Of a stretch of DNA of 64,000 nt, positions 1 to 64,000 are shown piece by piece (position 1 is the first letter of the stretch; every line of letters starts with the position of its first letter). Source of the DNA: an uncultured bacterium (GTDB lineage: Bacteria > Krumholzibacteriota > Krumholzibacteriia > LZORAL124-64-63). The stretch spans positions 17,933 through 81,932 of the forward strand of contig CALEMW010000069.1 in NCBI GenBank assembly GCA_937910695.1, in the 5' to 3' direction. The notes under the pieces are model-generated. The model saw only the letters and a list, made by a program, of their open reading frames with translations, did not search any database and was not told the origin of the DNA. Both the position numbers and the translations under genes were made by a program.

Positions 1-520
1 CGATGTCGAAGTAGTTGTAGAGCATGCGTCCGCCGCTGAGCCGTTCGAAGATGTTGAGGATCTCCTCGCGCTCGCGGAAGCAGTACAGCAGCGGCGTCCA
101 GGCGCCCATGTCCAGCCCGAAGGTGCCGATGGCGATCAGATGGCTGGCGATGCGCTGCAGTTCGGCGCAGATCACGCGGATGTACTGGGCCCGCTCGGGG
201 ACCTCGACCTCGAGCATGTTCTCCACGGCCACGGCGTAGCCGAAGTTCATGTTCATGGGCGCGAGGTAGTCGAAGCGGTCGGTGTAGACCATCCACTGCC
301 GCCAGTCGCAGCCTTCGGCGATCTTCTCGGCGCAGCGGTGCAGGTAGCCCAGGTACGGCGTCACGCTCTGGACGATTTCGCCGTCGGTCTTCACGAGCAG
401 CCGCAGCACGCCGTGGGTGGCGGGGTGCTGGGGACCCATGTTGATTTCGAGAAGCTCCGACTGCTGGACGCGGGGCTTGTCCTGGTGCTCCCAGCCGTGG
501 GTGACGGTCGTGTCGCTCAT
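1..520 (-). CDS. nuoD: NADH-quinone oxidoreductase subunit D (49 kDa subunit), N-terminal ~173 codons; the gene continues past the window start.
   Basis: The reverse-complement translation from 520 reads MSDTTVTHGWEHQDKPRVQQSELLEINMGPQHPATHGVLRL...YCFREREEILNIFERLSGGRMLYNYFDI, a typical NuoD N-terminus. Its ATG at 518-520 overlaps the nuoC stop (ATGA). It is not in the ORF track because it runs off the window edge. Confidence 0.85.
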   Translation of the reverse strand, partial: MSDTTVTHGWEHQDKPRVQQSELLEINMGPQHPATHGVLRLLVKTDGEIVQSVTPYLGYLHRCAEKIAEGCDWRQWMVYTDRFDYLAPMNMNFGYAVAVENMLEVEVPERAQYIRVICAELQRIASHLIAIGTFGLDMGAWTPLLYCFREREEILNIFERLSGGRMLYNYFDI

Positions 521-1152
521 CAGCCCTGCCCCCCTTCGGGTTTCGTGGGCAGCACCACGTCGGCCTCGTTGAACGGATTCGCCGCGTAGGACCGGCCCTC
601 GAGGGGCACGCCCTGCCACTGTGCGGGCATCTGGTAGTCCTTGCGCAGCGGGTGTCCCTCCCAGCCGTCTTCCAGCAGGATGCGGCGCAGGTCGGGATGG
701 CCGGTGAACGTGATGCCCACCAGATCGTAGGCCTCGCGCTCGTGCCAGGCGGCCGTGGGCCACAGGTGCGACACGGTCGGCACCTCGGCGGCATCGCGGG
801 GCACGCGCACGAACAGGCTGTACTTGTGGCCGTGGCGATGGGAGTAGCAGGCGTAGAAGACGCCGAGATCGCCGTCACCCACGCGGTCGCTGAGTTCGGG
901 CTTGCCCTCTTCGGTGTAGCCCAGAATGGCGACGCTCTTGCCCTTGCCCTCGGCGTCGTGGCCGTCCCAGTCGACGCCCGACAGGCACATCAGCTGCTCG
1001 AAGTGCAGTTCGGGCTCGTCGCGCAGCAGGGTCGCCGCCTCGGCGATCTTCGCGGCCGCGATGACGGTGCCCTTCTCGTAGCTGTCCACGTATTCGAGTG
1101 CCGCTTCGCCGAGCTTCGCGCAGAGCAGGTCGTGGATGGCGTTGGGTTCCAT
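520..1152 (-). CDS. nuoC: NADH-quinone oxidoreductase subunit C (30 kDa subunit).
   Basis: The internal Met MEPNAIHDLLCAKLGEAALEYVDSYEKG... of track ORF 520..1416 matches the NuoC family. The upstream 88 codons are an R/G-rich extension overlapping nuoB. The gene sits in nuoA-B-C-D order. Confidence 0.85.
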   Translation of the reverse strand: MEPNAIHDLLCAKLGEAALEYVDSYEKGTVIAAAKIAEAATLLRDEPELHFEQLMCLSGVDWDGHDAEGKGKSVAILGYTEEGKPELSDRVGDGDLGVFYACYSHRHGHKYSLFVRVPRDAAEVPTVSHLWPTAAWHEREAYDLVGITFTGHPDLRRILLEDGWEGHPLRKDYQMPAQWQGVPLEGRSYAANPFNEADVVLPTKPEGGQG

Positions 1153-1154
1153 GG

Positions 1155-1793
1155 CTACCTCCCCTTTTCCGGCTTCACATAGGGGATCTTGCTGGCGTAG
1201 TCCTGCACCCATTTGGGCTGCACGAACTTGCCTTTGCGGCCGCGGATCTTGTCCTGCAGGCGCATCAGACCGTCCAGCAGCACCTCGGGGCGCGGCGGGC
1301 AGCCGGGAATGTACACATCGACGGGTACGATGAAGTCGACGCCCTTGACCACGTGGTAACCGTACTTGAAGTAGGGGCCGCCGCCGATGGCGCACGAGCC
1401 CATGGCCACGACCCACTTGGGCTCGGGCATCTGGTCGTAGATGCGCTTCAGACGCGAGGCCATCTTGGCGGTGACGGTGCCCGAGACGATCATCAGGTCC
1501 GCCTGGCGCGGCGTGGCGCGGAAGGCGCCGGCGCCGAAGCGGTCGATGTCGTAGCGGGTGGCCGAGGCGGCCATCATCTCGATGGCGCAGCAGGCGAGGC
1601 CGAAGGTCACCGGCCAGACCGAAGACAGGCGGGCCCAGTTGAACAGCTCATCCACGGTCGTCAGGATGAAGTTCTTGCTATCCGTCTCGCACAGCTTGTC
1701 CAGATCCTCCTCGACCTTGAAGTCGAGCATCTGTTCGCGCTGAGGGTCGTACCCTTCGGGCGGGGTCGTCGACTCTACGTAGTCCTTCTTCAT
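1155..1793 (-). CDS. nuoB: NADH-quinone oxidoreductase subunit B (20 kDa, Fe-S N2 subunit).
   Basis: [18 protein letters not shown]...[11 protein letters not shown]...[10 protein letters not shown]...IPGCPPRPE carries the conserved NuoB cysteine motifs. It is the C-terminal 212 aa of track ORF 1155..2471. The start at 1793 overlaps the nuoA stop by ATGA. Confidence 0.9.
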
Positions 1794-2239
1794 TCCCCGC
1801 TCACCTCCGTTCCGTCGCGACGGACCAGGCCCTTGACCCAGTCCAGGTCGCCCTTGGCCCACACGTAAGCCAGGCCCAGCACCAGGATGGAGATGAAGAT
1901 CATCATCTCTACGAACACCAGGCTGCCGGCCACCGGGAAGAGGTCCCGGAACACCACGGCCCACGGGTAGAGGAAGATGACTTCCACGTCGAAGACGATG
2001 AAGAACAGGGCGATCAGGTAGAAGCGGATGTTGAAGCGGACCCAGGAAGACCCCACGGGCAGCTCGCCGCATTCGTAGGCCACGCCCTTCTCTCCGCCCG
2101 GCTTGCTCGGCCGCACGAGTTTGGCGACTCCCAGGGCCAGATTGCCGAAGAAGATGCCGAACAGCAGGAAGAGGAGGACCGTGACGTAGTTGGCGTGCAA
2201 CCCGGTGGTCACCGCCGCGAGGGTCGGCAGATGTGCCAT
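1790..2239 (-). CDS. nuoA: NADH-quinone oxidoreductase subunit A.
   Basis: It is a 149-aa polytopic membrane protein with the NuoA-like central motif ([40 protein letters not shown]). It is the first gene of the nuo operon. Confidence 0.85.
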
Positions 2240-2559
2240 GAAGAAACCAGCCTGCGTTCAGGGTTCGCCGGGGGTCGAGCCGCGGCGCGAAAAAGAGGGC
2301 GTAATTGCCCCGAATTCCGCCGATCCGTGAACGCGACAAATAAGAGGTGCTGGCCTTGGGAGTGTCAAGAATTAGTGACCCGTCGTCATCACCGATAACC
2401 GAGTTCGTTTTCAGGACACTCGAGATCCGACGTCGACTCGAGTCCACATGGTGCCGATGGACGGCGTTCACCCTTGCCTCGCCTCACGTTTTGCAACAAG
2501 GTGTCGGTCGGTCCGTACCGTCCGGCTGCGCCGCCAACCGACTCTTCACAGGAGCGACG

Positions 2560-4536
2560 ATGCGCCTCGTTTTGATGATCGCGACTCTGTTCACCCTTCC
2601 CGCGGCGCTCCTGGCCGCACCCTCCGCTCCCCCCGACACCGTCCTGGTTGCCGACCTCATCGTCCTCGGCGACGCCGTCGGTGGAGCCGACCCAGCCGAC
2701 GTGACCCTCTCGGCCGACGCTCTGACCGCCGTCGCGCCCTGGAACGCCGGCGACCTCGAAGCTCTGCTCCCCGCCACGACCATCAACGTGAATTCCCGGG
2801 GAGAGTCGCTCTTGATGGTGCGCGGCGCCCCCGAACGCCATGTCACCGTATCGCTCGACGGCATTCCATTGACCGTGCCGTGGGACGAAAGAGCAGACCT
2901 GTCCCTGGTGCCCCTCGACGGTGTGACGTCTCTCCAGGCGGTGCGAGGCGCCTCGAGCCTGCTTCACGGCCCCAACGGCGTGGCCGGATCACTCGATCTG
3001 CGGACAAGTGGATCAGCACCCCGCGCCGCCGTGTCGTTCCTGAGCGCCGATGGTGGGGATTTCGCCGCCCGGGCCACACTCCGCTCCCACCGCGGGGACT
3101 GGCAGTGGCTCGCCGCGACTTCGTTCCGCAAAAGGGACGCCCTCATCCTTCCCGACGAAATCGACGCCCCCTTCCATCAAAGCGATCCCGACAAGCGCAC
3201 CAACACCGATCTACGCCAGGTTTCAGCCCTGTTGCGCGGTGTCCACGAACTCGATCACGGCGGACGACTGTCCGTACTCTTGCTGGCCTCTGATGCCGAA
3301 CGCGGCATTGCTCCGGAAACACACTTCGGCGACGGCGCCAGGCTCTGGCGTCTGCCACTGGTGCGCCGGGGACTGGCCGGCGTGCGTTACGAAAGCCCGG
3401 TCGGCCCCGACTGGAGTCTGGACGCGGCGGCCGCCCTCGACATGTTCGCCCAGGATATTCGACCCTATACGACCGATGCCTACGACGACCCCGAACTCGT
3501 CGCCGACGATGAGCTGGAACAAGGACGCGACCTCACCGGCCATCTGCGGCTCGGCATGCGCCGGAATCTTGCGGGATTGTCACACTTGAACCTGCTGATC
3601 CAGGGCCGCACCAGCCGTCATCGTGAACGTCTGATCGTGGACGGACCGTCCACGCACTACTCCCAACTGCTGACCTCGAGCGTCGCCGAGCTGAATATCA
3701 TACCTGACGCTCCTTGGACCCTGCGACTCGGCGTCGGCATCGATGCTGCAGCCACACCCTCGTCAGGACACAATCCGCGCCATGACGCCATGACCTCACC
3801 TTCTCTGCTCACCCGCTTCACCCACGATGTCGGGAGCGCGGCCCAAATTCATATCGCAGCATCTCGCCGCAGTCGTTTTCCCGCCCTGCGCGAACTCTAT
3901 TCGGGCGCCCTGGGGCGCTTCGTCCCCAACCCCGAACTCGACCCCGAGCACCAAACGCTGCTGGAGGCCGGCTTTGCCTCTCGCGGAATGGGCTGGGAAG
4001 CCAGCCTCACGACTTTCGCAGCCAGACTCGACGACGGCATCGAAAAATCGTCTCTCGAGAGCGGCCAGTTCATGCGCGTGAACCGTTGGCGGATCCACAC
4101 CCGCGGCATCGAACTCGTGGTTTCGCGACGGCTCACCAACAGCCTCACCATCGGCGTGCACCACTCCCTGCTGCACGCCCGAGTGGACGACGGCGCCGAC
4201 ACATCCCAGCGCCCAGCCGAAGACCGTCCCTCGTACCAGGGATCGATGCTCGCCGAATGGCGAACACCTGCCGGTTGGCACTTGAGTTTGGTGGGCAGTT
4301 GGCTCGGTCGTCGCACCAGCGCCGATGTTACCGACACCGTCGATGGCATGATGGACCTGGATTCAGAAGCATGGTGGGATGCCTGGCTGGGCAAGAGCTT
4401 CAAGCGAGGCGTGGGGGGTGAACTGGAGGTAAGGATCGGAGTCCGGAATATCGGAGATGCCGTGATCTGGGAACAGGCGGGCCTACCGGGAGCAGGGCGC
4501 ACGATCACCGGCAACATTCAGCTGTCGTTGTTCTAG
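2560..4536 (+). CDS. TonB-dependent outer-membrane receptor.
   Basis: The signal peptide MRLVLMIATLFTLPAALLA follows a GGAG RBS at 2551. A plug-domain region is present (LMVRGAPERHVTVSLDGIPLT...LQAVRGASSLLHGPNGVAGSLDLRT). The ~650-aa barrel ends in a C-terminal Phe (...IQLSLF). The first 71 track codons are an upstream extension. Confidence 0.8.
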   Translation: MRLVLMIATLFTLPAALLAAPSAPPDTVLVADLIVLGDAVGGADPADVTLSADALTAVAPWNAGDLEALLPATTINVNSRGESLLMVRGAPERHVTVSLDGIPLTVPWDERADLSLVPLDGVTSLQAVRGASSLLHGPNGVAGSLDLRTSGSAPRAAVSFLSADGGDFAARATLRSHRGDWQWLAATSFRKRDALILPDEIDAPFHQSDPDKRTNTDLRQVSALLRGVHELDHGGRLSVLLLASDAERGIAPETHFGDGARLWRLPLVRRGLAGVRYESPVGPDWSLDAAAALDMFAQDIRPYTTDAYDDPELVADDELEQGRDLTGHLRLGMRRNLAGLSHLNLLIQGRTSRHRERLIVDGPSTHYSQLLTSSVAELNIIPDAPWTLRLGVGIDAAATPSSGHNPRHDAMTSPSLLTRFTHDVGSAAQIHIAASRRSRFPALRELYSGALGRFVPNPELDPEHQTLLEAGFASRGMGWEASLTTFAARLDDGIEKSSLESGQFMRVNRWRIHTRGIELVVSRRLTNSLTIGVHHSLLHARVDDGADTSQRPAEDRPSYQGSMLAEWRTPAGWHLSLVGSWLGRRTSADVTDTVDGMMDLDSEAWWDAWLGKSFKRGVGGELEVRIGVRNIGDAVIWEQAGLPGAGRTITGNIQLSLF

Positions 4537-4590
4537 TCGTTGAGGAGCCCCTGGCCTATTGATCCGGTATGCCGAATGACCACCCCGAAG

Positions 4591-6894
4591 CTACATCTTT
4601 TCCACAACCGTCAACATACTCACAGCCTTTTTGAGATCCCCCAGCTTGTACGGTTTCTTGATGTAGCTGGTGCGCCGGTATGTGATCAGTAGATCGGACA
4701 CATCCTGCTCCTCGTACCCGCTGGTGAGCAATACCGGCATATCGGGATCGATGTTCTTGATGGCGAGGCAGGCTTCACGCCCATCCATTTCGGGCATAGT
4801 GAGATCCATCAGGACGAGGTCGATGTTCTCGCGTCCCTCGCGGAATATTTCGACGCCCTCGCGGCCGTTCTCCGCCATCGTCACACGACAACCCAACCAG
4901 CGGAACATGCTCTCGACGATCTTCCGCACCTCCTGCTCATCGTCGACGACCAGAACGTGCAGGGAACCTACGGTAAGATTGGTTTCATCGCCTGTCGAAG
5001 ATCTCGAATCGACAGCACCCTCGATGTCGATCGGCAGCATGATGCGCATCAGAGTGCCTTGGCCTTCGGTCGATTCCACTTCGATTTCGCCGTTGTGGCT
5101 CCGCACGATTCCTACCAGCGACGCCAAACCGAGTCCCCTTCCGGTGAACTTGGTCGTGAAGAACGGATCGAAGATCTGTTTCTTGACCTCTGCGTTCATG
5201 CCGCACCCGTCATCGCGGACTTCGAGGCAGGCACAGCAGACGGTCATATCTTCCAAGGACGACTCCACCATGTACGTCCGCAATTCGATCACTCCGCTGC
5301 CGTCCTCCAGGGAGTCGGCTGCATTGGTGATCAGATTCATGACCACCTGTCCGACCTGGGAGATATCGACCCTCACGGGCAGCGGTTCCGTTGACAATTC
5401 GAGCCGGAATTCGGCCTTCTTCGGCATGGCGACACGCAGTACGCTGGCCATGTCTTCTACGATGGCGTTGAGATCGATCGACTCGATCACGTAACTCCCG
5501 CGACCTGAGAACGCGAGCATCTGCTGACAGAGTTCCACGGCCTTGTGCGACGCCTTTGCCGCATCTCCAAGATTCACTCGAGCCGGCGAATCGGCACTCA
5601 GGTCCATCAGCGATAGATCGATGTTACCGAGAATGGCCATCAGAAGATTATTGAAGTCGTGAGCGATGCCTCCTGCAAGCACGCCGAGGCTTTCGAGTTT
5701 CTGGGCATGACGCATCTGCTCTTCGATGTGTCGTTCCCGTTCGGCGGCGTGTCTCTGTTCGGTCACGTCTCGTCCCACGACAAGCAGGCTCGAGCGGGCG
5801 CCGTCGTCGGCGAACATCGGTACACGGATGGTGTCGAAGATCAGATCGTCGCGACCGTCACGCGAAACTTCCTCATCGCCACGACTCGACCTACCGAGAC
5901 GCCAAGCTTCTTCGTCCATCGTTACAAGCGACAACAACGCCCCCCTGATGCACCCAGGCTCGAGTGCCAGGTCGGAAGCGGATTTTCCCCGATAGTCCAC
6001 TCCCTGGAGGCCGTAGAGACTCAACATGGCGGTGTTGGTCACCAGCCAACGATCCTCGCCGTCCTTGAAACAAACAAGGTCAGGTATGGTGTCGATCAAG
6101 GACCGCAAGCGACTTTCGCTCTGCTCCAGGGCGGCGCTGGCCTCATGGATCGTCCGTGCGTTGAGTAACAATCTCCAGGTGGCGAAGCCGATTCCTACGA
6201 TACCGAAAAACCAGACTCCCGCGATGCCCATGATCACCGCCCGGCGCCTGCCGTCCTCGCTGGCCCGGAACGAAGCGAGCGCCACGCTCACACCGACACC
6301 ACCGCGGATATCGCCGATCTGATATCCCTGATGACCATGACACTTGAGACACCCCTGCTGGGTGATCATCGGACGCATGTAACGCAGTCGGCCGCCTTGG
6401 TCGTCAGCCACCACCTGCAAGGCTTCCTCGGCACCGTTCTGGAACGACAGCAGGCTGGCCCGCTCCCAGTCGTCCGGTGCATTGTTCGGGTTCAGAGGGT
6501 TCAAGCTGGTGATGTGACCCGTGACACCCTCCTCGTCGCCCTGTTCCTCCTGAAACTGGCGGATGATGTAGGCGGGATTCATCAAGGTCAGCTGGCGGCC
6601 ACCGGGTGTCACAATATCGCGGTCAGGAATATGGGACAGGTAGGGGCTCGGCGGTGTCCGATCGTCGACGGGAACATAGACCCCGCCGTGGCGTGTGGCC
6701 CATTCCCTGAAAACGCGGTCCTTGTAGTGGTGAGCTCGGGCCATCTCTGTGGCCGAACGCATCAGCAGATCTTCACCGTTGTGACGATCCCACACGCCGT
6801 AAACGATACAGATGGCCGTCCATACCACCACGAGAATGACGGCGGTGCTGCTGATCCTGTGGACGAGACTGTTTCCGGCTGTACCTCTCGACAT
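4591..6894 (-). CDS. Hybrid sensor histidine kinase/response regulator with a periplasmic DUF3365-like c-type heme (CXXCH) sensor domain.
   Basis: An N-terminal TM helix is followed by a periplasmic domain with CLKCHGHQGYQIGDIRGG (CXXCH). A second TM, a PAS region, a HisKA H-box (HAQKLESLGVLAGGIAHDFNNLL), HATPase_c and a C-terminal REC domain (VLVVDDEQEVRKI...LMDLTMPEMDG) follow. The start is chosen at Met 24 (MSRGTAGNSLVHRISSTAVILVVVW); 6963 is an alternative. Confidence 0.8.
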   Translation of the reverse strand: MSRGTAGNSLVHRISSTAVILVVVWTAICIVYGVWDRHNGEDLLMRSATEMARAHHYKDRVFREWATRHGGVYVPVDDRTPPSPYLSHIPDRDIVTPGGRQLTLMNPAYIIRQFQEEQGDEEGVTGHITSLNPLNPNNAPDDWERASLLSFQNGAEEALQVVADDQGGRLRYMRPMITQQGCLKCHGHQGYQIGDIRGGVGVSVALASFRASEDGRRRAVIMGIAGVWFFGIVGIGFATWRLLLNARTIHEASAALEQSESRLRSLIDTIPDLVCFKDGEDRWLVTNTAMLSLYGLQGVDYRGKSASDLALEPGCIRGALLSLVTMDEEAWRLGRSSRGDEEVSRDGRDDLIFDTIRVPMFADDGARSSLLVVGRDVTEQRHAAERERHIEEQMRHAQKLESLGVLAGGIAHDFNNLLMAILGNIDLSLMDLSADSPARVNLGDAAKASHKAVELCQQMLAFSGRGSYVIESIDLNAIVEDMASVLRVAMPKKAEFRLELSTEPLPVRVDISQVGQVVMNLITNAADSLEDGSGVIELRTYMVESSLEDMTVCCACLEVRDDGCGMNAEVKKQIFDPFFTTKFTGRGLGLASLVGIVRSHNGEIEVESTEGQGTLMRIMLPIDIEGAVDSRSSTGDETNLTVGSLHVLVVDDEQEVRKIVESMFRWLGCRVTMAENGREGVEIFREGRENIDLVLMDLTMPEMDGREACLAIKNIDPDMPVLLTSGYEEQDVSDLLITYRRTSYIKKPYKLGDLKKAVSMLTVVEKM

Positions 6895-7323
6895 GAGCAC
6901 GCACCCTGGTTGGGGACGGCTGGTTGGAGAATCGGTACGAGAAATCGATCCTCCGCAACTCAAGACCGGTGTTCACATGACCACGATTGAGTCTTTTCCG
7001 GAGGGAAACGACTAGACCTGACCGTATCACCAGCTCAGGAAATAGTCACCCGTCATATTGGTAGGTATTTTTCAATAAGCCTGATTCCAACCAGGTGATA
7101 GGCAGTACATAACTCCTTGTATTCCGATATTCTTCAAAGCGCAGATGAATTGATCGTAATCAGCAAATCCTACAATGTTTCATCTAGATTTTGTCGCGAC
7201 AAGAATATGCAGTATCAACGTGTTTAATCTTGGACAACGCCTAAATTCATCCTAGTTTTTCCGTAGTGCATGATAATGGTTCTCATTATTGCCTGGACTC
7301 CTTCTTCGACCGGAGGCTTTTCC

Positions 7324-8466
7324 ATGACCCGTGGACGCTTCTCCCTCACAGCCTTGTTGGTCATCGTCCTGTTCATCCTCCCCGCCGTCGCCGCCCCTCG
7401 CCCCGAACTCCCCGGCGGCATCACCGACAAGCCCTACCTGGGCCGCGGCGGCGCCGACGTGATGATCGGCGGCTATATGGACCACGAGTTCCTGTGGACC
7501 GACAGCGCCAACACCTTCGACGCCCACCGCTTCGTGCCGTTCATCACCGCCCGCGTATCCGACCGCGTCACCGTGTCGACGGAGATCGAGTTCGAACACG
7601 GCGGCAACTTGGGTGGCGACGGCGAAGTGAAGCTCGAATACGCGGTCATGGACTTCAGCCTGAACGAGAAGGTGAGCTTCCGCGGTGGTGTGATCCTCTC
7701 GCCCTTGGGAGCCTTCAATCTGCGCCACGACTCCCCGCTCAACGACCTCACGGCACGGCCGACGGTCGACCGCCAACTCATTCCCTCGACCTTGAGCGAG
7801 TCGGGCATGGGCTTCTTCGGATCGTTGTACCCAAGCGACGAGAGCGCCCTGAGCTATGAAGTCTACCTGGTCAACGGATTCAACGAAGACGTGCTCTCAG
7901 GTGAGGCCGGCGCGAAGAAGCTGCGAATCCGCAGCGGCCGGGGCAGCCAGAAAATGGACAACAATGAGAACAAAGCCATCACGGGCCGCCTCGGTTTCAG
8001 CCCCCGCCTGGGTCTCGACCTCGGTCTTTCGACCCATACCGGCAAGTACGACGACGACGGCGAGAAGACCCTGACGATCACAGCTCTTGACGGCGCCGCC
8101 TCGTTCGGCGCCTTGGAGTTGACCGGCGAATTCGCCGTCGCATCGGCAGACGTCGACCAAAACGCTGAGCCCGGACTCGCGGAAGCCCAGCGTGGTGCCT
8201 ACGTCCAGACATCTTGGCACATTATGCACGATCGCCTGCTCGACGGATCGGTCGTGACCCTGACCGCCCGCGGCGACGTGATGGACTTCGACTCCGACAT
8301 CGACGGCGACAAGGAAGAGGGCCTGACCCTCGGTGTGAACCTGCGCCCCACCGAAGAAACCGTCTTCAAGCTCGACTGGAACCGCAGCTGGACGACGGCC
8401 CGCAACAGCACCGAACAAGGTGACGGCGAGGACCGGATCTCTTTCTCGTTCGCCACCTACTTCTAG
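7324..8466 (+). CDS. Outer-membrane beta-barrel protein (putative porin).
   Basis: A GGAGG RBS lies at 7312. The signal peptide is MTRGRFSLTALLVIVLFILPAVAA. The alternating amphipathic pattern and C-terminal ...FSFATYF (terminal Phe) are typical of OM barrels. No specific family was recognised. Confidence 0.55.
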   Translation: MTRGRFSLTALLVIVLFILPAVAAPRPELPGGITDKPYLGRGGADVMIGGYMDHEFLWTDSANTFDAHRFVPFITARVSDRVTVSTEIEFEHGGNLGGDGEVKLEYAVMDFSLNEKVSFRGGVILSPLGAFNLRHDSPLNDLTARPTVDRQLIPSTLSESGMGFFGSLYPSDESALSYEVYLVNGFNEDVLSGEAGAKKLRIRSGRGSQKMDNNENKAITGRLGFSPRLGLDLGLSTHTGKYDDDGEKTLTITALDGAASFGALELTGEFAVASADVDQNAEPGLAEAQRGAYVQTSWHIMHDRLLDGSVVTLTARGDVMDFDSDIDGDKEEGLTLGVNLRPTEETVFKLDWNRSWTTARNSTEQGDGEDRISFSFATYF

Positions 8467-8475
8467 GAGCCGCCG

Positions 8476-9045
8476 GTGTTCGTTCGAAACGCTTTGTTAT
8501 GGTTCGTCCTGCTCGGCGTCGGTTCAGCCGACGCCGGGGAGCGCACGTGGTACCGACCCACAGTCTTCCAGTCCTTCGACGCCGCGGTATCCGAAGTGTT
8601 CGCCGGTGCCGACTCGGTCTGGAGCGAGACCTGGACGCCCACGACCGAGGAACGAACCGCCCTCGACGAGCGCCTGGGCGAACACGTTTCAGAATCCTCG
8701 TTCACTTTCCACCGCGGCCGTCTCGGCTCTCACGACATGGGCTGGGCCCTGGTGCTCGACGAGATCGGTCTGCACGAACCCATCACCCATCTCGTGAAGA
8801 TCGACGACGACGGCACGATCGCAGACGTTCGGATCCTTGTGTTCCGTGAAACCCGCGGCGACGCGATCAAACGACCGCGCTTCCTCCAACAGTTCCGGGG
8901 CAAGACCGGACGGGATCGTTTGACGGTGGGGAGGGACATCGACGCCGTAACCGGGGCTACGTATTCCTCAAAGGCGATCACGCGCGGCGTGCGCAAGGCG
9001 TTGGCTCTTGTGGCTGCGAGATACGAAAATCGCCGGGACCGATGA
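8476..9045 (+). CDS. Secreted FMN-binding domain protein (NqrC/RnfG/PplA-like FMN_bind).
   Basis: It has a GTG start 6 nt after AGGAG. The signal peptide is MFVRNALLWFVLLGVGSA. The flavinylation motif DAVTGATYSSKAITRGV (T-G-A-T-x-S-S) is present. It lies directly downstream of the OM barrel gene. Confidence 0.7.
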   Translation: MFVRNALLWFVLLGVGSADAGERTWYRPTVFQSFDAAVSEVFAGADSVWSETWTPTTEERTALDERLGEHVSESSFTFHRGRLGSHDMGWALVLDEIGLHEPITHLVKIDDDGTIADVRILVFRETRGDAIKRPRFLQQFRGKTGRDRLTVGRDIDAVTGATYSSKAITRGVRKALALVAARYENRRDR

Positions 9046-9065
9046 TAGATACATCGGTCCCGGCG
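9031..9065. terminator. Bidirectional hairpin between convergent genes.
   Basis: The sequence cgccgggaccgatg-atagata-catcggtcccggcg gives a 14-bp perfect stem with a 7-nt loop. It overlaps the stop of the FMN-binding gene. On the minus strand it is followed by ATTTTCGTAT after the gingipain-like gene. Confidence 0.5.
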
Positions 9066-9083
9066 TAGGCTGGAAATCCTCTC

Positions 9084-12000
9084 CTACTTCGCCAACAACA
9101 TCTTGTGCGAGATCTCCCCGCCTTGATGCCTCAACCTCACGAAGTACACGCCCGACGCCGCGACCTGGCCCCGGTCGTCGACGCCGTCCCAGACCACGCG
9201 GTGGTCGCCGGCCGGCAGCGTGCCGTGCTGGAGCGTGCGCACGATGTGGCCTCGCACGTCCACCACGTCCAGGTTCACTTCGCCCGCAGCCGGCAGGGCG
9301 AAGATCACCGTCGTCGACGGGTTGAACGGGTTGGGGTAGTTGCCCGCGAGGGTCAGCAGGCGCGGGGCGTCGTCGGCGCCGGTGATGGTCTGCACCGTCA
9401 TGGTCACAGTCACGACCTCGGGGTCGGGCGCCGCGTTGTGGTGCACCATGACGTAGGCGACGTAGGTGCCGTCGGCCATGCCGGCGCTGACGCAGGTCAG
9501 GGTCACATCCTGGGAAGCGCCCTGGGCCAGCACGCCGGACGTCACGTCGGCGGACAGCCAGGTCACGGGCTCGAACAGGGTGAAGTCGGCGTCGCTGACG
9601 TCCGACACCGCGTCGTCGAGGCTCGCGACGCGGATGCGGGCGGTCGTCGTGCTCGGACCGTCGAGCACGGCCGTCAGCTCGCCGTCGTTCGGCGTGGTCG
9701 CAGCCAAGGTCGCCCAGGTGGTGCCGCCGTCACGGCTCAGCTCGACCTTCACGTCGGTCAGATCGCCGGCGTGGTCCCAGGTCAGACTGTGGCTCGTGCC
9801 CCAGCCCAGAGCCTCGCCGCCGTTGGGAGAGGTCACCGTCACCGACGGGCCCGATGCGGCCATGGTGAAGCTGCCGGTCAGGTCGTGGGGCGCAGAACCG
9901 TAGATGTCGCCCTGGACGAACCAGCCGAAGGTCTGCACGCCGGACAGCGAGCCGTCGAAGGTCACGTTGACCGTGGCGGTGGCCGTCTGGCCGCCGTGCA
10001 GGGCGCCCCAGCTGCCGTCGTTGCCGTGCCAGTTCACCGTCACGCCGTCGCCGGTGGTGCTGTCCCAGTTCAGGGGCGCCGAGCCGCCGCTGAAGGCGGT
10101 GGCCGAGTTCACGGTCACGCCGGAGGGGAAGGTCACCTCGATGTCGGTGAGCCACTCGTCGTCGCTGCTCCCGTTGGTGCAGGACAGATGCAGGTCGACG
10201 GTGGTTCCGGCGAAGAATCCGCTCTCGGTGCAGGTCACCGACGAGCCGGTCACGCTCTTCAGCCCGCGGGCGGGAGGCGTCTCGGCCTGGATCCCCAGGC
10301 TGAACTGGAGCTGGGAGTCGGGCTCGCCCGTGTTGGAGATGGTCAGCACGTCGGCGGTGATCACGTCGGGTGCCTGGGTGGCTGCGAAGGCCGTGCCGCT
10401 CAGGGCCAGGACCGGCGAAGCCAGGGCCACGTCGTCCACGAAGGGCTCGCGGTTCTGGGCGGTCACCACCACATGCAGGGGCTGGCCGCCGTCGGGCGTC
10501 GCCAGGAATACGATGTCCGCCGTGCCGGTGGCGCCCACGGTGCCGGCGCCGATCAGCGTCGTGCCCTGGCTCAAGCCGACGTAGCTGCCGGGGGACGCGG
10601 AGACGGTCAGGGACGTAGCGCCCAGCGCGCCGATGCTCACCGGGTTGGCCGCCGGCACGCCCATGTAGGTCGACAACGAAGGGTCGCCCAACAGGTTGTA
10701 GATGTTCCAGTAGTACGAGGTGCTGCCCGAGCCCGCTTCCTGCACGGCCAGGTTGCCGGCGAAGACGAGGGCGTCGTTGGTCACGTAGTACAGGTCCGCA
10801 GCCTCCCCGTGGTCGTGGAAGACGCCGTCGTAGGCGCCGGTGCCCGTGCCCGCGTAGGTGGGGTTGGCGTTGATGGACCCGGAGGCACACGATCCGACGC
10901 CCCACCAGAAGTCCTCGTCCCAGAGCGTGTTGTTCGAGGCGCCGATGTAGCCGATGGCGCCCTTGTTCGGCGCGCGCAGGAACGTCTCGCCGAAGCACTC
11001 GGCGTAGTTGAACGTGGCTGTGAGGCAGCAGTTGCCCACGGCCAAGGTGTACTTGCCCGCGTTGGTCAGGCTGTTGATGTTCGACTGGGTGAAGGTCGGA
11101 TCGGCCCAGCTGGTCTGGCTGCCGTGAGCGGTGTAGTTGATGTAGGCCACGCCGTCGCTGACGGTCTGGATGACGGCGCTTTCCACCGCACCGTTCGAAG
11201 CCGGGTACAGCCACGTGTTGCTGACCAGGTCGTGGGCGGCGTTGAAGTAGGTGTTGGTGCCGTAGTTGATCTGGCCGTTGCCGTGGGTCGGCGCGAAGCT
11301 CGCATCGACGCCGGCGATCATCGTGACCTCGCCCAGGTAGCTGGGGTCGGGCATGGTGAACTGGTCGTAGACGAGGGTCTTCTCGAGGATCGCCTGCAGC
11401 TGGCTCACGTTCGTGCACGAAAGACGGCCGTAGTAGATGTCGGGGACGTAGTCGCCGTCCATGGTGCAGTAGGGACGGTCGGTGGCGTCGCCGCCCACGG
11501 TCCAGGTGGGCATCTGACCGGTGTCGCCCACGAAGATCACGAAGCTCGGTGCCGGCGAAGCCGGCGTCGGGTTGTCGTACAGGTTCTGGATGAAGCTCTG
11601 GATCGACGTCGTCGTAGCACCGACCTCGGGCGTACCGGTGACCCCCACGATCACGTTGAAGCCGCGCTGGGTCTTCCAGTTCACGAAGTCGGTGAGGGTG
11701 TACTGGAACTCGGGAGGCGTGATGATCACCATCGTCACGACATCCTGGACATGGTCCGGGAAGCTGTCGTGCAATCCCCGCGAGCCGGTGAGCTGGTCGT
11801 AGAGATGGGTGTAGAAGGGGCTCCACGTTCCCTCGTAGAGATCGTCGCCGGCGACGCGGTCGCCGCCCTCGAACACCACGCGCAGATCCGCGCTCTCGAC
11901 GATCTCGAGTTCACCTGTTCCCGGCAGATAACGTATCGGGGAGTACTCCAGCCGCGCGAAGTCCACGCCGCGCAGACGGCCCTGGGGCACCACCACGGCG

Positions 12001-12476
12001 GTTTCGCGGGCCACCTTGACCACATCGTAGGCCGCGGTTTCGTACACGAAGGCCCAGTCGGCAGCTCCGACGTTCTTAGGCATGGACGGCTGGGCGGGCA
12101 TCACACGGATGTCGACGCCGTAGTCGGCCAACTTCACCGAACGAGTCACGAGGTTGGCGATCTCGACCCGTGCGGTTGCGCCGAAGGGCACCGCGATGAG
12201 CTCGTTCATCATGGGCAGCTCGGGGGCACCGAGGTCCTTGCTGGAATGGAATCCCGGCAGGACCAGGCGGGCGAAGTCGCCGCCCTTGGTCGCCACTTCC
12301 AAAGCTCGCAATTCGCCGACGGTGGCCCGAAAATTCAGCCCGGAACCGTCGGCGCCGACGAGTTCCAGTCCGTTGGTTTCAGGTCCGACCGGAATGGTGC
12401 GCGCGGGTGCGGCGAGGACCAAGCTCGGCACCAGCAGCAGGATAAGAATGAAAGCGAGCACGGATCGGCGTTCCAT
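9084..12476 (-). CDS. Gingipain-like cysteine peptidase (family C25) with a T9SS C-terminal sorting domain.
   Basis: A signal peptide and a propeptide-like N-terminus are present. The catalytic region has the His (INYTAHGSQTSWADP) and Cys (LAVGNCCLTATFNYAECFGE) signatures of C25. Ig-like domains follow, and the C-terminal ~80 aa is NYPNPFNPSTTVIFALPAAGEVNLDVVDVRGHIVRTL...VWDGVDDRGQVAASGVYFVRL...KMLLAK (Por_Secre_tail/FlgD-Ig-like). Confidence 0.8.
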   Translation of the reverse strand: MERRSVLAFILILLLVPSLVLAAPARTIPVGPETNGLELVGADGSGLNFRATVGELRALEVATKGGDFARLVLPGFHSSKDLGAPELPMMNELIAVPFGATARVEIANLVTRSVKLADYGVDIRVMPAQPSMPKNVGAADWAFVYETAAYDVVKVARETAVVVPQGRLRGVDFARLEYSPIRYLPGTGELEIVESADLRVVFEGGDRVAGDDLYEGTWSPFYTHLYDQLTGSRGLHDSFPDHVQDVVTMVIITPPEFQYTLTDFVNWKTQRGFNVIVGVTGTPEVGATTTSIQSFIQNLYDNPTPASPAPSFVIFVGDTGQMPTWTVGGDATDRPYCTMDGDYVPDIYYGRLSCTNVSQLQAILEKTLVYDQFTMPDPSYLGEVTMIAGVDASFAPTHGNGQINYGTNTYFNAAHDLVSNTWLYPASNGAVESAVIQTVSDGVAYINYTAHGSQTSWADPTFTQSNINSLTNAGKYTLAVGNCCLTATFNYAECFGETFLRAPNKGAIGYIGASNNTLWDEDFWWGVGSCASGSINANPTYAGTGTGAYDGVFHDHGEAADLYYVTNDALVFAGNLAVQEAGSGSTSYYWNIYNLLGDPSLSTYMGVPAANPVSIGALGATSLTVSASPGSYVGLSQGTTLIGAGTVGATGTADIVFLATPDGGQPLHVVVTAQNREPFVDDVALASPVLALSGTAFAATQAPDVITADVLTISNTGEPDSQLQFSLGIQAETPPARGLKSVTGSSVTCTESGFFAGTTVDLHLSCTNGSSDDEWLTDIEVTFPSGVTVNSATAFSGGSAPLNWDSTTGDGVTVNWHGNDGSWGALHGGQTATATVNVTFDGSLSGVQTFGWFVQGDIYGSAPHDLTGSFTMAASGPSVTVTSPNGGEALGWGTSHSLTWDHAGDLTDVKVELSRDGGTTWATLAATTPNDGELTAVLDGPSTTTARIRVASLDDAVSDVSDADFTLFEPVTWLSADVTSGVLAQGASQDVTLTCVSAGMADGTYVAYVMVHHNAAPDPEVVTVTMTVQTITGADDAPRLLTLAGNYPNPFNPSTTVIFALPAAGEVNLDVVDVRGHIVRTLQHGTLPAGDHRVVWDGVDDRGQVAASGVYFVRLRHQGGEISHKMLLAK

Positions 12477-12600
12477 GGCATGACTCCGGGGCCAGGGGCA
12501 GTGATCAGACGATTATGACAATGGTATATCTATTATATCACGAAAGATTCACGGTCATATATTTTGATTTATTATTCTTTTTTGACGCGCCAAGCTTGAT

Positions 12601-13554
12601 TCAACCGCCGTTCAGCACCCGCCGTGTCATGGCGATCTTCTGGGGCCCGATCCGGCAACAGCCGCCGATGCCTTGCGCCCCTGCGGAGAACCATGACCGC
12701 ACGCGGTCTTCCCACAGCACGTCCGAGACGGCGGGACACCAGGTCCTGCTCGTCGCATCGTAGGTTTCACCGCTGTTGGGGTAGACGATGATCGGTCCGT
12801 CGGTCTCCGCACGTGCGGCGGAGATCAGCGCTGCGACATGATCCGGCGCCGTGCAGTTGACGCCCACGGCAACCACGCGCCCCGCCCCCGCACACAGGCG
12901 AACCGCATCGACGAAGCGGCTGCCGTCGTTCAAGTGGACGCCGTCACGGCAGCTGAAACTGAACCAGGCCCAGACGCCGGGCGTGTCTGCGAGCAGCCCC
13001 AGAAGCACGGCGGCCTCGCGGAGGGACGGGATCGTTTCGCAGGCCAGGAGATCGGCCTCCGTGTCGGCCAGGATCCCCCAGCGAGGAGCGTGAAAGGCCC
13101 GCAGAGCTCCGTCGTCGATGTCATAGCGGCCCGAATATTCCGAGCCGTCGGCTAGGTAGGCGCCGTAAGGACCGATGCTCGCCGCGATCAGCGGCGTCGA
13201 CCTCGCGGCGGCGGCCTCCTGGGATTCCAGGAACTCCCGCCGCGCCTTGACGGCGAGGTCGACCGAACTCCGGATCGCCGCCGCACCCGCCTCCGCGTTC
13301 AGGCCGCAGCGGGCGAAGCCGTCCAGGCTGGCCTGATAGCTCGCGGTGATCAGACAGTCTGCGCCCGCGCCCAGGAATTCCCGATGCACTCTGAGAACGG
13401 CGCCGGGATTCTCCAACAGGAGGCGGGCGGACCACAGCTCGTCGTTCAGATCGTGCCCATGCGCTTCCAGGGTCGTGGCCAGACCTCCGTCGAGAACGAC
13501 GAAGCCCTGTCGGTCGAGCATGTCCTTGAAGGGATCGACGAGACCTGGAACCAT
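12601..13554 (-). CDS. mmuM: Homocysteine S-methyltransferase.
   Basis: The sequence from the internal Met (MVPGLVDPFKDMLDRQGFVVLDGGLATTLE...GVNCTAPDHV...GIGGCCRIGPQKI) matches the Pfam02574 homocysteine methyltransferase family. The start at 13554 overlaps the upstream gene's stop (ATGA). The 118 upstream track codons are R/G-rich and not real. Confidence 0.75.
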   Translation of the reverse strand: MVPGLVDPFKDMLDRQGFVVLDGGLATTLEAHGHDLNDELWSARLLLENPGAVLRVHREFLGAGADCLITASYQASLDGFARCGLNAEAGAAAIRSSVDLAVKARREFLESQEAAAARSTPLIAASIGPYGAYLADGSEYSGRYDIDDGALRAFHAPRWGILADTEADLLACETIPSLREAAVLLGLLADTPGVWAWFSFSCRDGVHLNDGSRFVDAVRLCAGAGRVVAVGVNCTAPDHVAALISAARAETDGPIIVYPNSGETYDATSRTWCPAVSDVLWEDRVRSWFSAGAQGIGGCCRIGPQKIAMTRRVLNGG

Positions 13555-15080
13555 CACGCACCCCCCGGTCCCCTCCCGCACCAGAACGTCCGCACATGAT
13601 GCGGATCGTCCGGTCCCGTAGGAAAGTCCAAAGGCGGCGACAACTCCACGGCCGTGCCGAACGCGTCGATGACCGCCCGCAGATATTCCTGATGATCGCC
13701 GCCGCGATGATTGTTTGCGAAGACCGCCACACCACCGTCGGCCAGCAGTTCCGCCGCCGCCAGCGCCAGGGGCCGCCACTCCTTCTCGACCGAAAACGAT
13801 CCGCCGTCCTTCGACGAGGCGAACACCGGCGGATCGCACACGATCAGATCGAAGGGCTGGAACTCTTCCGGCCGCTCCCGTCGGCGTCGTTGTTGGCGCT
13901 GCAGCCACTTGCGCACGTCCTGCTGCACGAACTTGCCGCGTTTCGTTTCGGTCAGCCCGTTGAGTTCGAAGTTGGTCATGCCGGTGCTGAGGCAGGCTCG
14001 AGCTACATCCACCGAAAAAGCCACCTCGGCAGCGGCGGCCGTCGCGGCCACGGAAAATGAGCAGGTGTAAGCAAACAGATTGGCCAATCGCTTCCCTGCG
14101 GCCATGACCGCGAGGCGGCGACGCGTATCGCGCTGATCGAGGAACAATCCCGTGTGCTGGGTTTCGGTAAGACTGACCTCATAACGAAGATCGTGCTCCC
14201 GCACCGTAAATCGAGCGGGAGGCGTCTCCCCGACGATGGTCGTCTCGGTCACCAGGGTCCGCTGATGAGGATTGCGACGATGGATGCGCATCGTGCCCCC
14301 GCGGCAGCCGTATGTGGCGGCCGTCCGGACGAGGATCGGCTCCAGAGCCGCACGGGCCGTGTCGAGATCGACTGACTCATCGAACCACACACCGTCGAAC
14401 CAGTCACCGTACACATCGACGGCGGCGGGCAGACCGGGGATCTCGTCGCGGTGGACGGCGCGGAAGGCGTCGGTGATCGCGGACAACCAGCGGCCGCGGC
14501 GGTCGCAGCACAGGTCGAAGGCCGGATCACGTCCCTCGGCCAGAGCCGCGAACGACGGGGGCGTCGGAGCCGTCATCGGTACAGAGAAATCGTTGCAGAC
14601 GATCTCGGCGCAATGGAGGCCGAGACGGGGCCAGGTTCGGCCGCCTGCGGATCCATCGCCAAGCAGAGGCACACCGGACGAGGCGGCGAGACGGCGAATC
14701 CTGTCGGAATCACCAACTTCGGCATCGGCTCGATAGAATACAAAACCGTCGCTGGCGTCGATGCGTTCGAAGCGGATCGGCGGCACCGCGTCGCCGAGAG
14801 GGTCGGTGCAGGTCCAGACATCGTCGCGGCCGAGGATGCGGACATCGACATGGGATATCAGATCGTAGACCGCGCGACCTTCAAGTTTCTGCGTTCCGGT
14901 GCCGGTGCAGAGAAAAACGCCGCTCGCGCCGCGCTCGAGACGACCGGTCGGACAGACTGCTTCTCCCAGATGGAGGGCTAGCCATTCGACAGCTCCGAGC
15001 TCCCCCGAACGCTCCGCTTCGGCAGCCATACCGGCGGGTTTATCCACCGCCAGGAGGTGATCGTCCCGGAAGAGAATCAT
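13554..15080 (-). CDS. Fusion of an RluA-family pseudouridine synthase-like domain with an RlmI-like class-I SAM-dependent rRNA methyltransferase.
   Basis: The N-terminal part has RluA motifs (MILFRDDHLLAVDKPAGM...PTGRLERGASGVF...GLHCAEIV). The C-terminal part is an RlmI-like MTase (AYTCSFSVAA...FELNGLTETKRGKFVQQDVRKWL...FDLIVCDPPVFASSKDG...GGVAVFANN). The start is placed at Met 72 because ATGA overlaps the upstream amidohydrolase stop; the first 71 track codons are R/G-rich. Confidence 0.7.
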   Translation of the reverse strand: MILFRDDHLLAVDKPAGMAAEAERSGELGAVEWLALHLGEAVCPTGRLERGASGVFLCTGTGTQKLEGRAVYDLISHVDVRILGRDDVWTCTDPLGDAVPPIRFERIDASDGFVFYRADAEVGDSDRIRRLAASSGVPLLGDGSAGGRTWPRLGLHCAEIVCNDFSVPMTAPTPPSFAALAEGRDPAFDLCCDRRGRWLSAITDAFRAVHRDEIPGLPAAVDVYGDWFDGVWFDESVDLDTARAALEPILVRTAATYGCRGGTMRIHRRNPHQRTLVTETTIVGETPPARFTVREHDLRYEVSLTETQHTGLFLDQRDTRRRLAVMAAGKRLANLFAYTCSFSVAATAAAAEVAFSVDVARACLSTGMTNFELNGLTETKRGKFVQQDVRKWLQRQQRRRRERPEEFQPFDLIVCDPPVFASSKDGGSFSVEKEWRPLALAAAELLADGGVAVFANNHRGGDHQEYLRAVIDAFGTAVELSPPLDFPTGPDDPHHVRTFWCGRGPGGA

Positions 15081-16720
15081 CGGATCCGCTCGCCCCCCAC
15101 GAAGACGGCCGTCGGTACGGCCTTCAGCCAAGCCGTCGGCTCGTTGCGGGGATCGATGTCCATGACCGTCACATCGAAGAAGCAACCCGGCGCAATCCTG
15201 CCCAGATCCTCTTCGCGATGCACGGCATAGGCCGCTTCGGCGGTGAACCCGGCCACCGCTTCCTGCCAGGTCAGTCTCTGTTCCGGAAACCAACCGCCGT
15301 CCGGATGTCCCTCGACGTCCTGGCGTGTGATCGCTGCGTAGATGCCCGGCATGGGATTCCAGTCTTCCACCGGTGCGTCGCTGCCCAACGGCAGGTGTGT
15401 ACCTGCATCGACGAACGTACGCCAGGCATAGGCGCCCTTCACCCGCTCGGCCCCGAGCCTCTGCTCGGCCCAGCGCATGTCACTGGTGCAGTGGGTGGGT
15501 TGAACACTGGCGACTGCGCCTTCGGCGACGAAGCGAGCGAAGTCGTCGGGATGAACAACCTGGGCGTGCTCCACTCGATGCCGCCTGCCGAGCGCGCCGT
15601 ACTGCGCCTTATGGATGGCGTCGAGGGCCGTGCGATTGCCGCGGTCGCCGATGGCGTGGATCGCGCACTGAAACCCGCGACGGTGCACCATGTCGACCCG
15701 GCGCTCCAGCTCCATGGGATCGGTCACCAGCAGCCCGCGCTGGGTCGGCTCGTCGTCGTACACGGCGAGCAGAGCGGCACCCCGGCTGCCCAGGGCGCCG
15801 TCGGTGTAGTACTTCATGCCCTGAACCATGAAGTTGGGATGGGGGGCGTAGCGACTCATGGCGGCCATCGTGTCGTCTTCGGAACCTTCGAGGTACACGA
15901 ACAGACGGATCGGCAGGCGCCCCGCGATGGCCAGCCGCTCGGCGATATCGCAGGTGGCTGTATTCTGACCCATGTCGTGCACGGCGGTCAGACCGACGTC
16001 GGCACAGGCGTTCAAACCCGCCAGCAGCCAACGTTCGCGATCGGCGTCTGTAGGCACGGGCAGAACCGGATCGAGCAGATCGACGGCGTTGTCCACCAAT
16101 ACGCCGGTAGGCTCGCCGGCGGCGTCGCGCAGGATGCGGCCGCCATCGGGGTCTGGAGAGTCACGGGTGATGCGCGCCAGATCGAGCATCGTCCTGTTGA
16201 TCCAGGCGGCGTGGCCGTCGACGCGGCGCAGCACCATCGGCCGAGAGGAGACACCCTCGAGTTCACGCCACGAGGGAAACTCCCGATCCGGCCAGCGGCT
16301 CTGATCCCAGCCGCGACCGCGGACGACCGATACTTCGGGGTGGTCCTCGATCCAGGCTTGGACCAACGCAGCAGCTTCAGCCGCCGAGCCCGCGGACTCG
16401 AGGGCCACCTGTTCGCTACGCCTGCCGATGCCTGATACGTGCAGATGTGCATCGACCAGTCCGGCGGTGGCGAACGCACCTGGCAATTTGATGATCGGCC
16501 AGGGCGAACCCTTGGGCGTCTGGGCGTAGACTTCGACGATGCGGCCTGTCGCGTCGACTGCTACGGCTTCAGCTTGGGGCAGTTCGGCGTCGCCGGTCCA
16601 GAAGACGGGGCCGGTGTAGATGCGCATCGTGGCATCTACGTTTTCCACGGGGTTCTCCTGGGCTATGGCTACGCCGACGGCCAGCGCAACGATCAGTGCA
16701 ATGATCGTGATCGATCGCAT
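15077..16720 (-). CDS. Secreted amidohydrolase-family metal-dependent hydrolase (Amidohydro_3/YtcJ-like).
   Basis: An AGGAGG RBS precedes the signal peptide MRSITIIALIVALAVGVAIA. The metal-binding motif LVDAHLHVSG is present, and the length (547 aa) and composition fit amidohydrolase 3. Confidence 0.7.
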   Translation of the reverse strand: MRSITIIALIVALAVGVAIAQENPVENVDATMRIYTGPVFWTGDAELPQAEAVAVDATGRIVEVYAQTPKGSPWPIIKLPGAFATAGLVDAHLHVSGIGRRSEQVALESAGSAAEAAALVQAWIEDHPEVSVVRGRGWDQSRWPDREFPSWRELEGVSSRPMVLRRVDGHAAWINRTMLDLARITRDSPDPDGGRILRDAAGEPTGVLVDNAVDLLDPVLPVPTDADRERWLLAGLNACADVGLTAVHDMGQNTATCDIAERLAIAGRLPIRLFVYLEGSEDDTMAAMSRYAPHPNFMVQGMKYYTDGALGSRGAALLAVYDDEPTQRGLLVTDPMELERRVDMVHRRGFQCAIHAIGDRGNRTALDAIHKAQYGALGRRHRVEHAQVVHPDDFARFVAEGAVASVQPTHCTSDMRWAEQRLGAERVKGAYAWRTFVDAGTHLPLGSDAPVEDWNPMPGIYAAITRQDVEGHPDGGWFPEQRLTWQEAVAGFTAEAAYAVHREEDLGRIAPGCFFDVTVMDIDPRNEPTAWLKAVPTAVFVGGERIR

Positions 16721-16728
16721 GAATCCTC

Positions 16729-18348
16729 CTAGTAGGACAGCTCGTTGGTGACCGTATCCCCTGCGGCCTGCCGCATCCGGAACTGATCCGGCCTGAGCTT
16801 CAGCACCTCGCGGCGCCAGGCCTCGGAGTATCCCACTTCCCTGGCCTGTCCGTCTTCGCGGACGTAGCCGTCGTTGTACTTCGTGAACAGGTGCTCGGCC
16901 AGCTCGGTCCAGCGGGCGGTAACACGCTCCCCGGCCGACACGGAGTAGGTTGTGAGATACTCGGCGGCGAGGTCCGGATCCTGTGCATAGAGCTTCGCGG
17001 CCGTCTCCTCCACCGCAGACTGCATGGCGAGGAACCCGTCCTCGAGATCACGCTGTACGGCGGTGATGTCCTCGATCATCAGCGAATACCTCAAGCTCGC
17101 ATAGTTGGCCACGATGTTGAAGACCCACCAGGCCGAATCCCAGGAAAACTCGCCCAACCGCCCCGCTGCATACGACGGCGGCCCAGCCGTAACGCCTGCA
17201 TAGAGGGGAAACCAAACGGTCGTCGCCGTGTCGTCGACCCCGTACCAGAGACAGCCGCCGACCGGGTCGGGCAAGGCGGCGCGGCACTGGGCGATCATCG
17301 AGAACCCCGTCTGCTGGGTCGAGATGGGGCGCTCCCAGGAGTAGGCCTCGCCGTCGATCTCCCAGGCCATCGGACGCCAGCGGTTGGGACAGGCGTAGGG
17401 GCCGGCGTCGACGCCGGCGGTCATGTCGAAGGGGGTGCCTTCGTAGTGGTCGCGCATCAGGCCCATGACCTGGCGCAGATCGATCTTCTCGTCGGGAGTG
17501 ATCCACAGCGGATAGCGCTCGGCCTCGGGATCGCCGCGATGGAAGGCCGGGTCGAAGTCCTGCGACGGCGCCGCGCGGCGGAACAGGCTCCACACCCGGG
17601 TGGCGCAGTAGCGCAGCTTCTGGACGTCGGCGGGGCAGTAGACCTTGGCGAAGTCGAGGGGACCATCGGCCGGGGTCCACCAGCCGTTGGCTTCGGCCAC
17701 GTCGAAGATGTTGGCCGAGTAGAGGGTGTTCTCGGGATCGTCGGTGGGGAACGTGCCGATGCGCGCCATGTTGGCGTGGGCGCTGATCGTGCCGTCCGGC
17801 AGCCTGCGCGCCACCCACACGACGCCCTTCACATCGCTGCCCGCACCGATCATCTCCATGATCCACACCTCGCGCGGATCGCAGATGGAGAACGACTCGC
17901 CGGTGCTGCGGTAGCCGTAGGTCTCCAGGAGTTCGGCGATGATCTCCACGGCATCGCGGGCGGTGTCCGCCCTCTCGAGGGTGAGGTTCATCAGTCCCCA
18001 GTAATGGATGCCCTCGTCCCGGTTCTGCAGTTCGAGGCGCCCGTCGAAGGTGGTTTCGCCGATGGCGACCTGGCGGTCGTTGATCAGGCGGGTCACGCCG
18101 TGGGAGTGGGCGGGTTGGGGAATTTCGGCCTGGAGTGTGCCGTCCCAGTGGCGGACCTCCTGCATCTCCCCCGGTTCATGCTCGGCCGCGGGCGTGAGCT
18201 GGAGCGTGGGGTGGAACACGCCGTCGCAGGTATAGGTGACGAAGGCGGAGCCGTCGGCCGAGGCGCCGGGGGTGACCAGCAGGTTGGTGCAGGCGTGGGC
18301 GGCCGGGGCCGCGGCGATCAGCAGCAGGGCAAGGATGACTTGGCGCAT
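16729..18348 (-). CDS. Peptidase C69-family dipeptidase (secreted).
   Basis: A GGAGG RBS precedes the signal peptide, which ends ...AAPAAHA. It is followed by Cys-Thr (CTNLLVTPGASADGS), the N-terminal nucleophile position of C69 dipeptidases. Length is 539 aa. Confidence 0.65.
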   Translation of the reverse strand: MRQVILALLLIAAAPAAHACTNLLVTPGASADGSAFVTYTCDGVFHPTLQLTPAAEHEPGEMQEVRHWDGTLQAEIPQPAHSHGVTRLINDRQVAIGETTFDGRLELQNRDEGIHYWGLMNLTLERADTARDAVEIIAELLETYGYRSTGESFSICDPREVWIMEMIGAGSDVKGVVWVARRLPDGTISAHANMARIGTFPTDDPENTLYSANIFDVAEANGWWTPADGPLDFAKVYCPADVQKLRYCATRVWSLFRRAAPSQDFDPAFHRGDPEAERYPLWITPDEKIDLRQVMGLMRDHYEGTPFDMTAGVDAGPYACPNRWRPMAWEIDGEAYSWERPISTQQTGFSMIAQCRAALPDPVGGCLWYGVDDTATTVWFPLYAGVTAGPPSYAAGRLGEFSWDSAWWVFNIVANYASLRYSLMIEDITAVQRDLEDGFLAMQSAVEETAAKLYAQDPDLAAEYLTTYSVSAGERVTARWTELAEHLFTKYNDGYVREDGQAREVGYSEAWRREVLKLRPDQFRMRQAAGDTVTNELSY

Positions 18349-18499
18349 GGGATCCTCCGAGTGGAATGGTGCGGAGGAATCCTAACCAGTTCGGGTCCGA
18401 ACGTCTGGACTTTTTCTCGAAATTCATCTTGATATTCGTACATATATCAATTATCTTCCTTGTTCATCCCCTCCCGGATCGAGAGCGTGCCCCGTGTGC

Positions 18500-19504
18500 A
18501 TGACAACGTTCCGCCCCGGCCTCCCGGCAGCGGCGGTGCATGATCATCTGCAAGCTTCCCTGCAGCAGATGCTGAGCGCCGAACAGGCCGCCGTTCTCTG
18601 GTTCGCCGACATCCTCGAACGCCGGCTCTATCGCGATCTCGGTTTCGGGACGATGATCCTCTACGCTCAAAACGCTCTCGGCTTCTCGCGCAGCAAAGCC
18701 TATGAATTCCTGCGTATGGCCCGGGAACTCGAGCGGCTGCCGCGAACGCGGAAGGCGGTCGAATCAGGGAACCTCTCCTGGACCAAGGCGCGGGAAGTCA
18801 CGAGCGTGGCCACCCCGGCCACCGAGAGTGCTTGGCTCGATGTGGCGAACACGTCGAGTCAGCGTGCATTGAAGACGTCGGTGAAGCAGACGAAAAATCG
18901 CCGCGCCGCCGCTGCTTGCGGACAAGCCGAGCTCGTGCCTGTCGAGCCTCTTCCCCCCGCCGAACCCCGAGTCTCGACGACATTGTCCCTGACCGCGACC
19001 CAGCGTGAGCGACTCGATACTCTCCTCGAAACACTGCGAAAGAACGGCGAAACCGGCTCCCGGGAAGATCTGCTGCTCCAGGGCCTGGAACTCCTCGCCG
19101 GTGATAAGTCCAGACGTCTGGACTCGGGGCCGGCTCAGCTGATCGTCATCGAGGAATGTCCGAAGTGCGGCGCGGCCGCGACGGGTGGCCGTCCCCTCGA
19201 TCCCGCCGATCTGGAAGCCGCCCGCTGCGACTCCGTCCTTCAGCAGGAAGGCCGCAACCGCGCCGTCATCCCCCCGTCGCAACGGCGCCGGGTCCTGGCC
19301 CGCGACCACCATGCGTGCACAACGGCCGGGTGTATGTCGCGGCGGTTTCTTCAGATCCATCACATCGTGCCGCGATCTGCAGGCGGCGCCAATACCATCG
19401 ACAATCTCACGACGCTCTGCAGTTCCTGTCATCAATCAGCCCATAAGAGAACCCGGCCGTCGAGCCCGCTGAGACTCGACGGCCGGGTGAAGTCTCCCCC
19501 ATAG
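18500..19504 (+). CDS. HNH endonuclease (DUF222/13E12-repeat-family-like N-terminal region plus HNH nuclease motif).
   Basis: The C-terminal region carries the HNH motif ...RRVLARDHHACTTAGCMSRRFLQIHHIVPRSAGGANTIDNLTTLCSSCH.... The N-terminal ~250 aa resemble DUF222. The alternative GTG start at 18494 is noted. Confidence 0.65.
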   Translation: MTTFRPGLPAAAVHDHLQASLQQMLSAEQAAVLWFADILERRLYRDLGFGTMILYAQNALGFSRSKAYEFLRMARELERLPRTRKAVESGNLSWTKAREVTSVATPATESAWLDVANTSSQRALKTSVKQTKNRRAAAACGQAELVPVEPLPPAEPRVSTTLSLTATQRERLDTLLETLRKNGETGSREDLLLQGLELLAGDKSRRLDSGPAQLIVIEECPKCGAAATGGRPLDPADLEAARCDSVLQQEGRNRAVIPPSQRRRVLARDHHACTTAGCMSRRFLQIHHIVPRSAGGANTIDNLTTLCSSCHQSAHKRTRPSSPLRLDGRVKSPP

Positions 19505-19512
19505 GAGATCGC

Positions 19513-22149
19513 CTACTTGATCAGCACCAATTTCGACGTCTCCCGCACGTCCCCCGCACGGAACACGGCGAAGTACACACCGGCGCCGAGTGCGCGGCCA
19601 CGGCCGTCGCGGCCGTCCCACATGGCGTGGTGTTCGCCCGCCGTCCGTACGCCGTCGACAAGGCGGCGCACGAGGCGACCTCGCTGGTCATGGATGTCGA
19701 TGGAGACCGGACCGTCCTTGGCCACGCTGTAACTCAGCTTGGTGGCCGGGTTGAATGGGTTCGGCGCCGCGCCGTGGAGGCGGTTCTCGAAGACCGGCAC
19801 ATCGTCGCTGCCGGTCAGGGTGATGACGAGTGACCCCGTTTCCATCAGCTGCGGCGGTGCCATACCCTGGGCGACCCAGGCGTCGTGCAGGTCCTGGCCG
19901 TAGGTGTTCGTGGTGTTTTCGTCGCGCAGGAACTCGATGTACTCCTTGCTGATCGACTGGTAGTACAGACTCACTTCGACGCTGGCCGTCGCAACGGGAA
20001 GCGTGTAGTGGGTGTCGTCCCAGTACTGACCATCGGCATAGGTATAGCCCACCGGAGGTGATTGGACAGTCTCGAAGGCAGCATTGGTGAAGCCGCGGGG
20101 CGGAATCCGGTTGTCCAGGAACACCGTGTCGTTCAGCACGAAGTGGAACGAGGGACCGTCGGGAATGCCGAGCAGGGCGCCGAGGCGCGTCGAGGTGCCG
20201 GGCTCGATGTGGTAGATCTTCGCATCGGCGTCGTGGGCGAGATCGGCGGTGACCGCATCGTAGGCCCCAGACTCGTAGATCAAAGCCGAGCCGACATCGA
20301 AAGCCTTCACGTTGATCCAGATGCGGCGGCCTTCGGGATACCCCGAGGGCAGCTTGTGCCCCGTCTCGTTGACCACGCGCACATTGATGCCCGGGAATCC
20401 GCCCTGGGCGGCTTCGGTGATTTCGAGGGTGGCGGCCTTCTGGAGCATGGCCGACACGCGGGTCTTGGCCGAGGCAAGGGCGGCGGGATCCACGGCGCCC
20501 GGGAAGAAGTCGAGAATGATGTCCGGCACGAAGTGGTTGCCGCCCGTCAGGTCGTGGACGGCGAGATCGCTGCGGATGGGGCCGGCGGCGGCGCCGCGAC
20601 CGCTGGCGTCGGCCATGTGGCAGTCCTGGCAGGTGCCCACCACGCCGTCGGGCTTGGTGCCCGCGAACTCGGGAGCGTAGACACCGGTCAGGGCGTACTC
20701 GCTCACGCTCCACTCGCTGAAGGTGCGTTCGACGGGGAACATGTTGCGCTTATCGCCGTCGGCATGGGGCGTATCGAGGGGATCGACCACATAAAGACCC
20801 GGCGAACCGCCATAGGCGAAGGCCGGATTGCTCACATCGTGACAGGTGCCGCAGATATCGCCGCGGCGGTGAAAGTCCGATTCGTAGAACTGATGGTCGG
20901 CCTGGGCGTCGGCATAGGGGCCGCGCATGATCGGGTCGGGGTCGGTGACGAACTGGCCGTTGCCGTACCCCAGCGGGATCGCGTCGAGGTCGTTCAGAAT
21001 CGTCTCATCCGAGGCCGGGCTCACGCCGACCTGGTAGATCGGATCGACGGCGCGGTGACAATAGTCGCACTGCACGCCGAAGCGGTCCGTCTCGGTCAGC
21101 AGACCGCCGGTCGTGTCGAGGGAGCGTCCCTCCTGCCAGCCGCCCGGCGTGTGGCAACGCAGGCAGAGATCGCCGCTTGAGGGCGCATCCTGCTCGGCGA
21201 TGATCATCGTGGCGATGAAGACGGGGTCCCGCATGGTGTTGCCCATCATGCTGCCCGACCAGTTGTACCAGGGCTCGGTGGCCGCGGCGTAGTCGCCGTG
21301 GCAGCTGCGGCACACCAGGTCCGGGTTGTCGAGGACACCGGAGCCGAAGGGTTGTGTGCCTGCGAGTTCGAAGTCGCGCAGGGTGGTGGGCGCCGTGCCC
21401 GCACCCCAGGCCGCGATGGTCACGTCGGCGTCGCTCATGTCTTCGCCCGTGTTGCCCACGAGATCGTAGGCCTCCACGATGATGCGGTTGTTCGCCCCGG
21501 GCAGGATGGGCAGGAAGATGTCCACGGTGCCGTCGTTGAGCAGGCCTTTGGCGATGGGCTTGCGCGAGGTTCCGCCGTCGTCGCTGAGATAGATGTCGAT
21601 GTCGGCGACGCCGTTGTCGTCGGTGGCGGTCCAGGTGATGGTCATCAAAGTGTTCGGCATGAGGGTCTCGCCGCCGTTGGGAGAGAGCACCGTGACCACG
21701 GGCGGCGTGGTGTCGCTCGATCCGGTCGGGGTGAGGTACGGTTGCACCTCGAGGGGATCGACATTGATGATCGACCCATAGTTGGACAGCTTCAGGCCCG
21801 GGAATGTGGGCGTGTTGGAGAAGCCGGCAATGTCGGTGATTTCCTGGAGATTGCTGAAACCGTCTCCGTCCGCATCCAGAGTTTCGACGGCGAGGATGGC
21901 CTGTTCATTGGTCAAGCCTCCTTGAATACCGACTTCGATCGAGAGTCCGAAGGGGTTCCGTGGCCCGCCCCCGTCGAAGTCGAAGTGGCATACGCCGCAA
22001 TGATTGGGATTGCTTGGCAGGGAGCTGATCTGTGTGCCGTCGGCTTGTGGATACAATGAGAAGAATGTGCGCCGGATGGGATTTCGAGCCAGAGCAGCTT
22101 GGGCGAGCAACAGAACGATGATCAGCAGGACGGGCGAGCGCCTGGACAT
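19513..22149 (-). CDS. Secreted multiheme c-type cytochrome (6 CXXCH) with a T9SS C-terminal sorting domain.
   Basis: A GGAGG RBS and a signal peptide are present. The heme motifs are CGVCH, CRSCH, CLRCH, CDYCH, CGTCH and CQDCH. The C-terminal ~85 aa is APNPFNPATKLSYSVAKDGPVSIDIHDQRGRLVRRLVDG...WDGRDGRGRALGAGVYFAVFRAGDVRETSKLVLIK, the same tail type as the C25 and M6 peptidases here. Confidence 0.8.
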   Translation of the reverse strand: MSRRSPVLLIIVLLLAQAALARNPIRRTFFSLYPQADGTQISSLPSNPNHCGVCHFDFDGGGPRNPFGLSIEVGIQGGLTNEQAILAVETLDADGDGFSNLQEITDIAGFSNTPTFPGLKLSNYGSIINVDPLEVQPYLTPTGSSDTTPPVVTVLSPNGGETLMPNTLMTITWTATDDNGVADIDIYLSDDGGTSRKPIAKGLLNDGTVDIFLPILPGANNRIIVEAYDLVGNTGEDMSDADVTIAAWGAGTAPTTLRDFELAGTQPFGSGVLDNPDLVCRSCHGDYAAATEPWYNWSGSMMGNTMRDPVFIATMIIAEQDAPSSGDLCLRCHTPGGWQEGRSLDTTGGLLTETDRFGVQCDYCHRAVDPIYQVGVSPASDETILNDLDAIPLGYGNGQFVTDPDPIMRGPYADAQADHQFYESDFHRRGDICGTCHDVSNPAFAYGGSPGLYVVDPLDTPHADGDKRNMFPVERTFSEWSVSEYALTGVYAPEFAGTKPDGVVGTCQDCHMADASGRGAAAGPIRSDLAVHDLTGGNHFVPDIILDFFPGAVDPAALASAKTRVSAMLQKAATLEITEAAQGGFPGINVRVVNETGHKLPSGYPEGRRIWINVKAFDVGSALIYESGAYDAVTADLAHDADAKIYHIEPGTSTRLGALLGIPDGPSFHFVLNDTVFLDNRIPPRGFTNAAFETVQSPPVGYTYADGQYWDDTHYTLPVATASVEVSLYYQSISKEYIEFLRDENTTNTYGQDLHDAWVAQGMAPPQLMETGSLVITLTGSDDVPVFENRLHGAAPNPFNPATKLSYSVAKDGPVSIDIHDQRGRLVRRLVDGVRTAGEHHAMWDGRDGRGRALGAGVYFAVFRAGDVRETSKLVLIK

Positions 22150-22375
22150 GACTCAACCTCCACGGTGTTGAGAGAGGCGCCGCTTCCCCGATACCGACAA
22201 CTCTCTTGATTTCGAGCTTGCAAGATCATGACGGAAATAATCGTGAATTTCCAGTGCTTGTTTATTTAATATCATACCCTAGTGGCTTAGTGGGGTTTTG
22301 AGACTCTGGACCTGGAGCGTCCCGGGGCGCATGATGAGGAGGGAATCGAACATCCTTCATGATCCGGGAGCCCCC

Positions 22376-22801
22376 ATGATCCGCCTGATCGCCGTCGGCA
22401 AGATGAAGGACCGCCACTACGCCGCTCTCGTGGAGCAATACGTGAAGCGGATCCGTCCCTGGGCCGGTCTCGAAATCGTCGAAATCAAGGACCAGGGGCC
22501 TGAACGCGAAGCGCAGGTCATGATCGAGCGGATCGGTCCGAGCGAGCACGTCGTGGCTATGGACGAACGCGGAGAAACTTTGACGTCGCGTGAACTGGGA
22601 GGTTTGCTGGCGATCTTCGGTTCGCCGACCTTCCTGATCGGCGGCCCGGACGGGCTGGGAGACAAGGTCCGCAGGCGGGCCGACCTCACCCTTTCGCTCT
22701 CGACCATGACCTTCCCCCACGAGCTGGCCCGCCTGATGCTCGTGGAGCAGATCTACCGCGGCCTGGCCATCAACCGCGGTCATGCCTATCACCGGGACTG
22801 A
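22376..22801 (+). CDS. rlmH: 23S rRNA (pseudouridine1915-N3)-methyltransferase RlmH.
   Basis: The 141-aa product is MIRLIAVGKMKDRHYAALVEQYVKRI...LIGGPDGLGDKV...LSLSTMTFPHELARLMLVEQIYRG (SPOUT/RlmH signature). A GGGAG RBS lies 6 nt upstream. The 26 track codons upstream are discarded. Confidence 0.8.
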   Translation: MIRLIAVGKMKDRHYAALVEQYVKRIRPWAGLEIVEIKDQGPEREAQVMIERIGPSEHVVAMDERGETLTSRELGGLLAIFGSPTFLIGGPDGLGDKVRRRADLTLSLSTMTFPHELARLMLVEQIYRGLAINRGHAYHRD

Positions 22802-22931
22802 GGGAACGTCGATGAAACATCGGAGTTCACCTGCGGTCCCCTCTTGGCGCGCCCGCTACCGTTCCCTATACTGGGCCCGTCCGCGGCCGGACGATCCGAC
22901 CGCCGTCGATCCGACCAACCAGAGGAACCCG

Positions 22932-23675
22932 ATGAACCGACCCAAGCTTCCGGGCACCTGCCTCACGGCGATCGTCCTCGCCGCGACGATCTTCGTCGCC
23001 GATCCGTCTGCGGCCGCCACCCTGCATCTCACCGGGCCCGACGGAGCCGTTGTGATCCTGGACGGCACCGTACTGGAAGCCCTGCCTCTGAGAGAACCCC
23101 TCACCGTAGGAATGGGCGAGCATAGGATCTCCTCCTCGCTGACCGGGGCCCAACCAGTCGACCAGACCCTGCTGGTCACCAGCGAACATCAGATCGTGCA
23201 CCTGCAGCTGCGCTTCGTTCCCCTGAACAGAATCAGCGCCGTAACTACGAGTCTGATGCTTGCCGGCTCCGGACAACGGTACGAAGGCCGACCACGTCTG
23301 GGCGCGGCCCTCACGGGCCTGGAGGCTCTCGGCCTGCTGACCGCGCTGATGTCGGAACTCCAGGTGAGAAACTTCAGGGACGACTACCTGCTCGCCTTCG
23401 AGTCCTATCAGAACGCCGTGTCGTCGGCGGACATTACAAGATGGCGCTCCGCCGCCACCACCAGCCACGACGACATGAACAGCGCCGCCGACCGGCGCGA
23501 CCTGGGCATCGCCGTGGCCGCCGGCGCGGTGATCGTGAGCGCCCTGGACGCCTGGTTCCGCTTCCCCGCCCTGGACGCCGGCGTGGACCTGACGACAACC
23601 GGCCCGTTCGAGACCGCCCTGGCTCCCGCCGGGATCTCGCCCCGCGCCCATGTCACCCTCACCCTGAACTTCTGA
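22932..23675 (+). CDS. Secreted PEGA-domain protein (hypothetical).
   Basis: An AGAGGA RBS precedes the signal peptide MNRPKLPGTCLTAIVLAATIFVADPSAAA. A PEGA-like segment (GPDGAVVILDGTVLEALPLREPLTVGMGEHRISSS) is present and the protein ends in Phe. Alternative starts are at 22812 and 22782. Confidence 0.45.
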   Translation: MNRPKLPGTCLTAIVLAATIFVADPSAAATLHLTGPDGAVVILDGTVLEALPLREPLTVGMGEHRISSSLTGAQPVDQTLLVTSEHQIVHLQLRFVPLNRISAVTTSLMLAGSGQRYEGRPRLGAALTGLEALGLLTALMSELQVRNFRDDYLLAFESYQNAVSSADITRWRSAATTSHDDMNSAADRRDLGIAVAAGAVIVSALDAWFRFPALDAGVDLTTTGPFETALAPAGISPRAHVTLTLNF

Positions 23676-23688
23676 GAGGAGGGCGACG

Positions 23689-25185
23689 ATGCACCGTTCC
23701 GACCTACGCCTGATTCCCGCCGTCGTCCTGTTGGCGACCCTGATCGCGGCGATGTTCCTGGGCTGCACCGAAACGCCTACCGAAGCCGAGTACAACAATC
23801 CCCTCGATCCGGGTGGCCCCTTCGGTGGCGACCCCTTCAGCCTGCAGGCCAACCTTTCCGGCAATGCGGTCTTCCTGACCTGGACGGGGCTCAACCTCGG
23901 CGACCTGGCCGGATACCGGGTGGAACGCAGGTCGGGCAACGAGACGGTCTTCATCGAAATCGTCGAGCTCGGACCTGCTTTCACGGTCTACCAGGACTCG
24001 ACCTACGCTCCCAACGCAGCCAACTCGTATCGGGTCCTTGCCCTGAATGCAGCGGGCAATTCCAACGCCACCTCGGCGATCACGCCCGCAACGATCGTGG
24101 CGCCGGCCCTCGTCGATCTGGGCGGATACGAAACTTCGGCCACCCGACTCGTCGACATCCTGGTCCGCGCTTCGATAGGTGAAAGCGTCGAAGTGGACGA
24201 CGATCCGGATTTCGCTTCCGCGTCCGTCTTCCCCCTCGACGAGGTGGGTGTAGCCTCTTTCAGCTGGGACCTGGGCACAGCTGCGGCCAACGGAGAGAAG
24301 AAGTACATCCACACGCGTGTTTTCACCGCCGGCGTACCCTCTCCCTCGCGCATCGATTCTCTGACTGTGGATTTCTCGCCGGTCCTTATCTTCGTCGGCA
24401 ACCCTGCGACGCTGGCCAGCCGGACAACGCCGCTGGCGATCAGCGGTGGCGGCATGACCCGCATGCGCTTCGCCGTCGACCGCGCCGGGCTCGAAGCGGA
24501 GCCCTGGCTCGACGCCGCTGACTCCTTCGATGGATGGGAACTCACGGCTGCCGCGGATTCGCAACTTGTGTTCGGCGAGTTCGACGGGGAATTCGGCTTC
24601 ACGTTCGTGGACAGCGCCTGGGCGGCCCCGGACAGTCTGGTGGGTCTGACTCTCATATTGAACGGCGGCAGCGAATCGGTGATCGGCGACAGCCTCCCGG
24701 TGTACATCAACGCCGTCGCCACCCAGTTCCGCGCCGCCCAGAGCGAAGATGCCTTGGCCGTCACGCCCTGGGAACCCTACGACGGCCCGTCCGACTTCGT
24801 GCACGACGGCTGCGGATCAGCTTTAGAGAAGACCGTCTACGCCCAGGTCCGCAACGACTGGTTCACCTCGGCACCCTTGAGCGGCACCGTCATCTGGCAG
24901 CCGGACGAGGTGCTGGGAGCCACCTTCACCGGACCTGAGAGCGTGACCGCCGGTGCGGCGGTAACACTGAGCGGCACAGCAGTGCAAGGCACCTGCAACT
25001 CAACTGTCGATATGGTGAATGTGGATGTGGGGGACGGCTGGGTCGCCGCATCCGGTACCCTCGCCTGGAGTCTGGCGTGGACAGCACCGACCGAGGCAGG
25101 AGAAGTAGAAATCCAAGTCCAGGTCGTCGCCGGCGCCGATGTATCGCTGATCCAGACCTTCCATATCGTCGTCGTTGCACCCTGA
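23689..25185 (+). CDS. Lipoprotein with a fibronectin-III-like domain (hypothetical).
   Basis: A GAGAGGAGG RBS precedes the lipobox ...LIAAMFLGC. An FN3-like segment follows (LSGNAVFLTWTGLNLGDLAGYRVERRSGNETV...YRVLALNAAGNS). The rest of the 498 aa is unassigned. Confidence 0.5.
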   Translation: MHRSDLRLIPAVVLLATLIAAMFLGCTETPTEAEYNNPLDPGGPFGGDPFSLQANLSGNAVFLTWTGLNLGDLAGYRVERRSGNETVFIEIVELGPAFTVYQDSTYAPNAANSYRVLALNAAGNSNATSAITPATIVAPALVDLGGYETSATRLVDILVRASIGESVEVDDDPDFASASVFPLDEVGVASFSWDLGTAAANGEKKYIHTRVFTAGVPSPSRIDSLTVDFSPVLIFVGNPATLASRTTPLAISGGGMTRMRFAVDRAGLEAEPWLDAADSFDGWELTAAADSQLVFGEFDGEFGFTFVDSAWAAPDSLVGLTLILNGGSESVIGDSLPVYINAVATQFRAAQSEDALAVTPWEPYDGPSDFVHDGCGSALEKTVYAQVRNDWFTSAPLSGTVIWQPDEVLGATFTGPESVTAGAAVTLSGTAVQGTCNSTVDMVNVDVGDGWVAASGTLAWSLAWTAPTEAGEVEIQVQVVAGADVSLIQTFHIVVVAP

Positions 25186-25233
25186 CGTTGACCCACTGGC
25201 CCGTCGCGACCGAGCGGCGGGCCGATTTGTCCT

Positions 25234-25578
25234 TCAGATCCGCATCACGCGCTCCGCCGAGTTCATCAGCGACAGGATCTCCACCATCGTACTCACGCGC
25301 CCAACCGTCAGTTCGCTCTTCTTTTCGAACCAGTCGAGACAAGTCCCGCAACACAGCAGTTCCACACCCGCCGCGGAAAGACCCCGCAAATCAGCCAGTG
25401 CATGGGACCCCTCGCAACACAGCAGCACACCCGCATTCATGAACATCACATGAGACGGCAACCCACCCTCCATCTTCCCCAGATTCTTCATCGCCGCCAA
25501 CATCAACGCCCGCCCCAACTCGTCGTCTCCCCGCCCCAACCGATCCCCCCCCACAAACACCACCGTCTTCACACTCAT
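25234..25578 (-). CDS. DsrE/DsrF-family small protein resembling the C-terminal domain of YedF (selenium metabolism protein).
   Basis: MSVKTVVFVGGDRLGRGDDELGRALMLAAM...GVELLCCGTCLDWF...MVEILSLMNSAERVMRI has the fold-level motifs of the DsrE-like family (GxGxD...CGTC...E.L..A.KV). No TusA domain lies upstream. The 60 upstream track codons read through a hairpin and are rejected. Confidence 0.55.
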   Translation of the reverse strand: MSVKTVVFVGGDRLGRGDDELGRALMLAAMKNLGKMEGGLPSHVMFMNAGVLLCCEGSHALADLRGLSAAGVELLCCGTCLDWFEKKSELTVGRVSTMVEILSLMNSAERVMRI

Positions 25579-25656
25579 CCCCCCTCCCCACTCACCCACC
25601 CTGAACGAGGCCCCGGGCCCAAGCCCGGGGCCAAAGTTGCCCCCCCCATCCCTCAA

Positions 25657-25722
25657 GGAAATCGGAAGGGCCGTCAGAATCGATGTCAGGCTGTTTCGAT
25701 TCTGACGGCCCTTCCGATTTCC
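25657..25722. repeat. Perfect 27-bp inverted repeat (66-nt hairpin) immediately 3' of the M6 protease stop codon.
   Basis: The left arm is ggaaatcggaagggccgtcagaatcga (25657-25683), the loop is tgtcaggctgtt, and the right arm is tcgattctgacggcccttccgatttcc (25696-25722). The arms are exact reverse complements. The stop codon lies at 25724-25726 (minus strand) and no U-tract follows. Confidence 0.9.
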
Positions 25723-25723
25723 G

Positions 25724-28099
25724 CTACTTGAGAAGCGCGAGCTTCTGCACCTCCACAATCCTGTCCACCGTCAACCTGGCGAAGTAGACGCCTCCGGACA
25801 TCGTACGGCCCTCGCCGTCGCGGCCGTCCCAGAGCACCTGCTGCCAACCGGGTTCGCCGGTCACCTCGAGGTTGCGCACGGCGCGCCCGCGCTGATCGAA
25901 GATCACCATGGACACGTTTTTGGAGCCGGCCGGAATGTGGTACTTCAGCACCGTGGCCGGGTTGAACGGGTTGGGCTCGGCGGGCAGCAGCCGGGCGGTC
26001 ACGCCCATGCCGGGCAGATCGTCCACGCCTGTGCTCACATCGTTGGTGAAGGACACCTCGTCGATCCACCAACCGATGCCGCAGAAATCACCGTCTTCGG
26101 CCGACCAGGCGCCATCGCTGGTCATGCGCAGCCTGACATCGATGACGGCCACCCCCGAGCCGGTATCGCAGGCGCTGAGCACAGAACCCGGAATGGCCCA
26201 GGTGTCGGTCACACAGCTGCTCGCACCGTTGACCGCCGCGATCTGGGTCCAGGTGCCGTTGGCGTCGCCGGCGCAGCGCGCCTCGACGATACCGTAGTCG
26301 TAACCGGACTCCAGATCGTAATGATGACGCAGCGAGATGGTGGCGCCTGCAGTCACGGCCACGGTTTTCCAGGTGAAGTCGTCCCAGTTGTTGCCGTAGC
26401 CCGGAGGGCAGACATAGTCGGGATTGTCGAGTCCGAACCAGAGTCCGCCGTTGCCGCTGCAGGTGCCTGCCTGGGTGAGGTCGTGGTGTACGTACCCGTC
26501 GCAGAACATCCAGCCGTCGGTGCCGGTTTCGAAGGTCGAAGTCAGAATCTTGTCGGGCGAGGCCGTCGGCTTGGCCTTGGCGCCGATGGTGAAGTCGACG
26601 ATCACATCGGTGCCGCTCAGGGCGATGTTCTCGATGGCGAGGCCCGTGGCGTCGCAGGAGTAGTCCTGGGCCGAAGGGATCGTGTTGTCGGCGAAGCGGT
26701 CGCGGTCGCGGGTGCCGACCCACTGTGTCGAGTCGGCGCTGAAGAACGAGAAGCCGGGCCACAGGTCGCCGTCGTCGCCGCGGTTGGGATTGACCAGGGG
26801 CAGCTCGCTGCCGTCGCGGGGCAGGTCGAGATGCTCGTAATAGCCGCCGGGAGTGAACCAGGGCGAGGACTCGACCACGTCGAGCAGACGGTGGTTCTCG
26901 TTGGAGTTTCCACCCACGGAATCGTCCACATGGTAGATGGCCAGGCCCTCGGGTGCGGCCAAGCCGTAGCTGATCTGCCGACGCACGAGGGATTCGTCGA
27001 AGCCCAGACGACGTCGGTTCTCCACCAGGAAGTACTCGTCGCCGGTGGTCGCACCGTCGCGCCAGATGCGGTAGGCGACGGCGTTGGTCTCGGCCGGGGG
27101 AATGGTCACGCCGGTGGTCGTGGCCGTGATGGTCGTGGGCGTCAGCCAGCCCATCTGCATCTTCGACCAGGCGGTCATATGCGAGGGGCTGCTGCCCGCC
27201 GGCTCGCCGTCGCGCCGGCCCCAGGAACCGCCGCTCATCAGGCCCCAGTTGCCGATGCCGCTGGAGCTGTAGTCGGTATCGTACACGTCGGGCAGACCGA
27301 TCACGTGGCCGTACTCGTGGGCGAAGACGCCGACGGTGATCTGGGTGCCGTCGGCCAGCATTTCTGGCTCCACCGAGTAACGGAAGAACGACACGCCGTC
27401 GTTGGTGGCGTGGCCCTGGTAGAAGGACCAGGCATGGGACCAGATGTCGTTGGTGTCGCCTGTCTCCTCGCGGCCGGGACCGGCATGCACGAAGAAGAGG
27501 GAGTCGACGTAGCCGTCGTCGTCGCCGGAATCGGGGATGCCGTCGGGGCCGTCGTTGTCGTACTGGCTGTAGTCGATGATGGGATCGAGCTGATCAATGG
27601 CGTCCTCGATCATCGATCGCACCTGACCGTAGTCGGTGGGCGTGATGGCCGAGTAGAGCGCCGCTGATGTGTTCCAGCCGTGAACGAGCCCCCCGACGCT
27701 GTAGGCGCCGTAGCTGTTCTCGATGTAGAAGTCGTTCATGCTGCCGGTGGGATAAGTGCCGGTCGAGAACATCATGTCGTCGTAGCCGGACTGGGGATGC
27801 GCCACCTGGTCGGCGGTGTGGTCGGTCCATTCGAACAGGATGACCAGGCAGGTGCCGGTGCCGGCGACCTTGTCCGGCGACGAGCCACGCTTGGCCTGCA
27901 TGGCGGCGTAGAGCTCGTCTTCGGGACGCAGCTTACTCTGTGGAATCATGCCGGCCAGGGCCGTGGTGCGGACAGGGCCGAACTGCTTGAGCAACTCCGG
28001 CGATGCGGAAACCGGACAGGGGACGTCGAGGGAATGGTCCGCGGCCGTCACCGGGCCGATGGCGAGCAAAATCGTGAGCGCAATGAGAAGGGTGCGCAT
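25724..28099 (-). CDS. M6-family (InhA-like) zinc metalloprotease with a T9SS C-terminal sorting domain.
   Basis: A GGAGG RBS and a signal peptide are present. The HExxH zinc site is VGVFAHEYGHVIGLPDVYD, characteristic of M6. The C-terminal tail is EPNPFNPATVLKYHIPAGSKNVSMVIFDQRGRAVRNL...WDGRDGEGRTMSGGVYFARLTVDRIVEVQKLALLK. Confidence 0.8.
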   Translation of the reverse strand: MRTLLIALTILLAIGPVTAADHSLDVPCPVSASPELLKQFGPVRTTALAGMIPQSKLRPEDELYAAMQAKRGSSPDKVAGTGTCLVILFEWTDHTADQVAHPQSGYDDMMFSTGTYPTGSMNDFYIENSYGAYSVGGLVHGWNTSAALYSAITPTDYGQVRSMIEDAIDQLDPIIDYSQYDNDGPDGIPDSGDDDGYVDSLFFVHAGPGREETGDTNDIWSHAWSFYQGHATNDGVSFFRYSVEPEMLADGTQITVGVFAHEYGHVIGLPDVYDTDYSSSGIGNWGLMSGGSWGRRDGEPAGSSPSHMTAWSKMQMGWLTPTTITATTTGVTIPPAETNAVAYRIWRDGATTGDEYFLVENRRRLGFDESLVRRQISYGLAAPEGLAIYHVDDSVGGNSNENHRLLDVVESSPWFTPGGYYEHLDLPRDGSELPLVNPNRGDDGDLWPGFSFFSADSTQWVGTRDRDRFADNTIPSAQDYSCDATGLAIENIALSGTDVIVDFTIGAKAKPTASPDKILTSTFETGTDGWMFCDGYVHHDLTQAGTCSGNGGLWFGLDNPDYVCPPGYGNNWDDFTWKTVAVTAGATISLRHHYDLESGYDYGIVEARCAGDANGTWTQIAAVNGASSCVTDTWAIPGSVLSACDTGSGVAVIDVRLRMTSDGAWSAEDGDFCGIGWWIDEVSFTNDVSTGVDDLPGMGVTARLLPAEPNPFNPATVLKYHIPAGSKNVSMVIFDQRGRAVRNLEVTGEPGWQQVLWDGRDGEGRTMSGGVYFARLTVDRIVEVQKLALLK

Positions 28100-28380
28100 C
28101 GCGACCTCCGTTCAGGGGTAGCAGTCTTGGGGGGGGGCGGGCGACCCCGGTCTCGGGCGAACACAGCAGCGTCAAGACGGTGACGCCAATGGCTATTATA
28201 CCATAGATGGGTGTTTGCCGCGACCCGACCATCTCCTACCAACATACTATGTAATCAATTTGTTTCGAATTTTATTGACACAATAGATCTAACCTCTAGC
28301 TTGGGTGTTGTTCTTTTGTCAATCCCCATCCGGCTCTCTCCGGATTCCATTGTGTGAGCATGTTCATCTGGGAGGATGTC

Positions 28381-28722
28381 ATGAGAAGAACCGCACTGGC
28401 ACTGGCTCTATTGGCCCTTCTGGCCGGCGGCGCCGTTGCCGCGGACAAGGCCGAAAAGCTGGACGGCAAGACCCTCTACAAGACCATGTGCAAGGTCTGC
28501 CACGGCGAAGACGCCGAAGCGGGTGAATACACGCCCATGTACCTGATCATCGAGCAGTGGGAACGCTTCTTCGACGAGGACTACGCCGAGACCCACGCCG
28601 AGGCCGCCTACGAGGACGGCGCGAAGGTGATCGATGCCATCACCCCCGAAATGCTCAAGCTGATCCGTGAATTCTGCATCGAGGGTGCCGCCGATTCCGA
28701 GCACCCGATGACCTGCGGTTAA
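28381..28722 (+). CDS. Periplasmic monoheme cytochrome c.
   Basis: A GGGAGG RBS lies at 28370. The signal peptide is MRRTALALALLALLAGGAVAA, followed by the single heme motif CKVCH. Length is 113 aa. The GTG at 28354 in the track is upstream of the RBS. Confidence 0.7.
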   Translation: MRRTALALALLALLAGGAVAADKAEKLDGKTLYKTMCKVCHGEDAEAGEYTPMYLIIEQWERFFDEDYAETHAEAAYEDGAKVIDAITPEMLKLIREFCIEGAADSEHPMTCG

Positions 28723-28750
28723 CCCGAAGCCCCCACCCGGAGGTACCGAC

Positions 28751-30478
28751 ATGAAGAAGATGTACGCCCTCGTCCTGATCCTGACCGTGTTCGCGGCCGG
28801 GTTCGCTGTTGCGGACGAAGACAACGCCAAGCTCGAGAAAAAGATCAAGGACCTCGAGAAACGCCTGCGCCATGTCGAGGTCAAGGCGGCCAAGGACCGT
28901 ATGGAGTTCACCGGCGACATGCGCGTCGAGGTGAGCAACATCAACGCCGAAGTCGGGCCCTACGTGGACGGCATGACGGTTCAGAACGCCATGGCCCAGA
29001 CTCTGTTCTACTTCGGCATGAACCAGGACAACCCGACGGGTCCGCTGCCCATGACTCCCCTAGGCGGTCTCGACTTCACCGCTCTCGGAAACTACATCAT
29101 GGCCAACGGCGGCGACTATATGGCCTACGCCAATTCCATGACCTTCGCCGACCTCCAGGGCGGCATGATGGATCTGTTGACGGCCATGGCCCAGATGAAC
29201 GGCATGGATCCCTCGACTCTGACTCCTGCTCAGTGGGCCGGTCTTCAGGACCAGGCCATGCAGATGATGGCAGCCGCCCCCGGCGCCGACCAGGACGGCT
29301 ACGACTACAAGAACGACGTGCTCTACACCACGCGCCTGCGCCTCAACATGAACGCCAAGGTCGCCGAGAACGTCGACTTCCAGGGCCGCCTGACCATGTA
29401 CAAGCCCTGGGGCGACAGCTCCGGCGTGCAGGTCTTCAACGGCCAGAGCAACAGCCTGAACATCGACGGCACTTCGGGCCGTTACCCCAACAGCGACATC
29501 CTCCGCGTCGAGCGCGCCTACTTCAACTGGCGCCACATCGCCGACACGTCGTTCTACCTGAGCTTCGGCCGTCGCCCCAGCGCGGGTGGCCCGCCCATGC
29601 ACTTCCGCGACGACGAGATGCGCGCCGGCACGCCCCTGGGCACGCTCATCGACTTCGCCTTCGACGGCATCACCGCCGGCTTCACACCCTACGAGGGCGG
29701 CACGTTCCGCCTGTGCTACGGCCTGGGCTACGAGTCGGGATTCGGCTCCGCCGAGAACCTGAAGCCGGAGGCGAACCGTCTGAAGGACGCCCACTTCTTC
29801 GGCTTCAACTGGGACATGCTCAACAAGGACGGCATCACGATGCAGTCCACCGTCGCCCGCGCCTTCGACGTGACCGACGGCTTCAACGGCCTCGTCGTGC
29901 TGCCGGACAACCCGGTCAGCGGCGATGCCATCGGCGCGCCGATGGTCATGCGCTTCTCCCCCTCGGCCAACCTGGGCGACATCGACCTGGCCGGCCTGCT
30001 GGTGACCTACGAGAACGACCGGTTCGACCTGTTCGCCAGCTACAACATCATGAAGTCGCACCCCGATGCCGTGACCACGCCCTTCGGCGGCCTGTTCTGC
30101 GATCCCTTCGACACCCCCGAAGAGCAGACCGGCAAGATGGGCTACATCGGCGCCCGTTATAAGTTCAGCAACGACAAGACCAAGCTGGGCGTGGAGTACA
30201 ACGAGGGCAGCCAGTACTGGTTCAACTTCAGCCACGGCGCCGACGACATCTTCGCCCCGAAGACCGGCACCCGCGGCTCGGTGATCGAGGTCTACCTGAC
30301 CCACCGCATCGCCCAGAAGTTCCTCTGCAAGCTCGATTTTATGCAGTACGACTACGACTACAGCGGCTCGGGTTGGCACCTGGGCGCCCCCAAGGCCCTC
30401 GACGCCACGCCGATGCTCGGTTACCCGACCTTCGACAAGGCCACGGTCGTGTCGCTGAGCTCGACGGTGCGTTTCTAA
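28751..30478 (+). CDS. Outer-membrane beta-barrel protein with an N-terminal coiled-coil (DUF3373-like putative porin).
   Basis: A GGAGG RBS and the signal peptide MKKMYALVLILTVFAAGFAVA are present. A coiled-coil follows (DEDNAKLEKKIKDLEKRLRHVEVKAAKDR). The ~500-aa Gly/Tyr/Asn-rich alternating beta-pattern ends ...SLSSTVRF with a terminal Phe. Confidence 0.6.
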   Translation: MKKMYALVLILTVFAAGFAVADEDNAKLEKKIKDLEKRLRHVEVKAAKDRMEFTGDMRVEVSNINAEVGPYVDGMTVQNAMAQTLFYFGMNQDNPTGPLPMTPLGGLDFTALGNYIMANGGDYMAYANSMTFADLQGGMMDLLTAMAQMNGMDPSTLTPAQWAGLQDQAMQMMAAAPGADQDGYDYKNDVLYTTRLRLNMNAKVAENVDFQGRLTMYKPWGDSSGVQVFNGQSNSLNIDGTSGRYPNSDILRVERAYFNWRHIADTSFYLSFGRRPSAGGPPMHFRDDEMRAGTPLGTLIDFAFDGITAGFTPYEGGTFRLCYGLGYESGFGSAENLKPEANRLKDAHFFGFNWDMLNKDGITMQSTVARAFDVTDGFNGLVVLPDNPVSGDAIGAPMVMRFSPSANLGDIDLAGLLVTYENDRFDLFASYNIMKSHPDAVTTPFGGLFCDPFDTPEEQTGKMGYIGARYKFSNDKTKLGVEYNEGSQYWFNFSHGADDIFAPKTGTRGSVIEVYLTHRIAQKFLCKLDFMQYDYDYSGSGWHLGAPKALDATPMLGYPTFDKATVVSLSSTVRF

Positions 30479-30485
30479 GGAGTCC

Positions 30486-31892
30486 ATGATGAAGCGAGCG
30501 AGTGTGATGCTCCTGCTCGTCGCCATCGCGGCGGTATCCGGCCCCTCGGGGGCCGGCGCCGCCACGGCGTCGCATGCGGAGATGTTCGAGCACTACGAAG
30601 GCACGGCCACCTGCCTCGAATGCCACGAGGACGAGGCCGCCGCATTCTTCCACACCCAGCACTACCAGTGGCGGGGCGAGAACCCAGGCCTGGCCAACGT
30701 CGACGGCCAGCGCCTCGGCAAGATCAACACCATCAACGATTTCTGCACCAACCCGATGCCGAGCTGGATCGGCAACGCCGTCAACGAGGACGGCAAGGTG
30801 CTGGCCCAGGGTTGTTCGAAGTGCCACGCCGGTCTCGGCCTGAAGCCCGAGCCCGTGCTGTCGCGGGAGCAGCTCGAGAACATCGACTGCCTGATCTGCC
30901 ACGCGAGCGGCTACCGGCGCGACATCACCCAGGACGAGAACGGCAACGACGTGTGGCGCTCCATCCTCTGGGGCCGCAACCAGGCCGGCCTCGACGCCAT
31001 CGCCAAGCGCATCAGCCTGCCCGGCCGCAAGATGTGCCTGCGCTGCCATTCCGGCGCCGGCGGCGGTCCGAACTTCAAGCGCGGCGACATCGAATACGAG
31101 CTGGCCGAGACCGACCGCACCTTCGATGTGCACATGGGCACCGACGGCGCCGACATGGCCTGCATCGACTGCCACCGCGGCGACGACCACCGCGTGCGCG
31201 GCCGCGGCGCCGACCTCTCGGGTACCGACATGCCCCACGCCAACCTGCGCTGCACCGAATGTCACGACGCGAGGCCCCACGGCAAGCTGGTCCTGGACAA
31301 GCACGCCGAACGGATCGCCTGCGAGACCTGCCACATTCCGACCTTCGCCAAGCGCGACCAGACCGACATGGTCCGCGACTGGTCGACGCCCAAGTACCAC
31401 CCCGACGCCAAGAAGTGGTCGGCGACGATCACCATGGGCCAGGACGTGGTGCCCGAGTACGCCTGGTGGAACGGCATGACGATCCACCAGGAGATGGGCG
31501 TGAAGGCCGAAGCCGGCGACGACGGCGTGATCGCCACGATGCGGCCGGTGGGCTCGAAGAAGGACGATGGCTCGAAGATCTATCCCTTCAAGCTCCACCG
31601 CGGGCGTCTGCCCCGCCTCGTGAACCAGGGCTGGCTCGTGCCCCTGGCCGTGGACGAGTTCTTCGTGGACGGAGATCTCGAAAAGGCGGTGCAGGAAGGC
31701 GGCCACGTCGCCTACGGACTCGAGCACTTCGAGTACGAGTGGGTCGACGTGAAGCGCTACATGGGGATCTACCACGAGGTGCTGCCGGCGTCGGGAGCCC
31801 TCGACTGCCTCGACTGCCATAGCGAGGATGGGCGCTTTCCCTGGACCGCGCTGGGGTACAAGGAAGATCCTGTGTTGAAGCGGATGAAGTAG
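30486..31892 (+). CDS. Octaheme c-type cytochrome (8 CXXCH).
   Basis: An AAGGAG RBS and a signal peptide are present. The heme motifs are CLECH, CSKCH, CLICH, CLRCH, CIDCH, CTECH, CETCH and CLDCH. It lies 7 nt downstream of the barrel gene. Confidence 0.8.
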   Translation: MMKRASVMLLLVAIAAVSGPSGAGAATASHAEMFEHYEGTATCLECHEDEAAAFFHTQHYQWRGENPGLANVDGQRLGKINTINDFCTNPMPSWIGNAVNEDGKVLAQGCSKCHAGLGLKPEPVLSREQLENIDCLICHASGYRRDITQDENGNDVWRSILWGRNQAGLDAIAKRISLPGRKMCLRCHSGAGGGPNFKRGDIEYELAETDRTFDVHMGTDGADMACIDCHRGDDHRVRGRGADLSGTDMPHANLRCTECHDARPHGKLVLDKHAERIACETCHIPTFAKRDQTDMVRDWSTPKYHPDAKKWSATITMGQDVVPEYAWWNGMTIHQEMGVKAEAGDDGVIATMRPVGSKKDDGSKIYPFKLHRGRLPRLVNQGWLVPLAVDEFFVDGDLEKAVQEGGHVAYGLEHFEYEWVDVKRYMGIYHEVLPASGALDCLDCHSEDGRFPWTALGYKEDPVLKRMK

Positions 31893-31916
31893 GTCGAGTC
31901 CGCGATGATCGTAAGC

Positions 31917-31957
31917 AGCGGGGCCTCTCTCCTGAGGGGCCCCGCTTCTTGTTCTCC
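31917..31957 (+). terminator. Rho-independent terminator candidate after the cytochrome cluster.
   Basis: The hairpin agcggggcc-tctctcctgag(g)-ggccccgct is followed by TCTTGTTCTCC. It sits 25 nt after the octaheme cytochrome stop and before the convergent GH31 gene. Confidence 0.5.
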
Positions 31958-31974
31958 GTGTGTGTGACGCCGGC

Positions 31975-34900
31975 TCAGTAGCCTTCGACCACGGCGTCGG
32001 TCCAGTCCACCATGACACCCTCATCGTCGGTGACGACACCGAGGACGAGCGTCGAGACGCCACGTATGTCGAGCCGCGGCTTCATCACATCTCCCTTAGC
32101 CACCGGGCCGCTGTCCCAGAGCAGCCGCCCATCGCCGTGGATCTGGAAGCGGACGACCGCAGGCGGAGATGCGTCGTCGAGGCCCACGTCCGCACGGAAC
32201 CTGATCCAGCGGGCCGTCCTTGCCGGACCCTCCATTAACCGCATGGATTCCATGTCGAGCCCCCAACCCACCTCGGCCGCACCGACGACGCCGAAGCCCG
32301 ATGCGGCCGGCAAGCCGCCAAGCACCATGGGACGCTTATCTGCGTTCTGCCCCAAGAAGACCTGACTTGTGGATGCGGAAGGCTGGACCACGCCATCCTT
32401 CGCCAGCACGAGCTCCACCGGCGCTCCGGTCGACGTCTCAAACTCCAGCAGCCGGAATTCCGAAATGGTCACCGGGCTCACAAGCACCGGTGCGAGGGCG
32501 TCGTACTCGACGGGCTCGTCGGAGTTGGCGCCGAGAACCATCGGGTCGGCCCCCATGTCGTGGGTGCTCAGCACACGGAAGCGCATCAGGCTGCCGGCCT
32601 TGGGCGCGAAGCGGACCTCCATCTCCCCTTCCGACTTCTCGATGGAGCCGGACGACACCGGCTCGCCCCACTCCCCGTTCACATCGGCCAGGTAGAGCTC
32701 GTAGGAACGCACCTGTCCGTACTCCCAGTACTTGTCGTTGCGCGGGGCGATGCGGAAACCCTCGATCATGCGGCGCTCGCCGAGCGAGAGCACGAACTCG
32801 TGGGGTCCATAGGCCGCGGACTGGTCGCGCACCGAGCGGAACCAGGTGGCGGGGTCGCCGTCGAAGGCGTTCTCGAGGGGATGGCCCGGCTCCTCGGCGG
32901 CGCGGTTGACGACCATCAGGGCGTCGACGGGCACGGTGCCGTCGCCGGCGGGCTTGCGGGGATACGGAGGCGTGGCGGCGAGCTCGGCCCGGGGATCGAT
33001 CTCGGCCAGAAGGTGATGCTCGACGCCCATGTCGAGCGGGCCGGTCTTCACGTGGATTACTCCGTAGCGGTCGTCGGGGTCGAAGTGCCAGCCGGCGTCG
33101 GCCGCGTCGAAGGCGGAGCGTGTCGGGTGCCACGGCAGGGCGGCACCGTCGAGGGCGACCAGCTCGGGCGTGACGCGGGTGTGGAGCAGGACGACCAGGC
33201 TGCGGCGACGCAGCATGCCGTCGAAGGAGCCGTCGACCGGGGCCGCCGTCAGCTCGACCGGACCGGCGCCGTGCTTCGGCGCCGACACCGTGAAGCCCTG
33301 GGTCGAGAACGCGCCTTCGCGGTAGGCGCGGGTGTCGCCGTCGTCCTCGTAGAGCACGAACTCGGAGTGGCCGCGGGGGTAGACGTCGAGGGTGAGCGGA
33401 TCGGCGGGCACTTGGCCGTCGTAGAGCGACTCGGGGTACATCGGGATGATCGCGCCGCCGCTCACGAAGACCGGCAGGGTCGCGAGATCCACCGGAACGT
33501 CCACGTCCTCGCCTCCGGCGCCGGCTTCGACCACCTGACCGGTCCAGTAGTCGATCCATCGTCCCTGGGGCAGGTGCACGCCCTCGCGCCAGCCACCGCT
33601 CGATGATTCGCTGCGATAGACCGGTGCCACGAGCAGGTCGCGGCCGAGGAAGAACTGGTAGGGATAGTCCTCGGTCCCCGCGTGGGGATCGCCGGGGTGG
33701 TCCCAGAGCAGGCCGCGCACCATGGGCGCACCCGTCGTCGCGGTCTCGCGGGCCAGGGTGTAGATGATCGGCATCAGGCGCTGGCGCAGCTTCATGTAGC
33801 GGCGGTTGATGGAGCGGTATGGTTCGTCGAACCACCAGGGGTGCTTGCGTTCGGCCTTGGACCAGCCGGACATGCCCATGAAAACCGAGGTGAAGCATTT
33901 CCACTGCAGGTCGCGGGTGAACGTCTCGGGGGAGCCGCCGAAGATGCCGTCGACGTCGCCGGTGGAGTAGTTCATGCCCGAGAGGCCGGAGCCGATGAGG
34001 GTGGGCACGTGCCAGCGGATGTAGTCCCAGCTGCCGGACTGGTCGCCGGTCCAGGTCACCGCATAGCGCTGGATGCCGGCCCAGCCCATGACCGTCCAGA
34101 TGAAGGGGCGGGCGTCGGAGTTGTCGAGGAAGCCCTGGGCCGCGTCGTGGTTGGCGTCGAGGGCCCACTGGTAGCCCTTGCCGGTCCAGGCCACGTCGAG
34201 TTTCTGGACACGGGTGCCGGCCGTGCCCACCTCCCAGGCGATCTTTTCGACGCCGTTCTCGGTCCACAGGCCGGTGCGGAAGCCGAGCTTGCGCAACCCC
34301 GCCACCACCTCGGGAAGATCCGTATAGCCGCAGCCGTAACCGTCGTTGGGCAGGATCCAACCGCCGGGCATGTCGTGTTCGCGGTACTTCCGCGCCACCG
34401 AAGCCACCACGTCGGGGGTGGTGCCGGTGGGGCCGTCACTCCAGCCTGCGGGCACGGTGCCGGGCTTGTCGACGTTGTCGCCGTCGTTGTAGCAGTCGGC
34501 GTCGCCGTAGCCGAAGGCCCAGCGGGGCAGCAGCGGGGCGCGGCCGGTGAGTCGGGTGTAGAGGTCGAGCACGCCGCGCACGTCGTCGGCGACCATGTAG
34601 TAGGCGTCGAAGCGGGGCTCGGCGTGGGCGGCGGTCAGGTAGTCGGACGAACGGAAGTCGTACACGCCGTCGGCCCAGGTGTTGCGCAGCACGCCGTAGC
34701 CGCGGCTGCTCATGTAGAAGGGCGCGGGGCTGGGGCGGTCGCCCTCTTCCCAGCCGCCGGAGTAGGAGATCTCCATGAGCTCGCCGTTGAACTCGTAGGC
34801 GCCGTTCTGCTGGCCGCCGCCGTAGAAGCGTTCGAAACGGTCGCTGTCGAGGGTCTGGACGGTGGCGAGGGAGTCGATCGCCAGGGGTTTGAGTTCGCGC

Positions 34901-35286
34901 CAGAGGGGGGTCGTGTCGTTGCTGCGGTAGAGTTCAAAGCGTAGAGGGCTCGGGTAGATGCGAAGAGCCAGGTTGGGAGTGGTGATCAGGTGATGAGTGG
35001 CTCGCCGGATCACCTTCACATCCACGTCCGGAGACGGTTCGAGAACGACGATCGGTGCGACACCACTGCCTTCATCGCTCTCGACGTCGTTGAGACCGGC
35101 TGTGATCCTGAACAGATCATCGCGAAGGAACGAGACGACGACGAGGACTTCACTGTCGGTGCGGAGAGTCACAGAGGATCCGTCCGCCTCGACTGCGGTC
35201 ACTTCGCCCGGTTGGATGGCCTGAGAAACCCCGACGAGCATCGACAGGCAAGTACAGATCAGCAACAAACGAACGGCGCTGGACAT
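31975..35286 (-). CDS. Secreted glycoside hydrolase family 31 (alpha-glucosidase/alpha-xylosidase-like) with C-terminal carbohydrate-binding/discoidin-like domains.
   Basis: A GGAGAGG RBS and a signal peptide are present. The GH31 catalytic region is WTVMGWAGIQRYAVTWTGDQSGSWDYIRWHVPTLIGSGLSGMNYSTGDVDGIFGG. Length is 1103 aa. Confidence 0.8.
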   Translation of the reverse strand: MSSAVRLLLICTCLSMLVGVSQAIQPGEVTAVEADGSSVTLRTDSEVLVVVSFLRDDLFRITAGLNDVESDEGSGVAPIVVLEPSPDVDVKVIRRATHHLITTPNLALRIYPSPLRFELYRSNDTTPLWRELKPLAIDSLATVQTLDSDRFERFYGGGQQNGAYEFNGELMEISYSGGWEEGDRPSPAPFYMSSRGYGVLRNTWADGVYDFRSSDYLTAAHAEPRFDAYYMVADDVRGVLDLYTRLTGRAPLLPRWAFGYGDADCYNDGDNVDKPGTVPAGWSDGPTGTTPDVVASVARKYREHDMPGGWILPNDGYGCGYTDLPEVVAGLRKLGFRTGLWTENGVEKIAWEVGTAGTRVQKLDVAWTGKGYQWALDANHDAAQGFLDNSDARPFIWTVMGWAGIQRYAVTWTGDQSGSWDYIRWHVPTLIGSGLSGMNYSTGDVDGIFGGSPETFTRDLQWKCFTSVFMGMSGWSKAERKHPWWFDEPYRSINRRYMKLRQRLMPIIYTLARETATTGAPMVRGLLWDHPGDPHAGTEDYPYQFFLGRDLLVAPVYRSESSSGGWREGVHLPQGRWIDYWTGQVVEAGAGGEDVDVPVDLATLPVFVSGGAIIPMYPESLYDGQVPADPLTLDVYPRGHSEFVLYEDDGDTRAYREGAFSTQGFTVSAPKHGAGPVELTAAPVDGSFDGMLRRRSLVVLLHTRVTPELVALDGAALPWHPTRSAFDAADAGWHFDPDDRYGVIHVKTGPLDMGVEHHLLAEIDPRAELAATPPYPRKPAGDGTVPVDALMVVNRAAEEPGHPLENAFDGDPATWFRSVRDQSAAYGPHEFVLSLGERRMIEGFRIAPRNDKYWEYGQVRSYELYLADVNGEWGEPVSSGSIEKSEGEMEVRFAPKAGSLMRFRVLSTHDMGADPMVLGANSDEPVEYDALAPVLVSPVTISEFRLLEFETSTGAPVELVLAKDGVVQPSASTSQVFLGQNADKRPMVLGGLPAASGFGVVGAAEVGWGLDMESMRLMEGPARTARWIRFRADVGLDDASPPAVVRFQIHGDGRLLWDSGPVAKGDVMKPRLDIRGVSTLVLGVVTDDEGVMVDWTDAVVEGY

Positions 35287-35375
35287 GTCGAATCCTCTCC
35301 CTGATGGGAATCGTTGAACAAAGTCGACTCCACGCTATCACAACAAAGCTCTTTAGGAACGATCCGTCCGGTCAG

Positions 35376-35936
35376 TCAGACAAACACGTGCTCCACCACG
35401 ATCCGCACCCCGATCAGGATCAGCAGCACGCCGCCGGCGACTTCCATGCCGCGGCCGAATCGCCTGCCCAGACGATCTCCGAAACGGTGGCCGACGACCG
35501 AGAACACGCAGGCCACGACCCCGATCACCGCGCTCGGCAGCCAGACCGTGATCCGCAGCATGGCCAGCGACAGACCCACGGCGAAGGCGTCGATGCTCGT
35601 AGCCACACTGAGCAGGATGAGGGACCAGCCTCGGGAAGGATCGGAGGACGGAGCCTCGTGGTCGGCGGCGAGGGCTTCACGGATCATCCTGCCGCCGATG
35701 AAGGCCAACAGCGCGAAGGCGATCCAGTGGTCGACGGCCTCGACGGCGCCCGCCACCGTCGAACCGACGGCCCAGCCGATCACTGGCATCAGAAACTGAA
35801 AAAGCCCGAAATGGAATGCTAGACGGAAGGTGGCTCGCACACCCCGGGCGCGACCAGACGTGCCCGCGCCGAGTGAGACAGCAAAGGCATCCATGGCCAG
35901 GGCGACGGCGATCATCAGGGTCTCGACCCACGTCAT
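35376..35936 (-). CDS. mntP: Manganese efflux pump MntP.
   Basis: The 186-aa membrane protein has duplicated AMDAFAVS / SIDAFAVG motifs typical of MntP. ATGA overlaps the upstream gene. Confidence 0.8.
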   Translation of the reverse strand: MTWVETLMIAVALAMDAFAVSLGAGTSGRARGVRATFRLAFHFGLFQFLMPVIGWAVGSTVAGAVEAVDHWIAFALLAFIGGRMIREALAADHEAPSSDPSRGWSLILLSVATSIDAFAVGLSLAMLRITVWLPSAVIGVVACVFSVVGHRFGDRLGRRFGRGMEVAGGVLLILIGVRIVVEHVFV

Positions 35937-37066
35937 GCAGAGCCCGATCGCTCGTACATCACACCGCGCTTCTTCAGCTCCTCGAGCAGGAACGCCGTCA
36001 GGCCGGGATCACGGCCCAGGAATTCCGGCGGCGTGATGCCCGTTTCGCGGTAGCGTCCCTCCGCGATCGCCCGCACGACCGAAGTGGCCGTATAGCCCGT
36101 GGTCCTCGCCATGGAATGGTGGCCCGACTCCGGATCCCAACGATCGACCAGACGCCAGACGATCTCCTGGTCGGCTCCACTTCGGTCACCGCACACGCGG
36201 ATCTCCAGCACCGTCACATCGCCTTCCCCTTCAGGCATGCGCCATTGCGCGGCCAGCAGCGGCAAGGTCACGTCGACCGGCCGCACGTCCACGCCGCCGG
36301 CGCGGCATGGTGTCTCATCGAAGAGCCCCACGTCGCGCAGCAGCTGCATCTGGGCCGCGGTGCCCGGCCAGCGCAGGGTCTTCTCGCGGAGGTCGGGCAC
36401 GCCGAGGGTGCGGGCGAGGGTGCGGATGCCGTCGGTGTTGAAGGATTCCAGTTCGCCGAGGCCGGGCCAATCGACACGTTCGACGTCGGACAGGGCGGGG
36501 CGCACGACTTCCTTGCCGCCCCGCAGATAGCGGGCGGGGCGTACGTACTCCTCGATCACGTCGGACGGGGAGAAGACCGAGCGGTAGTTCAGCGGCGGCG
36601 TGGGGTGTTCGGGCAGGCCGCCCACGAGTACCTCGACCGAGCGGGCGGTGTCGAAGGACCGCACGGCGTCCATGCAGAGCGCGCTGCCCATGCCGGGGAA
36701 TACGCCGCAGTCGACGACGGCGACGACGCCGCGTTCGCGGGCGAGGGCGTCGAGTTCGAAGGGGTCTTCGGGGAAGAAGGAGATCGACACCACGTCCACG
36801 CCGGCCTCGATGACCGCCTTCAAGGTGGCGAAGCCCATGTGGCCTGGCGTGGCTTCGATCACGAGGTCGGCCCCCGAGATCGCCCGGCGGATGTCGGACG
36901 CGCGGGACAGATCGGCCTCGCGGACGGCGACGTCGGCGCGGGCGGCCACGCGGCTCAGGGCCGCGACGTCGCGGTCGATCACCGTCACTTTGAACCTGGG
37001 GTCCGCCGCCAGATCCTCGGCCATGGGGGCGCCGACCAGGCCGGCGCCGAGCACGCTGATGTCCAT
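35933..37066 (-). CDS. Saccharopine dehydrogenase-family NAD(P)-binding oxidoreductase.
   Basis: MDISVLGAGLVGAPMAEDLA...KVTVIDRD is a Rossmann GxGxxG start and matches the Sacchrp_dh_NADP N-terminal fold. A GGAGG RBS is present. Length is 377 aa. Confidence 0.65.
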   Translation of the reverse strand: MDISVLGAGLVGAPMAEDLAADPRFKVTVIDRDVAALSRVAARADVAVREADLSRASDIRRAISGADLVIEATPGHMGFATLKAVIEAGVDVVSISFFPEDPFELDALARERGVVAVVDCGVFPGMGSALCMDAVRSFDTARSVEVLVGGLPEHPTPPLNYRSVFSPSDVIEEYVRPARYLRGGKEVVRPALSDVERVDWPGLGELESFNTDGIRTLARTLGVPDLREKTLRWPGTAAQMQLLRDVGLFDETPCRAGGVDVRPVDVTLPLLAAQWRMPEGEGDVTVLEIRVCGDRSGADQEIVWRLVDRWDPESGHHSMARTTGYTATSVVRAIAEGRYRETGITPPEFLGRDPGLTAFLLEELKKRGVMYERSGSA

Positions 37067-37133
37067 GTCTGACCTCCGCTGCGGAGGATCGTTCGGTCCG
37101 GGCTGTCCGTCCAGACCGAAATCTTCCAGCCGG

Positions 37134-37694
37134 TCAGCGCGCCGCCGTCTCCTCCAGCAGCGCCTTGAGCGCGTCGTAGTTCGCCGAGTCCCGCAGGTCG
37201 TGTTCGGTCAGGTTGTAGACCGCCACCGGCTCGTTCTCCCCGTCGAGGATCACGACGTCGCGGTAGGTCACGTCCCACGAGTTCCAGACGTCGACGGCGG
37301 TCATGTCCTGGAGCCAGGGGATGTCGCGTCCCTCGCACATGACGGCATTGTCGGCTTCCAGGTTCTGTTCGTTGATGCCCAGGATCGCGATGTCCGACCC
37401 GGTGCTCTTGGCCGCCAACTCTATCTGCATGGCATTGAGAAGCCCGAACTGGGCTTGGCAATAGCCTCAGCCGGCGTGGGAGAAATACCAGGCGGAGACT
37501 CCGCCGAGGTAGTCCCGGGGCGATACGGCGGTGCCCGACGTCGCCGACGTGGTATTGGCGTCGATGAGCGAGAAATTCGGGACCGCGTCGGCAGACACGA
37601 CGATCGGCGAAGTCGTGTCCTCATCGCAACCCCAGGCCACGAGGAGAACGAGCGCCGCCAGGGCAGCGAACATGGTCGAGCGAACGGATCTCAT
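37134..37694 (-). CDS. Candidate selenoprotein: AhpC/TSA-redoxin-fold (BCP/Prx-like) lipoprotein with an in-frame TGA (Sec) in a U-G-Y-C redox motif.
   Basis: Track ORFs 37467..37694 and 37134..37430 are in the same frame, separated only by TGA at 37467-37469. The read-through product is ...PNFSLIDANTTSATSGTAVSPRDYLGGVSAWYFSHAG-U-GYCQAQFGLLNAMQIELAAKSTGSDIAILGINEQN.... This aligns with the E. coli BCP region PDFSLPDQDG...[44 protein letters not shown]. An AAGGAG RBS precedes the first ATG only; there is no RBS before the second ORF. TGA is used as an ordinary stop elsewhere in the window, so this is not global recoding. Confidence 0.6.
37431..37466 (-). promoter_or_regulatory. Bacterial SECIS-like stem-loop immediately downstream of the in-frame UGA.
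   Basis: The mRNA reads UGA-GGC(U)AUUG-CC-AAGCCC-AGUUC-GGGCUU-CU-CAAUGCC. The 17-nt upper hairpin has a 6-bp stem and a GU-containing pentaloop, and starts 11 nt after UGA. The lower stem has a bulged U. This geometry matches the E. coli fdhF SECIS requirement. Confidence 0.45.
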
Positions 37695-37919
37695 GAAGTC
37701 TCCTTTGGTGTCCGGGACGACCCATGGGGTGGATCGCCCGCGAATGTCGGTTTCTCCTATCGTATCACAAGGCTTTCATGCCGACCACCCCCCCCCATCC
37801 GCCTGCCGCGACGGCACCCGAACAACGCGAACCCATCGTTGAACCTCCCGCGCCGCCCGCTATACTCACCCTTGCGTCGCGCTACGCCCTCATCCCGACG
37901 GACCAGGAGCCACCCCTCC

Positions 37920-39962
37920 ATGACCCCCCTCGACTGGACCATCCTGATTGCCATGTACGTGGCCATCGTCGCCGTCGTGGTGGTGACCCGGCGACACATG
38001 CGCAGCGTTTCCGACTACCTGGCCGCGGGACGTTCGGCGGGACGGTACCTGCTGACCATCAGCGCCGGCATCGCCGGCCTGGGGGCCATCACCGTGGTCG
38101 CCAACCTCGAGATGGGTTATCAGGCCGGATTCGCCATGGGCTGGTGGGGGCTGACGATGGCCCTGTTCGGGGTGATCGTCACGGTGAGCGGCTGGATCAA
38201 CTACCGCTTCCGGCGCACGAGGGCGCTGACCCTCGCCGAATTCCTCGAGCGGCGCTACAGCCGCAAGTTCCGTATCTACGCCGGCACGGTGGCCTTCGGA
38301 GCGGGGCTCATCAACTTCGGCATCTTCCCGGCGGTGGGCGCCCGGTTCTTCATCACCTTCCTCGGCCTGCCGGAAACGTGGCAGCTCGGAATGTTCGCCG
38401 TACCGGTGTTCCCGGCCCTGATGGCCGTGCTGCTGACCACCGCGGTCTACTTCGTGTTCGCGGGCGGGCAGGTGGCGGTCATGATCACCGACTTCGTGCA
38501 GGGCGCCTTCGCGAACCTGGTGTTCCTGATCCTCGCGGTCTACCTGATCGTGCAGGTCGGCTGGGGCGACGTGGGCGAGGTCATGGCGCAGACGGCGCCC
38601 GGTCACTCCAAGATCAACCCCTTCGACACGGGCTTCGTGGACGACTTCAACCTCACCTACTTCCTGATCGGGGCGATGGGCCTGTTCTATAGCGCCATGT
38701 CGTGGCAGGGCACCCAGGCCTACAACTCGTCGGCCCGGACCGCCCACGAGGGCAAGATGGGCGGCGTGCTCGGCTTGTGGCGCGGACGCTCCCAGGACGT
38801 GTTCATGACCATGGTGCCGATCCTGGTCTTCACGGTGATGAACCACCCCGACTGGACGGGCTTCGCCGGCGGCGTGCAGGAACAGCTGGCCACCATCGAC
38901 AACGAGGCGGTGCGCAATCAGATGCGCGCTCCCCTGGCCCTGGCCGCCCTGCTGCCCAAGGGACTGATGGGGGCCTTCGCGGCCCTCATGCTCGGCGCCT
39001 TCATCAGCACCCACAACACGTACCTGCATTCGTGGAGCAGCATCTTCATCCAGGACGTGGTGATGCCGTTCCGCAAGACGCCCCTGTCGCCCAAGACCCA
39101 CATGCGGCTGCTGCGCGGCGGCGTGGTGGGCGTGGCCGTGTTCATCTTCCTGTTCTCGCTGCTCTACAAGCAGAGCCAGGCCATCCTGCTGTTCTTCGCC
39201 CTGACCGGGGCGATCTTCGCCGGCTGGTCGGGGGCCGTGGTCATCGGCGGGCTGTACACGCGTTGGGGCACGACCGCCGCCGCCTGGGCAACAGGCATCA
39301 CCGGCGTGACCCTCACGGTCACCGGATTCGTGCTCGAACAGGCCCAGCGCTCATGGCGGGAAACCGGCGTCGCCTTCTGGGGAGTTTTGGACTTCGTAGG
39401 ACTGGAACGCGCAGAAGCGTGGGCGGCCTGGACCAGCGAACGTCTGCCCAACGGACAGCATATCTGGGGCTGGGCCATGTGGCTGTCGCTGGTGGTCTAC
39501 GTGGGCGTATCGATGGCCCAGCAGATGCATCGGCGGCGCCTGTTCGATCTCGACAGGATGCTGCACCGCGGTCCGTACGAAATCGCCGGTGAAGTGGAGC
39601 ACGGCACCGTCGCGGTCGGCCGGGGATGGCGCGCCCTGGGCGTCACTTCAGAATTCGGGTTCCGCGACAAGGTCCTGTATATTCTGACCTGGGGCTGGAA
39701 CATCGTCTGGGTGATCATCTTCGTCGCGGGGACCGTTTACTTCCTGACCCGCAACGTCGACAATGGCGACTGGAGCCGCTGGGACGGAGCATGGCTGCGG
39801 TTCTGGGAAACGAAGATCTGGATCGAGGTCGGTGTCTCGGCCATCGTCATCGTCTGGTTTACATGGGGTGGCATCCGTGACGTGAAGGCGTTGCTGCGCA
39901 CCCTCTCCTCAAGGGAGCGCGACCACGGCGACGACGGTTTTGTGAGCCGGAACGATTCGTGA
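37920..39962 (+). CDS. Sodium:solute symporter family (SSF) transporter.
   Basis: The 680-aa product has ~14 predicted TM segments, and its N-terminal MTPLDWTILIAMYVAIVAVVVVTRRHMRSVSDYLAAGRSAGRYLLTISAGIAGLGAITVVANLEMGYQAGFAMGWWG is typical of SSF. The real start at 37920 is an internal Met of the long track ORF 36600..39962. Confidence 0.75.
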   Translation: MTPLDWTILIAMYVAIVAVVVVTRRHMRSVSDYLAAGRSAGRYLLTISAGIAGLGAITVVANLEMGYQAGFAMGWWGLTMALFGVIVTVSGWINYRFRRTRALTLAEFLERRYSRKFRIYAGTVAFGAGLINFGIFPAVGARFFITFLGLPETWQLGMFAVPVFPALMAVLLTTAVYFVFAGGQVAVMITDFVQGAFANLVFLILAVYLIVQVGWGDVGEVMAQTAPGHSKINPFDTGFVDDFNLTYFLIGAMGLFYSAMSWQGTQAYNSSARTAHEGKMGGVLGLWRGRSQDVFMTMVPILVFTVMNHPDWTGFAGGVQEQLATIDNEAVRNQMRAPLALAALLPKGLMGAFAALMLGAFISTHNTYLHSWSSIFIQDVVMPFRKTPLSPKTHMRLLRGGVVGVAVFIFLFSLLYKQSQAILLFFALTGAIFAGWSGAVVIGGLYTRWGTTAAAWATGITGVTLTVTGFVLEQAQRSWRETGVAFWGVLDFVGLERAEAWAAWTSERLPNGQHIWGWAMWLSLVVYVGVSMAQQMHRRRLFDLDRMLHRGPYEIAGEVEHGTVAVGRGWRALGVTSEFGFRDKVLYILTWGWNIVWVIIFVAGTVYFLTRNVDNGDWSRWDGAWLRFWETKIWIEVGVSAIVIVWFTWGGIRDVKALLRTLSSRERDHGDDGFVSRNDS

Positions 39963-39976
39963 ACGAGGGGACGACG

Positions 39977-40861
39977 ATGAAGAAACTGACGATCCTGATG
40001 CTGGCGATCCTGGCCATCTTCGGTTGCAGCGACGACGAGTACCGCAAGGACATCGACGCCCGCCACGCCGAGCGCATCGACGCCCTCCGCTCCGATACCG
40101 GCTGGCTGACCCTCGTGGGACTGCACCCGCTGCGGGACGGAGTCCAGGAGATCGGTGCGGGCGCAACGATGGATGTCCCCATGACCGAAGGAGCGCCGCC
40201 CCATCTCGGAACCCTTGCCGTCGAGGAAAACACCGTCGTGTTCGCCGCGGCGCCGGGAGTGGTCGTGTCCCTGCTGGAAGACGACGACGTGGTGATCTCC
40301 CATATGATCCTCGACACCGACCACGACGGACCACCGACGATCCTCACTCAGGGAAGCCTCGTCTTTCACGTGATCGACCGCGACGGCGCCTTGTATCTGC
40401 GTGTGAAGGACCGCGAGAGCTCCGTGCTGAAGTCGTTTACCGGCATCGACCGCTTCCCCGTACACCCGCGCTGGCGCGTCACCGCCCATCTCGAGCCCGG
40501 CGGTACCGGAGTCGTGATGGTGCCCAACGTTATCGGCGGCGAATCTCCGTCGCCAAGTCCCGGCGACCTGGTCTTCGAGATCGAAGGCCGTCAACTGCGC
40601 CTCACTCCCATGGGCGAACCGGCCGAAGGGCTCTTCCTGGTCTTCGGCGACGCCACCAACGGCCATGCCACCTACGGCGGCGGCCGCTTCCTATCCACGG
40701 ACCCCGTAGCCGACGACGGCACGGTGATGCTCGACTTCAACCTGGCCGTCAACCCGCCCTGCGTGTTCACGCCGTACGCCACCTGCCCGCTGCCCCCCGA
40801 GGGCAACGTGATGGCATTCGCAATGGAGGCGGGAGAAAAGATGTGGGGCGGGCACCACTGA
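39977..40861 (+). CDS. DUF1684-domain lipoprotein.
   Basis: A GAGGGG RBS precedes MKKLTILMLAILAIFGCSDD (lipobox). The C-terminal motifs are ...GHATYGGGRFLSTD...MLDFNLAVNPPCVFTPYATCPLPPEGN...AGEKMW, characteristic of DUF1684. Confidence 0.6.
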   Translation: MKKLTILMLAILAIFGCSDDEYRKDIDARHAERIDALRSDTGWLTLVGLHPLRDGVQEIGAGATMDVPMTEGAPPHLGTLAVEENTVVFAAAPGVVVSLLEDDDVVISHMILDTDHDGPPTILTQGSLVFHVIDRDGALYLRVKDRESSVLKSFTGIDRFPVHPRWRVTAHLEPGGTGVVMVPNVIGGESPSPSPGDLVFEIEGRQLRLTPMGEPAEGLFLVFGDATNGHATYGGGRFLSTDPVADDGTVMLDFNLAVNPPCVFTPYATCPLPPEGNVMAFAMEAGEKMWGGHH

Positions 40862-40879
40862 CCCGCCCCATGAGGCCGG

Positions 40880-41488
40880 TTACTTGAGGCGGTCGGGAAA
40901 GGTCTTGCGGGCCTTGTCGACCTTGGGCCGCACCACCATCTGACAGTAGGCCTGATCGGGATTCTTCTTGAAGTAGTCCTGGTGGTAGCCCTCGGCCTCA
41001 TGAAAGATTTTCAGAGGTACGACCTGGGTCACGATCGGATCGGGCCAGCGCTTGGCCTGGATCCGGGTGGCCGCGGCGGCAGCCTCGCGCTGGGCGTCGT
41101 CGTGGGTCAGGATGATCGATCGGTACTGGGTACCACGATCGGCGCCCTGGCGGTCCTTCGTGGTCGGATCATGGATCTGGAAAAAGATGTCGAGCAGGGC
41201 CTCGTAGGTCACCACCTCGGGATCGAACGTGATCTGGATCACTTCGGCGTGACCCGTCTCCCCAGAGCACACCGACTTGTATTCGGGCTGTTCGGAATCG
41301 TCGCCGCCGGCGTAGCCCGACACAACGCTCTTCACGCCGTCCATTTCCTCGTAGACGGCTTCCAAACACCAGAAACAACCCCCGCCCAGCGTGGCGCGTT
41401 CGGTTTTGGCCATGACGTCGGATCCTCCCAGGGCTACCGCTCCAGCAATGAGGAGCAGGGCCGGTCTGATGATCATTCCCAGCTTCAT
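40880..41488 (-). CDS. msrA: Peptide-methionine (S)-S-oxide reductase MsrA (secreted form).
   Basis: An AGGAGG RBS precedes the signal peptide MKLGMIIRPALLLIAGAVALGG. The active site ATLGGGCFWCLEAVY and the rest of the product are MsrA-like. The 84 upstream track codons are rejected. Confidence 0.85.
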   Translation of the reverse strand: MKLGMIIRPALLLIAGAVALGGSDVMAKTERATLGGGCFWCLEAVYEEMDGVKSVVSGYAGGDDSEQPEYKSVCSGETGHAEVIQITFDPEVVTYEALLDIFFQIHDPTTKDRQGADRGTQYRSIILTHDDAQREAAAAATRIQAKRWPDPIVTQVVPLKIFHEAEGYHQDYFKKNPDQAYCQMVVRPKVDKARKTFPDRLK

Positions 41489-41669
41489 GATGAACCTCCT
41501 TGCCCCAAGATAGACCAGTCCGAAGTTCTCCGCATTATCGGCCGCTCGCTTCCGTTCGGCACGATCCCTGCGACATGAGCGAGCGTTCAGGCCGAATCGG
41601 GGCGTTGGTTCCTGGTCGTTCCGCACCGCGCCCCGATCTTCCCTCCCCCCCACCGACCGGAGGGTCGCC

Positions 41670-41921
41670 ATGTCACAAACGACCCGATGGAGCACCACTG
41701 TTTCGCAGGCTGCAATATGTTGGGTCCTCGTGGCCGGCACGAACTTCGGGATCGTCCGCTACGACATCTCGGAGCTGGAAACCTACGTTCCGCGCGGCAC
41801 CACGGTGGACGTGGGCTCGTGGTCCGAGGCCGAGAGTTTCGACGCCCAGGGTGAACTCAAGTACCATCACTTCGCCTTCGACCGAGTCATCGACGGCGGC
41901 AGCTGGCAGATTCCTGAATAA
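41670..41921 (+). CDS. Small hypothetical protein (83 aa).
   Basis: A GGAGGG RBS lies 6 nt upstream of ATG 41670. A strong rho-independent terminator starts 17 nt after the stop. There is one N-terminal hydrophobic segment (AAICWVLVAGTNFGIV). No family was recognised. It sits in a 516-bp divergent intergenic region. Confidence 0.35.
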   Translation: MSQTTRWSTTVSQAAICWVLVAGTNFGIVRYDISELETYVPRGTTVDVGSWSEAESFDAQGELKYHHFAFDRVIDGGSWQIPE

Positions 41922-41937
41922 TCCGCAGACAAAGACG

Positions 41938-41976
41938 AACCGGAGACTGGGCCCAGTCTCCGGTTTGTTCTATCTT
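41938..41976 (+). terminator. Rho-independent terminator.
   Basis: The 12-bp stem aaccggagactg-GGCC-cagtctccggtt is followed by TGTTCTATCTT. It lies directly after small ORF 41670..41921. Confidence 0.55.
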
Positions 41977-42004
41977 GGGTTCGTCTTCAACGAAAGACCA
42001 GTCC

Positions 42005-42664
42005 ATGAACGACACCCTGCCGCGCCGACGGCACTACAGCCTCGGCGAGGAGATCGCCCACAGCGTCACCCACGGCATCGGCGCTGCGCTGAGCGTGGTG
42101 GCCCTCGTGCTGCTGGTCGTCCGCGCCTTAGGGACCGGCGACACCTGGCGGGTGGTCAGCTTCACCATCTTCGGCATCTCGATGGTGCTGCTCTACACGG
42201 CCTCGACACTCTACCACGCCCTGATCCCACCCCGGGCCAGGCACGTGTTCCAGGTGCTCGATCACGCGCTGATCTACGTGCTGATCGCAGGCTCGTACAC
42301 GCCGTTCCTGCTGGTGAGTCTGCGCGGCGGCTGGGGCTGGTCGATGTTCGGGGTGGTGTGGGGGCTGGCCGTGGTCGGCGTGGTGTTCAAGACCATGTTC
42401 GTCGGCCGCTTCCGCCTCGTCTCCACCTTGATGTATCTGGGGCTGGGCTGGATGAGCTTGATCGCCATCAAACCCATGATCGCCAACGTACCCACCGGCG
42501 GCCTGCTCTGGATGCTCGCCGGGGGCATCGCCTACTCCCTCGGAACGATCTTCTACATGTGGAAGGGTCTGAAGTATCATCATGCGGTGTGGCACGTGTT
42601 CGTGCTCGTCGGCTCGGCGTGTCACTTCCAGGCCGTCTACGGCTACCTGGCCCAGACATCCTGA
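42005..42664 (+). CDS. Hemolysin-III family (PAQR/YqfA-like) membrane protein.
   Basis: MNDTLPRRRHYSLGEEIAHSVTHGIGAALS... has 7 TM segments with conserved His residues (...HAVWHVFVLVGSACHF). The start is chosen at Met 11 of the track ORF. Confidence 0.75.
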   Translation: MNDTLPRRRHYSLGEEIAHSVTHGIGAALSVVALVLLVVRALGTGDTWRVVSFTIFGISMVLLYTASTLYHALIPPRARHVFQVLDHALIYVLIAGSYTPFLLVSLRGGWGWSMFGVVWGLAVVGVVFKTMFVGRFRLVSTLMYLGLGWMSLIAIKPMIANVPTGGLLWMLAGGIAYSLGTIFYMWKGLKYHHAVWHVFVLVGSACHFQAVYGYLAQTS

Positions 42665-42689
42665 TCATCAACTTCGGAGCACGTGAGCC

Positions 42690-43703
42690 ATGTCCGACCC
42701 CCACGCTTCCTCACCGTACGCCCTCGACATCGCCGTGGCCCTGGCCGCCGTTCGCGAGGCAGGCCTGCTGTGCCGCGCCGTGCAGGCCGGCATCGATCCC
42801 GGCGAATTGAGCAAGGACGACCGCAGCCCCGTAACCGTTGCCGACTTCGGCAGCCAGGCCCTGGTATGCCGCGCTTTAGCGGAAGCCCTGCCCGACGATC
42901 CGATCATCGGCGAGGAGGACGCCGACATGCTGAGGCAGCCCGCCAACTCCGCGGCGCTCTCGAGCGTGCTCGACCATGTCCGTGCATACCGCCCCGAAGC
43001 CGAGGCCGAAACCGTCTGCGCCTGGATCGACCGCGGCGGCAGCCGAGAGTCGACGCCCCGGTTCTGGACCCTCGACCCCATCGACGGCACCAAGGGCTTC
43101 CTCCGCGGCGAGCACTACGCCGTGGCCCTGGCCCTGATCGTCGAGGGCGAACCTGTCGTGGCCGCGATGGCCTGCCCGAATCTCGGCCCCGACCTCGCAA
43201 GTGACCGCGGCGCAGGCACTGTGTTCACCGCCGTGCGCGGCGAAGGCACGTGGGCCTGGCCCATGATCGGCAGCGACGACCCGCGGCCCGTATCGGTGAG
43301 CGATCTCGATGACCCTGCCGGTCTGCGCTTCTGCGAATCCGTGGAGGCAGCCCATTCCTCCCACGGCGACGCGGCGCGCATCGCGGACCGCCTCGGCGTG
43401 ACCGCTCCCGGCGTGCGCGTGGACAGCCAGGTGAAGTACGGCGTCACGTCGCGCGGGGAGGCCGACGCCTACCTGCGCCTCCCCAAGAACAACGTCTACC
43501 GGGAGAAGATCTGGGACCACGCCGCAGGTGCCCTGGTGGTGACCGAGGCCGGGGGCCGGGTCACCGATATCCACGGTCGCGACCTCGATTTTGCGAAGGG
43601 ATCCACCCTGGAGAACAACAGGGGCGTGATCGTGACCAACGGGCGTCTGCACGAGCGGATCATCGACGTGATCCGCGAGCTCGGAATCGGATCAGGGGAC
43701 TAG
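42690..43703 (+). CDS. cysQ: 3'(2'),5'-bisphosphate nucleotidase / inositol monophosphatase-family protein (CysQ/HAL2-like).
   Basis: The metal-binding motifs are EEDADM and WTLDPIDGTKGF, with WDHAAGALVVTEAGG at the C-terminal side. Length is 337 aa. The gene symbol is tentative. Confidence 0.65.
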   Translation: MSDPHASSPYALDIAVALAAVREAGLLCRAVQAGIDPGELSKDDRSPVTVADFGSQALVCRALAEALPDDPIIGEEDADMLRQPANSAALSSVLDHVRAYRPEAEAETVCAWIDRGGSRESTPRFWTLDPIDGTKGFLRGEHYAVALALIVEGEPVVAAMACPNLGPDLASDRGAGTVFTAVRGEGTWAWPMIGSDDPRPVSVSDLDDPAGLRFCESVEAAHSSHGDAARIADRLGVTAPGVRVDSQVKYGVTSRGEADAYLRLPKNNVYREKIWDHAAGALVVTEAGGRVTDIHGRDLDFAKGSTLENNRGVIVTNGRLHERIIDVIRELGIGSGD

Positions 43704-46700
43704 CCCGCCGGACTCTTAGGCGCCAGGACCACCCGCAAGACTTCCTCGAGCGCCCGGCGATCGAAGGGCTTGGAGAGGGACGCCGCGAAACCATGGGCAA
43801 GGGGATCCGCCATGACCTCGTCGTCGGAATAGCCGCTGACCACGATCCCCCGAACATCCGGGTCAATGGCCTTCATCTCACAGAACGTTTCGAGCCCTCC
43901 CATGCTGCCCGGAACGGTGAGATCGAGGATCACGGCATCGAATGGGCGCCCGGATTCAATCGCGGTCCGGAACGCCTGCACGGCCTCACCTCCCTTATCC
44001 ACAGCCACGACTTCCGAGCCTGAACGCGAGAGGATGCGGTCGATGACTTTCCGCACGTGCTGCTCGTCGTCGAGCACGAGAATGCGGCCGCAAGGAGGCG
44101 GCGAAGTCTCGTCGGGCCTCGACCCTTCCATTTCCGGCTTGTTGGTGGCCGGCAGGATTATTGTGAACGTAGCTCCACATCCCGGCGTGGAGGCCACCGT
44201 CAGCATACCGCCATGGCGGGCGATCACAGAATAGGAGATGGCCAGTCCCAATCCGGTGCCGCCGTCTTTCGTGGTGTAGTAAGGCTCGAACACGTGCTCC
44301 AACCGATCAGCCGGAATACCCGGCCCTTCATCGGCGACAACCAGCTCTACGAAGGAATCGCCGGAAACGCCTTTCGGGGCGGTGTCGATGTTGCGGCCGG
44401 TGATACGAACGTTGCCGCCGTTGACCATGGCTTGGCGGGCATTGATGAACAGATTGCTGAGCACCTGGCCGATCTGGCTCGGGTCTGCTTCCACATTGTT
44501 CAGATCCGCAGCGAGGTCGATGCTCCCGATCACGTTGGTGCCGCTGAGGGCCAGATCGATCGCCTCACGGATGACGGGCATCAGCGAGACTGGTCGGCGC
44601 TGCGGAGCACCGCCGCGGGCGAAGGTCAGCAGATGCTGTGTGAGGGCCTGGGAGCGCCGTCCGGCGCTGATGATACCGGCCAAGCAATCGCGTTCGACGT
44701 CGTCGAGGCTGCGGCTTTCCTCAAGCAATGAGGCATTGCCCATCATCACCATCAGGAAGTTGTTGAAATCATGGGCGATGCCACCTGCCAGCACGCCGAG
44801 AGATTCCAGCTTCTGTGCCCGCACATGTTCCGTCTCGGCCCGTCGGCGGTCGGTAACGTCACGGAACGCCAGAACCATGCCCTCGGACTCGTTTAAGGGA
44901 TCGGCCAGAGGAGCCGACGCGACTTCGAGCCAGCGATCCATATTTGTTTCGTCGAGGACATTCAGACTCACGACCGTCATGCCCACCCTACCGGACATGG
45001 ACTCAGACCACGCCGCGACCTCCGGTAGGACATCGCTGAGCGGTGTCCCCAGCAGACGATCGACATCCAGGCCAGTCACTGCCGCACAGGCAGGATTGAA
45101 CAAGGTGATCACGCCTGCGGCATCGAGGGTCAAAACCCCGTCGGAGATGCTTTGGAGAATCGTCGACAACCGCTCCGACTCGACGCGGAGATGTCTCTCC
45201 GACCGTTCCAGGTCCCGGGTACGGTCCTTCACCTCCAATTCCAGACGATGAGCGTGGCGTCTGCCGACGATCACGGCGATCACCGTCCACATCACGACCG
45301 CATAGAACACGATCATGACGACGCGGAACCACAACCTTTGACGGACCGGCGCGCGGATCGTCCACGACCCCGATGACGCCATCGGTCCTGCAGCGACGTC
45401 GATGCCGACGGCCTGCACATGGAAGCGGTACGTGCCTTGGGGAATGTTGGTATAGCGAACCGTACGCAGAGGGTTGGGGCGGGCCGGAGTCCAACCCTCT
45501 TCGAAGCCTTCCAGCCAGGTTCGAAACCGCTGTCCACGTTCATCGATGTACGAAGACGAGGTGAAATGCACATCGAGGTCCTGAGCGCCGACTCCGAAGT
45601 CCAACTCCTCCATCGACTCCCACATCTGCCCCGCCACTTCGACAGAAGTGACCTTCAACAGTGGTTCGGCGCGGGGCCCGAGATCGAATCGAGAGTCGTA
45701 GACATTGACGCCGCTCTCGGTCCCGATCCACACGGCGCCCCTGCGGTCGACCATCAAGGCATCGCGATTCACCTCATTGCCACGCAGACCCTCACGCACG
45801 CCGATGGTGTCGATCCGTTGGCCATCCCACCTCAGAATGCCGCGGTCTGTACCGATCCACACACGTTCCTCGTGGTCGACGGTCAAGGCGTAGACGGGAC
45901 GATCGATGTCGGGTGCAAGAACGGGCCGGAGCGTTCCGTCTACGGGTACGTAAAGCCCGGCAACCGTTCCCACCCAGATTCCGCCGTCCGGCCTTTCCAG
46001 CAGGGTGTAGCTGTTGTTGGGAGGCCCGCCCCCCTCGACGTAGAAATGTTCAATCTCGTCGTCTTGGATCCGGAACACGCCCTGACGTCCCGTCGCGGCA
46101 TATATCGATCCGTCGGAGGCTATCAAAATCCTTCTGACGAAGATTTCGGGCTTGGTACCGGGCTCCATGAGCCTGATGAATTCGAAGCGATCTCCGTTCC
46201 AGCGCATCAAGCCGCCATGACCTCCCACCAGAATCTGGCCGGAGCGATCGATCACCAACGCAAAGGAGGCCTCTCCGAGGCCGTGTTCAGGCCCATAAGA
46301 CCGAAATCCATCCTCGGGATTCCAGGACTTCACGTTAGCAGAGGCGCAGGCGAGCCAGAGTGTGCCGTCGGCGGCAAGAGCCATGTCCATGATCCGGGCC
46401 GAGGCGGCATCAGGAGGCAACGGCAGGGTATGGGTTTCGGTGTCGAGAAACGTCAGGCCGCCATAATGTCCGAGCACGACAACGCCGGAATCCATTTCGA
46501 TGACCGACGACACTTCGTCGGAATAAAGCCCATGGCGCGGAGTGTAGCTCATGAGATCCCGGCTCATGAGTTTGCTTACGCCCCTCAGGGTCGAGATCCA
46601 AACCGATCCCTCACGGTCGAGACAAATGCCGGTGGCCCCTGCGCTCACCAATCCGTTGTGCTTCCCCAGAAGCTCCACACCTGTCTCGGAGTGATAAGAG

Positions 46701-47548
46701 TAGACAGCCGTACCGTTCCCGAAAAAGAGTCCTCCGGCCGGACCTTCAAGGGCGGTGGTTCCCGATGATGTGAGTCCGAGATCAGGGAAAGGGCCGACCG
46801 AGATGGTGCGGAAACCGTCTTGATCCAGCATTCCGATCCAGTCCGGACTGACGATCCATAAGCCTCCGCCACTCGCCGCGCAAACGGCGACGATTGTCCC
46901 CGCCGGCACTCCCGCGACAGCCTCGGGTTGGGAATCGGCATCGCCCACGAGCCACTGACGAAGTCCGGAATCCGAAGCGAGCAACAGGTGATCCTCGTGG
47001 AAAATCAACGAGTGGGTCGTTCCCAATCCAGCCGCCTCATCGAGAACTCTCCAGATCTCTCCATTCCAGAGAGCGACTTCATGCCCCATGGTGGACAAGG
47101 CGATCCAGTCCATTGAATCTCTCCGTGCCGACACGGCCAGGGACACGATCGCCGCGTTTACTTTTCTCAGAGGCGCCTCGTAAACGGCTGCGGACCCCCT
47201 GTCCACTCCATGGAGAGTCACTTCGAAGGGACTATACAGGGTGGCCGACCAGACGCGCCCCAGAGCATCCGTTGCAAGCTCACCGAACTCCAGATCCGAG
47301 ATCTCTCGGCCCGGATTGATCTCGCGCCATGCCAATCCGTCGTACACGATCAGACCGTGCCTGGTCGCGAACCACATGTAACCGGCGGCATCCTGGGTGA
47401 CGTCATAGAGAGTGTTGGTGATCAACCCGTCCGTACTGTCATAGACATCCACGCGATAATTCTGAGCGAGTGCGGGGGTGGTCAGACCCAACGCCGTGGC
47501 GGCGAGCAGCGCAATGATGGACGCTTTCGTCAACCTCGAATGACGCAT
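43700..47548 (-). CDS. Hybrid two-component sensor kinase/response regulator with a periplasmic beta-propeller/Y_Y_Y sensor (Bacteroides HTCS-like, without a DNA-binding domain).
   Basis: A signal peptide is followed by ~750 aa of propeller-like repeats (two-component regulator propeller), a TM segment, PAS, HisKA (RAQKLESLGVLAGGIAHDFNNFL), HATPase_c (GTGLGLAISYSV) and a REC domain (ILVLDDEQHVRKVI...LDLTVPGSMGG). Length is 1282 aa. Confidence 0.8.
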   Translation of the reverse strand: MRHSRLTKASIIALLAATALGLTTPALAQNYRVDVYDSTDGLITNTLYDVTQDAAGYMWFATRHGLIVYDGLAWREINPGREISDLEFGELATDALGRVWSATLYSPFEVTLHGVDRGSAAVYEAPLRKVNAAIVSLAVSARRDSMDWIALSTMGHEVALWNGEIWRVLDEAAGLGTTHSLIFHEDHLLLASDSGLRQWLVGDADSQPEAVAGVPAGTIVAVCAASGGGLWIVSPDWIGMLDQDGFRTISVGPFPDLGLTSSGTTALEGPAGGLFFGNGTAVYSYHSETGVELLGKHNGLVSAGATGICLDREGSVWISTLRGVSKLMSRDLMSYTPRHGLYSDEVSSVIEMDSGVVVLGHYGGLTFLDTETHTLPLPPDAASARIMDMALAADGTLWLACASANVKSWNPEDGFRSYGPEHGLGEASFALVIDRSGQILVGGHGGLMRWNGDRFEFIRLMEPGTKPEIFVRRILIASDGSIYAATGRQGVFRIQDDEIEHFYVEGGGPPNNSYTLLERPDGGIWVGTVAGLYVPVDGTLRPVLAPDIDRPVYALTVDHEERVWIGTDRGILRWDGQRIDTIGVREGLRGNEVNRDALMVDRRGAVWIGTESGVNVYDSRFDLGPRAEPLLKVTSVEVAGQMWESMEELDFGVGAQDLDVHFTSSSYIDERGQRFRTWLEGFEEGWTPARPNPLRTVRYTNIPQGTYRFHVQAVGIDVAAGPMASSGSWTIRAPVRQRLWFRVVMIVFYAVVMWTVIAVIVGRRHAHRLELEVKDRTRDLERSERHLRVESERLSTILQSISDGVLTLDAAGVITLFNPACAAVTGLDVDRLLGTPLSDVLPEVAAWSESMSGRVGMTVVSLNVLDETNMDRWLEVASAPLADPLNESEGMVLAFRDVTDRRRAETEHVRAQKLESLGVLAGGIAHDFNNFLMVMMGNASLLEESRSLDDVERDCLAGIISAGRRSQALTQHLLTFARGGAPQRRPVSLMPVIREAIDLALSGTNVIGSIDLAADLNNVEADPSQIGQVLSNLFINARQAMVNGGNVRITGRNIDTAPKGVSGDSFVELVVADEGPGIPADRLEHVFEPYYTTKDGGTGLGLAISYSVIARHGGMLTVASTPGCGATFTIILPATNKPEMEGSRPDETSPPPCGRILVLDDEQHVRKVIDRILSRSGSEVVAVDKGGEAVQAFRTAIESGRPFDAVILDLTVPGSMGGLETFCEMKAIDPDVRGIVVSGYSDDEVMADPLAHGFAASLSKPFDRRALEEVLRVVLAPKSPAG

Positions 47549-47619
47549 CGGAACTCCATAAATAAACAGGAAAATTCAACGATAACCGAAGACTAGCACG
47601 CAGCTATGAGTCCGTCTGC

Positions 47620-47660
47620 CCAGGAAAGTAAACCGCCCGGATCCAGAAGGAACCGGGCGG
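47620..47660 (-). terminator. Rho-independent terminator candidate downstream of the OM barrel gene.
   Basis: On the minus strand, ccgcccgg-(12 nt)-ccgggcgg (8-bp stem) is followed by TTTACTTTCC. Confidence 0.45.
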
Positions 47661-47686
47661 CGAATCGAAATCCTCGTCGATGACGA

Positions 47687-48670
47687 CTACTGCCCGGCCA
47701 TACGATCCGGACGGTAGGTGAACTGGAAGATGAACGCCATGTCGCGGTCGGTGCTGGCAAACTCGTTGTTCCACGACGTGGACACGGGCACACGCGCGCC
47801 CAGGTACGGGTTGAGTTTGCCCAGGGCGTAAGACATTCCGGGGTAGAGGTCGATCACGGTGCCGCCGCTGGTCATGTCGTACTCGAACGTCGGGGTGCCG
47901 TCGGTATAGACGGTCTTGCCCGCCCCGTCGGCGATTTTGTCGGCGCTCGCACCCAGATGCAGCCACCATTTGGCGTTGACGCGCTTGCGGGCGAACACGG
48001 ACCCGATGACCTGGTTGCCGCTGGTCGTGGTCGTCAGGGCCACGGACGTGCCCCAGGGATCGAATTCGTAGCCCGAGTTCTTACGGAAGATCACGCTTGC
48101 GACCCAACCGAAGTCCGGCTGCGACTTGGCGTACTGGGCCTTGGCGAAGTAATCCAGAGTGCCGGTGCCCAGAGGGACAGCGATGAAGTTGTCGACCTTC
48201 TCCTCGTCGCCGGTGGGCAACTTGACGCTGCCCGTAAAGCTGAACACGGCTCCGGCCGAACGGACTTTGGAGTACTCGGCCTCGAAAGTCACATCGCCGA
48301 GACCGCTGGCCTTGCCTTCATTCGTGCCGAACGTGACGGTCTTGTTGAAGATCAGAGGCACACGTGCCTTGAGGGCCAGCGATCGGGACAACCGATAGAA
48401 GGGCGTGAGCAGGCCGGCCTTCTGGGTGTCGCTGAACTCGAAGTAGGATGTCACACCGACATCGCCCTTGTCAGGCTGCACGGCTGTATCGCCGGCCTCG
48501 GGGGCAAAGTCTGTAACGGTGGGCATGATCATCGGCGCAACCGTGGGATCGGCGAAGGGATCGTGATTGTGATCGCCTTCCTGGGCCTGAGCCGCAGCCG
48601 GTATGGCCGCCGCAACGGCCAGCACGATCACCAGAAGCAAGATCCTGTCAATCCAGCGACTCATTCTCAT
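47687..48670 (-). CDS. Outer-membrane beta-barrel transporter (MetA-pathway/phenol-degradation-like OMPP1 family).
   Basis: The signal peptide is MRMSRWIDRILLLVIVLAVAAAIPAAAQA. The family-typical motif KARVPLIFNKTVTFGTNEGKASGLGDVTFEAEY (L.VP........G.GD) is present. The barrel-like C-terminal half ends ...YRPDRMAGQ. Confidence 0.55.
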   Translation of the reverse strand: MRMSRWIDRILLLVIVLAVAAAIPAAAQAQEGDHNHDPFADPTVAPMIMPTVTDFAPEAGDTAVQPDKGDVGVTSYFEFSDTQKAGLLTPFYRLSRSLALKARVPLIFNKTVTFGTNEGKASGLGDVTFEAEYSKVRSAGAVFSFTGSVKLPTGDEEKVDNFIAVPLGTGTLDYFAKAQYAKSQPDFGWVASVIFRKNSGYEFDPWGTSVALTTTTSGNQVIGSVFARKRVNAKWWLHLGASADKIADGAGKTVYTDGTPTFEYDMTSGGTVIDLYPGMSYALGKLNPYLGARVPVSTSWNNEFASTDRDMAFIFQFTYRPDRMAGQ

Positions 48671-48868
48671 GTCGTCCCCTTTCACGGGAAGATGGTGAAC
48701 GCGGATGGTAGCACATGGAAATGGTCTTTCAAACATTCCGATCACATAAGATCAAACAGGTCCTGTATTTATCCTTTCACGAATACCGTTGGCCCGGACA
48801 CTCCGGGCAGTGATATTCTCGGGGCTCGGGCTCATTCGTACTTTTGTTCTCAGCCAGGGAGAATCCAC

Positions 48869-49357
48869 ATGCGAGGATGGCGACGTGTATGGCCGTTGCT
48901 ACTGATCACGGTCGCCGTGATCGCCTGGGCCGCGACCCAGATGCAAAGCGTTCAGGTCCGGAACGGACAACTGCGCGAGCGGCCTTCATTCCTGGGCAAG
49001 GTGACCGCCCAGGTCGCCTACGGCGATCGGATGACGGTCTTGAGCAGCAGCGGCGCCTGGACCAAGGTCCGCAACTCCGGCGGCGTTGAAGGTTGGATCC
49101 ACACTTCCGCGCTGACAGAGAAGAAAGTCGTCCTGCGTTCCGGCAGCGCCGACGTCGCAACCGACGCTTCGGGCGAGGAACTGGCCCTGGCGGGCAAGGG
49201 CTTCAACGACGAAGTCGAGGCCCAATTTCGCGAACAGAACCCAGACGTGGATTACACCTGGGTCGACCGCATGGAAAAAGTGATCGTCACACCCGCTCAG
49301 GCCGGCGACTTCTTGAATGTCGGCGGCGTGCAGCCCCGCGAAGGAGGCGTGCGATGA
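48869..49357 (+). CDS. Bacterial SH3-domain (SH3b) protein with signal peptide/anchor.
   Basis: An AGGGAG RBS precedes MRGWRRVWPLLLITVAVIAWAA. The SH3_3-like segment is VQVRNGQLRERPSFLGKVTAQVAYGDRMTVLSSSGAWTKVRNSGGVEGWIHTSAL. The stop overlaps the next gene (ATGA). Confidence 0.55.
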   Translation: MRGWRRVWPLLLITVAVIAWAATQMQSVQVRNGQLRERPSFLGKVTAQVAYGDRMTVLSSSGAWTKVRNSGGVEGWIHTSALTEKKVVLRSGSADVATDASGEELALAGKGFNDEVEAQFREQNPDVDYTWVDRMEKVIVTPAQAGDFLNVGGVQPREGGVR

Positions 49358-50259
49358 CGAACCGACGCCTCACCATGCTCTCCAGCCTCGCCGCAGTCCT
49401 GTTGATCGTCGGCTGCGCATCGGTGACCCAGCTCGGCACTCAGCTCGGACAGGGCGCCGGCGTGCTCACCGAAGACGAAGCCACTTCGATCAACCGCGCC
49501 GGCGAGGCGCTGTCGAAGACCTTCGAGGACATCACCCCTGAGCAGGAGTACTACATCGGCCGCGCCGTCGCGGCTTCGATCCTGCACACCTACGCGCCCC
49601 TCGAGAATCGCGACGCCAACACCTACCTCAACAACCTGGGGCAGACCCTGGCCATGGCGTCGGACCGTCCCGAAACCTTCGGCGGCTATCATTTCCTGCT
49701 GCTCGAAAGCGACGAGATCAACGCCTTCGCAGCACCCGGCGGCCTGATCCTCGTGACTCGCGGGATGCTGGCCTGCTGCGCCGGTGAAGACGAGCTCGCG
49801 GCCGTGCTGGCCCACGAGATCGCCCATGTGCAGAACCGCGACGGTCTGCAGGCCATCAAGAAGAGTCGGCTGACGTCGGCCTTCACGATCATCGGCGTCG
49901 AAGCCGCCCGCACTTTGGGCGACGAAGACCTCAAACAGCTGGCTGAAGATTTCGAGGCGAGCATCGATGATATCGCCCAGACCCTGATCAACAGCGGCTA
50001 CGCCCGCGGCGCCGAACAGAACGCCGACCACGACGCCGCAGTGATCCTTCACCGCGTGGGCTACGACCCACAGGCGCTGGTGCGCATGCTGGGTGTCATG
50101 GGAGAGCGCTGGAAACCATCGGGACCGGGATTCGCCCGCACGCACCCGTCTCCCGACGATCGTGTGAAGTCGGTGCGCAGCGGAATTCCTGAAGCCGACG
50201 TCGCCCCCGCTCCCGCAGCGCGGCAGACACGATTCGCCGCCAACCTCGGCGGTATCTAG
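49354..50259 (+). CDS. M48-family zinc metallopeptidase lipoprotein.
   Basis: An AAGGAGG RBS precedes the lipobox MTNRRLTMLSSLAAVLLIVGCAS. The HExxH site is AVLAHEIAHVQNRDG. The C-terminal region is M48-like. Confidence 0.75.
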   Translation: MTNRRLTMLSSLAAVLLIVGCASVTQLGTQLGQGAGVLTEDEATSINRAGEALSKTFEDITPEQEYYIGRAVAASILHTYAPLENRDANTYLNNLGQTLAMASDRPETFGGYHFLLLESDEINAFAAPGGLILVTRGMLACCAGEDELAAVLAHEIAHVQNRDGLQAIKKSRLTSAFTIIGVEAARTLGDEDLKQLAEDFEASIDDIAQTLINSGYARGAEQNADHDAAVILHRVGYDPQALVRMLGVMGERWKPSGPGFARTHPSPDDRVKSVRSGIPEADVAPAPAARQTRFAANLGGI

Positions 50260-50262
50260 TCC

Positions 50263-52293
50263 ATGCCGTCGGCACGCAGACACGGACTGATGATCGGCGC
50301 CGGGGCAGCAGCCCTGGCGCTGATTCTCTGGTTCTCCCACGCCCTCGACGGCTGGGAGCGCACCAGTTGGGACTGGCGTGTGCGGTTGCTGGCGAAACCC
50401 GGACCCGACACCGAACACGTTGTGCTCGTACTCCTTGATCAAGCGAGCCTCGACTGGGGGCAGCAGGAGAACGGACTGTCGTGGCCCTGGCCCCGTGAAG
50501 TGTACGGTCCGATCCTCGACTTCTGCGCCCGCGGCGGAGCGAGAGCCGTGGCCTTCGACGTACTCTTCACCGAACCCTCGACCTATGGCGTGTGGGACGA
50601 CGAAGCCCTCGCCGCTGCCGCTGCCCGCAGCGGCGTATTCATCGGCGCACGGTTTCTCAACGTGCGGCCAGGCGAGCTCGTGGCGAGCGGCGTCACGGAT
50701 CCCATTCCGGAGCTCGCCGCGGTCGGTTTGCTCGCCAACGTCAGCGACGCCCCAGACCCAGACGGCATCATGCGCAGCGCCGGCCTCGTACGATCCTTCG
50801 ACGGAGCCCTGATTCCCTCGTTAGGCCTGGGAGCATGGCTTGTCGGCGCCGGCATCGACGCCGATCCGGTGATGGAAGACGGTGAGCTCCGTTTCGGCGA
50901 CCATCGAGTGCCGATCGCCCCCGACGGCACCGCCCTGCTGCGCTATCGCGGCAGCCCCGACGTGTTCCCCACCTTCAGCGCAGCCTCGGTGATCCAGTCG
51001 GAACTGCGCCTGCTCGAAGGCGAAGAGCCGACCATCGACCCCGACGTATTCCGCGACAAAATCGTCCTCTTCGGCTTCAGCGCCCCCGGCCTGCTCGACC
51101 TGCGACCCACCCCAACCAGCCGTGTCAGTCCTGGTATCGTGGTCCACGCCACGGTCGTCGACAACCTTCTGTCCGACTCCTTCATGCGTACGGCCCCCAA
51201 CGCCGCCGCCGGCCTCGGCATCCTGGTCCTGGCCCTGGCGGTCGGCGTGATGATCACCGCGGGGGTTCGCACCCGCGGCACCGTGCTGATCGCCTTGGTG
51301 ACCCTGCCTCTTCCCGCCCTGCTGGGTTGCGCCGCCTACGCTGCCGGGCTGTGGTGGCCCGTACTGCCCGCCACGGCCGCGGTCGCTACGGCGCTCTTCG
51401 GCGGTCTCGCCCGCAACTTCGCCGTGGAAGGAAAGCAGCGGAGGTTCATCAAGTCGGCCTTCAAGCACTACCTGAGCCCCGACGTCATCGAGCGCATCCT
51501 CGTCGACCCCGACGCCCTCCGCCTGGGCGGCGAGCGCCGCGAACTGACGATCATGTTCTCCGACCTCGCCGGCTTCACCTCGCTGTCCGAGGGCCTCGAC
51601 CCCATCGAGCTGACGTCGCTGCTCAACGACTACCTCACCGACATGACCGACATCATCCTCGAAGAGGGCGGCACCCTGGACAAGTACGAGGGCGACGCGA
51701 TCATCGCCTTCTGGAACGCGCCCCTCGAACAGCCCGACCACGCCGCACGCGCCTGCCGCGCCGCGGTACGCTGCCAGCGCAAGCTTGCGGAGCGACGCCC
51801 CGCCTTCCGTGAACGCTGCGGCCGCGACCTCACCATGCGCATGGGCCTACACACGGGTCACGTGGTGGTGGGCAACATGGGTTCGCACCAACGCTTCGAC
51901 TACACTGTGCTCGGCGACGCAGCCAATCTGGCTTCACGACTCGAAGGAGCCAACAAGGCCTTCGCCTCCGACACGATGATCAGCGGCGCGACGCTCGCGC
52001 AGGCCTGCGACTCTGTGATGGTGCGCGATCTCGGTACGGTGCGCGTGGTGGGCCGCGGCGAACCGGTCGCGGTGCATCAACTGATCGGGCTGGCCGGCGA
52101 AGAACGCCCGGCCGCCATCCGCAACTTCGACGCCGGACTGGCGCGACTGCGGGCCGGAGAAATCGAAGCGGCTCTTGCAGCCTTCGAAGATCTGTCCGAC
52201 GATCCCGTAGCGGTCTGCTTCGCCGACCGCTGCCGCGCCGCCCGCGACGCCGGCGAACCGTTTCTCGGCGACTGGAACCTGACGAGCAAGTAG
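50263..52293 (+). CDS. CHASE2-sensor class III adenylate/guanylate cyclase.
   Basis: An N-terminal TM is followed by a periplasmic CHASE2-like region (VVLVLLDQASLDWGQQ...VAFDVLFTE), three TM helices, and a class-III cyclase catalytic domain (RELTIMFSDLAGFTSLSE...KYEGDAIIAFWNAP...GLHTGHVVVGNMGS...TVLGDAANLASRLE). Confidence 0.75.
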   Translation: MPSARRHGLMIGAGAAALALILWFSHALDGWERTSWDWRVRLLAKPGPDTEHVVLVLLDQASLDWGQQENGLSWPWPREVYGPILDFCARGGARAVAFDVLFTEPSTYGVWDDEALAAAAARSGVFIGARFLNVRPGELVASGVTDPIPELAAVGLLANVSDAPDPDGIMRSAGLVRSFDGALIPSLGLGAWLVGAGIDADPVMEDGELRFGDHRVPIAPDGTALLRYRGSPDVFPTFSAASVIQSELRLLEGEEPTIDPDVFRDKIVLFGFSAPGLLDLRPTPTSRVSPGIVVHATVVDNLLSDSFMRTAPNAAAGLGILVLALAVGVMITAGVRTRGTVLIALVTLPLPALLGCAAYAAGLWWPVLPATAAVATALFGGLARNFAVEGKQRRFIKSAFKHYLSPDVIERILVDPDALRLGGERRELTIMFSDLAGFTSLSEGLDPIELTSLLNDYLTDMTDIILEEGGTLDKYEGDAIIAFWNAPLEQPDHAARACRAAVRCQRKLAERRPAFRERCGRDLTMRMGLHTGHVVVGNMGSHQRFDYTVLGDAANLASRLEGANKAFASDTMISGATLAQACDSVMVRDLGTVRVVGRGEPVAVHQLIGLAGEERPAAIRNFDAGLARLRAGEIEAALAAFEDLSDDPVAVCFADRCRAARDAGEPFLGDWNLTSK

Positions 52294-53175
52294 GTGGACA
52301 TGGAGATCCTCTTCGGCGGCGTGCGCGGCACGACGCCCCGCGCCGAATCAAGGTTCGCGATCTATGGCGGCCACACGACCTGCCTACTGGTCACCGGAGC
52401 CGGCGGCGAGCGTCTGATGCTCGACGCGGGGAGCGGCGTACACGTCGCCAACGCGGCCCTCGAAGCCGTGTCGGGCCTCGACCTGCTGGTGCTGTTCACT
52501 CATCTGCACCTCGACCACATCCTGGGACTGCCCCTGCTCACGACCCTGTTCGACGCCGAAGCCCGGGTGGAACTGGCGTCCGTATCCAACGACAACGAGG
52601 GTCCCTGCAGGGCCTTCGAGCGCCTGCTCGACCCACCGCTCTGGCCCCTCGGCCTGGATGCCCTGCCGGCAACCGTGACGTACAGCAGCGTGCCGCCGGG
52701 CAAACTCACGCAGACGGAGCCCGTGCTGCGCCAAGGGAATCTCGAGATACGGGGCTGTGCCGTGCCCCATCCCAACGGCTGCACTGGCTGGCGCGTCGAC
52801 GAACCGTCCACGGGGGCTTCGTTCGTCTTCGCCACCGACATGGAGTGGTCCGCCGCAGGCCCCAAGCACCGCGAGGCCTTCCTTGCGACGTGCCGCGACG
52901 CGGATCTGCTGATCATGGACGGCCACTTCACCGCCGCCGAGCTGCCCGACCGCACGGGCTGGGGCCACAGTTCCCACGATGAGTGCGTCGCCGTGGCCCA
53001 GGAAGCCGGTGTCCGTCGACTGTTGATCACCCATCACGCCCCCGACAACGACGACGTCCTCCTCGCGGACCTCGACCGCGAGCTGAATGCTTCATGGTCC
53101 GGCGCCTCTCTCGCCCGCCAGGGCGATACTGTGATCCTGAACGAAGCCCTCCGTGAAGGAAGGAACTCCCTTTGA
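52294..53175 (+). CDS. MBL-fold metallo-hydrolase (possible class-II cyclic-nucleotide phosphodiesterase-like).
   Basis: The HxHxDH motif is LVLFTHLHLDHILGLP, followed by the C-terminal His/Asp ligands (...LLIMDGHFT...WGHSS...ITHHAP). It starts immediately at the cyclase stop and overlaps the next gene. GTG 52294 or ATG 52300 may be the start. Confidence 0.6.
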   Translation: MDMEILFGGVRGTTPRAESRFAIYGGHTTCLLVTGAGGERLMLDAGSGVHVANAALEAVSGLDLLVLFTHLHLDHILGLPLLTTLFDAEARVELASVSNDNEGPCRAFERLLDPPLWPLGLDALPATVTYSSVPPGKLTQTEPVLRQGNLEIRGCAVPHPNGCTGWRVDEPSTGASFVFATDMEWSAAGPKHREAFLATCRDADLLIMDGHFTAAELPDRTGWGHSSHDECVAVAQEAGVRRLLITHHAPDNDDVLLADLDRELNASWSGASLARQGDTVILNEALREGRNSL

Positions 53176-54776
53176 AAGCCTACCTACCCGCGATCATCGA
53201 AATCCTCGCCCTGCTCGTGATCTGGCTGCTCGCCACGGCCGTGAGCGGTCCGCTGCGCCGACGGCTGCACCGCGACGCGGGCAAGCTGCGCCCCATCTCC
53301 ATCATCGTCGACCTGCTTGCCCACGTGTCGCGTCCCCTGCTGGTACTGGCGTTCACGGAACTTGCGGTGCTGGCGGCCGCGCCGAGTCTTCAACTCGACA
53401 CATGGGTCACGACGCGGATGAGCCACCTCATCGCCTGGCGCATATTTTGGCTGGGCATGCTGGGCATCCTGATGGTCGAAGGCGTGATCAAGTCGGTCTT
53501 CCGCTGGCGGCGCCGCACCTTCCCCGTACCCGACCTGCTCGAGAAGATCATGCGCGGCGCGCTGGTGCTGGCGGTGGCCTTCCTGACGCTGCGCGTGGAG
53601 ATGGGCGTGGACATAGGTCCGCTGCTGGCCTCGACGGCGCTGTTGTCGGCGGTGATCGGTTTCGCGTTGCAGGGCGTGCTGGGCAACCTGCTCGCGGGCA
53701 TGTCGCTGCACCTGGTCCGTACGTTGAAGCCTGGACTGTGGATCGAAGTGGACGGCATCGAGGGCAAGGTCGTCACCACCAACTGGCGCGAGACGCGCAT
53801 CCGCACCCGCGGCGGCCATCTGCACGTGCTGCCCAACGCCAAGGTGGCCGAGGCCCGCGTCCACAACCTGAACGATCCCACGCCCATGCGCATGCACGCC
53901 GTCGAGGTGGGGGCCAGCTACAGCGATGCTCCGGACGAGGTGATCGCGGCGCTGATCGAGGCGGCGCACAGCGTGCCCGAGGTCAAAGCGCACCCCGAGC
54001 CTGCGGCCGTCATCACCGCCTACATGGACTTCGGCATCAACTACCGACTGATGTACTGGACCTCCGACTACCCTCGTCACATCGCCATCGACGGCCAGGT
54101 CAACAGGATGATCTGGTACAAGTTCAAACGCCGCGGCATCGAGATCCCCTTCCCCATGAGCGACAAGCTGCTCAACGACTTCATGGCCGTGGTCTACAAC
54201 CAGCGGAAGCTGCCGCCGTCGGACGCGGACGTCGAGACCACGGTCCGCGACCTGGCGCTCAGCGACCTGGCCAACTCGTTGATCGCGAACGCCGACGGCG
54301 AACCGTTGCTGAACCACGACGACCTGCTAACCATCGCACCCTTGGTCCGCCGTCTTCCCTACACTCACGGAGAAGTTCTCTGCACCCAGGGCGACGAAGG
54401 TGAAACCTTCTGGGTCCTTGCATCGGGCGAGCTGACCGGCACGGTGAATCAGGACGGCGATGTTGCCGCGGCGTTCACCTTGAAGCCGGGCTGCGTCGTC
54501 GGCGAGATGAGCGCCCTGACCGGCGTGCCCCGCAGCGCCACCATCGCGGTGAGCGCTCCTTCGATTCTCTTGGAGTTTGGCCCGGAAGCGTTCCGCGCCT
54601 TGCTGAGTCTCCACGAGAACATCCCAATCCATCTGAGCGAACTGGCCGCAGCCCGCGCCGCCAAGAACCGTACGGCTCTCGAAGCGTTGGCCAAGAGGAA
54701 AGCCGACGCCGGCGAAGTCGTGCTCGAACAGACCAATATCCTGAAACGCCTGCTGCGCATCGTGAAGAGAGGCTGA
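53172..54776 (+). CDS. MscS-family channel fused to a C-terminal cyclic-nucleotide-binding domain (bCNG-type channel).
   Basis: A TTG start follows AAGGAAGG. TM helices are followed by an MscS core (LLSAVIGFALQGVLGNLLAGMSLHLVRTLKPGLWIEVDGIEGKVVTTNWRETRIRTRGGHLHVLPN). The C-terminal CAP-family cNMP-binding domain is GEVLCTQGDEGETFWVLASGEL...GCVVGEMSALTGVPRSATI. Confidence 0.7.
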   Translation: MKAYLPAIIEILALLVIWLLATAVSGPLRRRLHRDAGKLRPISIIVDLLAHVSRPLLVLAFTELAVLAAAPSLQLDTWVTTRMSHLIAWRIFWLGMLGILMVEGVIKSVFRWRRRTFPVPDLLEKIMRGALVLAVAFLTLRVEMGVDIGPLLASTALLSAVIGFALQGVLGNLLAGMSLHLVRTLKPGLWIEVDGIEGKVVTTNWRETRIRTRGGHLHVLPNAKVAEARVHNLNDPTPMRMHAVEVGASYSDAPDEVIAALIEAAHSVPEVKAHPEPAAVITAYMDFGINYRLMYWTSDYPRHIAIDGQVNRMIWYKFKRRGIEIPFPMSDKLLNDFMAVVYNQRKLPPSDADVETTVRDLALSDLANSLIANADGEPLLNHDDLLTIAPLVRRLPYTHGEVLCTQGDEGETFWVLASGELTGTVNQDGDVAAAFTLKPGCVVGEMSALTGVPRSATIAVSAPSILLEFGPEAFRALLSLHENIPIHLSELAAARAAKNRTALEALAKRKADAGEVVLEQTNILKRLLRIVKRG

Positions 54777-54778
54777 CC

Positions 54779-55534
54779 TTGGGACGAACACTGTCTACGA
54801 TGATCCTGGTTGTCGCGTTGAGCGCGACGACCGCCGGCGCCGGCGTGATCCTCAACACCCTCGACGCCATCGGCGCCGACGGCACGGGTTGGTCCGGAGG
54901 CCTCGACGGCAGCTTCAGCGCCACCGGCGGCAACACCGACCAGGTGACCCTGAGCGCCGGCGGCCGCACCGTGTGGCGGGGCGAGCGAGACATGTGGCAG
55001 CTGAGGGGCAACATGGAGTACCAGGAGACCTCGTCGCGGGAGTCGGCGCGCTCGGTAGTCGGCCACCTGCGCCAGAACCACAGCCTGGTCGGCACGCTGC
55101 ACAGCGTGGCCTTCGCCCAGATACAGCACAATCCCTTCCAGCGCCTCCAGTCACGCTGGCTCTTCGGCGCCGGCGGCCGCTGGGACGTGCTCGACGATCA
55201 GCAAGGCAGCCTCTCGCTCGGCGCCACCCACATGGTCGAGATCGAACGCATCGAGGACGAGCAGGGCCGCGACACGGACCAGAGGCTCTCGGCGTTCCTG
55301 TTCGCTTCGCGCCGGTTGAGTCCGTCGCTGAAGCTGAGCGCCGTCGGCTTCATCCAGCCCTTGTGGTCCGACCTGGACGATCGCCGCGCCATGGGCAATC
55401 TCGCCCTCGAAGTTTCGCTGACCGAGACGGTATCGCTGAAGGTGGGAGGAGCGTTGGAATACGATTCGCACCCGCCGGCAGGCGTCGACACGAAGGATTG
55501 GCAGACCACGACCGGGCTGGGCGTCCGTTTCTAG
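54779..55534 (+). CDS. DUF481-domain outer-membrane protein.
   Basis: A TTG start follows GAGAGG; ATG 54800 is an alternative. A signal peptide is present. The C-terminal sequence ...SLKVGGALEYDSHPPAGVDTKDWQTTTGLGVRF is the DUF481 signature, with terminal Phe. Confidence 0.6.
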   Translation: MGRTLSTMILVVALSATTAGAGVILNTLDAIGADGTGWSGGLDGSFSATGGNTDQVTLSAGGRTVWRGERDMWQLRGNMEYQETSSRESARSVVGHLRQNHSLVGTLHSVAFAQIQHNPFQRLQSRWLFGAGGRWDVLDDQQGSLSLGATHMVEIERIEDEQGRDTDQRLSAFLFASRRLSPSLKLSAVGFIQPLWSDLDDRRAMGNLALEVSLTETVSLKVGGALEYDSHPPAGVDTKDWQTTTGLGVRF

Positions 55535-55571
55535 CCTTGTCGGGACCATCACGATCGCCATGGGAGACGTC

Positions 55572-56870
55572 ATGACCAGAATCGTCATCGCCGTACTGTT
55601 GATCGCTCTCGCCGCCCCGGTCGTCGCCAATACGGCCGCCGCCGATTCGACCATCCTCGCCATCCAGTCCATGGTGGGCGAACTCCGTGAAAAGCCCTTC
55701 CTCACCACCGTTCCGGTGCGCGACCAGGGCGTCGAGGCCTTCGGCGCCTACCTCGACGCCGAACTCGCCAAGCAGATCCCCGACGATCTGGCCGCCGACT
55801 ACGACGCCGTGGTGCGCGCCGTGGGCCTGTACCGCGGTCCGGTCATCGACGACTACCGCGCCACGATGAAGGCCGTCATGCTCAGCCAGGCCGCCGCCTA
55901 CTACGACCCCGCCACCGAGGCCTTCTACGTGGTGATGGGCGACATGCCCGACCAGCTGTTCCGCCCCGTCGTCGCCCACGAGATCACCCACGGCCTGCAG
56001 GACCAGTACTTCGACCTCGACGCCTTCGTCCTGGCGCCTTCGGCCGGCGGACTGAACGACGACGAACTCAACGCCCGCGCCGCCGTCGTCGAAGGCGAGG
56101 CCACCTACGTCATGACGCTGTTCAGCGTCTACGACATGCTCGGCATGGTGCCGGACCGCGCCCTGCTCGGCCCGGCCGTGGCGCTGCAGGCCGGCATGAG
56201 CACCGACCAGCTCAAGCAGATGATGGCGATGCCGCAGGACGGCGTCGACCTCGGCCCCGACATGGCCGCGGCCCTCGAGGCCATGGACACCATCCCCGCC
56301 TTCATCATGGAGACCATGGTGGGCGCCTATCTCAAGGGCTGCGCCTTCGTCTACGATGTGCAGGGGCAAGGCTGGTCCGCCGTCGACTCCTTGTACACCC
56401 ATCCTCCTGTGTCCACCGAACAGATCCTCCACCCCGAGAAGTACGCCGCCGGCGAAGCCCCCTCCGCGTTCACCGACGTCGGCGACGCCGGCGGCCTGCT
56501 CGCGGACTGGCGCCTGCTGCGCGCCAACACCCTGGGCGAACTGCAGTGGCGCATCGTGTTCGCCGAGCACGGCCAGGGCGACATCGCAATTCCCCTGGCC
56601 GAGGGCTGGGACGGCGACCGCTATGCCGTGTACGAACGTGATGGTGCGACTCTGCTGCTCTTGGCCACCCATTGGGACACCGAAAACGACGCAGCGGACT
56701 TCGAGGCCGGGTATCACGAAGTGTTGGCGGCGAAGGAATTGCCTGAAGGCGTGGCAGGGTTGATCGAGCGACGTGGTCGCTACGTTGGGATCGTCGAGGG
56801 CGGCAATGGGGAGTTGGCGGCGGAAGCGTTGGCGTATTTGGCGACGACCTTGGCAAAATCGGGGAAATAA
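55572..56870 (+). CDS. Secreted putative zinc metallopeptidase (HExxH).
   Basis: A GGGAGA RBS precedes MTRIVIAVLLIALAAPVVANTAAA. The motif PVVAHEITHGLQDQY is present, and a downstream Glu-rich region could supply the third ligand. The family is not assigned. The earlier ATG at 55560 is an alternative. Confidence 0.5.
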   Translation: MTRIVIAVLLIALAAPVVANTAAADSTILAIQSMVGELREKPFLTTVPVRDQGVEAFGAYLDAELAKQIPDDLAADYDAVVRAVGLYRGPVIDDYRATMKAVMLSQAAAYYDPATEAFYVVMGDMPDQLFRPVVAHEITHGLQDQYFDLDAFVLAPSAGGLNDDELNARAAVVEGEATYVMTLFSVYDMLGMVPDRALLGPAVALQAGMSTDQLKQMMAMPQDGVDLGPDMAAALEAMDTIPAFIMETMVGAYLKGCAFVYDVQGQGWSAVDSLYTHPPVSTEQILHPEKYAAGEAPSAFTDVGDAGGLLADWRLLRANTLGELQWRIVFAEHGQGDIAIPLAEGWDGDRYAVYERDGATLLLLATHWDTENDAADFEAGYHEVLAAKELPEGVAGLIERRGRYVGIVEGGNGELAAEALAYLATTLAKSGK

Positions 56871-57020
56871 TCCCATAACCTCGAATTTCTCAATCCCCTA
56901 TATCGATCAATGCTGATATTTATTCAAAATATATGATCCATATTCTCATCTCACGACGCGTATCACTTCACGAAACGAACCCGGCGGTCGAGTTCGTTAT
57001 GATTCCCTTCGGAGGTCCCC

Positions 57021-57641
57021 ATGATCACCAGGCTCAAGATCCCCGCCCTGCTGTCCACCCTTCTGATCGTAATCACGCTCGTCCCTTCCCTCGTGCAGGC
57101 CCAATGCTCCACGAGCGTCGACAACCAGGCCGCCGACGGCACCGCCGTGTTCGGCTTGCGCTGGGACGGCGTCCGCATCAATTGCGGCCAGAGCATCACC
57201 CTGGCCTGCGACAGCCGCCTGCTGAGCGCGGGTTTCCGGATGCAGAGCGCCCCGAGCGGCGAATACAACGGCGTGCCCTACGTGAACATGGGCGACCTGC
57301 TGTCGGTCGACATCGTGGATCAGAGCTTCAACATCGTGGCGACCGGCACCGCCGCCGTCAGCCACTCCACGGGATTCGATTGGGTGACGGTGGACTTCAC
57401 GACCCAGAACGTGAACCTGCCCGCCGGCGACTACCTGATCGGTGCCTATATCACCGCCGATAAGATCTCCTTCATCAACTACACGCCGACCGACGTCATC
57501 GACGGTCAGCGCCACTGGTACGCGCCCGGCAGTTGGGGCAACGCCACCGGCGGCGACGCCGTGATCCAGGCCACCTGGGAGGAACACCTGGTCGCGACCG
57601 ACACGGCGGACTGGGGTGAGATAAAATCCATGTACCGCTAG
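57021..57641 (+). CDS. Secreted hypothetical protein.
   Basis: A GGAGG RBS precedes the signal peptide MITRLKIPALLSTLLIVITLVPSLVQAQ. There are several Cys residues in the mature part. No family was recognised. Confidence 0.4.
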   Translation: MITRLKIPALLSTLLIVITLVPSLVQAQCSTSVDNQAADGTAVFGLRWDGVRINCGQSITLACDSRLLSAGFRMQSAPSGEYNGVPYVNMGDLLSVDIVDQSFNIVATGTAAVSHSTGFDWVTVDFTTQNVNLPAGDYLIGAYITADKISFINYTPTDVIDGQRHWYAPGSWGNATGGDAVIQATWEEHLVATDTADWGEIKSMYR

Positions 57642-57647
57642 GCGGCT

Positions 57648-59897
57648 CTATGAGGCCGGAGGCTCATCCTCCGGCCTGTCCTCCGGCAGGCGACTGCGCA
57701 CCGCCGTGTCGACGTCGGTCGTCTCGCTCGAATCGAGCAGGTCGCCCGTGAACAGGCTCGCGTTGTGGACGAAGAACACGCTCGGCAGGTCTCCCACCAG
57801 CTGTTCCAGACGCTCCGCCGCTTCGGCCTCGTCCCCCGGAGCAGTGGGCGCCAGCCCCAGGAACACCACGTCCGCATCGGCGCTTTCGGCCTGGATCATC
57901 TCGCGCACGCTCATGTCCTTGACCTTCAGGTGAATCTCGTAGTCCGCATCGATGCGGATCACCCCGAGCATGCGCTGGAGGAACTGGGCGGTCTGCTCCT
58001 TCATGGTCTCGGTGGTGGCTACGCTCTTGATGCGCACGCGGGCGTCGCGCCACTCGGCGTTGCGGGTCAGCAGGTAGGCCAGCAGGAGCATGAGGTCGCC
58101 GTTGTTCTGCAGGCCGCCCCACCAGACATCCACCACACGCCGCCCCTTGCGGCGAAACGCCGTACGGAGCTTGAAGCGACCCACGACCAGGGATTTGCCC
58201 AGCCGCGCGAGTCGTCGCTGGACACGGAGGAACTCGGCCTGCAGCTCCGGCGATGTCGGCCAGCCCAGGATCACCGTGTTGCTGGAGAGGCCGGCCATGC
58301 CGTTGGCCTGGGCCACGCTGACGATCCCCTCGGCGAGGTTGCGCACGACATCCACCTCGGGGAACACGACCAGCTCCTCATCCTCCAGGATTCTCTTCAT
58401 GGACTCGAGCCGCGCGGCGATTCCCAGATCCTTCTCCGCGAGGTCGCCCTCCACCAGTTCGCACACCGTCACCACGCCGCGCCCCTGGCTGAACCAGTCG
58501 GCATAGCGTACGAGGTCGAGTTCGCGCTCCACGCCGTCGACGAAGACAAGCGTGTGCGGGCGCCAGTTGCGCGAGCTGACCGGGCGTTCCGCCAGCCGCA
58601 CCAGGGCCCAGCGGATCAGGCTCTCGAAGAGACCGCGGCGCGCGTCGCCCCAGCCGGCGGCCCGTTCCTTGCGGGACAGAAGCAGCCACAGCAGCAGCTC
58701 GGCAACCAACGCCACGAACGCAGGCAACGGGGAGATCAGGAACATGACCGCCAAGCAGCCGATGCCGCCGATCAGGCTCACCGACCAGTGCACCCGCAGC
58801 TGCGGGCGCCATGAGGGGTCGCCGCTGAGGGTCTCGAAGGCGGCCACGAAGTTGGTCGTGCCGTAGACCGTCAAAAAGAACATCGAGACCACGGTGGCCA
58901 CGGCGTTCAGGTCGCCCAGCAGCACCGCGGCCAGGGCGATGAGCAGCGACAGGGACATGCCGGGCACCAGTTCCAGGGACGGCTTGCCCAGACCGGCGAA
59001 GAACCTCGGCGCCAATCCGTCTCGGGCCAGGGCCTGCAGCGTGCGCGGCGCACCCAGCACCGAACCCACCGCCGAGGAGAAGATGGCGCTCCACAGACCC
59101 GGCAACACCAGCCAGGCGCCGCCCAGGGCCACCGTGGTCCAGACCAGCGGGTCGGAGCGCAGGCTCTCGGGCGAGGCGGTGATCGCCAGACCGATCGGCA
59201 CCAGGAGGTAGACGACGAACCCCGTCGCCACTGCGAGGATCGCACCCCGCGGGATGGAGTGCCGGGGATCCTTCAGGTCCCCCGAAAGCCCGAGCCCGGC
59301 CATAGCGCCCGTCACAGCGGGAAAGAAGATGGCAAAGCCCTTCCAGAAATCGACCTCGCCCGTGCCGGCTGAGAGCTGCACCCCCGAGGGATCGCCGCCG
59401 GTGATCACACCCGCGGCGAAGGCGATCAGGGACAGCCCCACCACGGCCATCAGACCCACCTGGGCCTTGAGTGCCGCGCCCGCCCCGAACATCGACACCG
59501 CGCCGACGAACAGGATGATCACCGCGGCGGCCGGCTGCAGGGGCACGTCGGGCCAGACGAAGCGCAGCGATTCCGCGAGACCGAAGGAGTAGAGCGTCAC
59601 CGAGAAGGTCTGCGAGAGGAACAGTGGCAGCCCGATAGAGCCGCCGATCTCCAGCCCGAGGCTGCGGGAGATGATGTAATAGGCGCCGCCGACCCCCACG
59701 CGACCGTTGGTCGCGACCGAGGAGAAGGACAGCGTCGTGGCCGCCGTGATCACGTGGGCCAGCAGCACGATCACCAGGATTTTGAACAGACCGAGATGAC
59801 CGACCAGCCAGCCGAAGCGCAGATACATGATCACGCCGAGGATGGTCAGCACCGTCGGCGTGTAGACGCCGAGGAAGGTCCCGAGCTTCTTGTTCAT
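57648..59897 (-). CDS. SLC12-family cation-chloride cotransporter homologue (AA_permease core plus cytoplasmic C-terminal domain).
   Basis: The N-terminal MNKKLGTFLGVYTPTVLTILGVIMYLRFGWLVGHLG... and 12 TM segments are typical of bacterial CCC/SLC12 homologues. A ~300-aa soluble C-terminal domain follows. Confidence 0.75.
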   Translation of the reverse strand: MNKKLGTFLGVYTPTVLTILGVIMYLRFGWLVGHLGLFKILVIVLLAHVITAATTLSFSSVATNGRVGVGGAYYIISRSLGLEIGGSIGLPLFLSQTFSVTLYSFGLAESLRFVWPDVPLQPAAAVIILFVGAVSMFGAGAALKAQVGLMAVVGLSLIAFAAGVITGGDPSGVQLSAGTGEVDFWKGFAIFFPAVTGAMAGLGLSGDLKDPRHSIPRGAILAVATGFVVYLLVPIGLAITASPESLRSDPLVWTTVALGGAWLVLPGLWSAIFSSAVGSVLGAPRTLQALARDGLAPRFFAGLGKPSLELVPGMSLSLLIALAAVLLGDLNAVATVVSMFFLTVYGTTNFVAAFETLSGDPSWRPQLRVHWSVSLIGGIGCLAVMFLISPLPAFVALVAELLLWLLLSRKERAAGWGDARRGLFESLIRWALVRLAERPVSSRNWRPHTLVFVDGVERELDLVRYADWFSQGRGVVTVCELVEGDLAEKDLGIAARLESMKRILEDEELVVFPEVDVVRNLAEGIVSVAQANGMAGLSSNTVILGWPTSPELQAEFLRVQRRLARLGKSLVVGRFKLRTAFRRKGRRVVDVWWGGLQNNGDLMLLLAYLLTRNAEWRDARVRIKSVATTETMKEQTAQFLQRMLGVIRIDADYEIHLKVKDMSVREMIQAESADADVVFLGLAPTAPGDEAEAAERLEQLVGDLPSVFFVHNASLFTGDLLDSSETTDVDTAVRSRLPEDRPEDEPPAS

Positions 59898-60006
59898 GGC
59901 TGCAGGCTCCCGGATAGGCAGGACAATGATTCGGGGTCAACCTCCAGAAGACACCTCGCAACATCAATCCGTCACATAGTTTTTTTGGCTGAATCGAGAT
60001 GTTCAT

Positions 60007-61386
60007 GTGACAATCCTGAGGATCGATCTGTCTATAGGAGTCGATCCGCCGCCGTCCCGACCAGAAAGGCCACTCGTGTTCGACTTCATCTCACCTCTTC
60101 TGGAGCGGGATCTGTCCACGGAACGCATCGCCCTGCTCGCCATCATGGTGATGACGGCCGTGGTCGGCTATCCCCTGTCGCGTCTGCTGACCAGGGGGAT
60201 CCGACGCCGCCGGGATGACGTCACCGATCACGCCTCCCGCGGCCGGCGATTCATGCTGAACATCCCGGTGGTCATGGCCTGGCCAGTGCTGGCGGCCGTC
60301 CTCGCCATCGCCCCCCTACTGCTGCTGCCGGGCGCAGCGCCCAATTCGGACCGCCTGCCGGTCCTGACCCTCGCCTGGTTTCTTCTGCTGCACAACGGCA
60401 TCGACACGACGATCCGCCAGTACATGCAGCCCGGGCCCCACCGCCGCCGGCTGCGCTGGCTGGTGGTCCCGATCATCATGGCCGTAGCCGTCCTCGACCA
60501 GATGAGCCTGCTCGGCGACCTGTTCGAATACCTCAACCGACCGTTTCTGGTGATGGGCGGGGCGCACCTCTCCATCTTATCCGTGCTTTCGTCGTTCGGA
60601 CTCGCGCTGGTGTTCATCCTTGGCGCCCGCATGCTCTCGAATCTGATCTCCAACAGCATTCTGCCGAACCTGGGCGTGGAGCAGGCCCTCGCCGACGCCC
60701 TCGCCGCCGTCACCCGCTCGTTGATCATCGTTCTGGGCCTACTGGTGTCGGCCGACGCTATGGGCCTGGACATGAGCAGCCTTAAGATCGTGCTTGGCGC
60801 CCTGTCGGTCGGAATCGGCTTCGGTCTGCAGAACGTGGTGAACAACTTCGTCAGCGGACTGATCCTGATGTTCGAACGCACGATCAAGCGGGGCGACATT
60901 ATCCGCATCAACGAGACCGAGGGACGCGTCATGTCCATCGGCCTGCGCAGCAGCGTGGTGCGCACCCGTTCCGGCCACGACATCATCGTCCCCAACGGCG
61001 AACTCGTGGCGGGTCACGTGGACAACCTGAGCTTCACCGACGAGCACGTGCGCGTGGACGTGCCCATCGGCGTGAGCTACCGGGCCGACCCCCGGGAGGT
61101 GAGCGACATCCTGCTCGCCGTCACCCGCCGCACGCCCGACGTCGTGCCCTCGCCGCCGCCCGAAGTGCTCTTCACGGGCTATGGGGAAAGCTCCATAGAC
61201 TTCGAGGTCCGCGTGTGGGTGCACGGAGCCTGGACGCTGCCGCGCGTGCGCAGCGCGTTGCTGTTCGAGGCGTGGTACGAGCTGAAGAAGGCGGGCGTGG
61301 AGATTCCGTTCCCCCAGAGGGATCTGCACATCCGGAGCGGAGTCGTCGAAGTGGCGCAGTGCGATCCCGGGAAGGCCGGAGACTGA
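60007..61386 (+). CDS. Mechanosensitive channel, MscS family.
   Basis: The MscS pore and beta domain are LGALSVGIGFGLQNVVNNFVSGLILMFERTIKRGDIIRINETEGRVMSIGLRSSVVRTRSGHDIIVPNGEL. A GTG start is at 60007; ATG at ~60147 is an alternative. Confidence 0.7.
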   Translation: MTILRIDLSIGVDPPPSRPERPLVFDFISPLLERDLSTERIALLAIMVMTAVVGYPLSRLLTRGIRRRRDDVTDHASRGRRFMLNIPVVMAWPVLAAVLAIAPLLLLPGAAPNSDRLPVLTLAWFLLLHNGIDTTIRQYMQPGPHRRRLRWLVVPIIMAVAVLDQMSLLGDLFEYLNRPFLVMGGAHLSILSVLSSFGLALVFILGARMLSNLISNSILPNLGVEQALADALAAVTRSLIIVLGLLVSADAMGLDMSSLKIVLGALSVGIGFGLQNVVNNFVSGLILMFERTIKRGDIIRINETEGRVMSIGLRSSVVRTRSGHDIIVPNGELVAGHVDNLSFTDEHVRVDVPIGVSYRADPREVSDILLAVTRRTPDVVPSPPPEVLFTGYGESSIDFEVRVWVHGAWTLPRVRSALLFEAWYELKKAGVEIPFPQRDLHIRSGVVEVAQCDPGKAGD

Positions 61387-61413
61387 CTACGCCACCCTTC
61401 GCCTCGTTGATGA

Positions 61414-64000
61414 TCAGCGCACGATCGTCATCCGCTTCACATCCTGATGGCCCGATCCCGTGGTCAGCCGCAGAAAATACACGCCGCCGGGCATGATCCG
61501 GCCATCGTCAGCCCGACCGTCCCAGCTCAGCCTGCTCGATGCCGCAGCACCCGGGCCGGTGGGTAGAACGCACACGCGTCGGCCGGCCACGTCATACACG
61601 ACGATCGACACGTCAGCGCTCTTGTCGGCGAGGGCGTAGTCGATGGCGAAGTGCCCGCTCGAACTCGGATTCGGCGATACGGTCAACGGACGGGCCGCCG
61701 GTGTTTGCTCCTGCTCTGCGCCGGTAATGCTGATCTGCTCTATGGTCAGCACCACGTCGTTCCCCCGCAGCGCCACCCAGGGCAGGATCCCAGGCGGGAA
61801 GGAGTGGCCCGTCACGACGGTCAGCTCGCCGAACACCGACGCCGCCGCCAGGATCACGAAGGTGTCGTCGACAGCAGGTACGAACCCACCAGGAAACGAC
61901 ACGTCGACCTGGCCGGCCAGGGTCGCGTCGCCGATGATGGTCAGCACGTCATACTCGGTCCCGGGAGTGTAGCCGCCGATCTCGACGGACAGCACACCGC
62001 CGGCCTCCTGGGCGAACGTGCCGTCGATGGTCAGTTCGCCGACCGAGACACCGGGGGCGACTGTACCGCCGAGGTTGACGACGTTCCCTACGATCACGCC
62101 GTTACCACCGAGAACGCCGCCGTAAACCAACAAGCTGTCGCCCGTACCCATGGCAAGGGTGCCGTCGACAGTCGTCATACCCGCGGTCTGGACAAAGTCA
62201 TCGTCATCGGTCATGAGCCGTCCGGCGGCGATCTCCACGGTGCCCTGCTGCTCGAAGGGTCCGGTCCACAACCTCAGGCCGCCCGCGCCCTCGACGCGCA
62301 ACTGGCCGGTGTTCACGAAGCCGTCGGCGCTCGGATCGATGTTCAGCATGAAGGTGGGATGGTCGGCGAGGATCGTGCCGCCGTTGTCGAGGCCTAACTG
62401 GTTGTAGCCCAGGTTCACCGCACCATGAATCGTGTTGTCCTGGTTGATCAGGCGACTCCCGTCGACGCTGCCTATAATGGCGTACTGGATCGTGCCGCCG
62501 GTGATCACACCGCCGCTCGTGAGGGTCACCGGGCCACCGGTCGTCCTCAGGTAGGTGTAGGTCGTCACAGAGTCGATGCTGATCGTGTCGGAGTTGGCGA
62601 TGGTTCCCTCGAGATAGAGCGCCCGGGTGTTGGTCACATGCACTCGGGCCTGGCATGTCAGATCGACGAACTTCGGCGATGAAGAGTTGACCACGAATTC
62701 GCCCGTCCCCGAGGACCGCAGGGTGCCGCCTGTGATGATGGGGTTGGCCGCCAATTCGACCTGCGATCCGTCGGCGGCCTCGATCAGACCGCCCGTGTTG
62801 TCGTAATCCGCAGTGTACAGTTGCATCACGGCACCGTACTCGGCCCGCATGACACCCGTGTTGACCAGGCCGTCCGCAGACGGATCGATCTTCAGGGAGT
62901 GGACAGGGTTGTCGGCGACGATGAGACCCGCGTTCTGGATGGCGATCTGGTTGTAGCCCAGATGGACGCTGCCCCGGATGGTATTGTCCGTGTTGACAAG
63001 AGCGCTTCCATCGACGGATCCGATCAGGGCGTACTGTCCGGTGTCGCAGGCGATCACGCCGCCTCCGGTCAGAGTGACCGTCCCTTCAACCGTGCGGAGG
63101 TAGGCATAGGTCGTTGAAGAGTCGATGCTGATCGTGTCGGAGTTGGCGATGCCTCCCTTGAGATAGAGCGATCGGGTGTTGGCCACGTGCACCCGGGCCT
63201 GGCTGGTCAGGTCGGCGATCCGTGCCGACGACGAGTTCGACACGATCACGCCGCTGCCCGATGTCTGCAGAATGCCGCCGGTGACTATCGCGGAAGCGAG
63301 TAGTGAAACTGTCGAACCGTCGATCGCCTCGATCACGCCCCCGGTGTTGTTATAGTCCGCCGCACCCATTTCCAGCAGAGCCCCGTTCTCCGCCCGGATC
63401 AGGCCCGTGTTGGTCATGCCCGAAGAACTCGGATCCAGCCGCAGGGTGAGGAGCGGATCGTCGGCCACGATCATGCCGCCGTTCTCGATGCGCAGCTGGT
63501 TGTACCCCAGATTCATGGCGCCGCGGAATGTATTGTCTACGTTGATTAGCTCGCCTCCGCTCAGACCGCCGACCATGTTGTAGAACGTGCCGGAGTGCGC
63601 GAGTACGGTGCCGCCGCCGGTCAGGCGGATGGGGCCGTCATTGAGGCGCAGATAGGTATAGGTCGTACTCGAGTTGAGGGAGATCACACCGCGGTTTTCG
63701 ATGCCCAATCTGCCGTTCGCCGCCGAGATCGCAAGCATCCTGCTGTTCTCGATGGCGACCTCGTCGTCGGCGTCCACGAAGAGCGAATCGATCACCACGT
63801 TGGCCAGGAGGTTCACGACCACAATGTTGGGGTGATCCAGGATCGCCCAGTAGTAGGTTCCAGCCGTGTTGTCGGGCACCACCATCGGCGACCAGTTCAG
63901 GGAGCTGCCCCAGGTCCCGTCCAGCCCCGAATCCCAGTGCACCTCGACATCGGCGGCGAGGGCCGGCGTGGACAGGTTCACGGCCGCAACGGCCAGCAAG
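61414..64000 (-). CDS. Large repetitive secreted protein with a T9SS C-terminal sorting domain; the 5' end is likely beyond the window.
   Basis: It contains three to four ~183-aa tandem repeats (SSTTYTYLRLNDGPIRLTGGGTV.../SSTTYAYLRTVEGTVTLTGGGVI.../SVTTYTYLRTTGGPVTLTSGGVI...). The C-terminal tail is LTVSPNPSSSGHFAIDYALADKSADVSIVVYDVAGRRVCVL...WDGRADDGRIMPGGVYFLRLTTGSGHQDVKRMTIVR. The track start at 63999 is a TTG artefact at the window edge. Confidence 0.65.
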   Translation of the reverse strand, partial: LLAVAAVNLSTPALAADVEVHWDSGLDGTWGSSLNWSPMVVPDNTAGTYYWAILDHPNIVVVNLLANVVIDSLFVDADDEVAIENSRMLAISAANGRLGIENRGVISLNSSTTYTYLRLNDGPIRLTGGGTVLAHSGTFYNMVGGLSGGELINVDNTFRGAMNLGYNQLRIENGGMIVADDPLLTLRLDPSSSGMTNTGLIRAENGALLEMGAADYNNTGGVIEAIDGSTVSLLASAIVTGGILQTSGSGVIVSNSSSARIADLTSQARVHVANTRSLYLKGGIANSDTISIDSSTTYAYLRTVEGTVTLTGGGVIACDTGQYALIGSVDGSALVNTDNTIRGSVHLGYNQIAIQNAGLIVADNPVHSLKIDPSADGLVNTGVMRAEYGAVMQLYTADYDNTGGLIEAADGSQVELAANPIITGGTLRSSGTGEFVVNSSSPKFVDLTCQARVHVTNTRALYLEGTIANSDTISIDSVTTYTYLRTTGGPVTLTSGGVITGGTIQYAIIGSVDGSRLINQDNTIHGAVNLGYNQLGLDNGGTILADHPTFMLNIDPSADGFVNTGQLRVEGAGGLRLWTGPFEQQGTVEIAAGRLMTDDDDFVQTAGMTTVDGTLAMGTGDSLLVYGGVLGGNGVIVGNVVNLGGTVAPGVSVGELTIDGTFAQEAGGVLSVEIGGYTPGTEYDVLTIIGDATLAGQVDVSFPGGFVPAVDDTFVILAAASVFGELTVVTGHSFPPGILPWVALRGNDVVLTIEQISITGAEQEQTPAARPLTVSPNPSSSGHFAIDYALADKSADVSIVVYDVAGRRVCVLPTGPGAAASSRLSWDGRADDGRIMPGGVYFLRLTTGSGHQDVKRMTIVR
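62020..63700. repeat. Intragenic tandem repeats with a 549-bp period.
   Basis: agagtcgatgctgatcgtgtcggagttggcgatg... recurs at 62569 and 63118, exactly 549 nt apart. More diverged copies lie on either side. The repeats encode the ~183-aa protein repeats of the T9SS surface protein. Confidence 0.6.

Follow-up and report, generated by a model that had tools for sequence, protein, structure and literature searches.

A hexaheme c-type cytochrome with a predicted type IX secretion sorting domain in a candidate FCB phylum

The cytochrome gene and its surroundings

The window analyzed here, a 64-kb stretch of DNA (64,000 nucleotides), contains a complete gene for an 878-residue hexaheme c-type cytochrome on the reverse strand (19513–22149), taken from the open reading frame list and its translation. 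The gene starts with ATG and ends with a stop codon at 19513–19515, and its base composition (GC3 of 0.84 versus GC2 of 0.47) is a strong coding signature. A Shine-Dalgarno-like GGAGG, read from the sequence (22157–22161, reverse strand), lies 7 nt before the ATG and is preceded by an AT-rich stretch. In a consensus scan, no sigma-70-like site was seen on the strand of the cytochrome gene. The consensus scan also picked out a terminator-like hairpin (19451–19488, reverse strand; 17 pairs, 12 of them G-C, then a T-rich tail) that begins 25 nt 3′ of the stop codon and overlaps the convergent HNH gene at its 3′ end, this being a consensus match only, of a kind that shuffled sequence yields about as often.

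The cytochrome gene stands alone; its neighbors encode an HNH endonuclease and RlmH (rlmH). No porin-cytochrome partner adjoins it, and no substrate-related genes lie nearby. When flanking ORFs from 46 loci were compared all-versus-all, no neighbor was kept across phyla: synteny was restricted to the close clade, and what recurred beyond it was generic (ABC ATPases, kinases and regulators), so the gene neighborhood was dropped as a source of functional clues. A DUF3373 barrel and a multiheme protein, encoded as a pair at 28751–31892, were considered as a porin-cytochrome conduit and rejected. The multiheme protein is a homolog of octaheme tetrathionate reductase (1SP3, E = 1.2e-54) and, because it belongs to this enzyme family, a conduit link stays speculative. 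The DUF3373/octaheme cluster is also found, 3.5–6.6 kb from the cytochrome gene, in a relative of 61% identity.

Haem motifs and the PHC-type core

The original prediction of a multiheme cytochrome c with six CXXCH motifs was confirmed. These motifs (at residues 51, 280, 329, 361, 433 and 507) compare with 0.004 expected from composition alone, take up all 12 cysteines of the protein, and are invariant in 51 orthologs; full-length orthologs are 56–99% identical to the 878-residue protein. By inspection, residues 1–22 (MSRRSPVLLIIVLLLAQAALA, followed by R; 22084–22149, reverse strand) are a predicted Sec-type signal peptide with no lipobox cysteine, and residues 4–20 are modelled as an N-terminal helix. 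An accessory domain follows (residues 23–145; 21715–22083, reverse strand), which matches NCBIfam diheme_GEGP locally (residues 48–107) and Pfam Temptin_C weakly. It holds the first haem motif, HCGVCH (residues 50–55), in which H50, C51, C54 and H55 are invariant in the 51 orthologs, and a calcium-loop-like DADGDG motif. Between this domain and the haem core lies a bacterial Ig-like domain (Big_7, PF17957, 27.5 bits, cutoff 24.1; residues ∼150–245; 21415–21702, reverse strand), modelled as β strands with pLDDT 81–93.

The haem core as a whole spans residues ∼250–775. Its pentaheme domain (residues ∼250–570; 20440–21402, reverse strand) is recognized by the Pfam models Cytochrome_C7 and C554 and, through profile and Foldseek searches, by similarity to 5ZE8; the five CXXCH motifs that it contains, from residue 280 onwards, are invariant in 23 sequences from about eight phyla. 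The β-sandwich (Ig-like) domain behind it (residues ∼573–775; 19825–20433, reverse strand) has model strands with pLDDT 76–94, an invariant loop, GHKLPSGYPEGRR (residues 597–609), and the motif DNRIPPRG (residues 679–686). A single-sequence phmmer search of the core against the PDB returned nothing, and 5ZE8, a penta-heme c552, was found only by profiles and fold search. It was the top Foldseek match (E = 2e-10, TM-target 0.54), and it was also the best match of a cross-phylum profile (E = 5e-7, over haem motifs 1–3). The same profile matches MccSep locally with the signature loop aligned, such that GHKLPSGYPEGRR lies opposite GHSIPDG-U325-P of MccSep and PHAMPTGAP of c552. The core belongs to the PHC family and fold, defined by a pentaheme domain plus an Ig-like domain.

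The PHC family and MccSep have been described previously (PMC11976967; bioRxiv 10.1101/2025.11.18.688581). Like the low-potential c552 of Thermochromatium tepidum (5ZE8) and MccSep/ExtKL of Geobacter sulfurreducens (9WT8), the core has five CXXCH motifs followed by a β-sandwich, and it shares with both the loop N-x-x-G-H-x-[LI]-P-x-G-x-P, located where the Ig-like domain begins. It is larger, at ∼530 residues versus about 385–450 for the entire c552 and MccSep proteins, and it is accompanied by three domains that these lack, namely the N-terminal single-haem domain, Big_7 and a T9SS sorting domain. Whereas MccSep is periplasmic, the cytochrome described here carries an outer-membrane export tag.

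Across phyla, the core is 39–64% identical, with many invariant non-haem residues, and the family alignment shows three motifs without variation, ERTxSEW, GHKLxxGxPEGRR and DNRIPPxG. Invariant His and Met residues (M301/M302, H419, H532, H598 and H669) are numerous enough to provide sixth ligands for all five core haems; the haem-binding loops of the structure model have pLDDT <50. The GSMH of c552 reads GSMM here, and this replacement of an axial His by Met (M302) suggests that one haem may be of the His/Met type, with a higher potential.

Judged from the alignments, conservation of this kind looks more like that of an enzyme or a specific partner protein than that of fast-evolving mineral reductases. 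One alternative is a secreted or surface enzyme whose soluble extracellular substrate might be a metal chelate or a species of sulfur, nitrogen or oxygen, with the T9SS tag doing nothing but position the enzyme. Identities of 56–81% among full-length orthologs, and those across phyla, are very high for a surface cytochrome, and the three invariant motifs also fit an enzyme, as does a lone gene with no conduit partner. In addition, MccSep, the nearest relative to have been characterised, is an enzyme that builds its active site from the same Ig-domain loop, and PHC-core homologs occur in lineages with the labels Polyangiales, Verrucomicrobia and Phycisphaerae, none of which is known for mineral respiration. 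However, the catalytic residues of MccSep are absent. Its haem-ligating Cys239 and its Sec325 have no equivalents, Tyr604 occupies the Sec position, where the family has Tyr or Phe, and there is no Cys beyond the six CXXCH motifs; a polysulfide reductase of the MccSep type was rejected on these grounds. Moreover, with candidate sixth ligands available for every core haem, no open catalytic haem is evident, and the vicinity of the gene offers nothing related to a substrate. We regard a soluble-substrate enzyme as unlikely, and favor an outward-facing protein that trades electrons with an extracellular partner.

The C-terminal domain and its exchange among phyla

The cytochrome ends (KLVLIK) in a FlgD_ig-like β-sandwich (residues 790–878; 19516–19782, reverse strand; model pLDDT ∼81–92) that we assign as a T9SS type A sorting domain. 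The last 92 residues alone score 25.6 bits against TIGR04183 (Por_Secre_tail; E = 8.8e-6, cutoff 23), while the whole-protein scan gives 20.3 bits, just below the cutoff. This is a borderline pass, reinforced by the orthologs, since 51 of 51 aligned sequences match at E ≤ 1e-3 (best E = 2.3e-11); the sorting-domain assignment made in the original prediction thus stands. Its further claim that the C25 and M6 peptidases of the window end in the same domain also proved correct, the cytochrome tail being 41% and 48% identical to theirs, respectively, and 30% identical to that of an 861-residue repeat protein. All four window tails have PNPFNP, D-x-x-G-R, GVYF and K-x-x-L-x-K in common, and the cytochrome tail aligns with Bacteroidota CTDs as well. 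The tail scores as Pfam FlgD_ig (34.1 bits, cutoff 27) because it contains a WDGRDxxGR insertion, and this match is limited to the Ig-like part (residues 815–859). Identity as the flagellar hook-capping protein FlgD was rejected, as the FlgD N-terminal domain is missing and the window has no flagellar genes.

Other cargo with this tag is encoded close by. The C25 peptidase (9084–12476) is a homolog of Lys-gingipain (Kgp; PDB 4rbm, E = 5e-86) with a tail that reaches 32.0 bits on TIGR04183; it was rejected as the T9SS sortase PorU, with 68.5 bits on the PorU model versus a cutoff of 420. In related contigs, the tag is found on subtilisin-, metzincin- and M1-type peptidases. Like the gingipains Kgp and RgpB of Porphyromonas gingivalis, the cytochrome has a Sec signal peptide and a C-terminal β-sandwich of ∼80–90 residues matching TIGR04183. 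It differs from the T9SS cargo of Bacteroidota in that the passenger is a multiheme cytochrome and the host belongs to a candidate FCB phylum.

We found no SprA/Sov, PorK/L/M/N, PorV or PorU within the window, and no T9SS core genes among 20 signal-peptide (envelope) proteins from related contigs or in the Pfam-annotated flanks of seven related loci, all of which amount to a tiny fraction of a genome. Two adjacent ORFs (22782–23675 and 23689–25185), neither with a Pfam or NCBIfam match, were considered as GldL/GldM and rejected, the second being a lipoprotein without the motor-like N-terminal helix pattern. Giant ORFs at related loci were likewise rejected as SprA, having no SprA domains. A size-pattern scan for gldKLMN-like runs of four genes gave one candidate (L015, 13945–18639), the fourth gene of which looks PAP2-like by eye.

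The PHC-core family is large, with 2,604 clusters at 50% identity and >7,800 proteins at E ≤ 1e-20. Its members are annotated as 'T9SS type A sorting domain-containing protein', 'PKD domain-containing protein' or 'cytochrome c553', with no assigned function. What follows the core varies by phylum. A T9SS CTD is found in Krumholzibacteriota, Eisenbacteria, Latescibacterota and cultured Bacteroidota, with TIGR04183 scores of 29.6 bits in Eiseniibacteriota and 24.8 to 43.9 bits in Bacteroidota. Homologs from Myxococcota end instead in MYXO-CTERM (28.5 and 27.9 bits, cutoff 20), and those from Planctomycetes and Zixibacteria in Dockerin_1 (26.8 to 38.7 bits, cutoff 22.9). The proteins with MYXO-CTERM or dockerin have the same pentaheme plus Ig core, are 33–53% identical in the best aligned segment, and share all of the invariant motifs. 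At the other end of the protein, Planctomycete homologs keep both the N-terminal haem domain and Big_7, whereas those of Myxococcota and Zixibacteria have neither; Bacteroidota homologs also lack the haem domain.

These tails bear on a second alternative, a periplasmic PHC-type cytochrome whose FlgD-Ig-like tail is a structural or binding module, either because the lineage has no T9SS or because the tail is not recognised. The tail does score higher on FlgD_ig and FlgD structures than on the CTDs of PorU and PorZ, and the sub-cutoff whole-protein score, together with the lack of T9SS core genes in the DNA scanned, would be expected of such a protein. A periplasmic location is, moreover, predicted or shown for MccSep and for 97% of its homologs (bioRxiv 10.1101/2025.11.18.688581). 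On the other hand, the tail passes TIGR04183 when searched alone, and all 51 orthologs match that model; it is shared with a gingipain homolog and other secreted hydrolases; and it comes with neither a FlgD N-terminal domain nor a flagellar context. In other phyla, MYXO-CTERM, a dockerin or a canonical T9SS CTD (Bacteroidota) stands at the same position, a replacement not readily accounted for if the module were periplasmic and purely structural. A periplasmic location is improbable, and the phylum-wise change of tail argues strongly for a predicted surface or extracellular location of PHC-core proteins, in keeping with the outward-facing reading.

A possible route to the cell surface

With its six haem motifs and its export tag, the cytochrome is probably a redox protein that faces outward and that gets there by a route undescribed for cytochromes. 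The original prediction called this route not established, and our full-text literature searches agree, having found no description of a T9SS-exported cytochrome. The specific proposal, in which we place as much confidence as doubt, is a hexaheme cytochrome exported by the T9SS, with the PHC core trading electrons with an extracellular partner. The Sec signal peptide would direct the apoprotein to the periplasm, and six haems would presumably be attached at the CXXCH motifs. The folded holoprotein would then be recognised via its type A sorting domain and cross the outer membrane through the T9SS, a step that we infer from the domain itself, the other cargo in the window that carries this tag, and the swapping of tails. 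Removal of the tag, as in other type A cargo, would leave the protein anchored at the surface or released. The working part outside the cell would comprise the pentaheme chain packed on its Ig-like domain, plus the N-terminal single-haem domain and the Ig spacer. Candidates for its partner are Fe/Mn oxide minerals, humic material, soluble oxidants or reductants, and other surface proteins, and by inference the cytochrome could act as an extracellular electron transfer terminal.

A polymerising cytochrome, its haem chains stacked into a filament (nanowire) after export, is highly improbable: published structural comparisons tie the PHC/c552 fold to the archaeal filament AvECN (PMC11976967) and its predicted location is extracellular, but it is a large multi-domain protein with Ig spacers and a sorting tag, versus the compact subunits of filaments; PDB searches at E ≤ 1 matched no chain of OmcS, OmcE, OmcZ or AvECN by sequence, the haem core is not OmcS-like, and no inter-subunit ligand motif was identified.

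The favored T9SS-exported redox protein is like MtrC, OmcA and MtrF of Shewanella in being a multiheme c-type cytochrome that is predicted to face outward, with weak local Pfam similarity over three haem motifs. Membership in that group was rejected, as PF22113 scores 24.5 bits versus a cutoff of 30 and there is no PDB sequence match. It also has six haems rather than ten, no lipoprotein signal, and no genes for partners of the MtrAB type. In Gram-negative bacteria, the cytochromes known to face outward rely on type II export and are partnered with porin-cytochrome conduits; MtrC and OmcA are both exported by the type II system, in contrast to the T9SS predicted here.

Comparison with other CTD-bearing cytochromes of FCB genomes, suggested in the original prediction, turned up not only the PHC-core relatives in Bacteroidota but a nine-haem family, unrelated to the PHC core, with PF18962 tails (692 members). 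Its hosts are Fidelibacterota, Calditrichaeota, KSB1, Marinimicrobia, Ignavibacteria and Bacteroidota. With at least two unrelated families involved, we tentatively suggest, with somewhat more doubt than conviction, that multiheme cytochromes of the FCB superphylum may in general be exported by the T9SS and that the PHC core may be a pan-bacterial extracellular oxidoreductase whose tag is swapped by phylum.

According to a review, neither the T9SS nor CTD proteins occur outside the FCB superphylum (PMC12398890). Predicted secreted multi-haem proteins are enriched in MAGs of Krumholzibacteriota, Myxococcota, Planctomycetota, Acidobacteriota and Chloroflexota (PMC11495043), and an iron-fed reactor enriched a Krumholzibacteria MAG (PMC7914226). 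Our searches found no literature pairing type IX secretion with Latescibacter or Eisenbacteria, T9SS with Krumholzibacter, or multiheme with MYXO-CTERM, and papers on Melioribacter mention Por domains only on CAZymes.

If the T9SS carries folded, haem-loaded cytochromes, it would constitute a second delivery route to the surface, and its cargo range would extend to redox proteins with covalent cofactors. As a general FCB route, it would play the role that the type II system has in Shewanella and Geobacter. This would imply surface redox chemistry in abundant phyla of sediment, soil and activated sludge that are usually taken as polymer degraders, giving an outward redox surface to Krumholzibacteriota, Eisenbacteria, Latescibacterota, Calditrichota, KSB1, Marinimicrobia/Fidelibacterota and Ignavibacteria, as well as sediment Bacteroidota. 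The phyla from Krumholzibacteriota to Ignavibacteria are largely uncultured heterotrophs. The core with a T9SS CTD is also present in cultured Draconibacterium, Mangrovibacterium, Maribellus, Aestuariivivens and Carboxylicivirga and, since the tag is canonical in these sequenced Prolixibacteraceae and relatives, the proposal can be tested at the bench now, beyond metagenomes.

The hexaheme gene and its C-terminal domain

The hexaheme ORF (19513-22149, minus strand) encodes 878 aa from an ATG start codon, with GGAGG 7 nt upstream, and its frame shows a strong coding signature (GC3 0.84 versus GC2 0.47). CXXCH motifs were found at aa 51, 280, 329, 361, 433 and 507, confirming the six-motif multiheme cytochrome of the original prediction. 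These motifs take up all 12 cysteines of the protein, and the number expected from its amino-acid composition is 0.004. By inspection, the N-terminus (MSRRSPVLLIIVLLLAQAALA|R) is a predicted Sec signal peptide that lacks a lipobox. Because the gene is flanked by a convergent HNH endonuclease gene (18494-19504, plus strand, 8 nt from the hexaheme stop codon) and by divergent rlmH, it looks like a stand-alone transcription unit. A terminator-like hairpin of 17 bp lies 25 nt past the stop codon. In a 79%-identity relative (L006), a C69 peptidase gene directly follows the cytochrome gene, and hence the HNH gene looks like a recent insertion.

It had also been predicted that the protein ends in a type IX secretion (T9SS) C-terminal sorting domain (CTD) like that of the C25 and M6 peptidases in the window. 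When the whole protein was scanned, the NCBIfam T9SS type A model TIGR04183 scored 20.3 bits, slightly below its cutoff of 23; the last ~90 aa alone gave 25.6 bits (E 8.8e-6), which passes. The model matches 51 of 51 orthologous tails at E ≤ 1e-3 (best 2.3e-11). Pfam FlgD_ig matches aa 815-859 with 34.1 bits (cutoff 27), and a short WDGRDxxGR insertion present in candidate-phylum tails accounts for their FlgD_ig score. The hexaheme tail aligns with those of the C25 and M6 peptidases at 41% and 48% identity, bearing out the proposed kinship, and with that of an 861-aa repeat protein at 30%. The elements PNPFNP, D-x-x-G-R, GVYF and K-x-x-L-x-K are common to all four window tails and to the tails of Bacteroidota homologs. 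By the curated model, the hexaheme protein is a predicted T9SS type A cargo.

TIGR04183 is also passed by the tails of the C25 protein (32.0 bits) and the repeat protein (28.3 bits). The former (9084-12476, minus strand, 1130 aa) comprises a C25 propeptide, a catalytic domain, an Ig domain and a T9SS CTD, and matches Lys-gingipain (PDB 4rbm) with E 5e-86. Its identity as the PorU sortase was considered and rejected; the protein is a Lys-gingipain (Kgp) homolog and therefore of the archetypal T9SS cargo kind, found here in the genome of a candidate phylum distant from Porphyromonas. The repeat protein (61414-63999, minus strand) resembles an autotransporter or adhesin passenger with long internal repeats, and its N-terminus is probably cut off, since the ORF starts right at the window edge.

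A conserved core whose tail varies with phylum

Hundreds to thousands of full-length orthologs exist at 56-99% identity, with Krumholzibacteriia, Eisenbacteria/Eiseniibacteriota and Latescibacteria as named sources. Some are called "T9SS type A sorting domain-containing protein" at NCBI; automated annotation thus already applies this label, and the domain call alone is not new. In two Eisenbacteria genomes, the hexaheme ortholog is directly followed by a five-CXXCH copy of ~840 aa (L031, 12721-15249; L032, 12756-15275), and these second copies look like a tandem paralog that lacks the N-terminal haem domain.

Searching with the core (aa ~250-775, a pentaheme region plus an Ig-like β-sandwich) returned 2,604 clusters at 50% identity, of which 510 reach E ≤ 1e-30. 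In one scan of species-representative genomes, the segment C-terminal to the core varied by phylum. Candidate FCB phyla and Bacteroidota have tails that pass TIGR04183, with scores of 29.6 bits in Eiseniibacteriota, 24.8 in Draconibacterium, 31.8 in a Bacteroidales MAG and 43.9 in a MAG labelled Chlorobiaceae. Core homologs from Myxococcota carry MYXO-CTERM tails (28.5 and 27.9 bits, cutoff 20), those from Planctomycetes and Zixibacteria carry Dockerin_1 tails (26.8 to 38.7 bits, cutoff 22.9), and those from Verrucomicrobia end in another β domain. A crude classification of 150 diverse core representatives gave the same mix. Among cultured Bacteroidota, the core is joined to a T9SS CTD in Draconibacterium sediminis, D. 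mangrovi, Maribellus sediminis, Mangrovibacterium lignilyticum, M. diazotrophicum, M. marinum, Aestuariivivens sediminicola and Carboxylicivirga caseinilyticus. Because the conserved core takes each phylum's own tag, the CTD appears to serve in sorting and to be no part of the redox machinery. This swapping of surface or extracellular tags on a conserved passenger is the strongest evidence in this analysis that the protein would work outside the periplasm.

Other CTD-bearing cytochromes of the FCB group, with which comparison had been suggested along with the original prediction, include an unrelated family, one protein of which came up in the scan of species-representative genomes. A nine-CXXCH cytochrome of Fidelibacterota (L083, CP070638.1, 8246-10294) has a CTD scoring 47.2 bits on TIGR04183, and its family has 692 members at E ≤ 1e-10, almost all of which carry PF18962; they come from Fidelibacterota, Calditrichaeota, KSB1, Neomarinimicrobiota, Ignavibacteriaceae, Melioribacteraceae and Bacteroidota. 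The T9SS-tagged cytochrome of the window is not a one-off. Full-text literature searches found no paper describing a T9SS-exported cytochrome. The nearest published statements are broader in scope: multi-haem proteins with predicted secretion are enriched among activated-sludge MAGs of Krumholzibacteriota, Myxococcota, Planctomycetota, Acidobacteriota and Chloroflexota (PMC11495043), and feeding a reactor with iron went along with enrichment of a Krumholzibacteria MAG (PMC7914226). What is new here is the combination of cytochrome and T9SS tag, its generality, and the swapping of tails.

Fold and putative haem ligands of the core

Pfam gave only generic multiheme matches on the haem part of the protein, and an MtrC/MtrF domain match fell below cutoff (24.5 versus 30). 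An AlphaFold2 model based on 51 orthologs (mean pLDDT 74, pTM 0.66, with low-confidence haem loops) comprises, from the N-terminus, a helical domain with haem motif 1, a Big_7 Ig domain, a haem-rich region with the other five motifs, a β-sandwich (aa 573-775) and a C-terminal sandwich. Foldseek against the PDB returned one clear match, 5ZE8 (E 2e-10, TM-target 0.54), the structure of cytochrome c552 from Thermochromatium tepidum, a low-potential cytochrome with five haems. A core profile of 23 sequences from about eight phyla also matched 5ZE8 (E 5e-7) and, locally, the Geobacter multiheme selenoprotein MccSep/ExtKL. In the profile alignment, the invariant loop of the core, vtNetGHKLpsGyPeGRR, aligns with MTNHAGHSIPDG-U325-PTPNR of MccSep and IRNLQPHAMPTGAP of c552. 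ExtKL and c552 have been placed, together with Gsu2801 and cable-bacteria cytochromes, in a proposed pentaheme "PHC family" (PMC11976967), and the hexaheme protein belongs to this fold family. Membership of the MtrC/OmcA, OmcS and MccSep types was considered and rejected.

MccSep has recently been reported to be a periplasmic polysulfide reductase with five haems and an Ig-like domain, in which haem 2 is ligated by His/Cys239 and Sec325 is catalytic (bioRxiv 10.1101/2025.11.18.688581). The hexaheme protein shares its fold family but not this chemistry, which is excluded because there is no cysteine outside CXXCH and the Sec position is occupied by Tyr604, a site that is Tyr or Phe throughout the family. 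The GSMH of c552 is replaced by GSMM in the core family, with M301 invariant and M302 present in at least 90% of sequences. Potential ligands conserved in the core family are M301/M302, H419, H532, H598 and H669; these would suffice as sixth ligands for five haems, and under this assignment one haem of the core would be His/Met.

Proposed export and electron transfer, and alternatives

In the mechanism we propose, the protein would be exported by Sec and receive its haems in the periplasm; the folded holoprotein would then cross via the T9SS, with removal of the CTD, and be surface-anchored or released, its PHC core trading electrons with an external partner. An outward location is probable given the tails, and we put the complete series of steps, through to external electron exchange, at roughly even chances. 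The main rival shares the outward location, with the protein acting as a specific enzyme outside the cell and not as a conduit. The unusually high conservation of the protein and its enzymatic relative speak for this reading; the Cys239 and Sec325 chemistry of that relative is unavailable to it, and we judge an enzymatic role unlikely, though the best of the alternatives. A purely periplasmic protein, as MccSep is, has to contend with the exchange of tags and seems less likely still, and filament formation is very improbable.

One caveat here concerns the export machinery. No T9SS core genes were found in the 64-kb window (Pfam, NCBIfam), among 20 signal-peptide proteins of related contigs, which yielded only further CTD cargo, or in the Pfam-annotated flanks of seven related loci, a scan that amounts to far less than 1% of any single genome. 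A review restricts T9SS and CTD proteins to the FCB superphylum (PMC12398890), which fits the lineage of the window without testing whether a T9SS is present. No porin-cytochrome gene adjoins the hexaheme gene, no neighbour is kept across phyla in the flanking-gene comparison, and no outer-membrane electron crossing route is obvious at the locus. A three-gene cluster (28354-31892, plus strand) lies 6.6 kb away and encodes a monoheme cytochrome c (122 aa, signal peptide), a barrel-like DUF3373 protein (signal peptide, C-terminal Phe) and an octaheme cytochrome of 468 aa. The last is a homolog of the octaheme tetrathionate reductase from Shewanella (1SP3, E 1.2e-54) and so belongs to an enzyme family, which makes the cluster a speculative conduit at most, although it stays no more than 3.5 kb from the hexaheme gene in a relative of 61% identity (L084). 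Hexaheme neighbourhoods are cytochrome-rich; they are not operons. A 60%-identity relative (L085, 953-3848) has two more multiheme cytochrome genes 6-9 kb from its hexaheme gene, for a Multi-haem_cyto protein of 442 aa and one of 517 aa that faintly matches the NapC/NirT type.

Elsewhere in the window, a 436-aa ORF (55560-56870, plus strand) partially matches the Hvo_1808 family (124.9 bits, cutoff 200), a surface-protein family that takes its name from a haloarchaeon and would not be expected in an FCB bacterium; since the opposite strand has an overlapping 508-aa ORF, the 436-aa frame is putative. The product of 7270-8466 (plus strand) is 398 aa long and free of cysteine; it has a signal peptide, ends in ...ATYF, is matched by neither Pfam nor NCBIfam, and looks like an outer-membrane barrel. 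Its gene is directly followed by one for an FMN-binding-domain protein (8476-9045, plus strand), and the barrel-like gene is kept in related loci (L009).

Follow-up and report, generated by a model that had tools for sequence, protein, structure and literature searches.

An in-frame UGA that splits a redoxin-like gene of an uncultured bacterium is very probably read as selenocysteine

The DNA analysed here is a stretch of 64 kb (the window, always meant at its full length) that carries, on the minus strand at 37694..37134, what is very probably one selenoprotein gene of the family NF053656, coding for 186 residues, in which UGA76 would be read as selenocysteine (Sec) by means of a hairpin located immediately downstream. 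From the sequence and its relatives we infer that Sec is inserted at this codon in the source organism. The gene is a genuine yet ordinary representative of an already known selenoprotein family and it is mis-called everywhere as two ORFs. The coordinates of its features are collected in Table 1.

Table 1. Features of the selenoprotein gene and its surroundings, in window coordinates
Feature	Position	Strand	Basis
Complete gene of the probable selenoprotein	37134..37694	-	186 codons including Sec76, plus TGA stop 37136..37134; single frame, NF053656 218 bits, GC3
UGA codon predicted to be read as Sec, residue 76, first of U-G-Y-C	37467..37469	-	Cys alignment, TGA conservation, three assemblies
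Cys79 codon TGC, putative resolving Cys of U-x-x-C	37458..37460	-	Invariant column in alignment A1
SECIS hairpin, 6-bp stem AAGCCC/GGGCUU, loop AGUUC	37440..37456	-	Pairing, covariation, RNAalifold, covariance model R1
Extended lower stem, 3 + 4 bp with bulged U, probably window-specific	37431..37466	-	RNAfold MFE only
TUGYCR-motif thioredoxin-fold domain, residues 38-182, across the TGA	37149..37583	-	hmmscan NF053656.1; AlphaFold2 of P0004; Foldseek
Putative signal peptide, lipobox-like A-W-G-C end (Cys23), then DED	37626..37694	-	Translation; homologue N-termini
Shine-Dalgarno-like AAGGAG	37700..37705	-	Spacer of 5 nt to the ATG at 37694; read from sequence

Gene architecture

Translation of 37694..37134 demonstrates the structure of the gene: a single frame made up of 75 amino acids, the TGA at 37469..37467, a further 110 amino acids and a terminal TGA (37136..37134), with a read-through product of 186 residues. 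The first-pass annotation had described two ORFs in one frame with a single TGA between them, and this description is borne out. It had also credited only the first ATG with a Shine-Dalgarno sequence; inspection of the sequence agrees, with AAGGAG at 37705..37700 and no motif of this type ahead of the internal ATG at 37430. The GC3 is 0.83 upstream of the in-frame TGA and 0.85 downstream, and no other TGA in the 64 kb is flanked, both before and after, by 45 or more open codons with a coding-type GC3. Otherwise TGA is a normal stop in the window, where it ends 13 of the 28 confidently coding ORFs (the selenoprotein gene itself included), so that the earlier view of the recoding as a local event stands.

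The UGA codon across homologues

A way to assess the in-frame UGA is to look at what other members of the family have at the same position. In the protein databases, 15 full-length homologues have a Cys (as part of C-x-x-C) aligned with position 76, and Cys79 is invariant, which demonstrates the correspondence of Cys and Sec and upholds the proposal that a U-x-x-C motif occupies the redox-active position. At the DNA level, the codon at the U position is TGA in 80 of 81 gene copies, TGC in the other one and never TAA or TAG; the 80:1 ratio of TGA to TGC is inflated by the search patterns, which came mostly from Sec-type sequences. These copies were obtained from 80 GTDB species-representative genomes belonging to at least five phyla, and those with TGA are found in Myxococcota, Planctomycetota, Verrucomicrobiota, Eisenbacteria and Krumholzibacteria. 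The locus search was run with alignment A2, alignment A1 being too diverse.

The protein databases themselves carry the imprint of the codon. Among 95 matches, 73 start past the motif, 4 stop at the U position and just 15 run the full length and have Cys, and the 73 + 4 fragments are the pattern expected from gene calling that splits the gene at the TGA. The same arrangement is seen in the relatives P0023 and P0001 (from the JGI gene layout only), with genes of 76 and 105 aa in one frame. In three of the database homologues the U position is written as W. A mistranslation of TGA to Trp was considered as the origin of this residue and rejected, since the one checkable case (P0020, at locus L084) has a true TGG codon together with an intact hairpin. 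In L084 the TGG is accompanied by a degenerate N-terminus.

The splitting of the gene by gene callers into ORFs of 75 and 98 aa, which occurs in every assembly, is also what a nonsense mutation in a redoxin gene would produce, in which case the locus would be a pseudogene and only the 75-residue N-terminal fragment would be made; L084 indicates that decay does happen in the family. We consider this reading extremely improbable, given that the same TGA recurs in 80 of 81 copies from at least five phyla without ever being replaced by TAA or TAG, that the family-invariant residues downstream are all in frame, with one HMM match spanning the stop, that GC3 is unchanged past the TGA and that compensatory changes maintain the hairpin described below. 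A sequencing or assembly error at 37467..37469 has in its favour the origin of the sequence in a metagenome and the fact that TGA is one base away from TGC or TGT, which would then be the true codon. Its probability is close to nil: the 561-nt gene, TGA included, is identical in three independent assemblies from ENA, which differ from one another elsewhere and whose flanks have 36 to 1380 mismatches to the window (ungapped, so that indels may inflate these figures), the half-proteins (the 75-aa and 98-aa ORFs) are recorded in NCBI, ENA and Logan, on 15 and 24 contigs, and the orthologues carry TGA as well. Conservation and the identical sequence in three assemblies thus effectively exclude both the pseudogene and the sequencing error, which the first-pass annotation had named as the alternative.

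A conserved and covarying hairpin

The 17-nt hairpin (37456..37440) begins at the 11th nucleotide past the UGA, so that 10 nt separate the UGA from the stem. Published descriptions of bacterial SECIS elements ask for a stem-loop right after the UGA whose apical loop is 16-37 nt away from it (PMC10778597), and a small apical loop with a G is a further published feature (PMC10778597; PMC1088965); the window hairpin agrees with them in having 16 nt to the loop, a stem of 6 bp and the loop A-G-U-U-C. Across 79 distinct sequences the stem is paired in 96.6% of cells, with compensatory changes in five of the six pairs and 75 doubly changed cells, while control positions slid along the alignment are paired in 26-52% and none of 500 shuffles matches the observed value. 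RNAalifold recovers exactly the same helix de novo. A covariance model (R1) built with the window left out finds 37469..37422 with 53.5 bits (E 9e-13) and gives no further significant match over the window, the two others listed having E >= 3. Conservation and covariation of the hairpin are therefore demonstrated by these comparisons. In the window all six pairs are kept, including two A-U pairs that are uncommon in the family, and in four Cys forms 4, 5, 4 and 1 of the six pairs are left (n = 4 only).

The hairpin had been claimed to stand, 11 nt past the UGA, on a lower stem with a bulged U. RNAfold draws this 7-bp stem in the window as well. The 17-nt hairpin is confirmed as a conserved, covarying element, but the lower stem is not: in the majority of the 79 relatives its columns (4-11 and 33-39) do not pair. 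This lower stem with its bulged U is probably specific to the window and outside the functional element, as judged from the sequences compared.

The single-sequence fold energy of the hairpin region is not significant (z -1.15), so that the case for the hairpin rests on the comparative data. Within these, the loop sequence CAG UUY is also constrained by a conserved Gln-Phe, whose codons fix the loop, and independent evidence at the RNA level therefore comes from the stem alone. The stem overlaps the codons of residues +4, +5, +8 and +9, all within the active-site helix, which would imply that protein sequence and RNA pairing co-evolve. The search of Rfam gave nothing relevant, either for the whole window at gathering thresholds or for 37300..37600 at E <= 10; to our knowledge there is no general bacterial SECIS model in Rfam.

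The SECIS of the fdhF type of Escherichia coli is likewise a hairpin inside the ORF, directly 3' of the UGA, with a small apical loop containing G-U, and its minimal element is an upper stem-loop of 17 nt at a distance of 11 nt from the UGA. The family found in the window differs from it in having no conserved bulged U or lower helix, and its stem sequence is family-specific.

Selenocysteine machinery and the decoding of UGA76

No selA, selB, selD or tRNA-Sec gene was found in the 64-kb window (no tRNA; 38 ORFs checked) or within ~8 kb beyond either end, and in the fetched loci ARAGORN and tblastn, the latter with SelD and SelA of E. coli as queries, gave no match, which is a weak negative. 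The one hint of selenium use is a YedF-type selenium-metabolism gene in the window (25237..25758).

That the Sec machinery was not located in the window, its ~8 kb flanks or the fetched loci would be in keeping with a UGA that is decoded but not as Sec, either in a reassigned code (TGA as Trp or Gly) or by near-cognate or programmed read-through (with Trp, Cys or Arg), the hairpin then acting as a generic stimulator; the three homologues written with W, one of them truly TGG, point the same way. We regard such decoding as very unlikely. TGA ends 13 of the 28 confident ORFs in the window, that of this gene included; all the non-TGA homologues save the three with W have Cys, and a Trp or Gly in place of the CxxC nucleophile would leave the site inactive; the family is classed by the NCBI curators as one of selenoproteins; and the position and form of the hairpin fit the bacterial SECIS rules (PMC10778597).

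The preferred reading is thus the insertion of Sec. The ribosome arriving at UGA76 would meet the 17-nt hairpin 10 nt downstream, which would recruit SelB-GTP-Sec-tRNA(Sec), and Sec would be inserted instead of termination taking place. At the terminal UGA of the gene, which is followed by no such hairpin, termination would be normal.

Protein family, fold and probable chemistry

Membership of NF053656.1 (redoxin_TUGYCR) is established by hmmscan, in which the read-through protein, with U entered as C, matched profile positions 1-145 of 146 with 218.4 bits (cut-off 100; E 3.4e-65); the Cys homologues score 188-220 bits against the same model. The window protein shares with this family the U-G-Y-C core, the domain length and the alternation of Sec and Cys. 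Its motif, G-U-G-Y-C-Q, departs from the T-U-G-Y-C-R that gives the family its name, T and R being replaced, and replacements at these flanks occur in other members too (e.g. 'HAG*GYC', 'C(S/G/V)xQ'). No publication on the family was found under 'TUGYCR', and the accession is absent from the table of a 2026 selenoproteome review. The family appears to be undescribed in the searchable literature, its NCBIfam model aside.

We have used the Cys homologue P0004 (49% identical to the window protein) for structural modelling. Its AlphaFold2 model (pLDDT 92.9, pTM 0.84) has C63-x-x-C66 immediately ahead of helix 64-81, and with it Foldseek returned 576 matches in the PDB (E <= 0.001) with thioredoxin-fold oxidoreductases at the top, which demonstrates the fold. 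The top matches are ResA, TlpA, DsbE/CcmG-like proteins and the Etrx1/2 lipoproteins, the first 35 all being CxxC thiol-disulfide oxidoreductases. On the basis of this model the fold is closest to thiol-disulfide oxidoreductases of the ResA/TlpA/DsbE type and to the pneumococcal lipoprotein thioredoxins, and not to BCP. Searched against PDB sequences, the family profile gave Etrx2 as its best relevant match, with a non-significant E of 0.2.

The first-pass annotation had taken the protein for a BCP-like redoxin of the AhpC/TSA type, but no likeness to BCP could be demonstrated, and the nearest structures are those just named. BCP and the window protein belong to the same broad thioredoxin-fold clan and are collinear over ~170 residues, but the identity to the E. 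coli BCP sequence is 25% with a BLASTP E of 0.38, and the window spacing is UxxC, not CxxxxC. In the BLASTP alignment U76 lies opposite Thr43, the Thr of the BCP TxxC, and the peroxidatic Cys46 of BCP opposite Cys79. The window protein has no match to PF00578, and its match to Redoxin (PF08534) has 18.2 bits, below the gathering score of 26.6.

The same selenoprotein could in principle have peroxidase chemistry, similar to peroxiredoxin/BCP or to GPx, a possibility that concerns the function only and is nested in the main reading. Sec76 would then reduce peroxides and Cys79 would resolve the selenenic acid. The weak Pfam Redoxin match, the precomputed PF00578 in some homologues and the presence of Bcp4 and human Prx2 at Foldseek ranks 36 and 44 are in line with this, and selenols react rapidly with peroxides. 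We consider it rather unlikely, because the 35 structures ranking above these peroxiredoxins are CxxC oxidoreductases, the similarity to BCP is not significant, and Sec is here the first residue of U-x-x-C, aligned with the Thr of BCP. Peroxiredoxins have T-x-x-C and those containing Sec have T-x-x-U (Table 1 of PMC13188914).

We favour instead a role as oxidoreductase. The exported product would work as a thiol(selenol)-disulfide oxidoreductase of the ResA/TlpA type, in which Sec76, at the N-terminus of helix alpha1, would attack the oxidised substrate, Cys79 would resolve the intermediate with formation of a selenenylsulfide, and a membrane reductant of the DsbD/CcdA type would regenerate the enzyme; the substrate and the redox partner in this scheme are what we infer.

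Comparison with known systems

ResA, TlpA and CcmG (DsbE) are the best structural matches (ResA 1su9 with E 1e-9, TM 0.66-0.82; DsbE 3gl3; CcmG 2b1k), and they have in common with the window protein the thioredoxin fold, a redox motif placed where the first long helix begins and an exported or membrane-anchored state, which for the window protein is a predicted one. The window protein differs from them in having Sec for the N-terminal Cys and in the absence of ccm/res cytochrome-maturation genes nearby, and in sequence it has no significant similarity to any solved structure (best relevant E as given above). Etrx1 and Etrx2 (PDB 4hqs, 4hqz, 2yp6), extracytoplasmic lipoprotein CxxC proteins of thioredoxin fold, are among the top structural matches and provide the only relevant, if weak, sequence match in PDB; they are themselves Cys enzymes.

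Several thioredoxin-fold selenoprotein families with U-x-x-C had been predicted earlier: 'Prx-like thiol:disulfide oxidoreductase' (PF00578), 'Redoxin family protein' (PF08534), 'Thiol-disulfide isomerase-like' (cd02966) and GOS_C (NF045500) (PMC13188914 Table 1; PMC2398784). Like the window protein, they have a thioredoxin fold, Sec as the first residue of a CxxC-type motif and the SECIS inside the ORF; none of their NCBIfam models matched the window protein at E <= 1, NF053656 being the sole match. Cys forms are far more numerous than Sec forms in the majority of families of this kind (PMC1088965), whereas in the NF053656 family it is the Sec forms that dominate. It is possible, and we suggest it only tentatively, that the family is an essentially obligate Sec-dependent oxidoreductase working in the cell envelope, to which it would be exported either as a lipoprotein or with a dockerin or PEP-CTERM tail; the suggestion comes from the Sec found in 80 of the 81 copies, which span at least five phyla, as against the Cys-dominated thioredoxin-fold families. 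If true, there would be an uncharacterised selenium-requiring extracytoplasmic redox pathway in Myxococcota, Planctomycetota, Eisenbacteria and Krumholzibacteria of soil and sediment.

In public protein collections this gene and most of its relatives are stored as two or more nameless fragments, 77 of the 95 database matches being truncated at the UGA, and recognition of the recoding restores a complete enzyme with its active site. It would also add to the users of selenocysteine an uncultured lineage, probably one of the FCB group in view of the type IX secretion sorting domains in the window, and suggests that selenium-dependent redox chemistry takes place outside the cytoplasm. The knowledge of recoding itself is unchanged, the mechanism being established and the family already curated by NCBI as a (seleno)protein.

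Export and genomic context

The protein had been called a lipoprotein, and an exported or lipoprotein N-terminus is still the probable reading, with a lipobox-like Cys23 and similar ends in the closest clades: the homologues of Eisenbacteria and Krumholzibacteria have hydrophobic N-termini that end in xGC(G/S/K)DD. Compared to the pattern [LVI][ASTVI][GAS]C, the window region L-V-A-W-G-C has an atypical Trp at -2, so that the lipid modification, like the export, is predicted here from the N-terminal sequence. Among the 81 homologue copies a lipobox is present in 26 by the strict pattern and in 53 by a relaxed one; signal peptides are found across the family, and other homologues have dockerin or PEP-CTERM tails. 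The product would be exported and probably lipid-anchored, and would thus sit on the outer side of the cytoplasmic membrane or within the periplasm.

No neighbouring gene is conserved among the 80 genome loci; the only large cluster is an antisense shadow ORF of the gene, and the best real neighbour is present in 6 loci. We have used six window proteins as queries, five of them neighbours (MsrA, MntP, saccharopine dehydrogenase, an SSF transporter and DUF1684) and the sixth the more distant YedF. Five of the six, all but MsrA, recur at no related locus. An exported MsrA is encoded 3.2 kb from the gene. The pneumococcal Etrx1 and Etrx2 feed an extracellular methionine sulfoxide reductase; an MsrA lies within 10 kb at only 1 of 84 related loci, which makes a partner in common with the Etrx proteins a speculation. 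Type IX secretion sorting domains are also present in the window.

Reading frame and in-frame TGA

The minus strand at 37694..37134 forms one frame: an ATG (37694), 75 codons, a TGA (37469..37467; residue 76, hereafter U76), a further 110 codons and a TGA stop (37136..37134). The first-pass annotation had proposed a selenocysteine (Sec) redoxin-fold lipoprotein here, and its reading of one frame broken by a single TGA has been confirmed by translation and by a scan of all TGAs in six frames, in which 37469..37467 alone is flanked on either side by 45 or more open codons and by codon-position G+C of the coding type. GC3 is 0.83 before this codon and 0.85 after it (the window has 64.6% G+C), and the arrangement is not a chance juxtaposition. 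Two further claims were borne out. Only the first ATG has a Shine-Dalgarno sequence (AAGGAG at 37705..37700, 5 nt 5' of it), no ribosome-binding motif being present before the internal ATG at 37430. Of the 28 window ORFs whose coding signal is clean, 13 end in TGA, the selenoprotein gene included, so that TGA is an ordinary stop codon here. We consider it very probable that 37694..37134 is a gene with selenocysteine recoding.

A sequencing error at the TGA has been excluded. The 98-aa C-terminal ORF has been recorded on 20 contigs, and NCBI, ENA and Logan data list the two half-proteins as separate entries with no name (15 and 24 contigs). The 561-nt gene, TGA included, is identical in all three loci fetched, which belong to three different ENA assemblies and have flanks with 36 to 1380 mismatches to the window (an ungapped comparison that indels may inflate).

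Protein family and codon conservation

With U written as C, the Pfam search returned only Redoxin, below threshold (18.2 bits vs 26.6). The NCBIfam profile NF053656.1 (TUGYCR motif thioredoxin fold (seleno)protein, 146 positions) was matched over its full length (218 bits vs a cut-off of 100, E 3e-65, residues 38-182) in one alignment passing directly over the TGA position; three Cys-containing homologues match it too (188-220 bits). At twice the cut-off, the window gene is by its sequence a member of NF053656 that had been mis-called earlier. NCBI already curates NF053656 as a (seleno)protein family, and recoding by this mechanism is textbook knowledge; a literature search for 'TUGYCR' found no paper describing the family, and the accession is missing from the table of a 2026 review. 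The traits that we single out are the strong Sec bias, the envelope location and the protein-RNA co-variation.

A large protein collection contained 95 relatives of the window protein. Cys does occupy the U position in homologues, as anticipated: 15 full-length ones have C-x-x-C at the motif (e.g. GHATCGYCSSQFG), so that U76 is aligned to the catalytic Cys. Three have W at the first motif position, four terminate exactly at the U position and 73 start downstream of it, mostly at the Met of a conserved "MQxEL", the cut-off pattern that gene callers would give when stopping at a Sec codon. The second Cys of U-x-x-C, C79, is invariant in the homologue alignment.

Searching one genome per GTDB species with sequence patterns located 80 loci whose products are 39-60% identical to the window protein; they belong to Myxococcota (Polyangia, Nannocystis, Archangiaceae), Planctomycetota, Verrucomicrobiota, Candidatus Eisenbacteria, Candidatus Krumholzibacteria and further groups. 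The 81 gene copies in them have TGA at the U position in 80 cases, TGC in one and TAA or TAG in none, and most of them have 107-112 residues after U. The 80:1 ratio is inflated, because the alignment behind the search patterns contained many Sec-type fragments; the protein clusters (about 77 Sec-type vs 15 Cys-type) point in the same direction. A pseudogene is ruled out by this conservation of the TGA across genomes.

SECIS hairpin

The RNA right after the TGA reads GGCUAUUGCC-AAGCCC-AGUUC-GGGCUU, and folding this region as a single sequence gives an energy that does not stand out (z -1.15). We have aligned the 48 nt from the TGA of the window and 79 TGA-bearing relatives, gap-free. Helix columns 14-19 with 25-30 are paired in 96.6% of cells; compensatory double changes, 75 cells in all, are seen in five of the six pairs, and the sixth is constant. 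These values were not reached in any of 500 column-preserving shuffles, and sliding the 3' arm by 1-3 nt gave 26-52% pairing. RNAalifold, given no prior structure, returned exactly the same helix and nothing else. A covariance model trained on the 79 relatives, with the window left out, finds 37469..37422 at 53.5 bits (E 9e-13), all other matches in the 64 kb having E of at least 3. Thus, of the SECIS-like element first described, the covarying 17-nt upper hairpin stands, at SECIS distance; the 7-bp lower stem with a bulged U, which RNAfold adds on the window as 3+4 bp, is rejected as part of the element, being unpaired in most of the relatives.

The apical loop (A-G-U-U-C/U) is small, includes a G and is separated from the UGA by 16 nt. 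The stem arms are the codons for residues +4/+5 and +8/+9 past U (e.g. CGG AGC ... GGC UUC; AGU AGC ... GGC UAC; GGU GGC ... GGC CAC; CGC GCU ... GAG CGC), and the amino acids at these positions change jointly, preserving the pairing. All six pairs persist in the window stem, AAGCCC/GGGCUU, two of them as A-U pairs seldom seen among family members. By analogy with the established bacterial Sec pathway, SelB-GTP-Sec-tRNA(Sec) would bind the hairpin as the ribosome arrives at UGA76 and Sec would be inserted; the terminal UGA, without a hairpin, would lead to termination.

Four Cys-form genes read at the DNA level keep 4, 5, 4 and 1 of the six pairs; the one with 5/6 belongs to tandem paralogues (locus L081, 942-2398), directly after a Sec form. 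Loci L023, L025 and L046 have two Sec forms each in tandem. In another homologue (L084, 1005-1562; protein P0020) the codon at the Sec position is genuinely TGG (Trp), the hairpin is perfect (6/6) and the N-terminal region is degenerate; this copy was probably either inactivated recently or misread in a raw-run assembly. W also appears at this position in the protein records P0001 and P0002. P0009 and P0014 (see also L043) are two-domain versions whose first domain is without both redox Cys (…GDALSASS…); as called, they stop at '…YYFGAAT', exactly the Sec position of the second domain.

Fold, chemistry and location

The fold was modelled on a Cys homologue (P0004, 49% identical to the window protein) with a 33-sequence alignment (pLDDT 92.9, pTM 0.84). 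In the model, C63-G-Y-C66 follows strand 53-59 and sits where helix 64-81 begins, the classic thioredoxin-fold site for a nucleophilic Cys. In "PWLQD" the invariant Pro lies directly before strand 114-116, probably where thioredoxin-fold proteins have their cis-Pro loop. Foldseek against the PDB is led by Bacillus subtilis ResA (E 1e-9, TM up to 0.82), with DsbE/CcmG-like and TlpA-like oxidoreductases and the pneumococcal surface lipoprotein thioredoxins Etrx1/2 among the other leading matches; the first BCP (Bcp4) ranks 36 and human Prx2 44. No significant sequence similarity to solved structures was found, and the likeness of P0004 to ResA, DsbE and TlpA lies in the ResA/TlpA-type thioredoxin fold and the CxxC at the helix start.

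The proposed likeness to Escherichia coli BCP did not survive: BLASTP against BCP gives E 0.38 and places U76 opposite Thr43 and C79 opposite the peroxidatic Cys46. Sec peroxiredoxins have T-x-x-U, and thiol-disulfide oxidoreductase-type selenoproteins U-x-x-C (Table 1 of PMC13188914). From the ResA-led structural matches, the weak BCP alignment and this motif, the window protein is best classed as a ResA/TlpA-type thiol(selenol)-disulfide oxidoreductase rather than a BCP-type peroxidase. Given the gene and its recoding, we lean towards disulfide-reductase chemistry on the modelled fold; peroxidase chemistry, to which the sub-threshold Redoxin match would point, is unlikely, since Sec comes first in the motif and peroxiredoxins enter so far down the Foldseek ranking.

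A signal peptide with a lipobox-like Cys at its end and an unusual Trp at -2 forms the N-terminus, MRSVRSTMFAALAALVLLVAWGC-DED; the N-termini of the closest clades end LAAGCGDD, AAVGCSDDD, FAFGCGDDE and APGCKDDD. A strict lipobox is present in 26 of the 81 copies, and planctomycetal members have plain signal peptides instead, plus dockerin or PEP-CTERM tails. The family is predicted to be extracytoplasmic, and the window protein is a candidate for lipidation. Fold and signal peptide suggest that the protein would be exported and probably lipid-anchored, that Sec76 would attack an oxidised substrate and Cys79 resolve the intermediate, and that a membrane reductant would re-reduce the enzyme.

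Gene context

The neighbours encode a saccharopine-dehydrogenase-like protein, MntP, a sodium:solute symporter and DUF1684; conserved adjacency in other genomes was found for none of them. An MsrA gene 3.2 kb away recalls the pneumococcal Etrx-MsrAB2 pair, but MsrA lies within 10 kb of a family gene in just one other locus (1 of 84 related loci). No selA, selB, selD or tRNA-Sec was found in the 64-kb window, in about 8 kb read past each end (the nuo operon on one side; an ECF sigma factor, a kinase and a transporter on the other) or in any fetched locus. The only other selenium-related gene found, a YedF-type ORF with no adjoining selD, is a weak hint of selenium use by the genome.

Other features of the window
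Feature	Position	Strand	Evidence
336-aa ORF	18494-19501	plus	short IscB (RNA-guided endonuclease) match, sub-threshold (58.8 bits vs 175), residues 263-320 only
YedF-type, 174-aa ORF	25237-25758	minus	TIGR03527 'sulfurtransferase-like selenium metabolism protein YedF', 113 bits vs cut-off 110, profile positions 83-194 only
DUF3373 gene	28751-30478	plus	directly before octaheme cytochrome gene
Octaheme tetrathionate-reductase-family c-type cytochrome	30486-31892	plus	TIGR04315, 304 bits, under cut-off 375
1120-aa ORF	36600-39962	plus	antisense overlap with selenoprotein gene; 5' third a high-GC shadow ORF
MsrA	40883-41488	minus	TIGR00401, 196 bits; probably periplasmic because of N-terminal signal peptide MKLGMIIRPALLLIAGAVALGG...
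Large secreted protein	9087-12476	minus	type IX secretion C-terminal sorting domain (TIGR04183)
Large secreted protein	61417-63999	minus	type IX secretion C-terminal sorting domain (TIGR04183)

The octaheme tetrathionate-reductase family is among the GenBank-annotated selenoproteins of the 2026 review; no candidate in-frame TGA was seen in the window's gene. The 336-aa ORF probably has just an HNH-type domain. Within the 1120-aa ORF the real gene is the sodium:solute symporter (called product 680 aa, start near 37920; annotated here from 37989), and a similar antisense shadow ORF occurs in 40 of the 80 related loci. About 2.6 kb (12476-15077) contain no ORF with a clean GC3 signal, the long minus-strand ORFs 12601..13908 and 13554..15293 overlapping there. 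The sorting domains, together with the nearest homologues, suggest an FCB-group bacterium.
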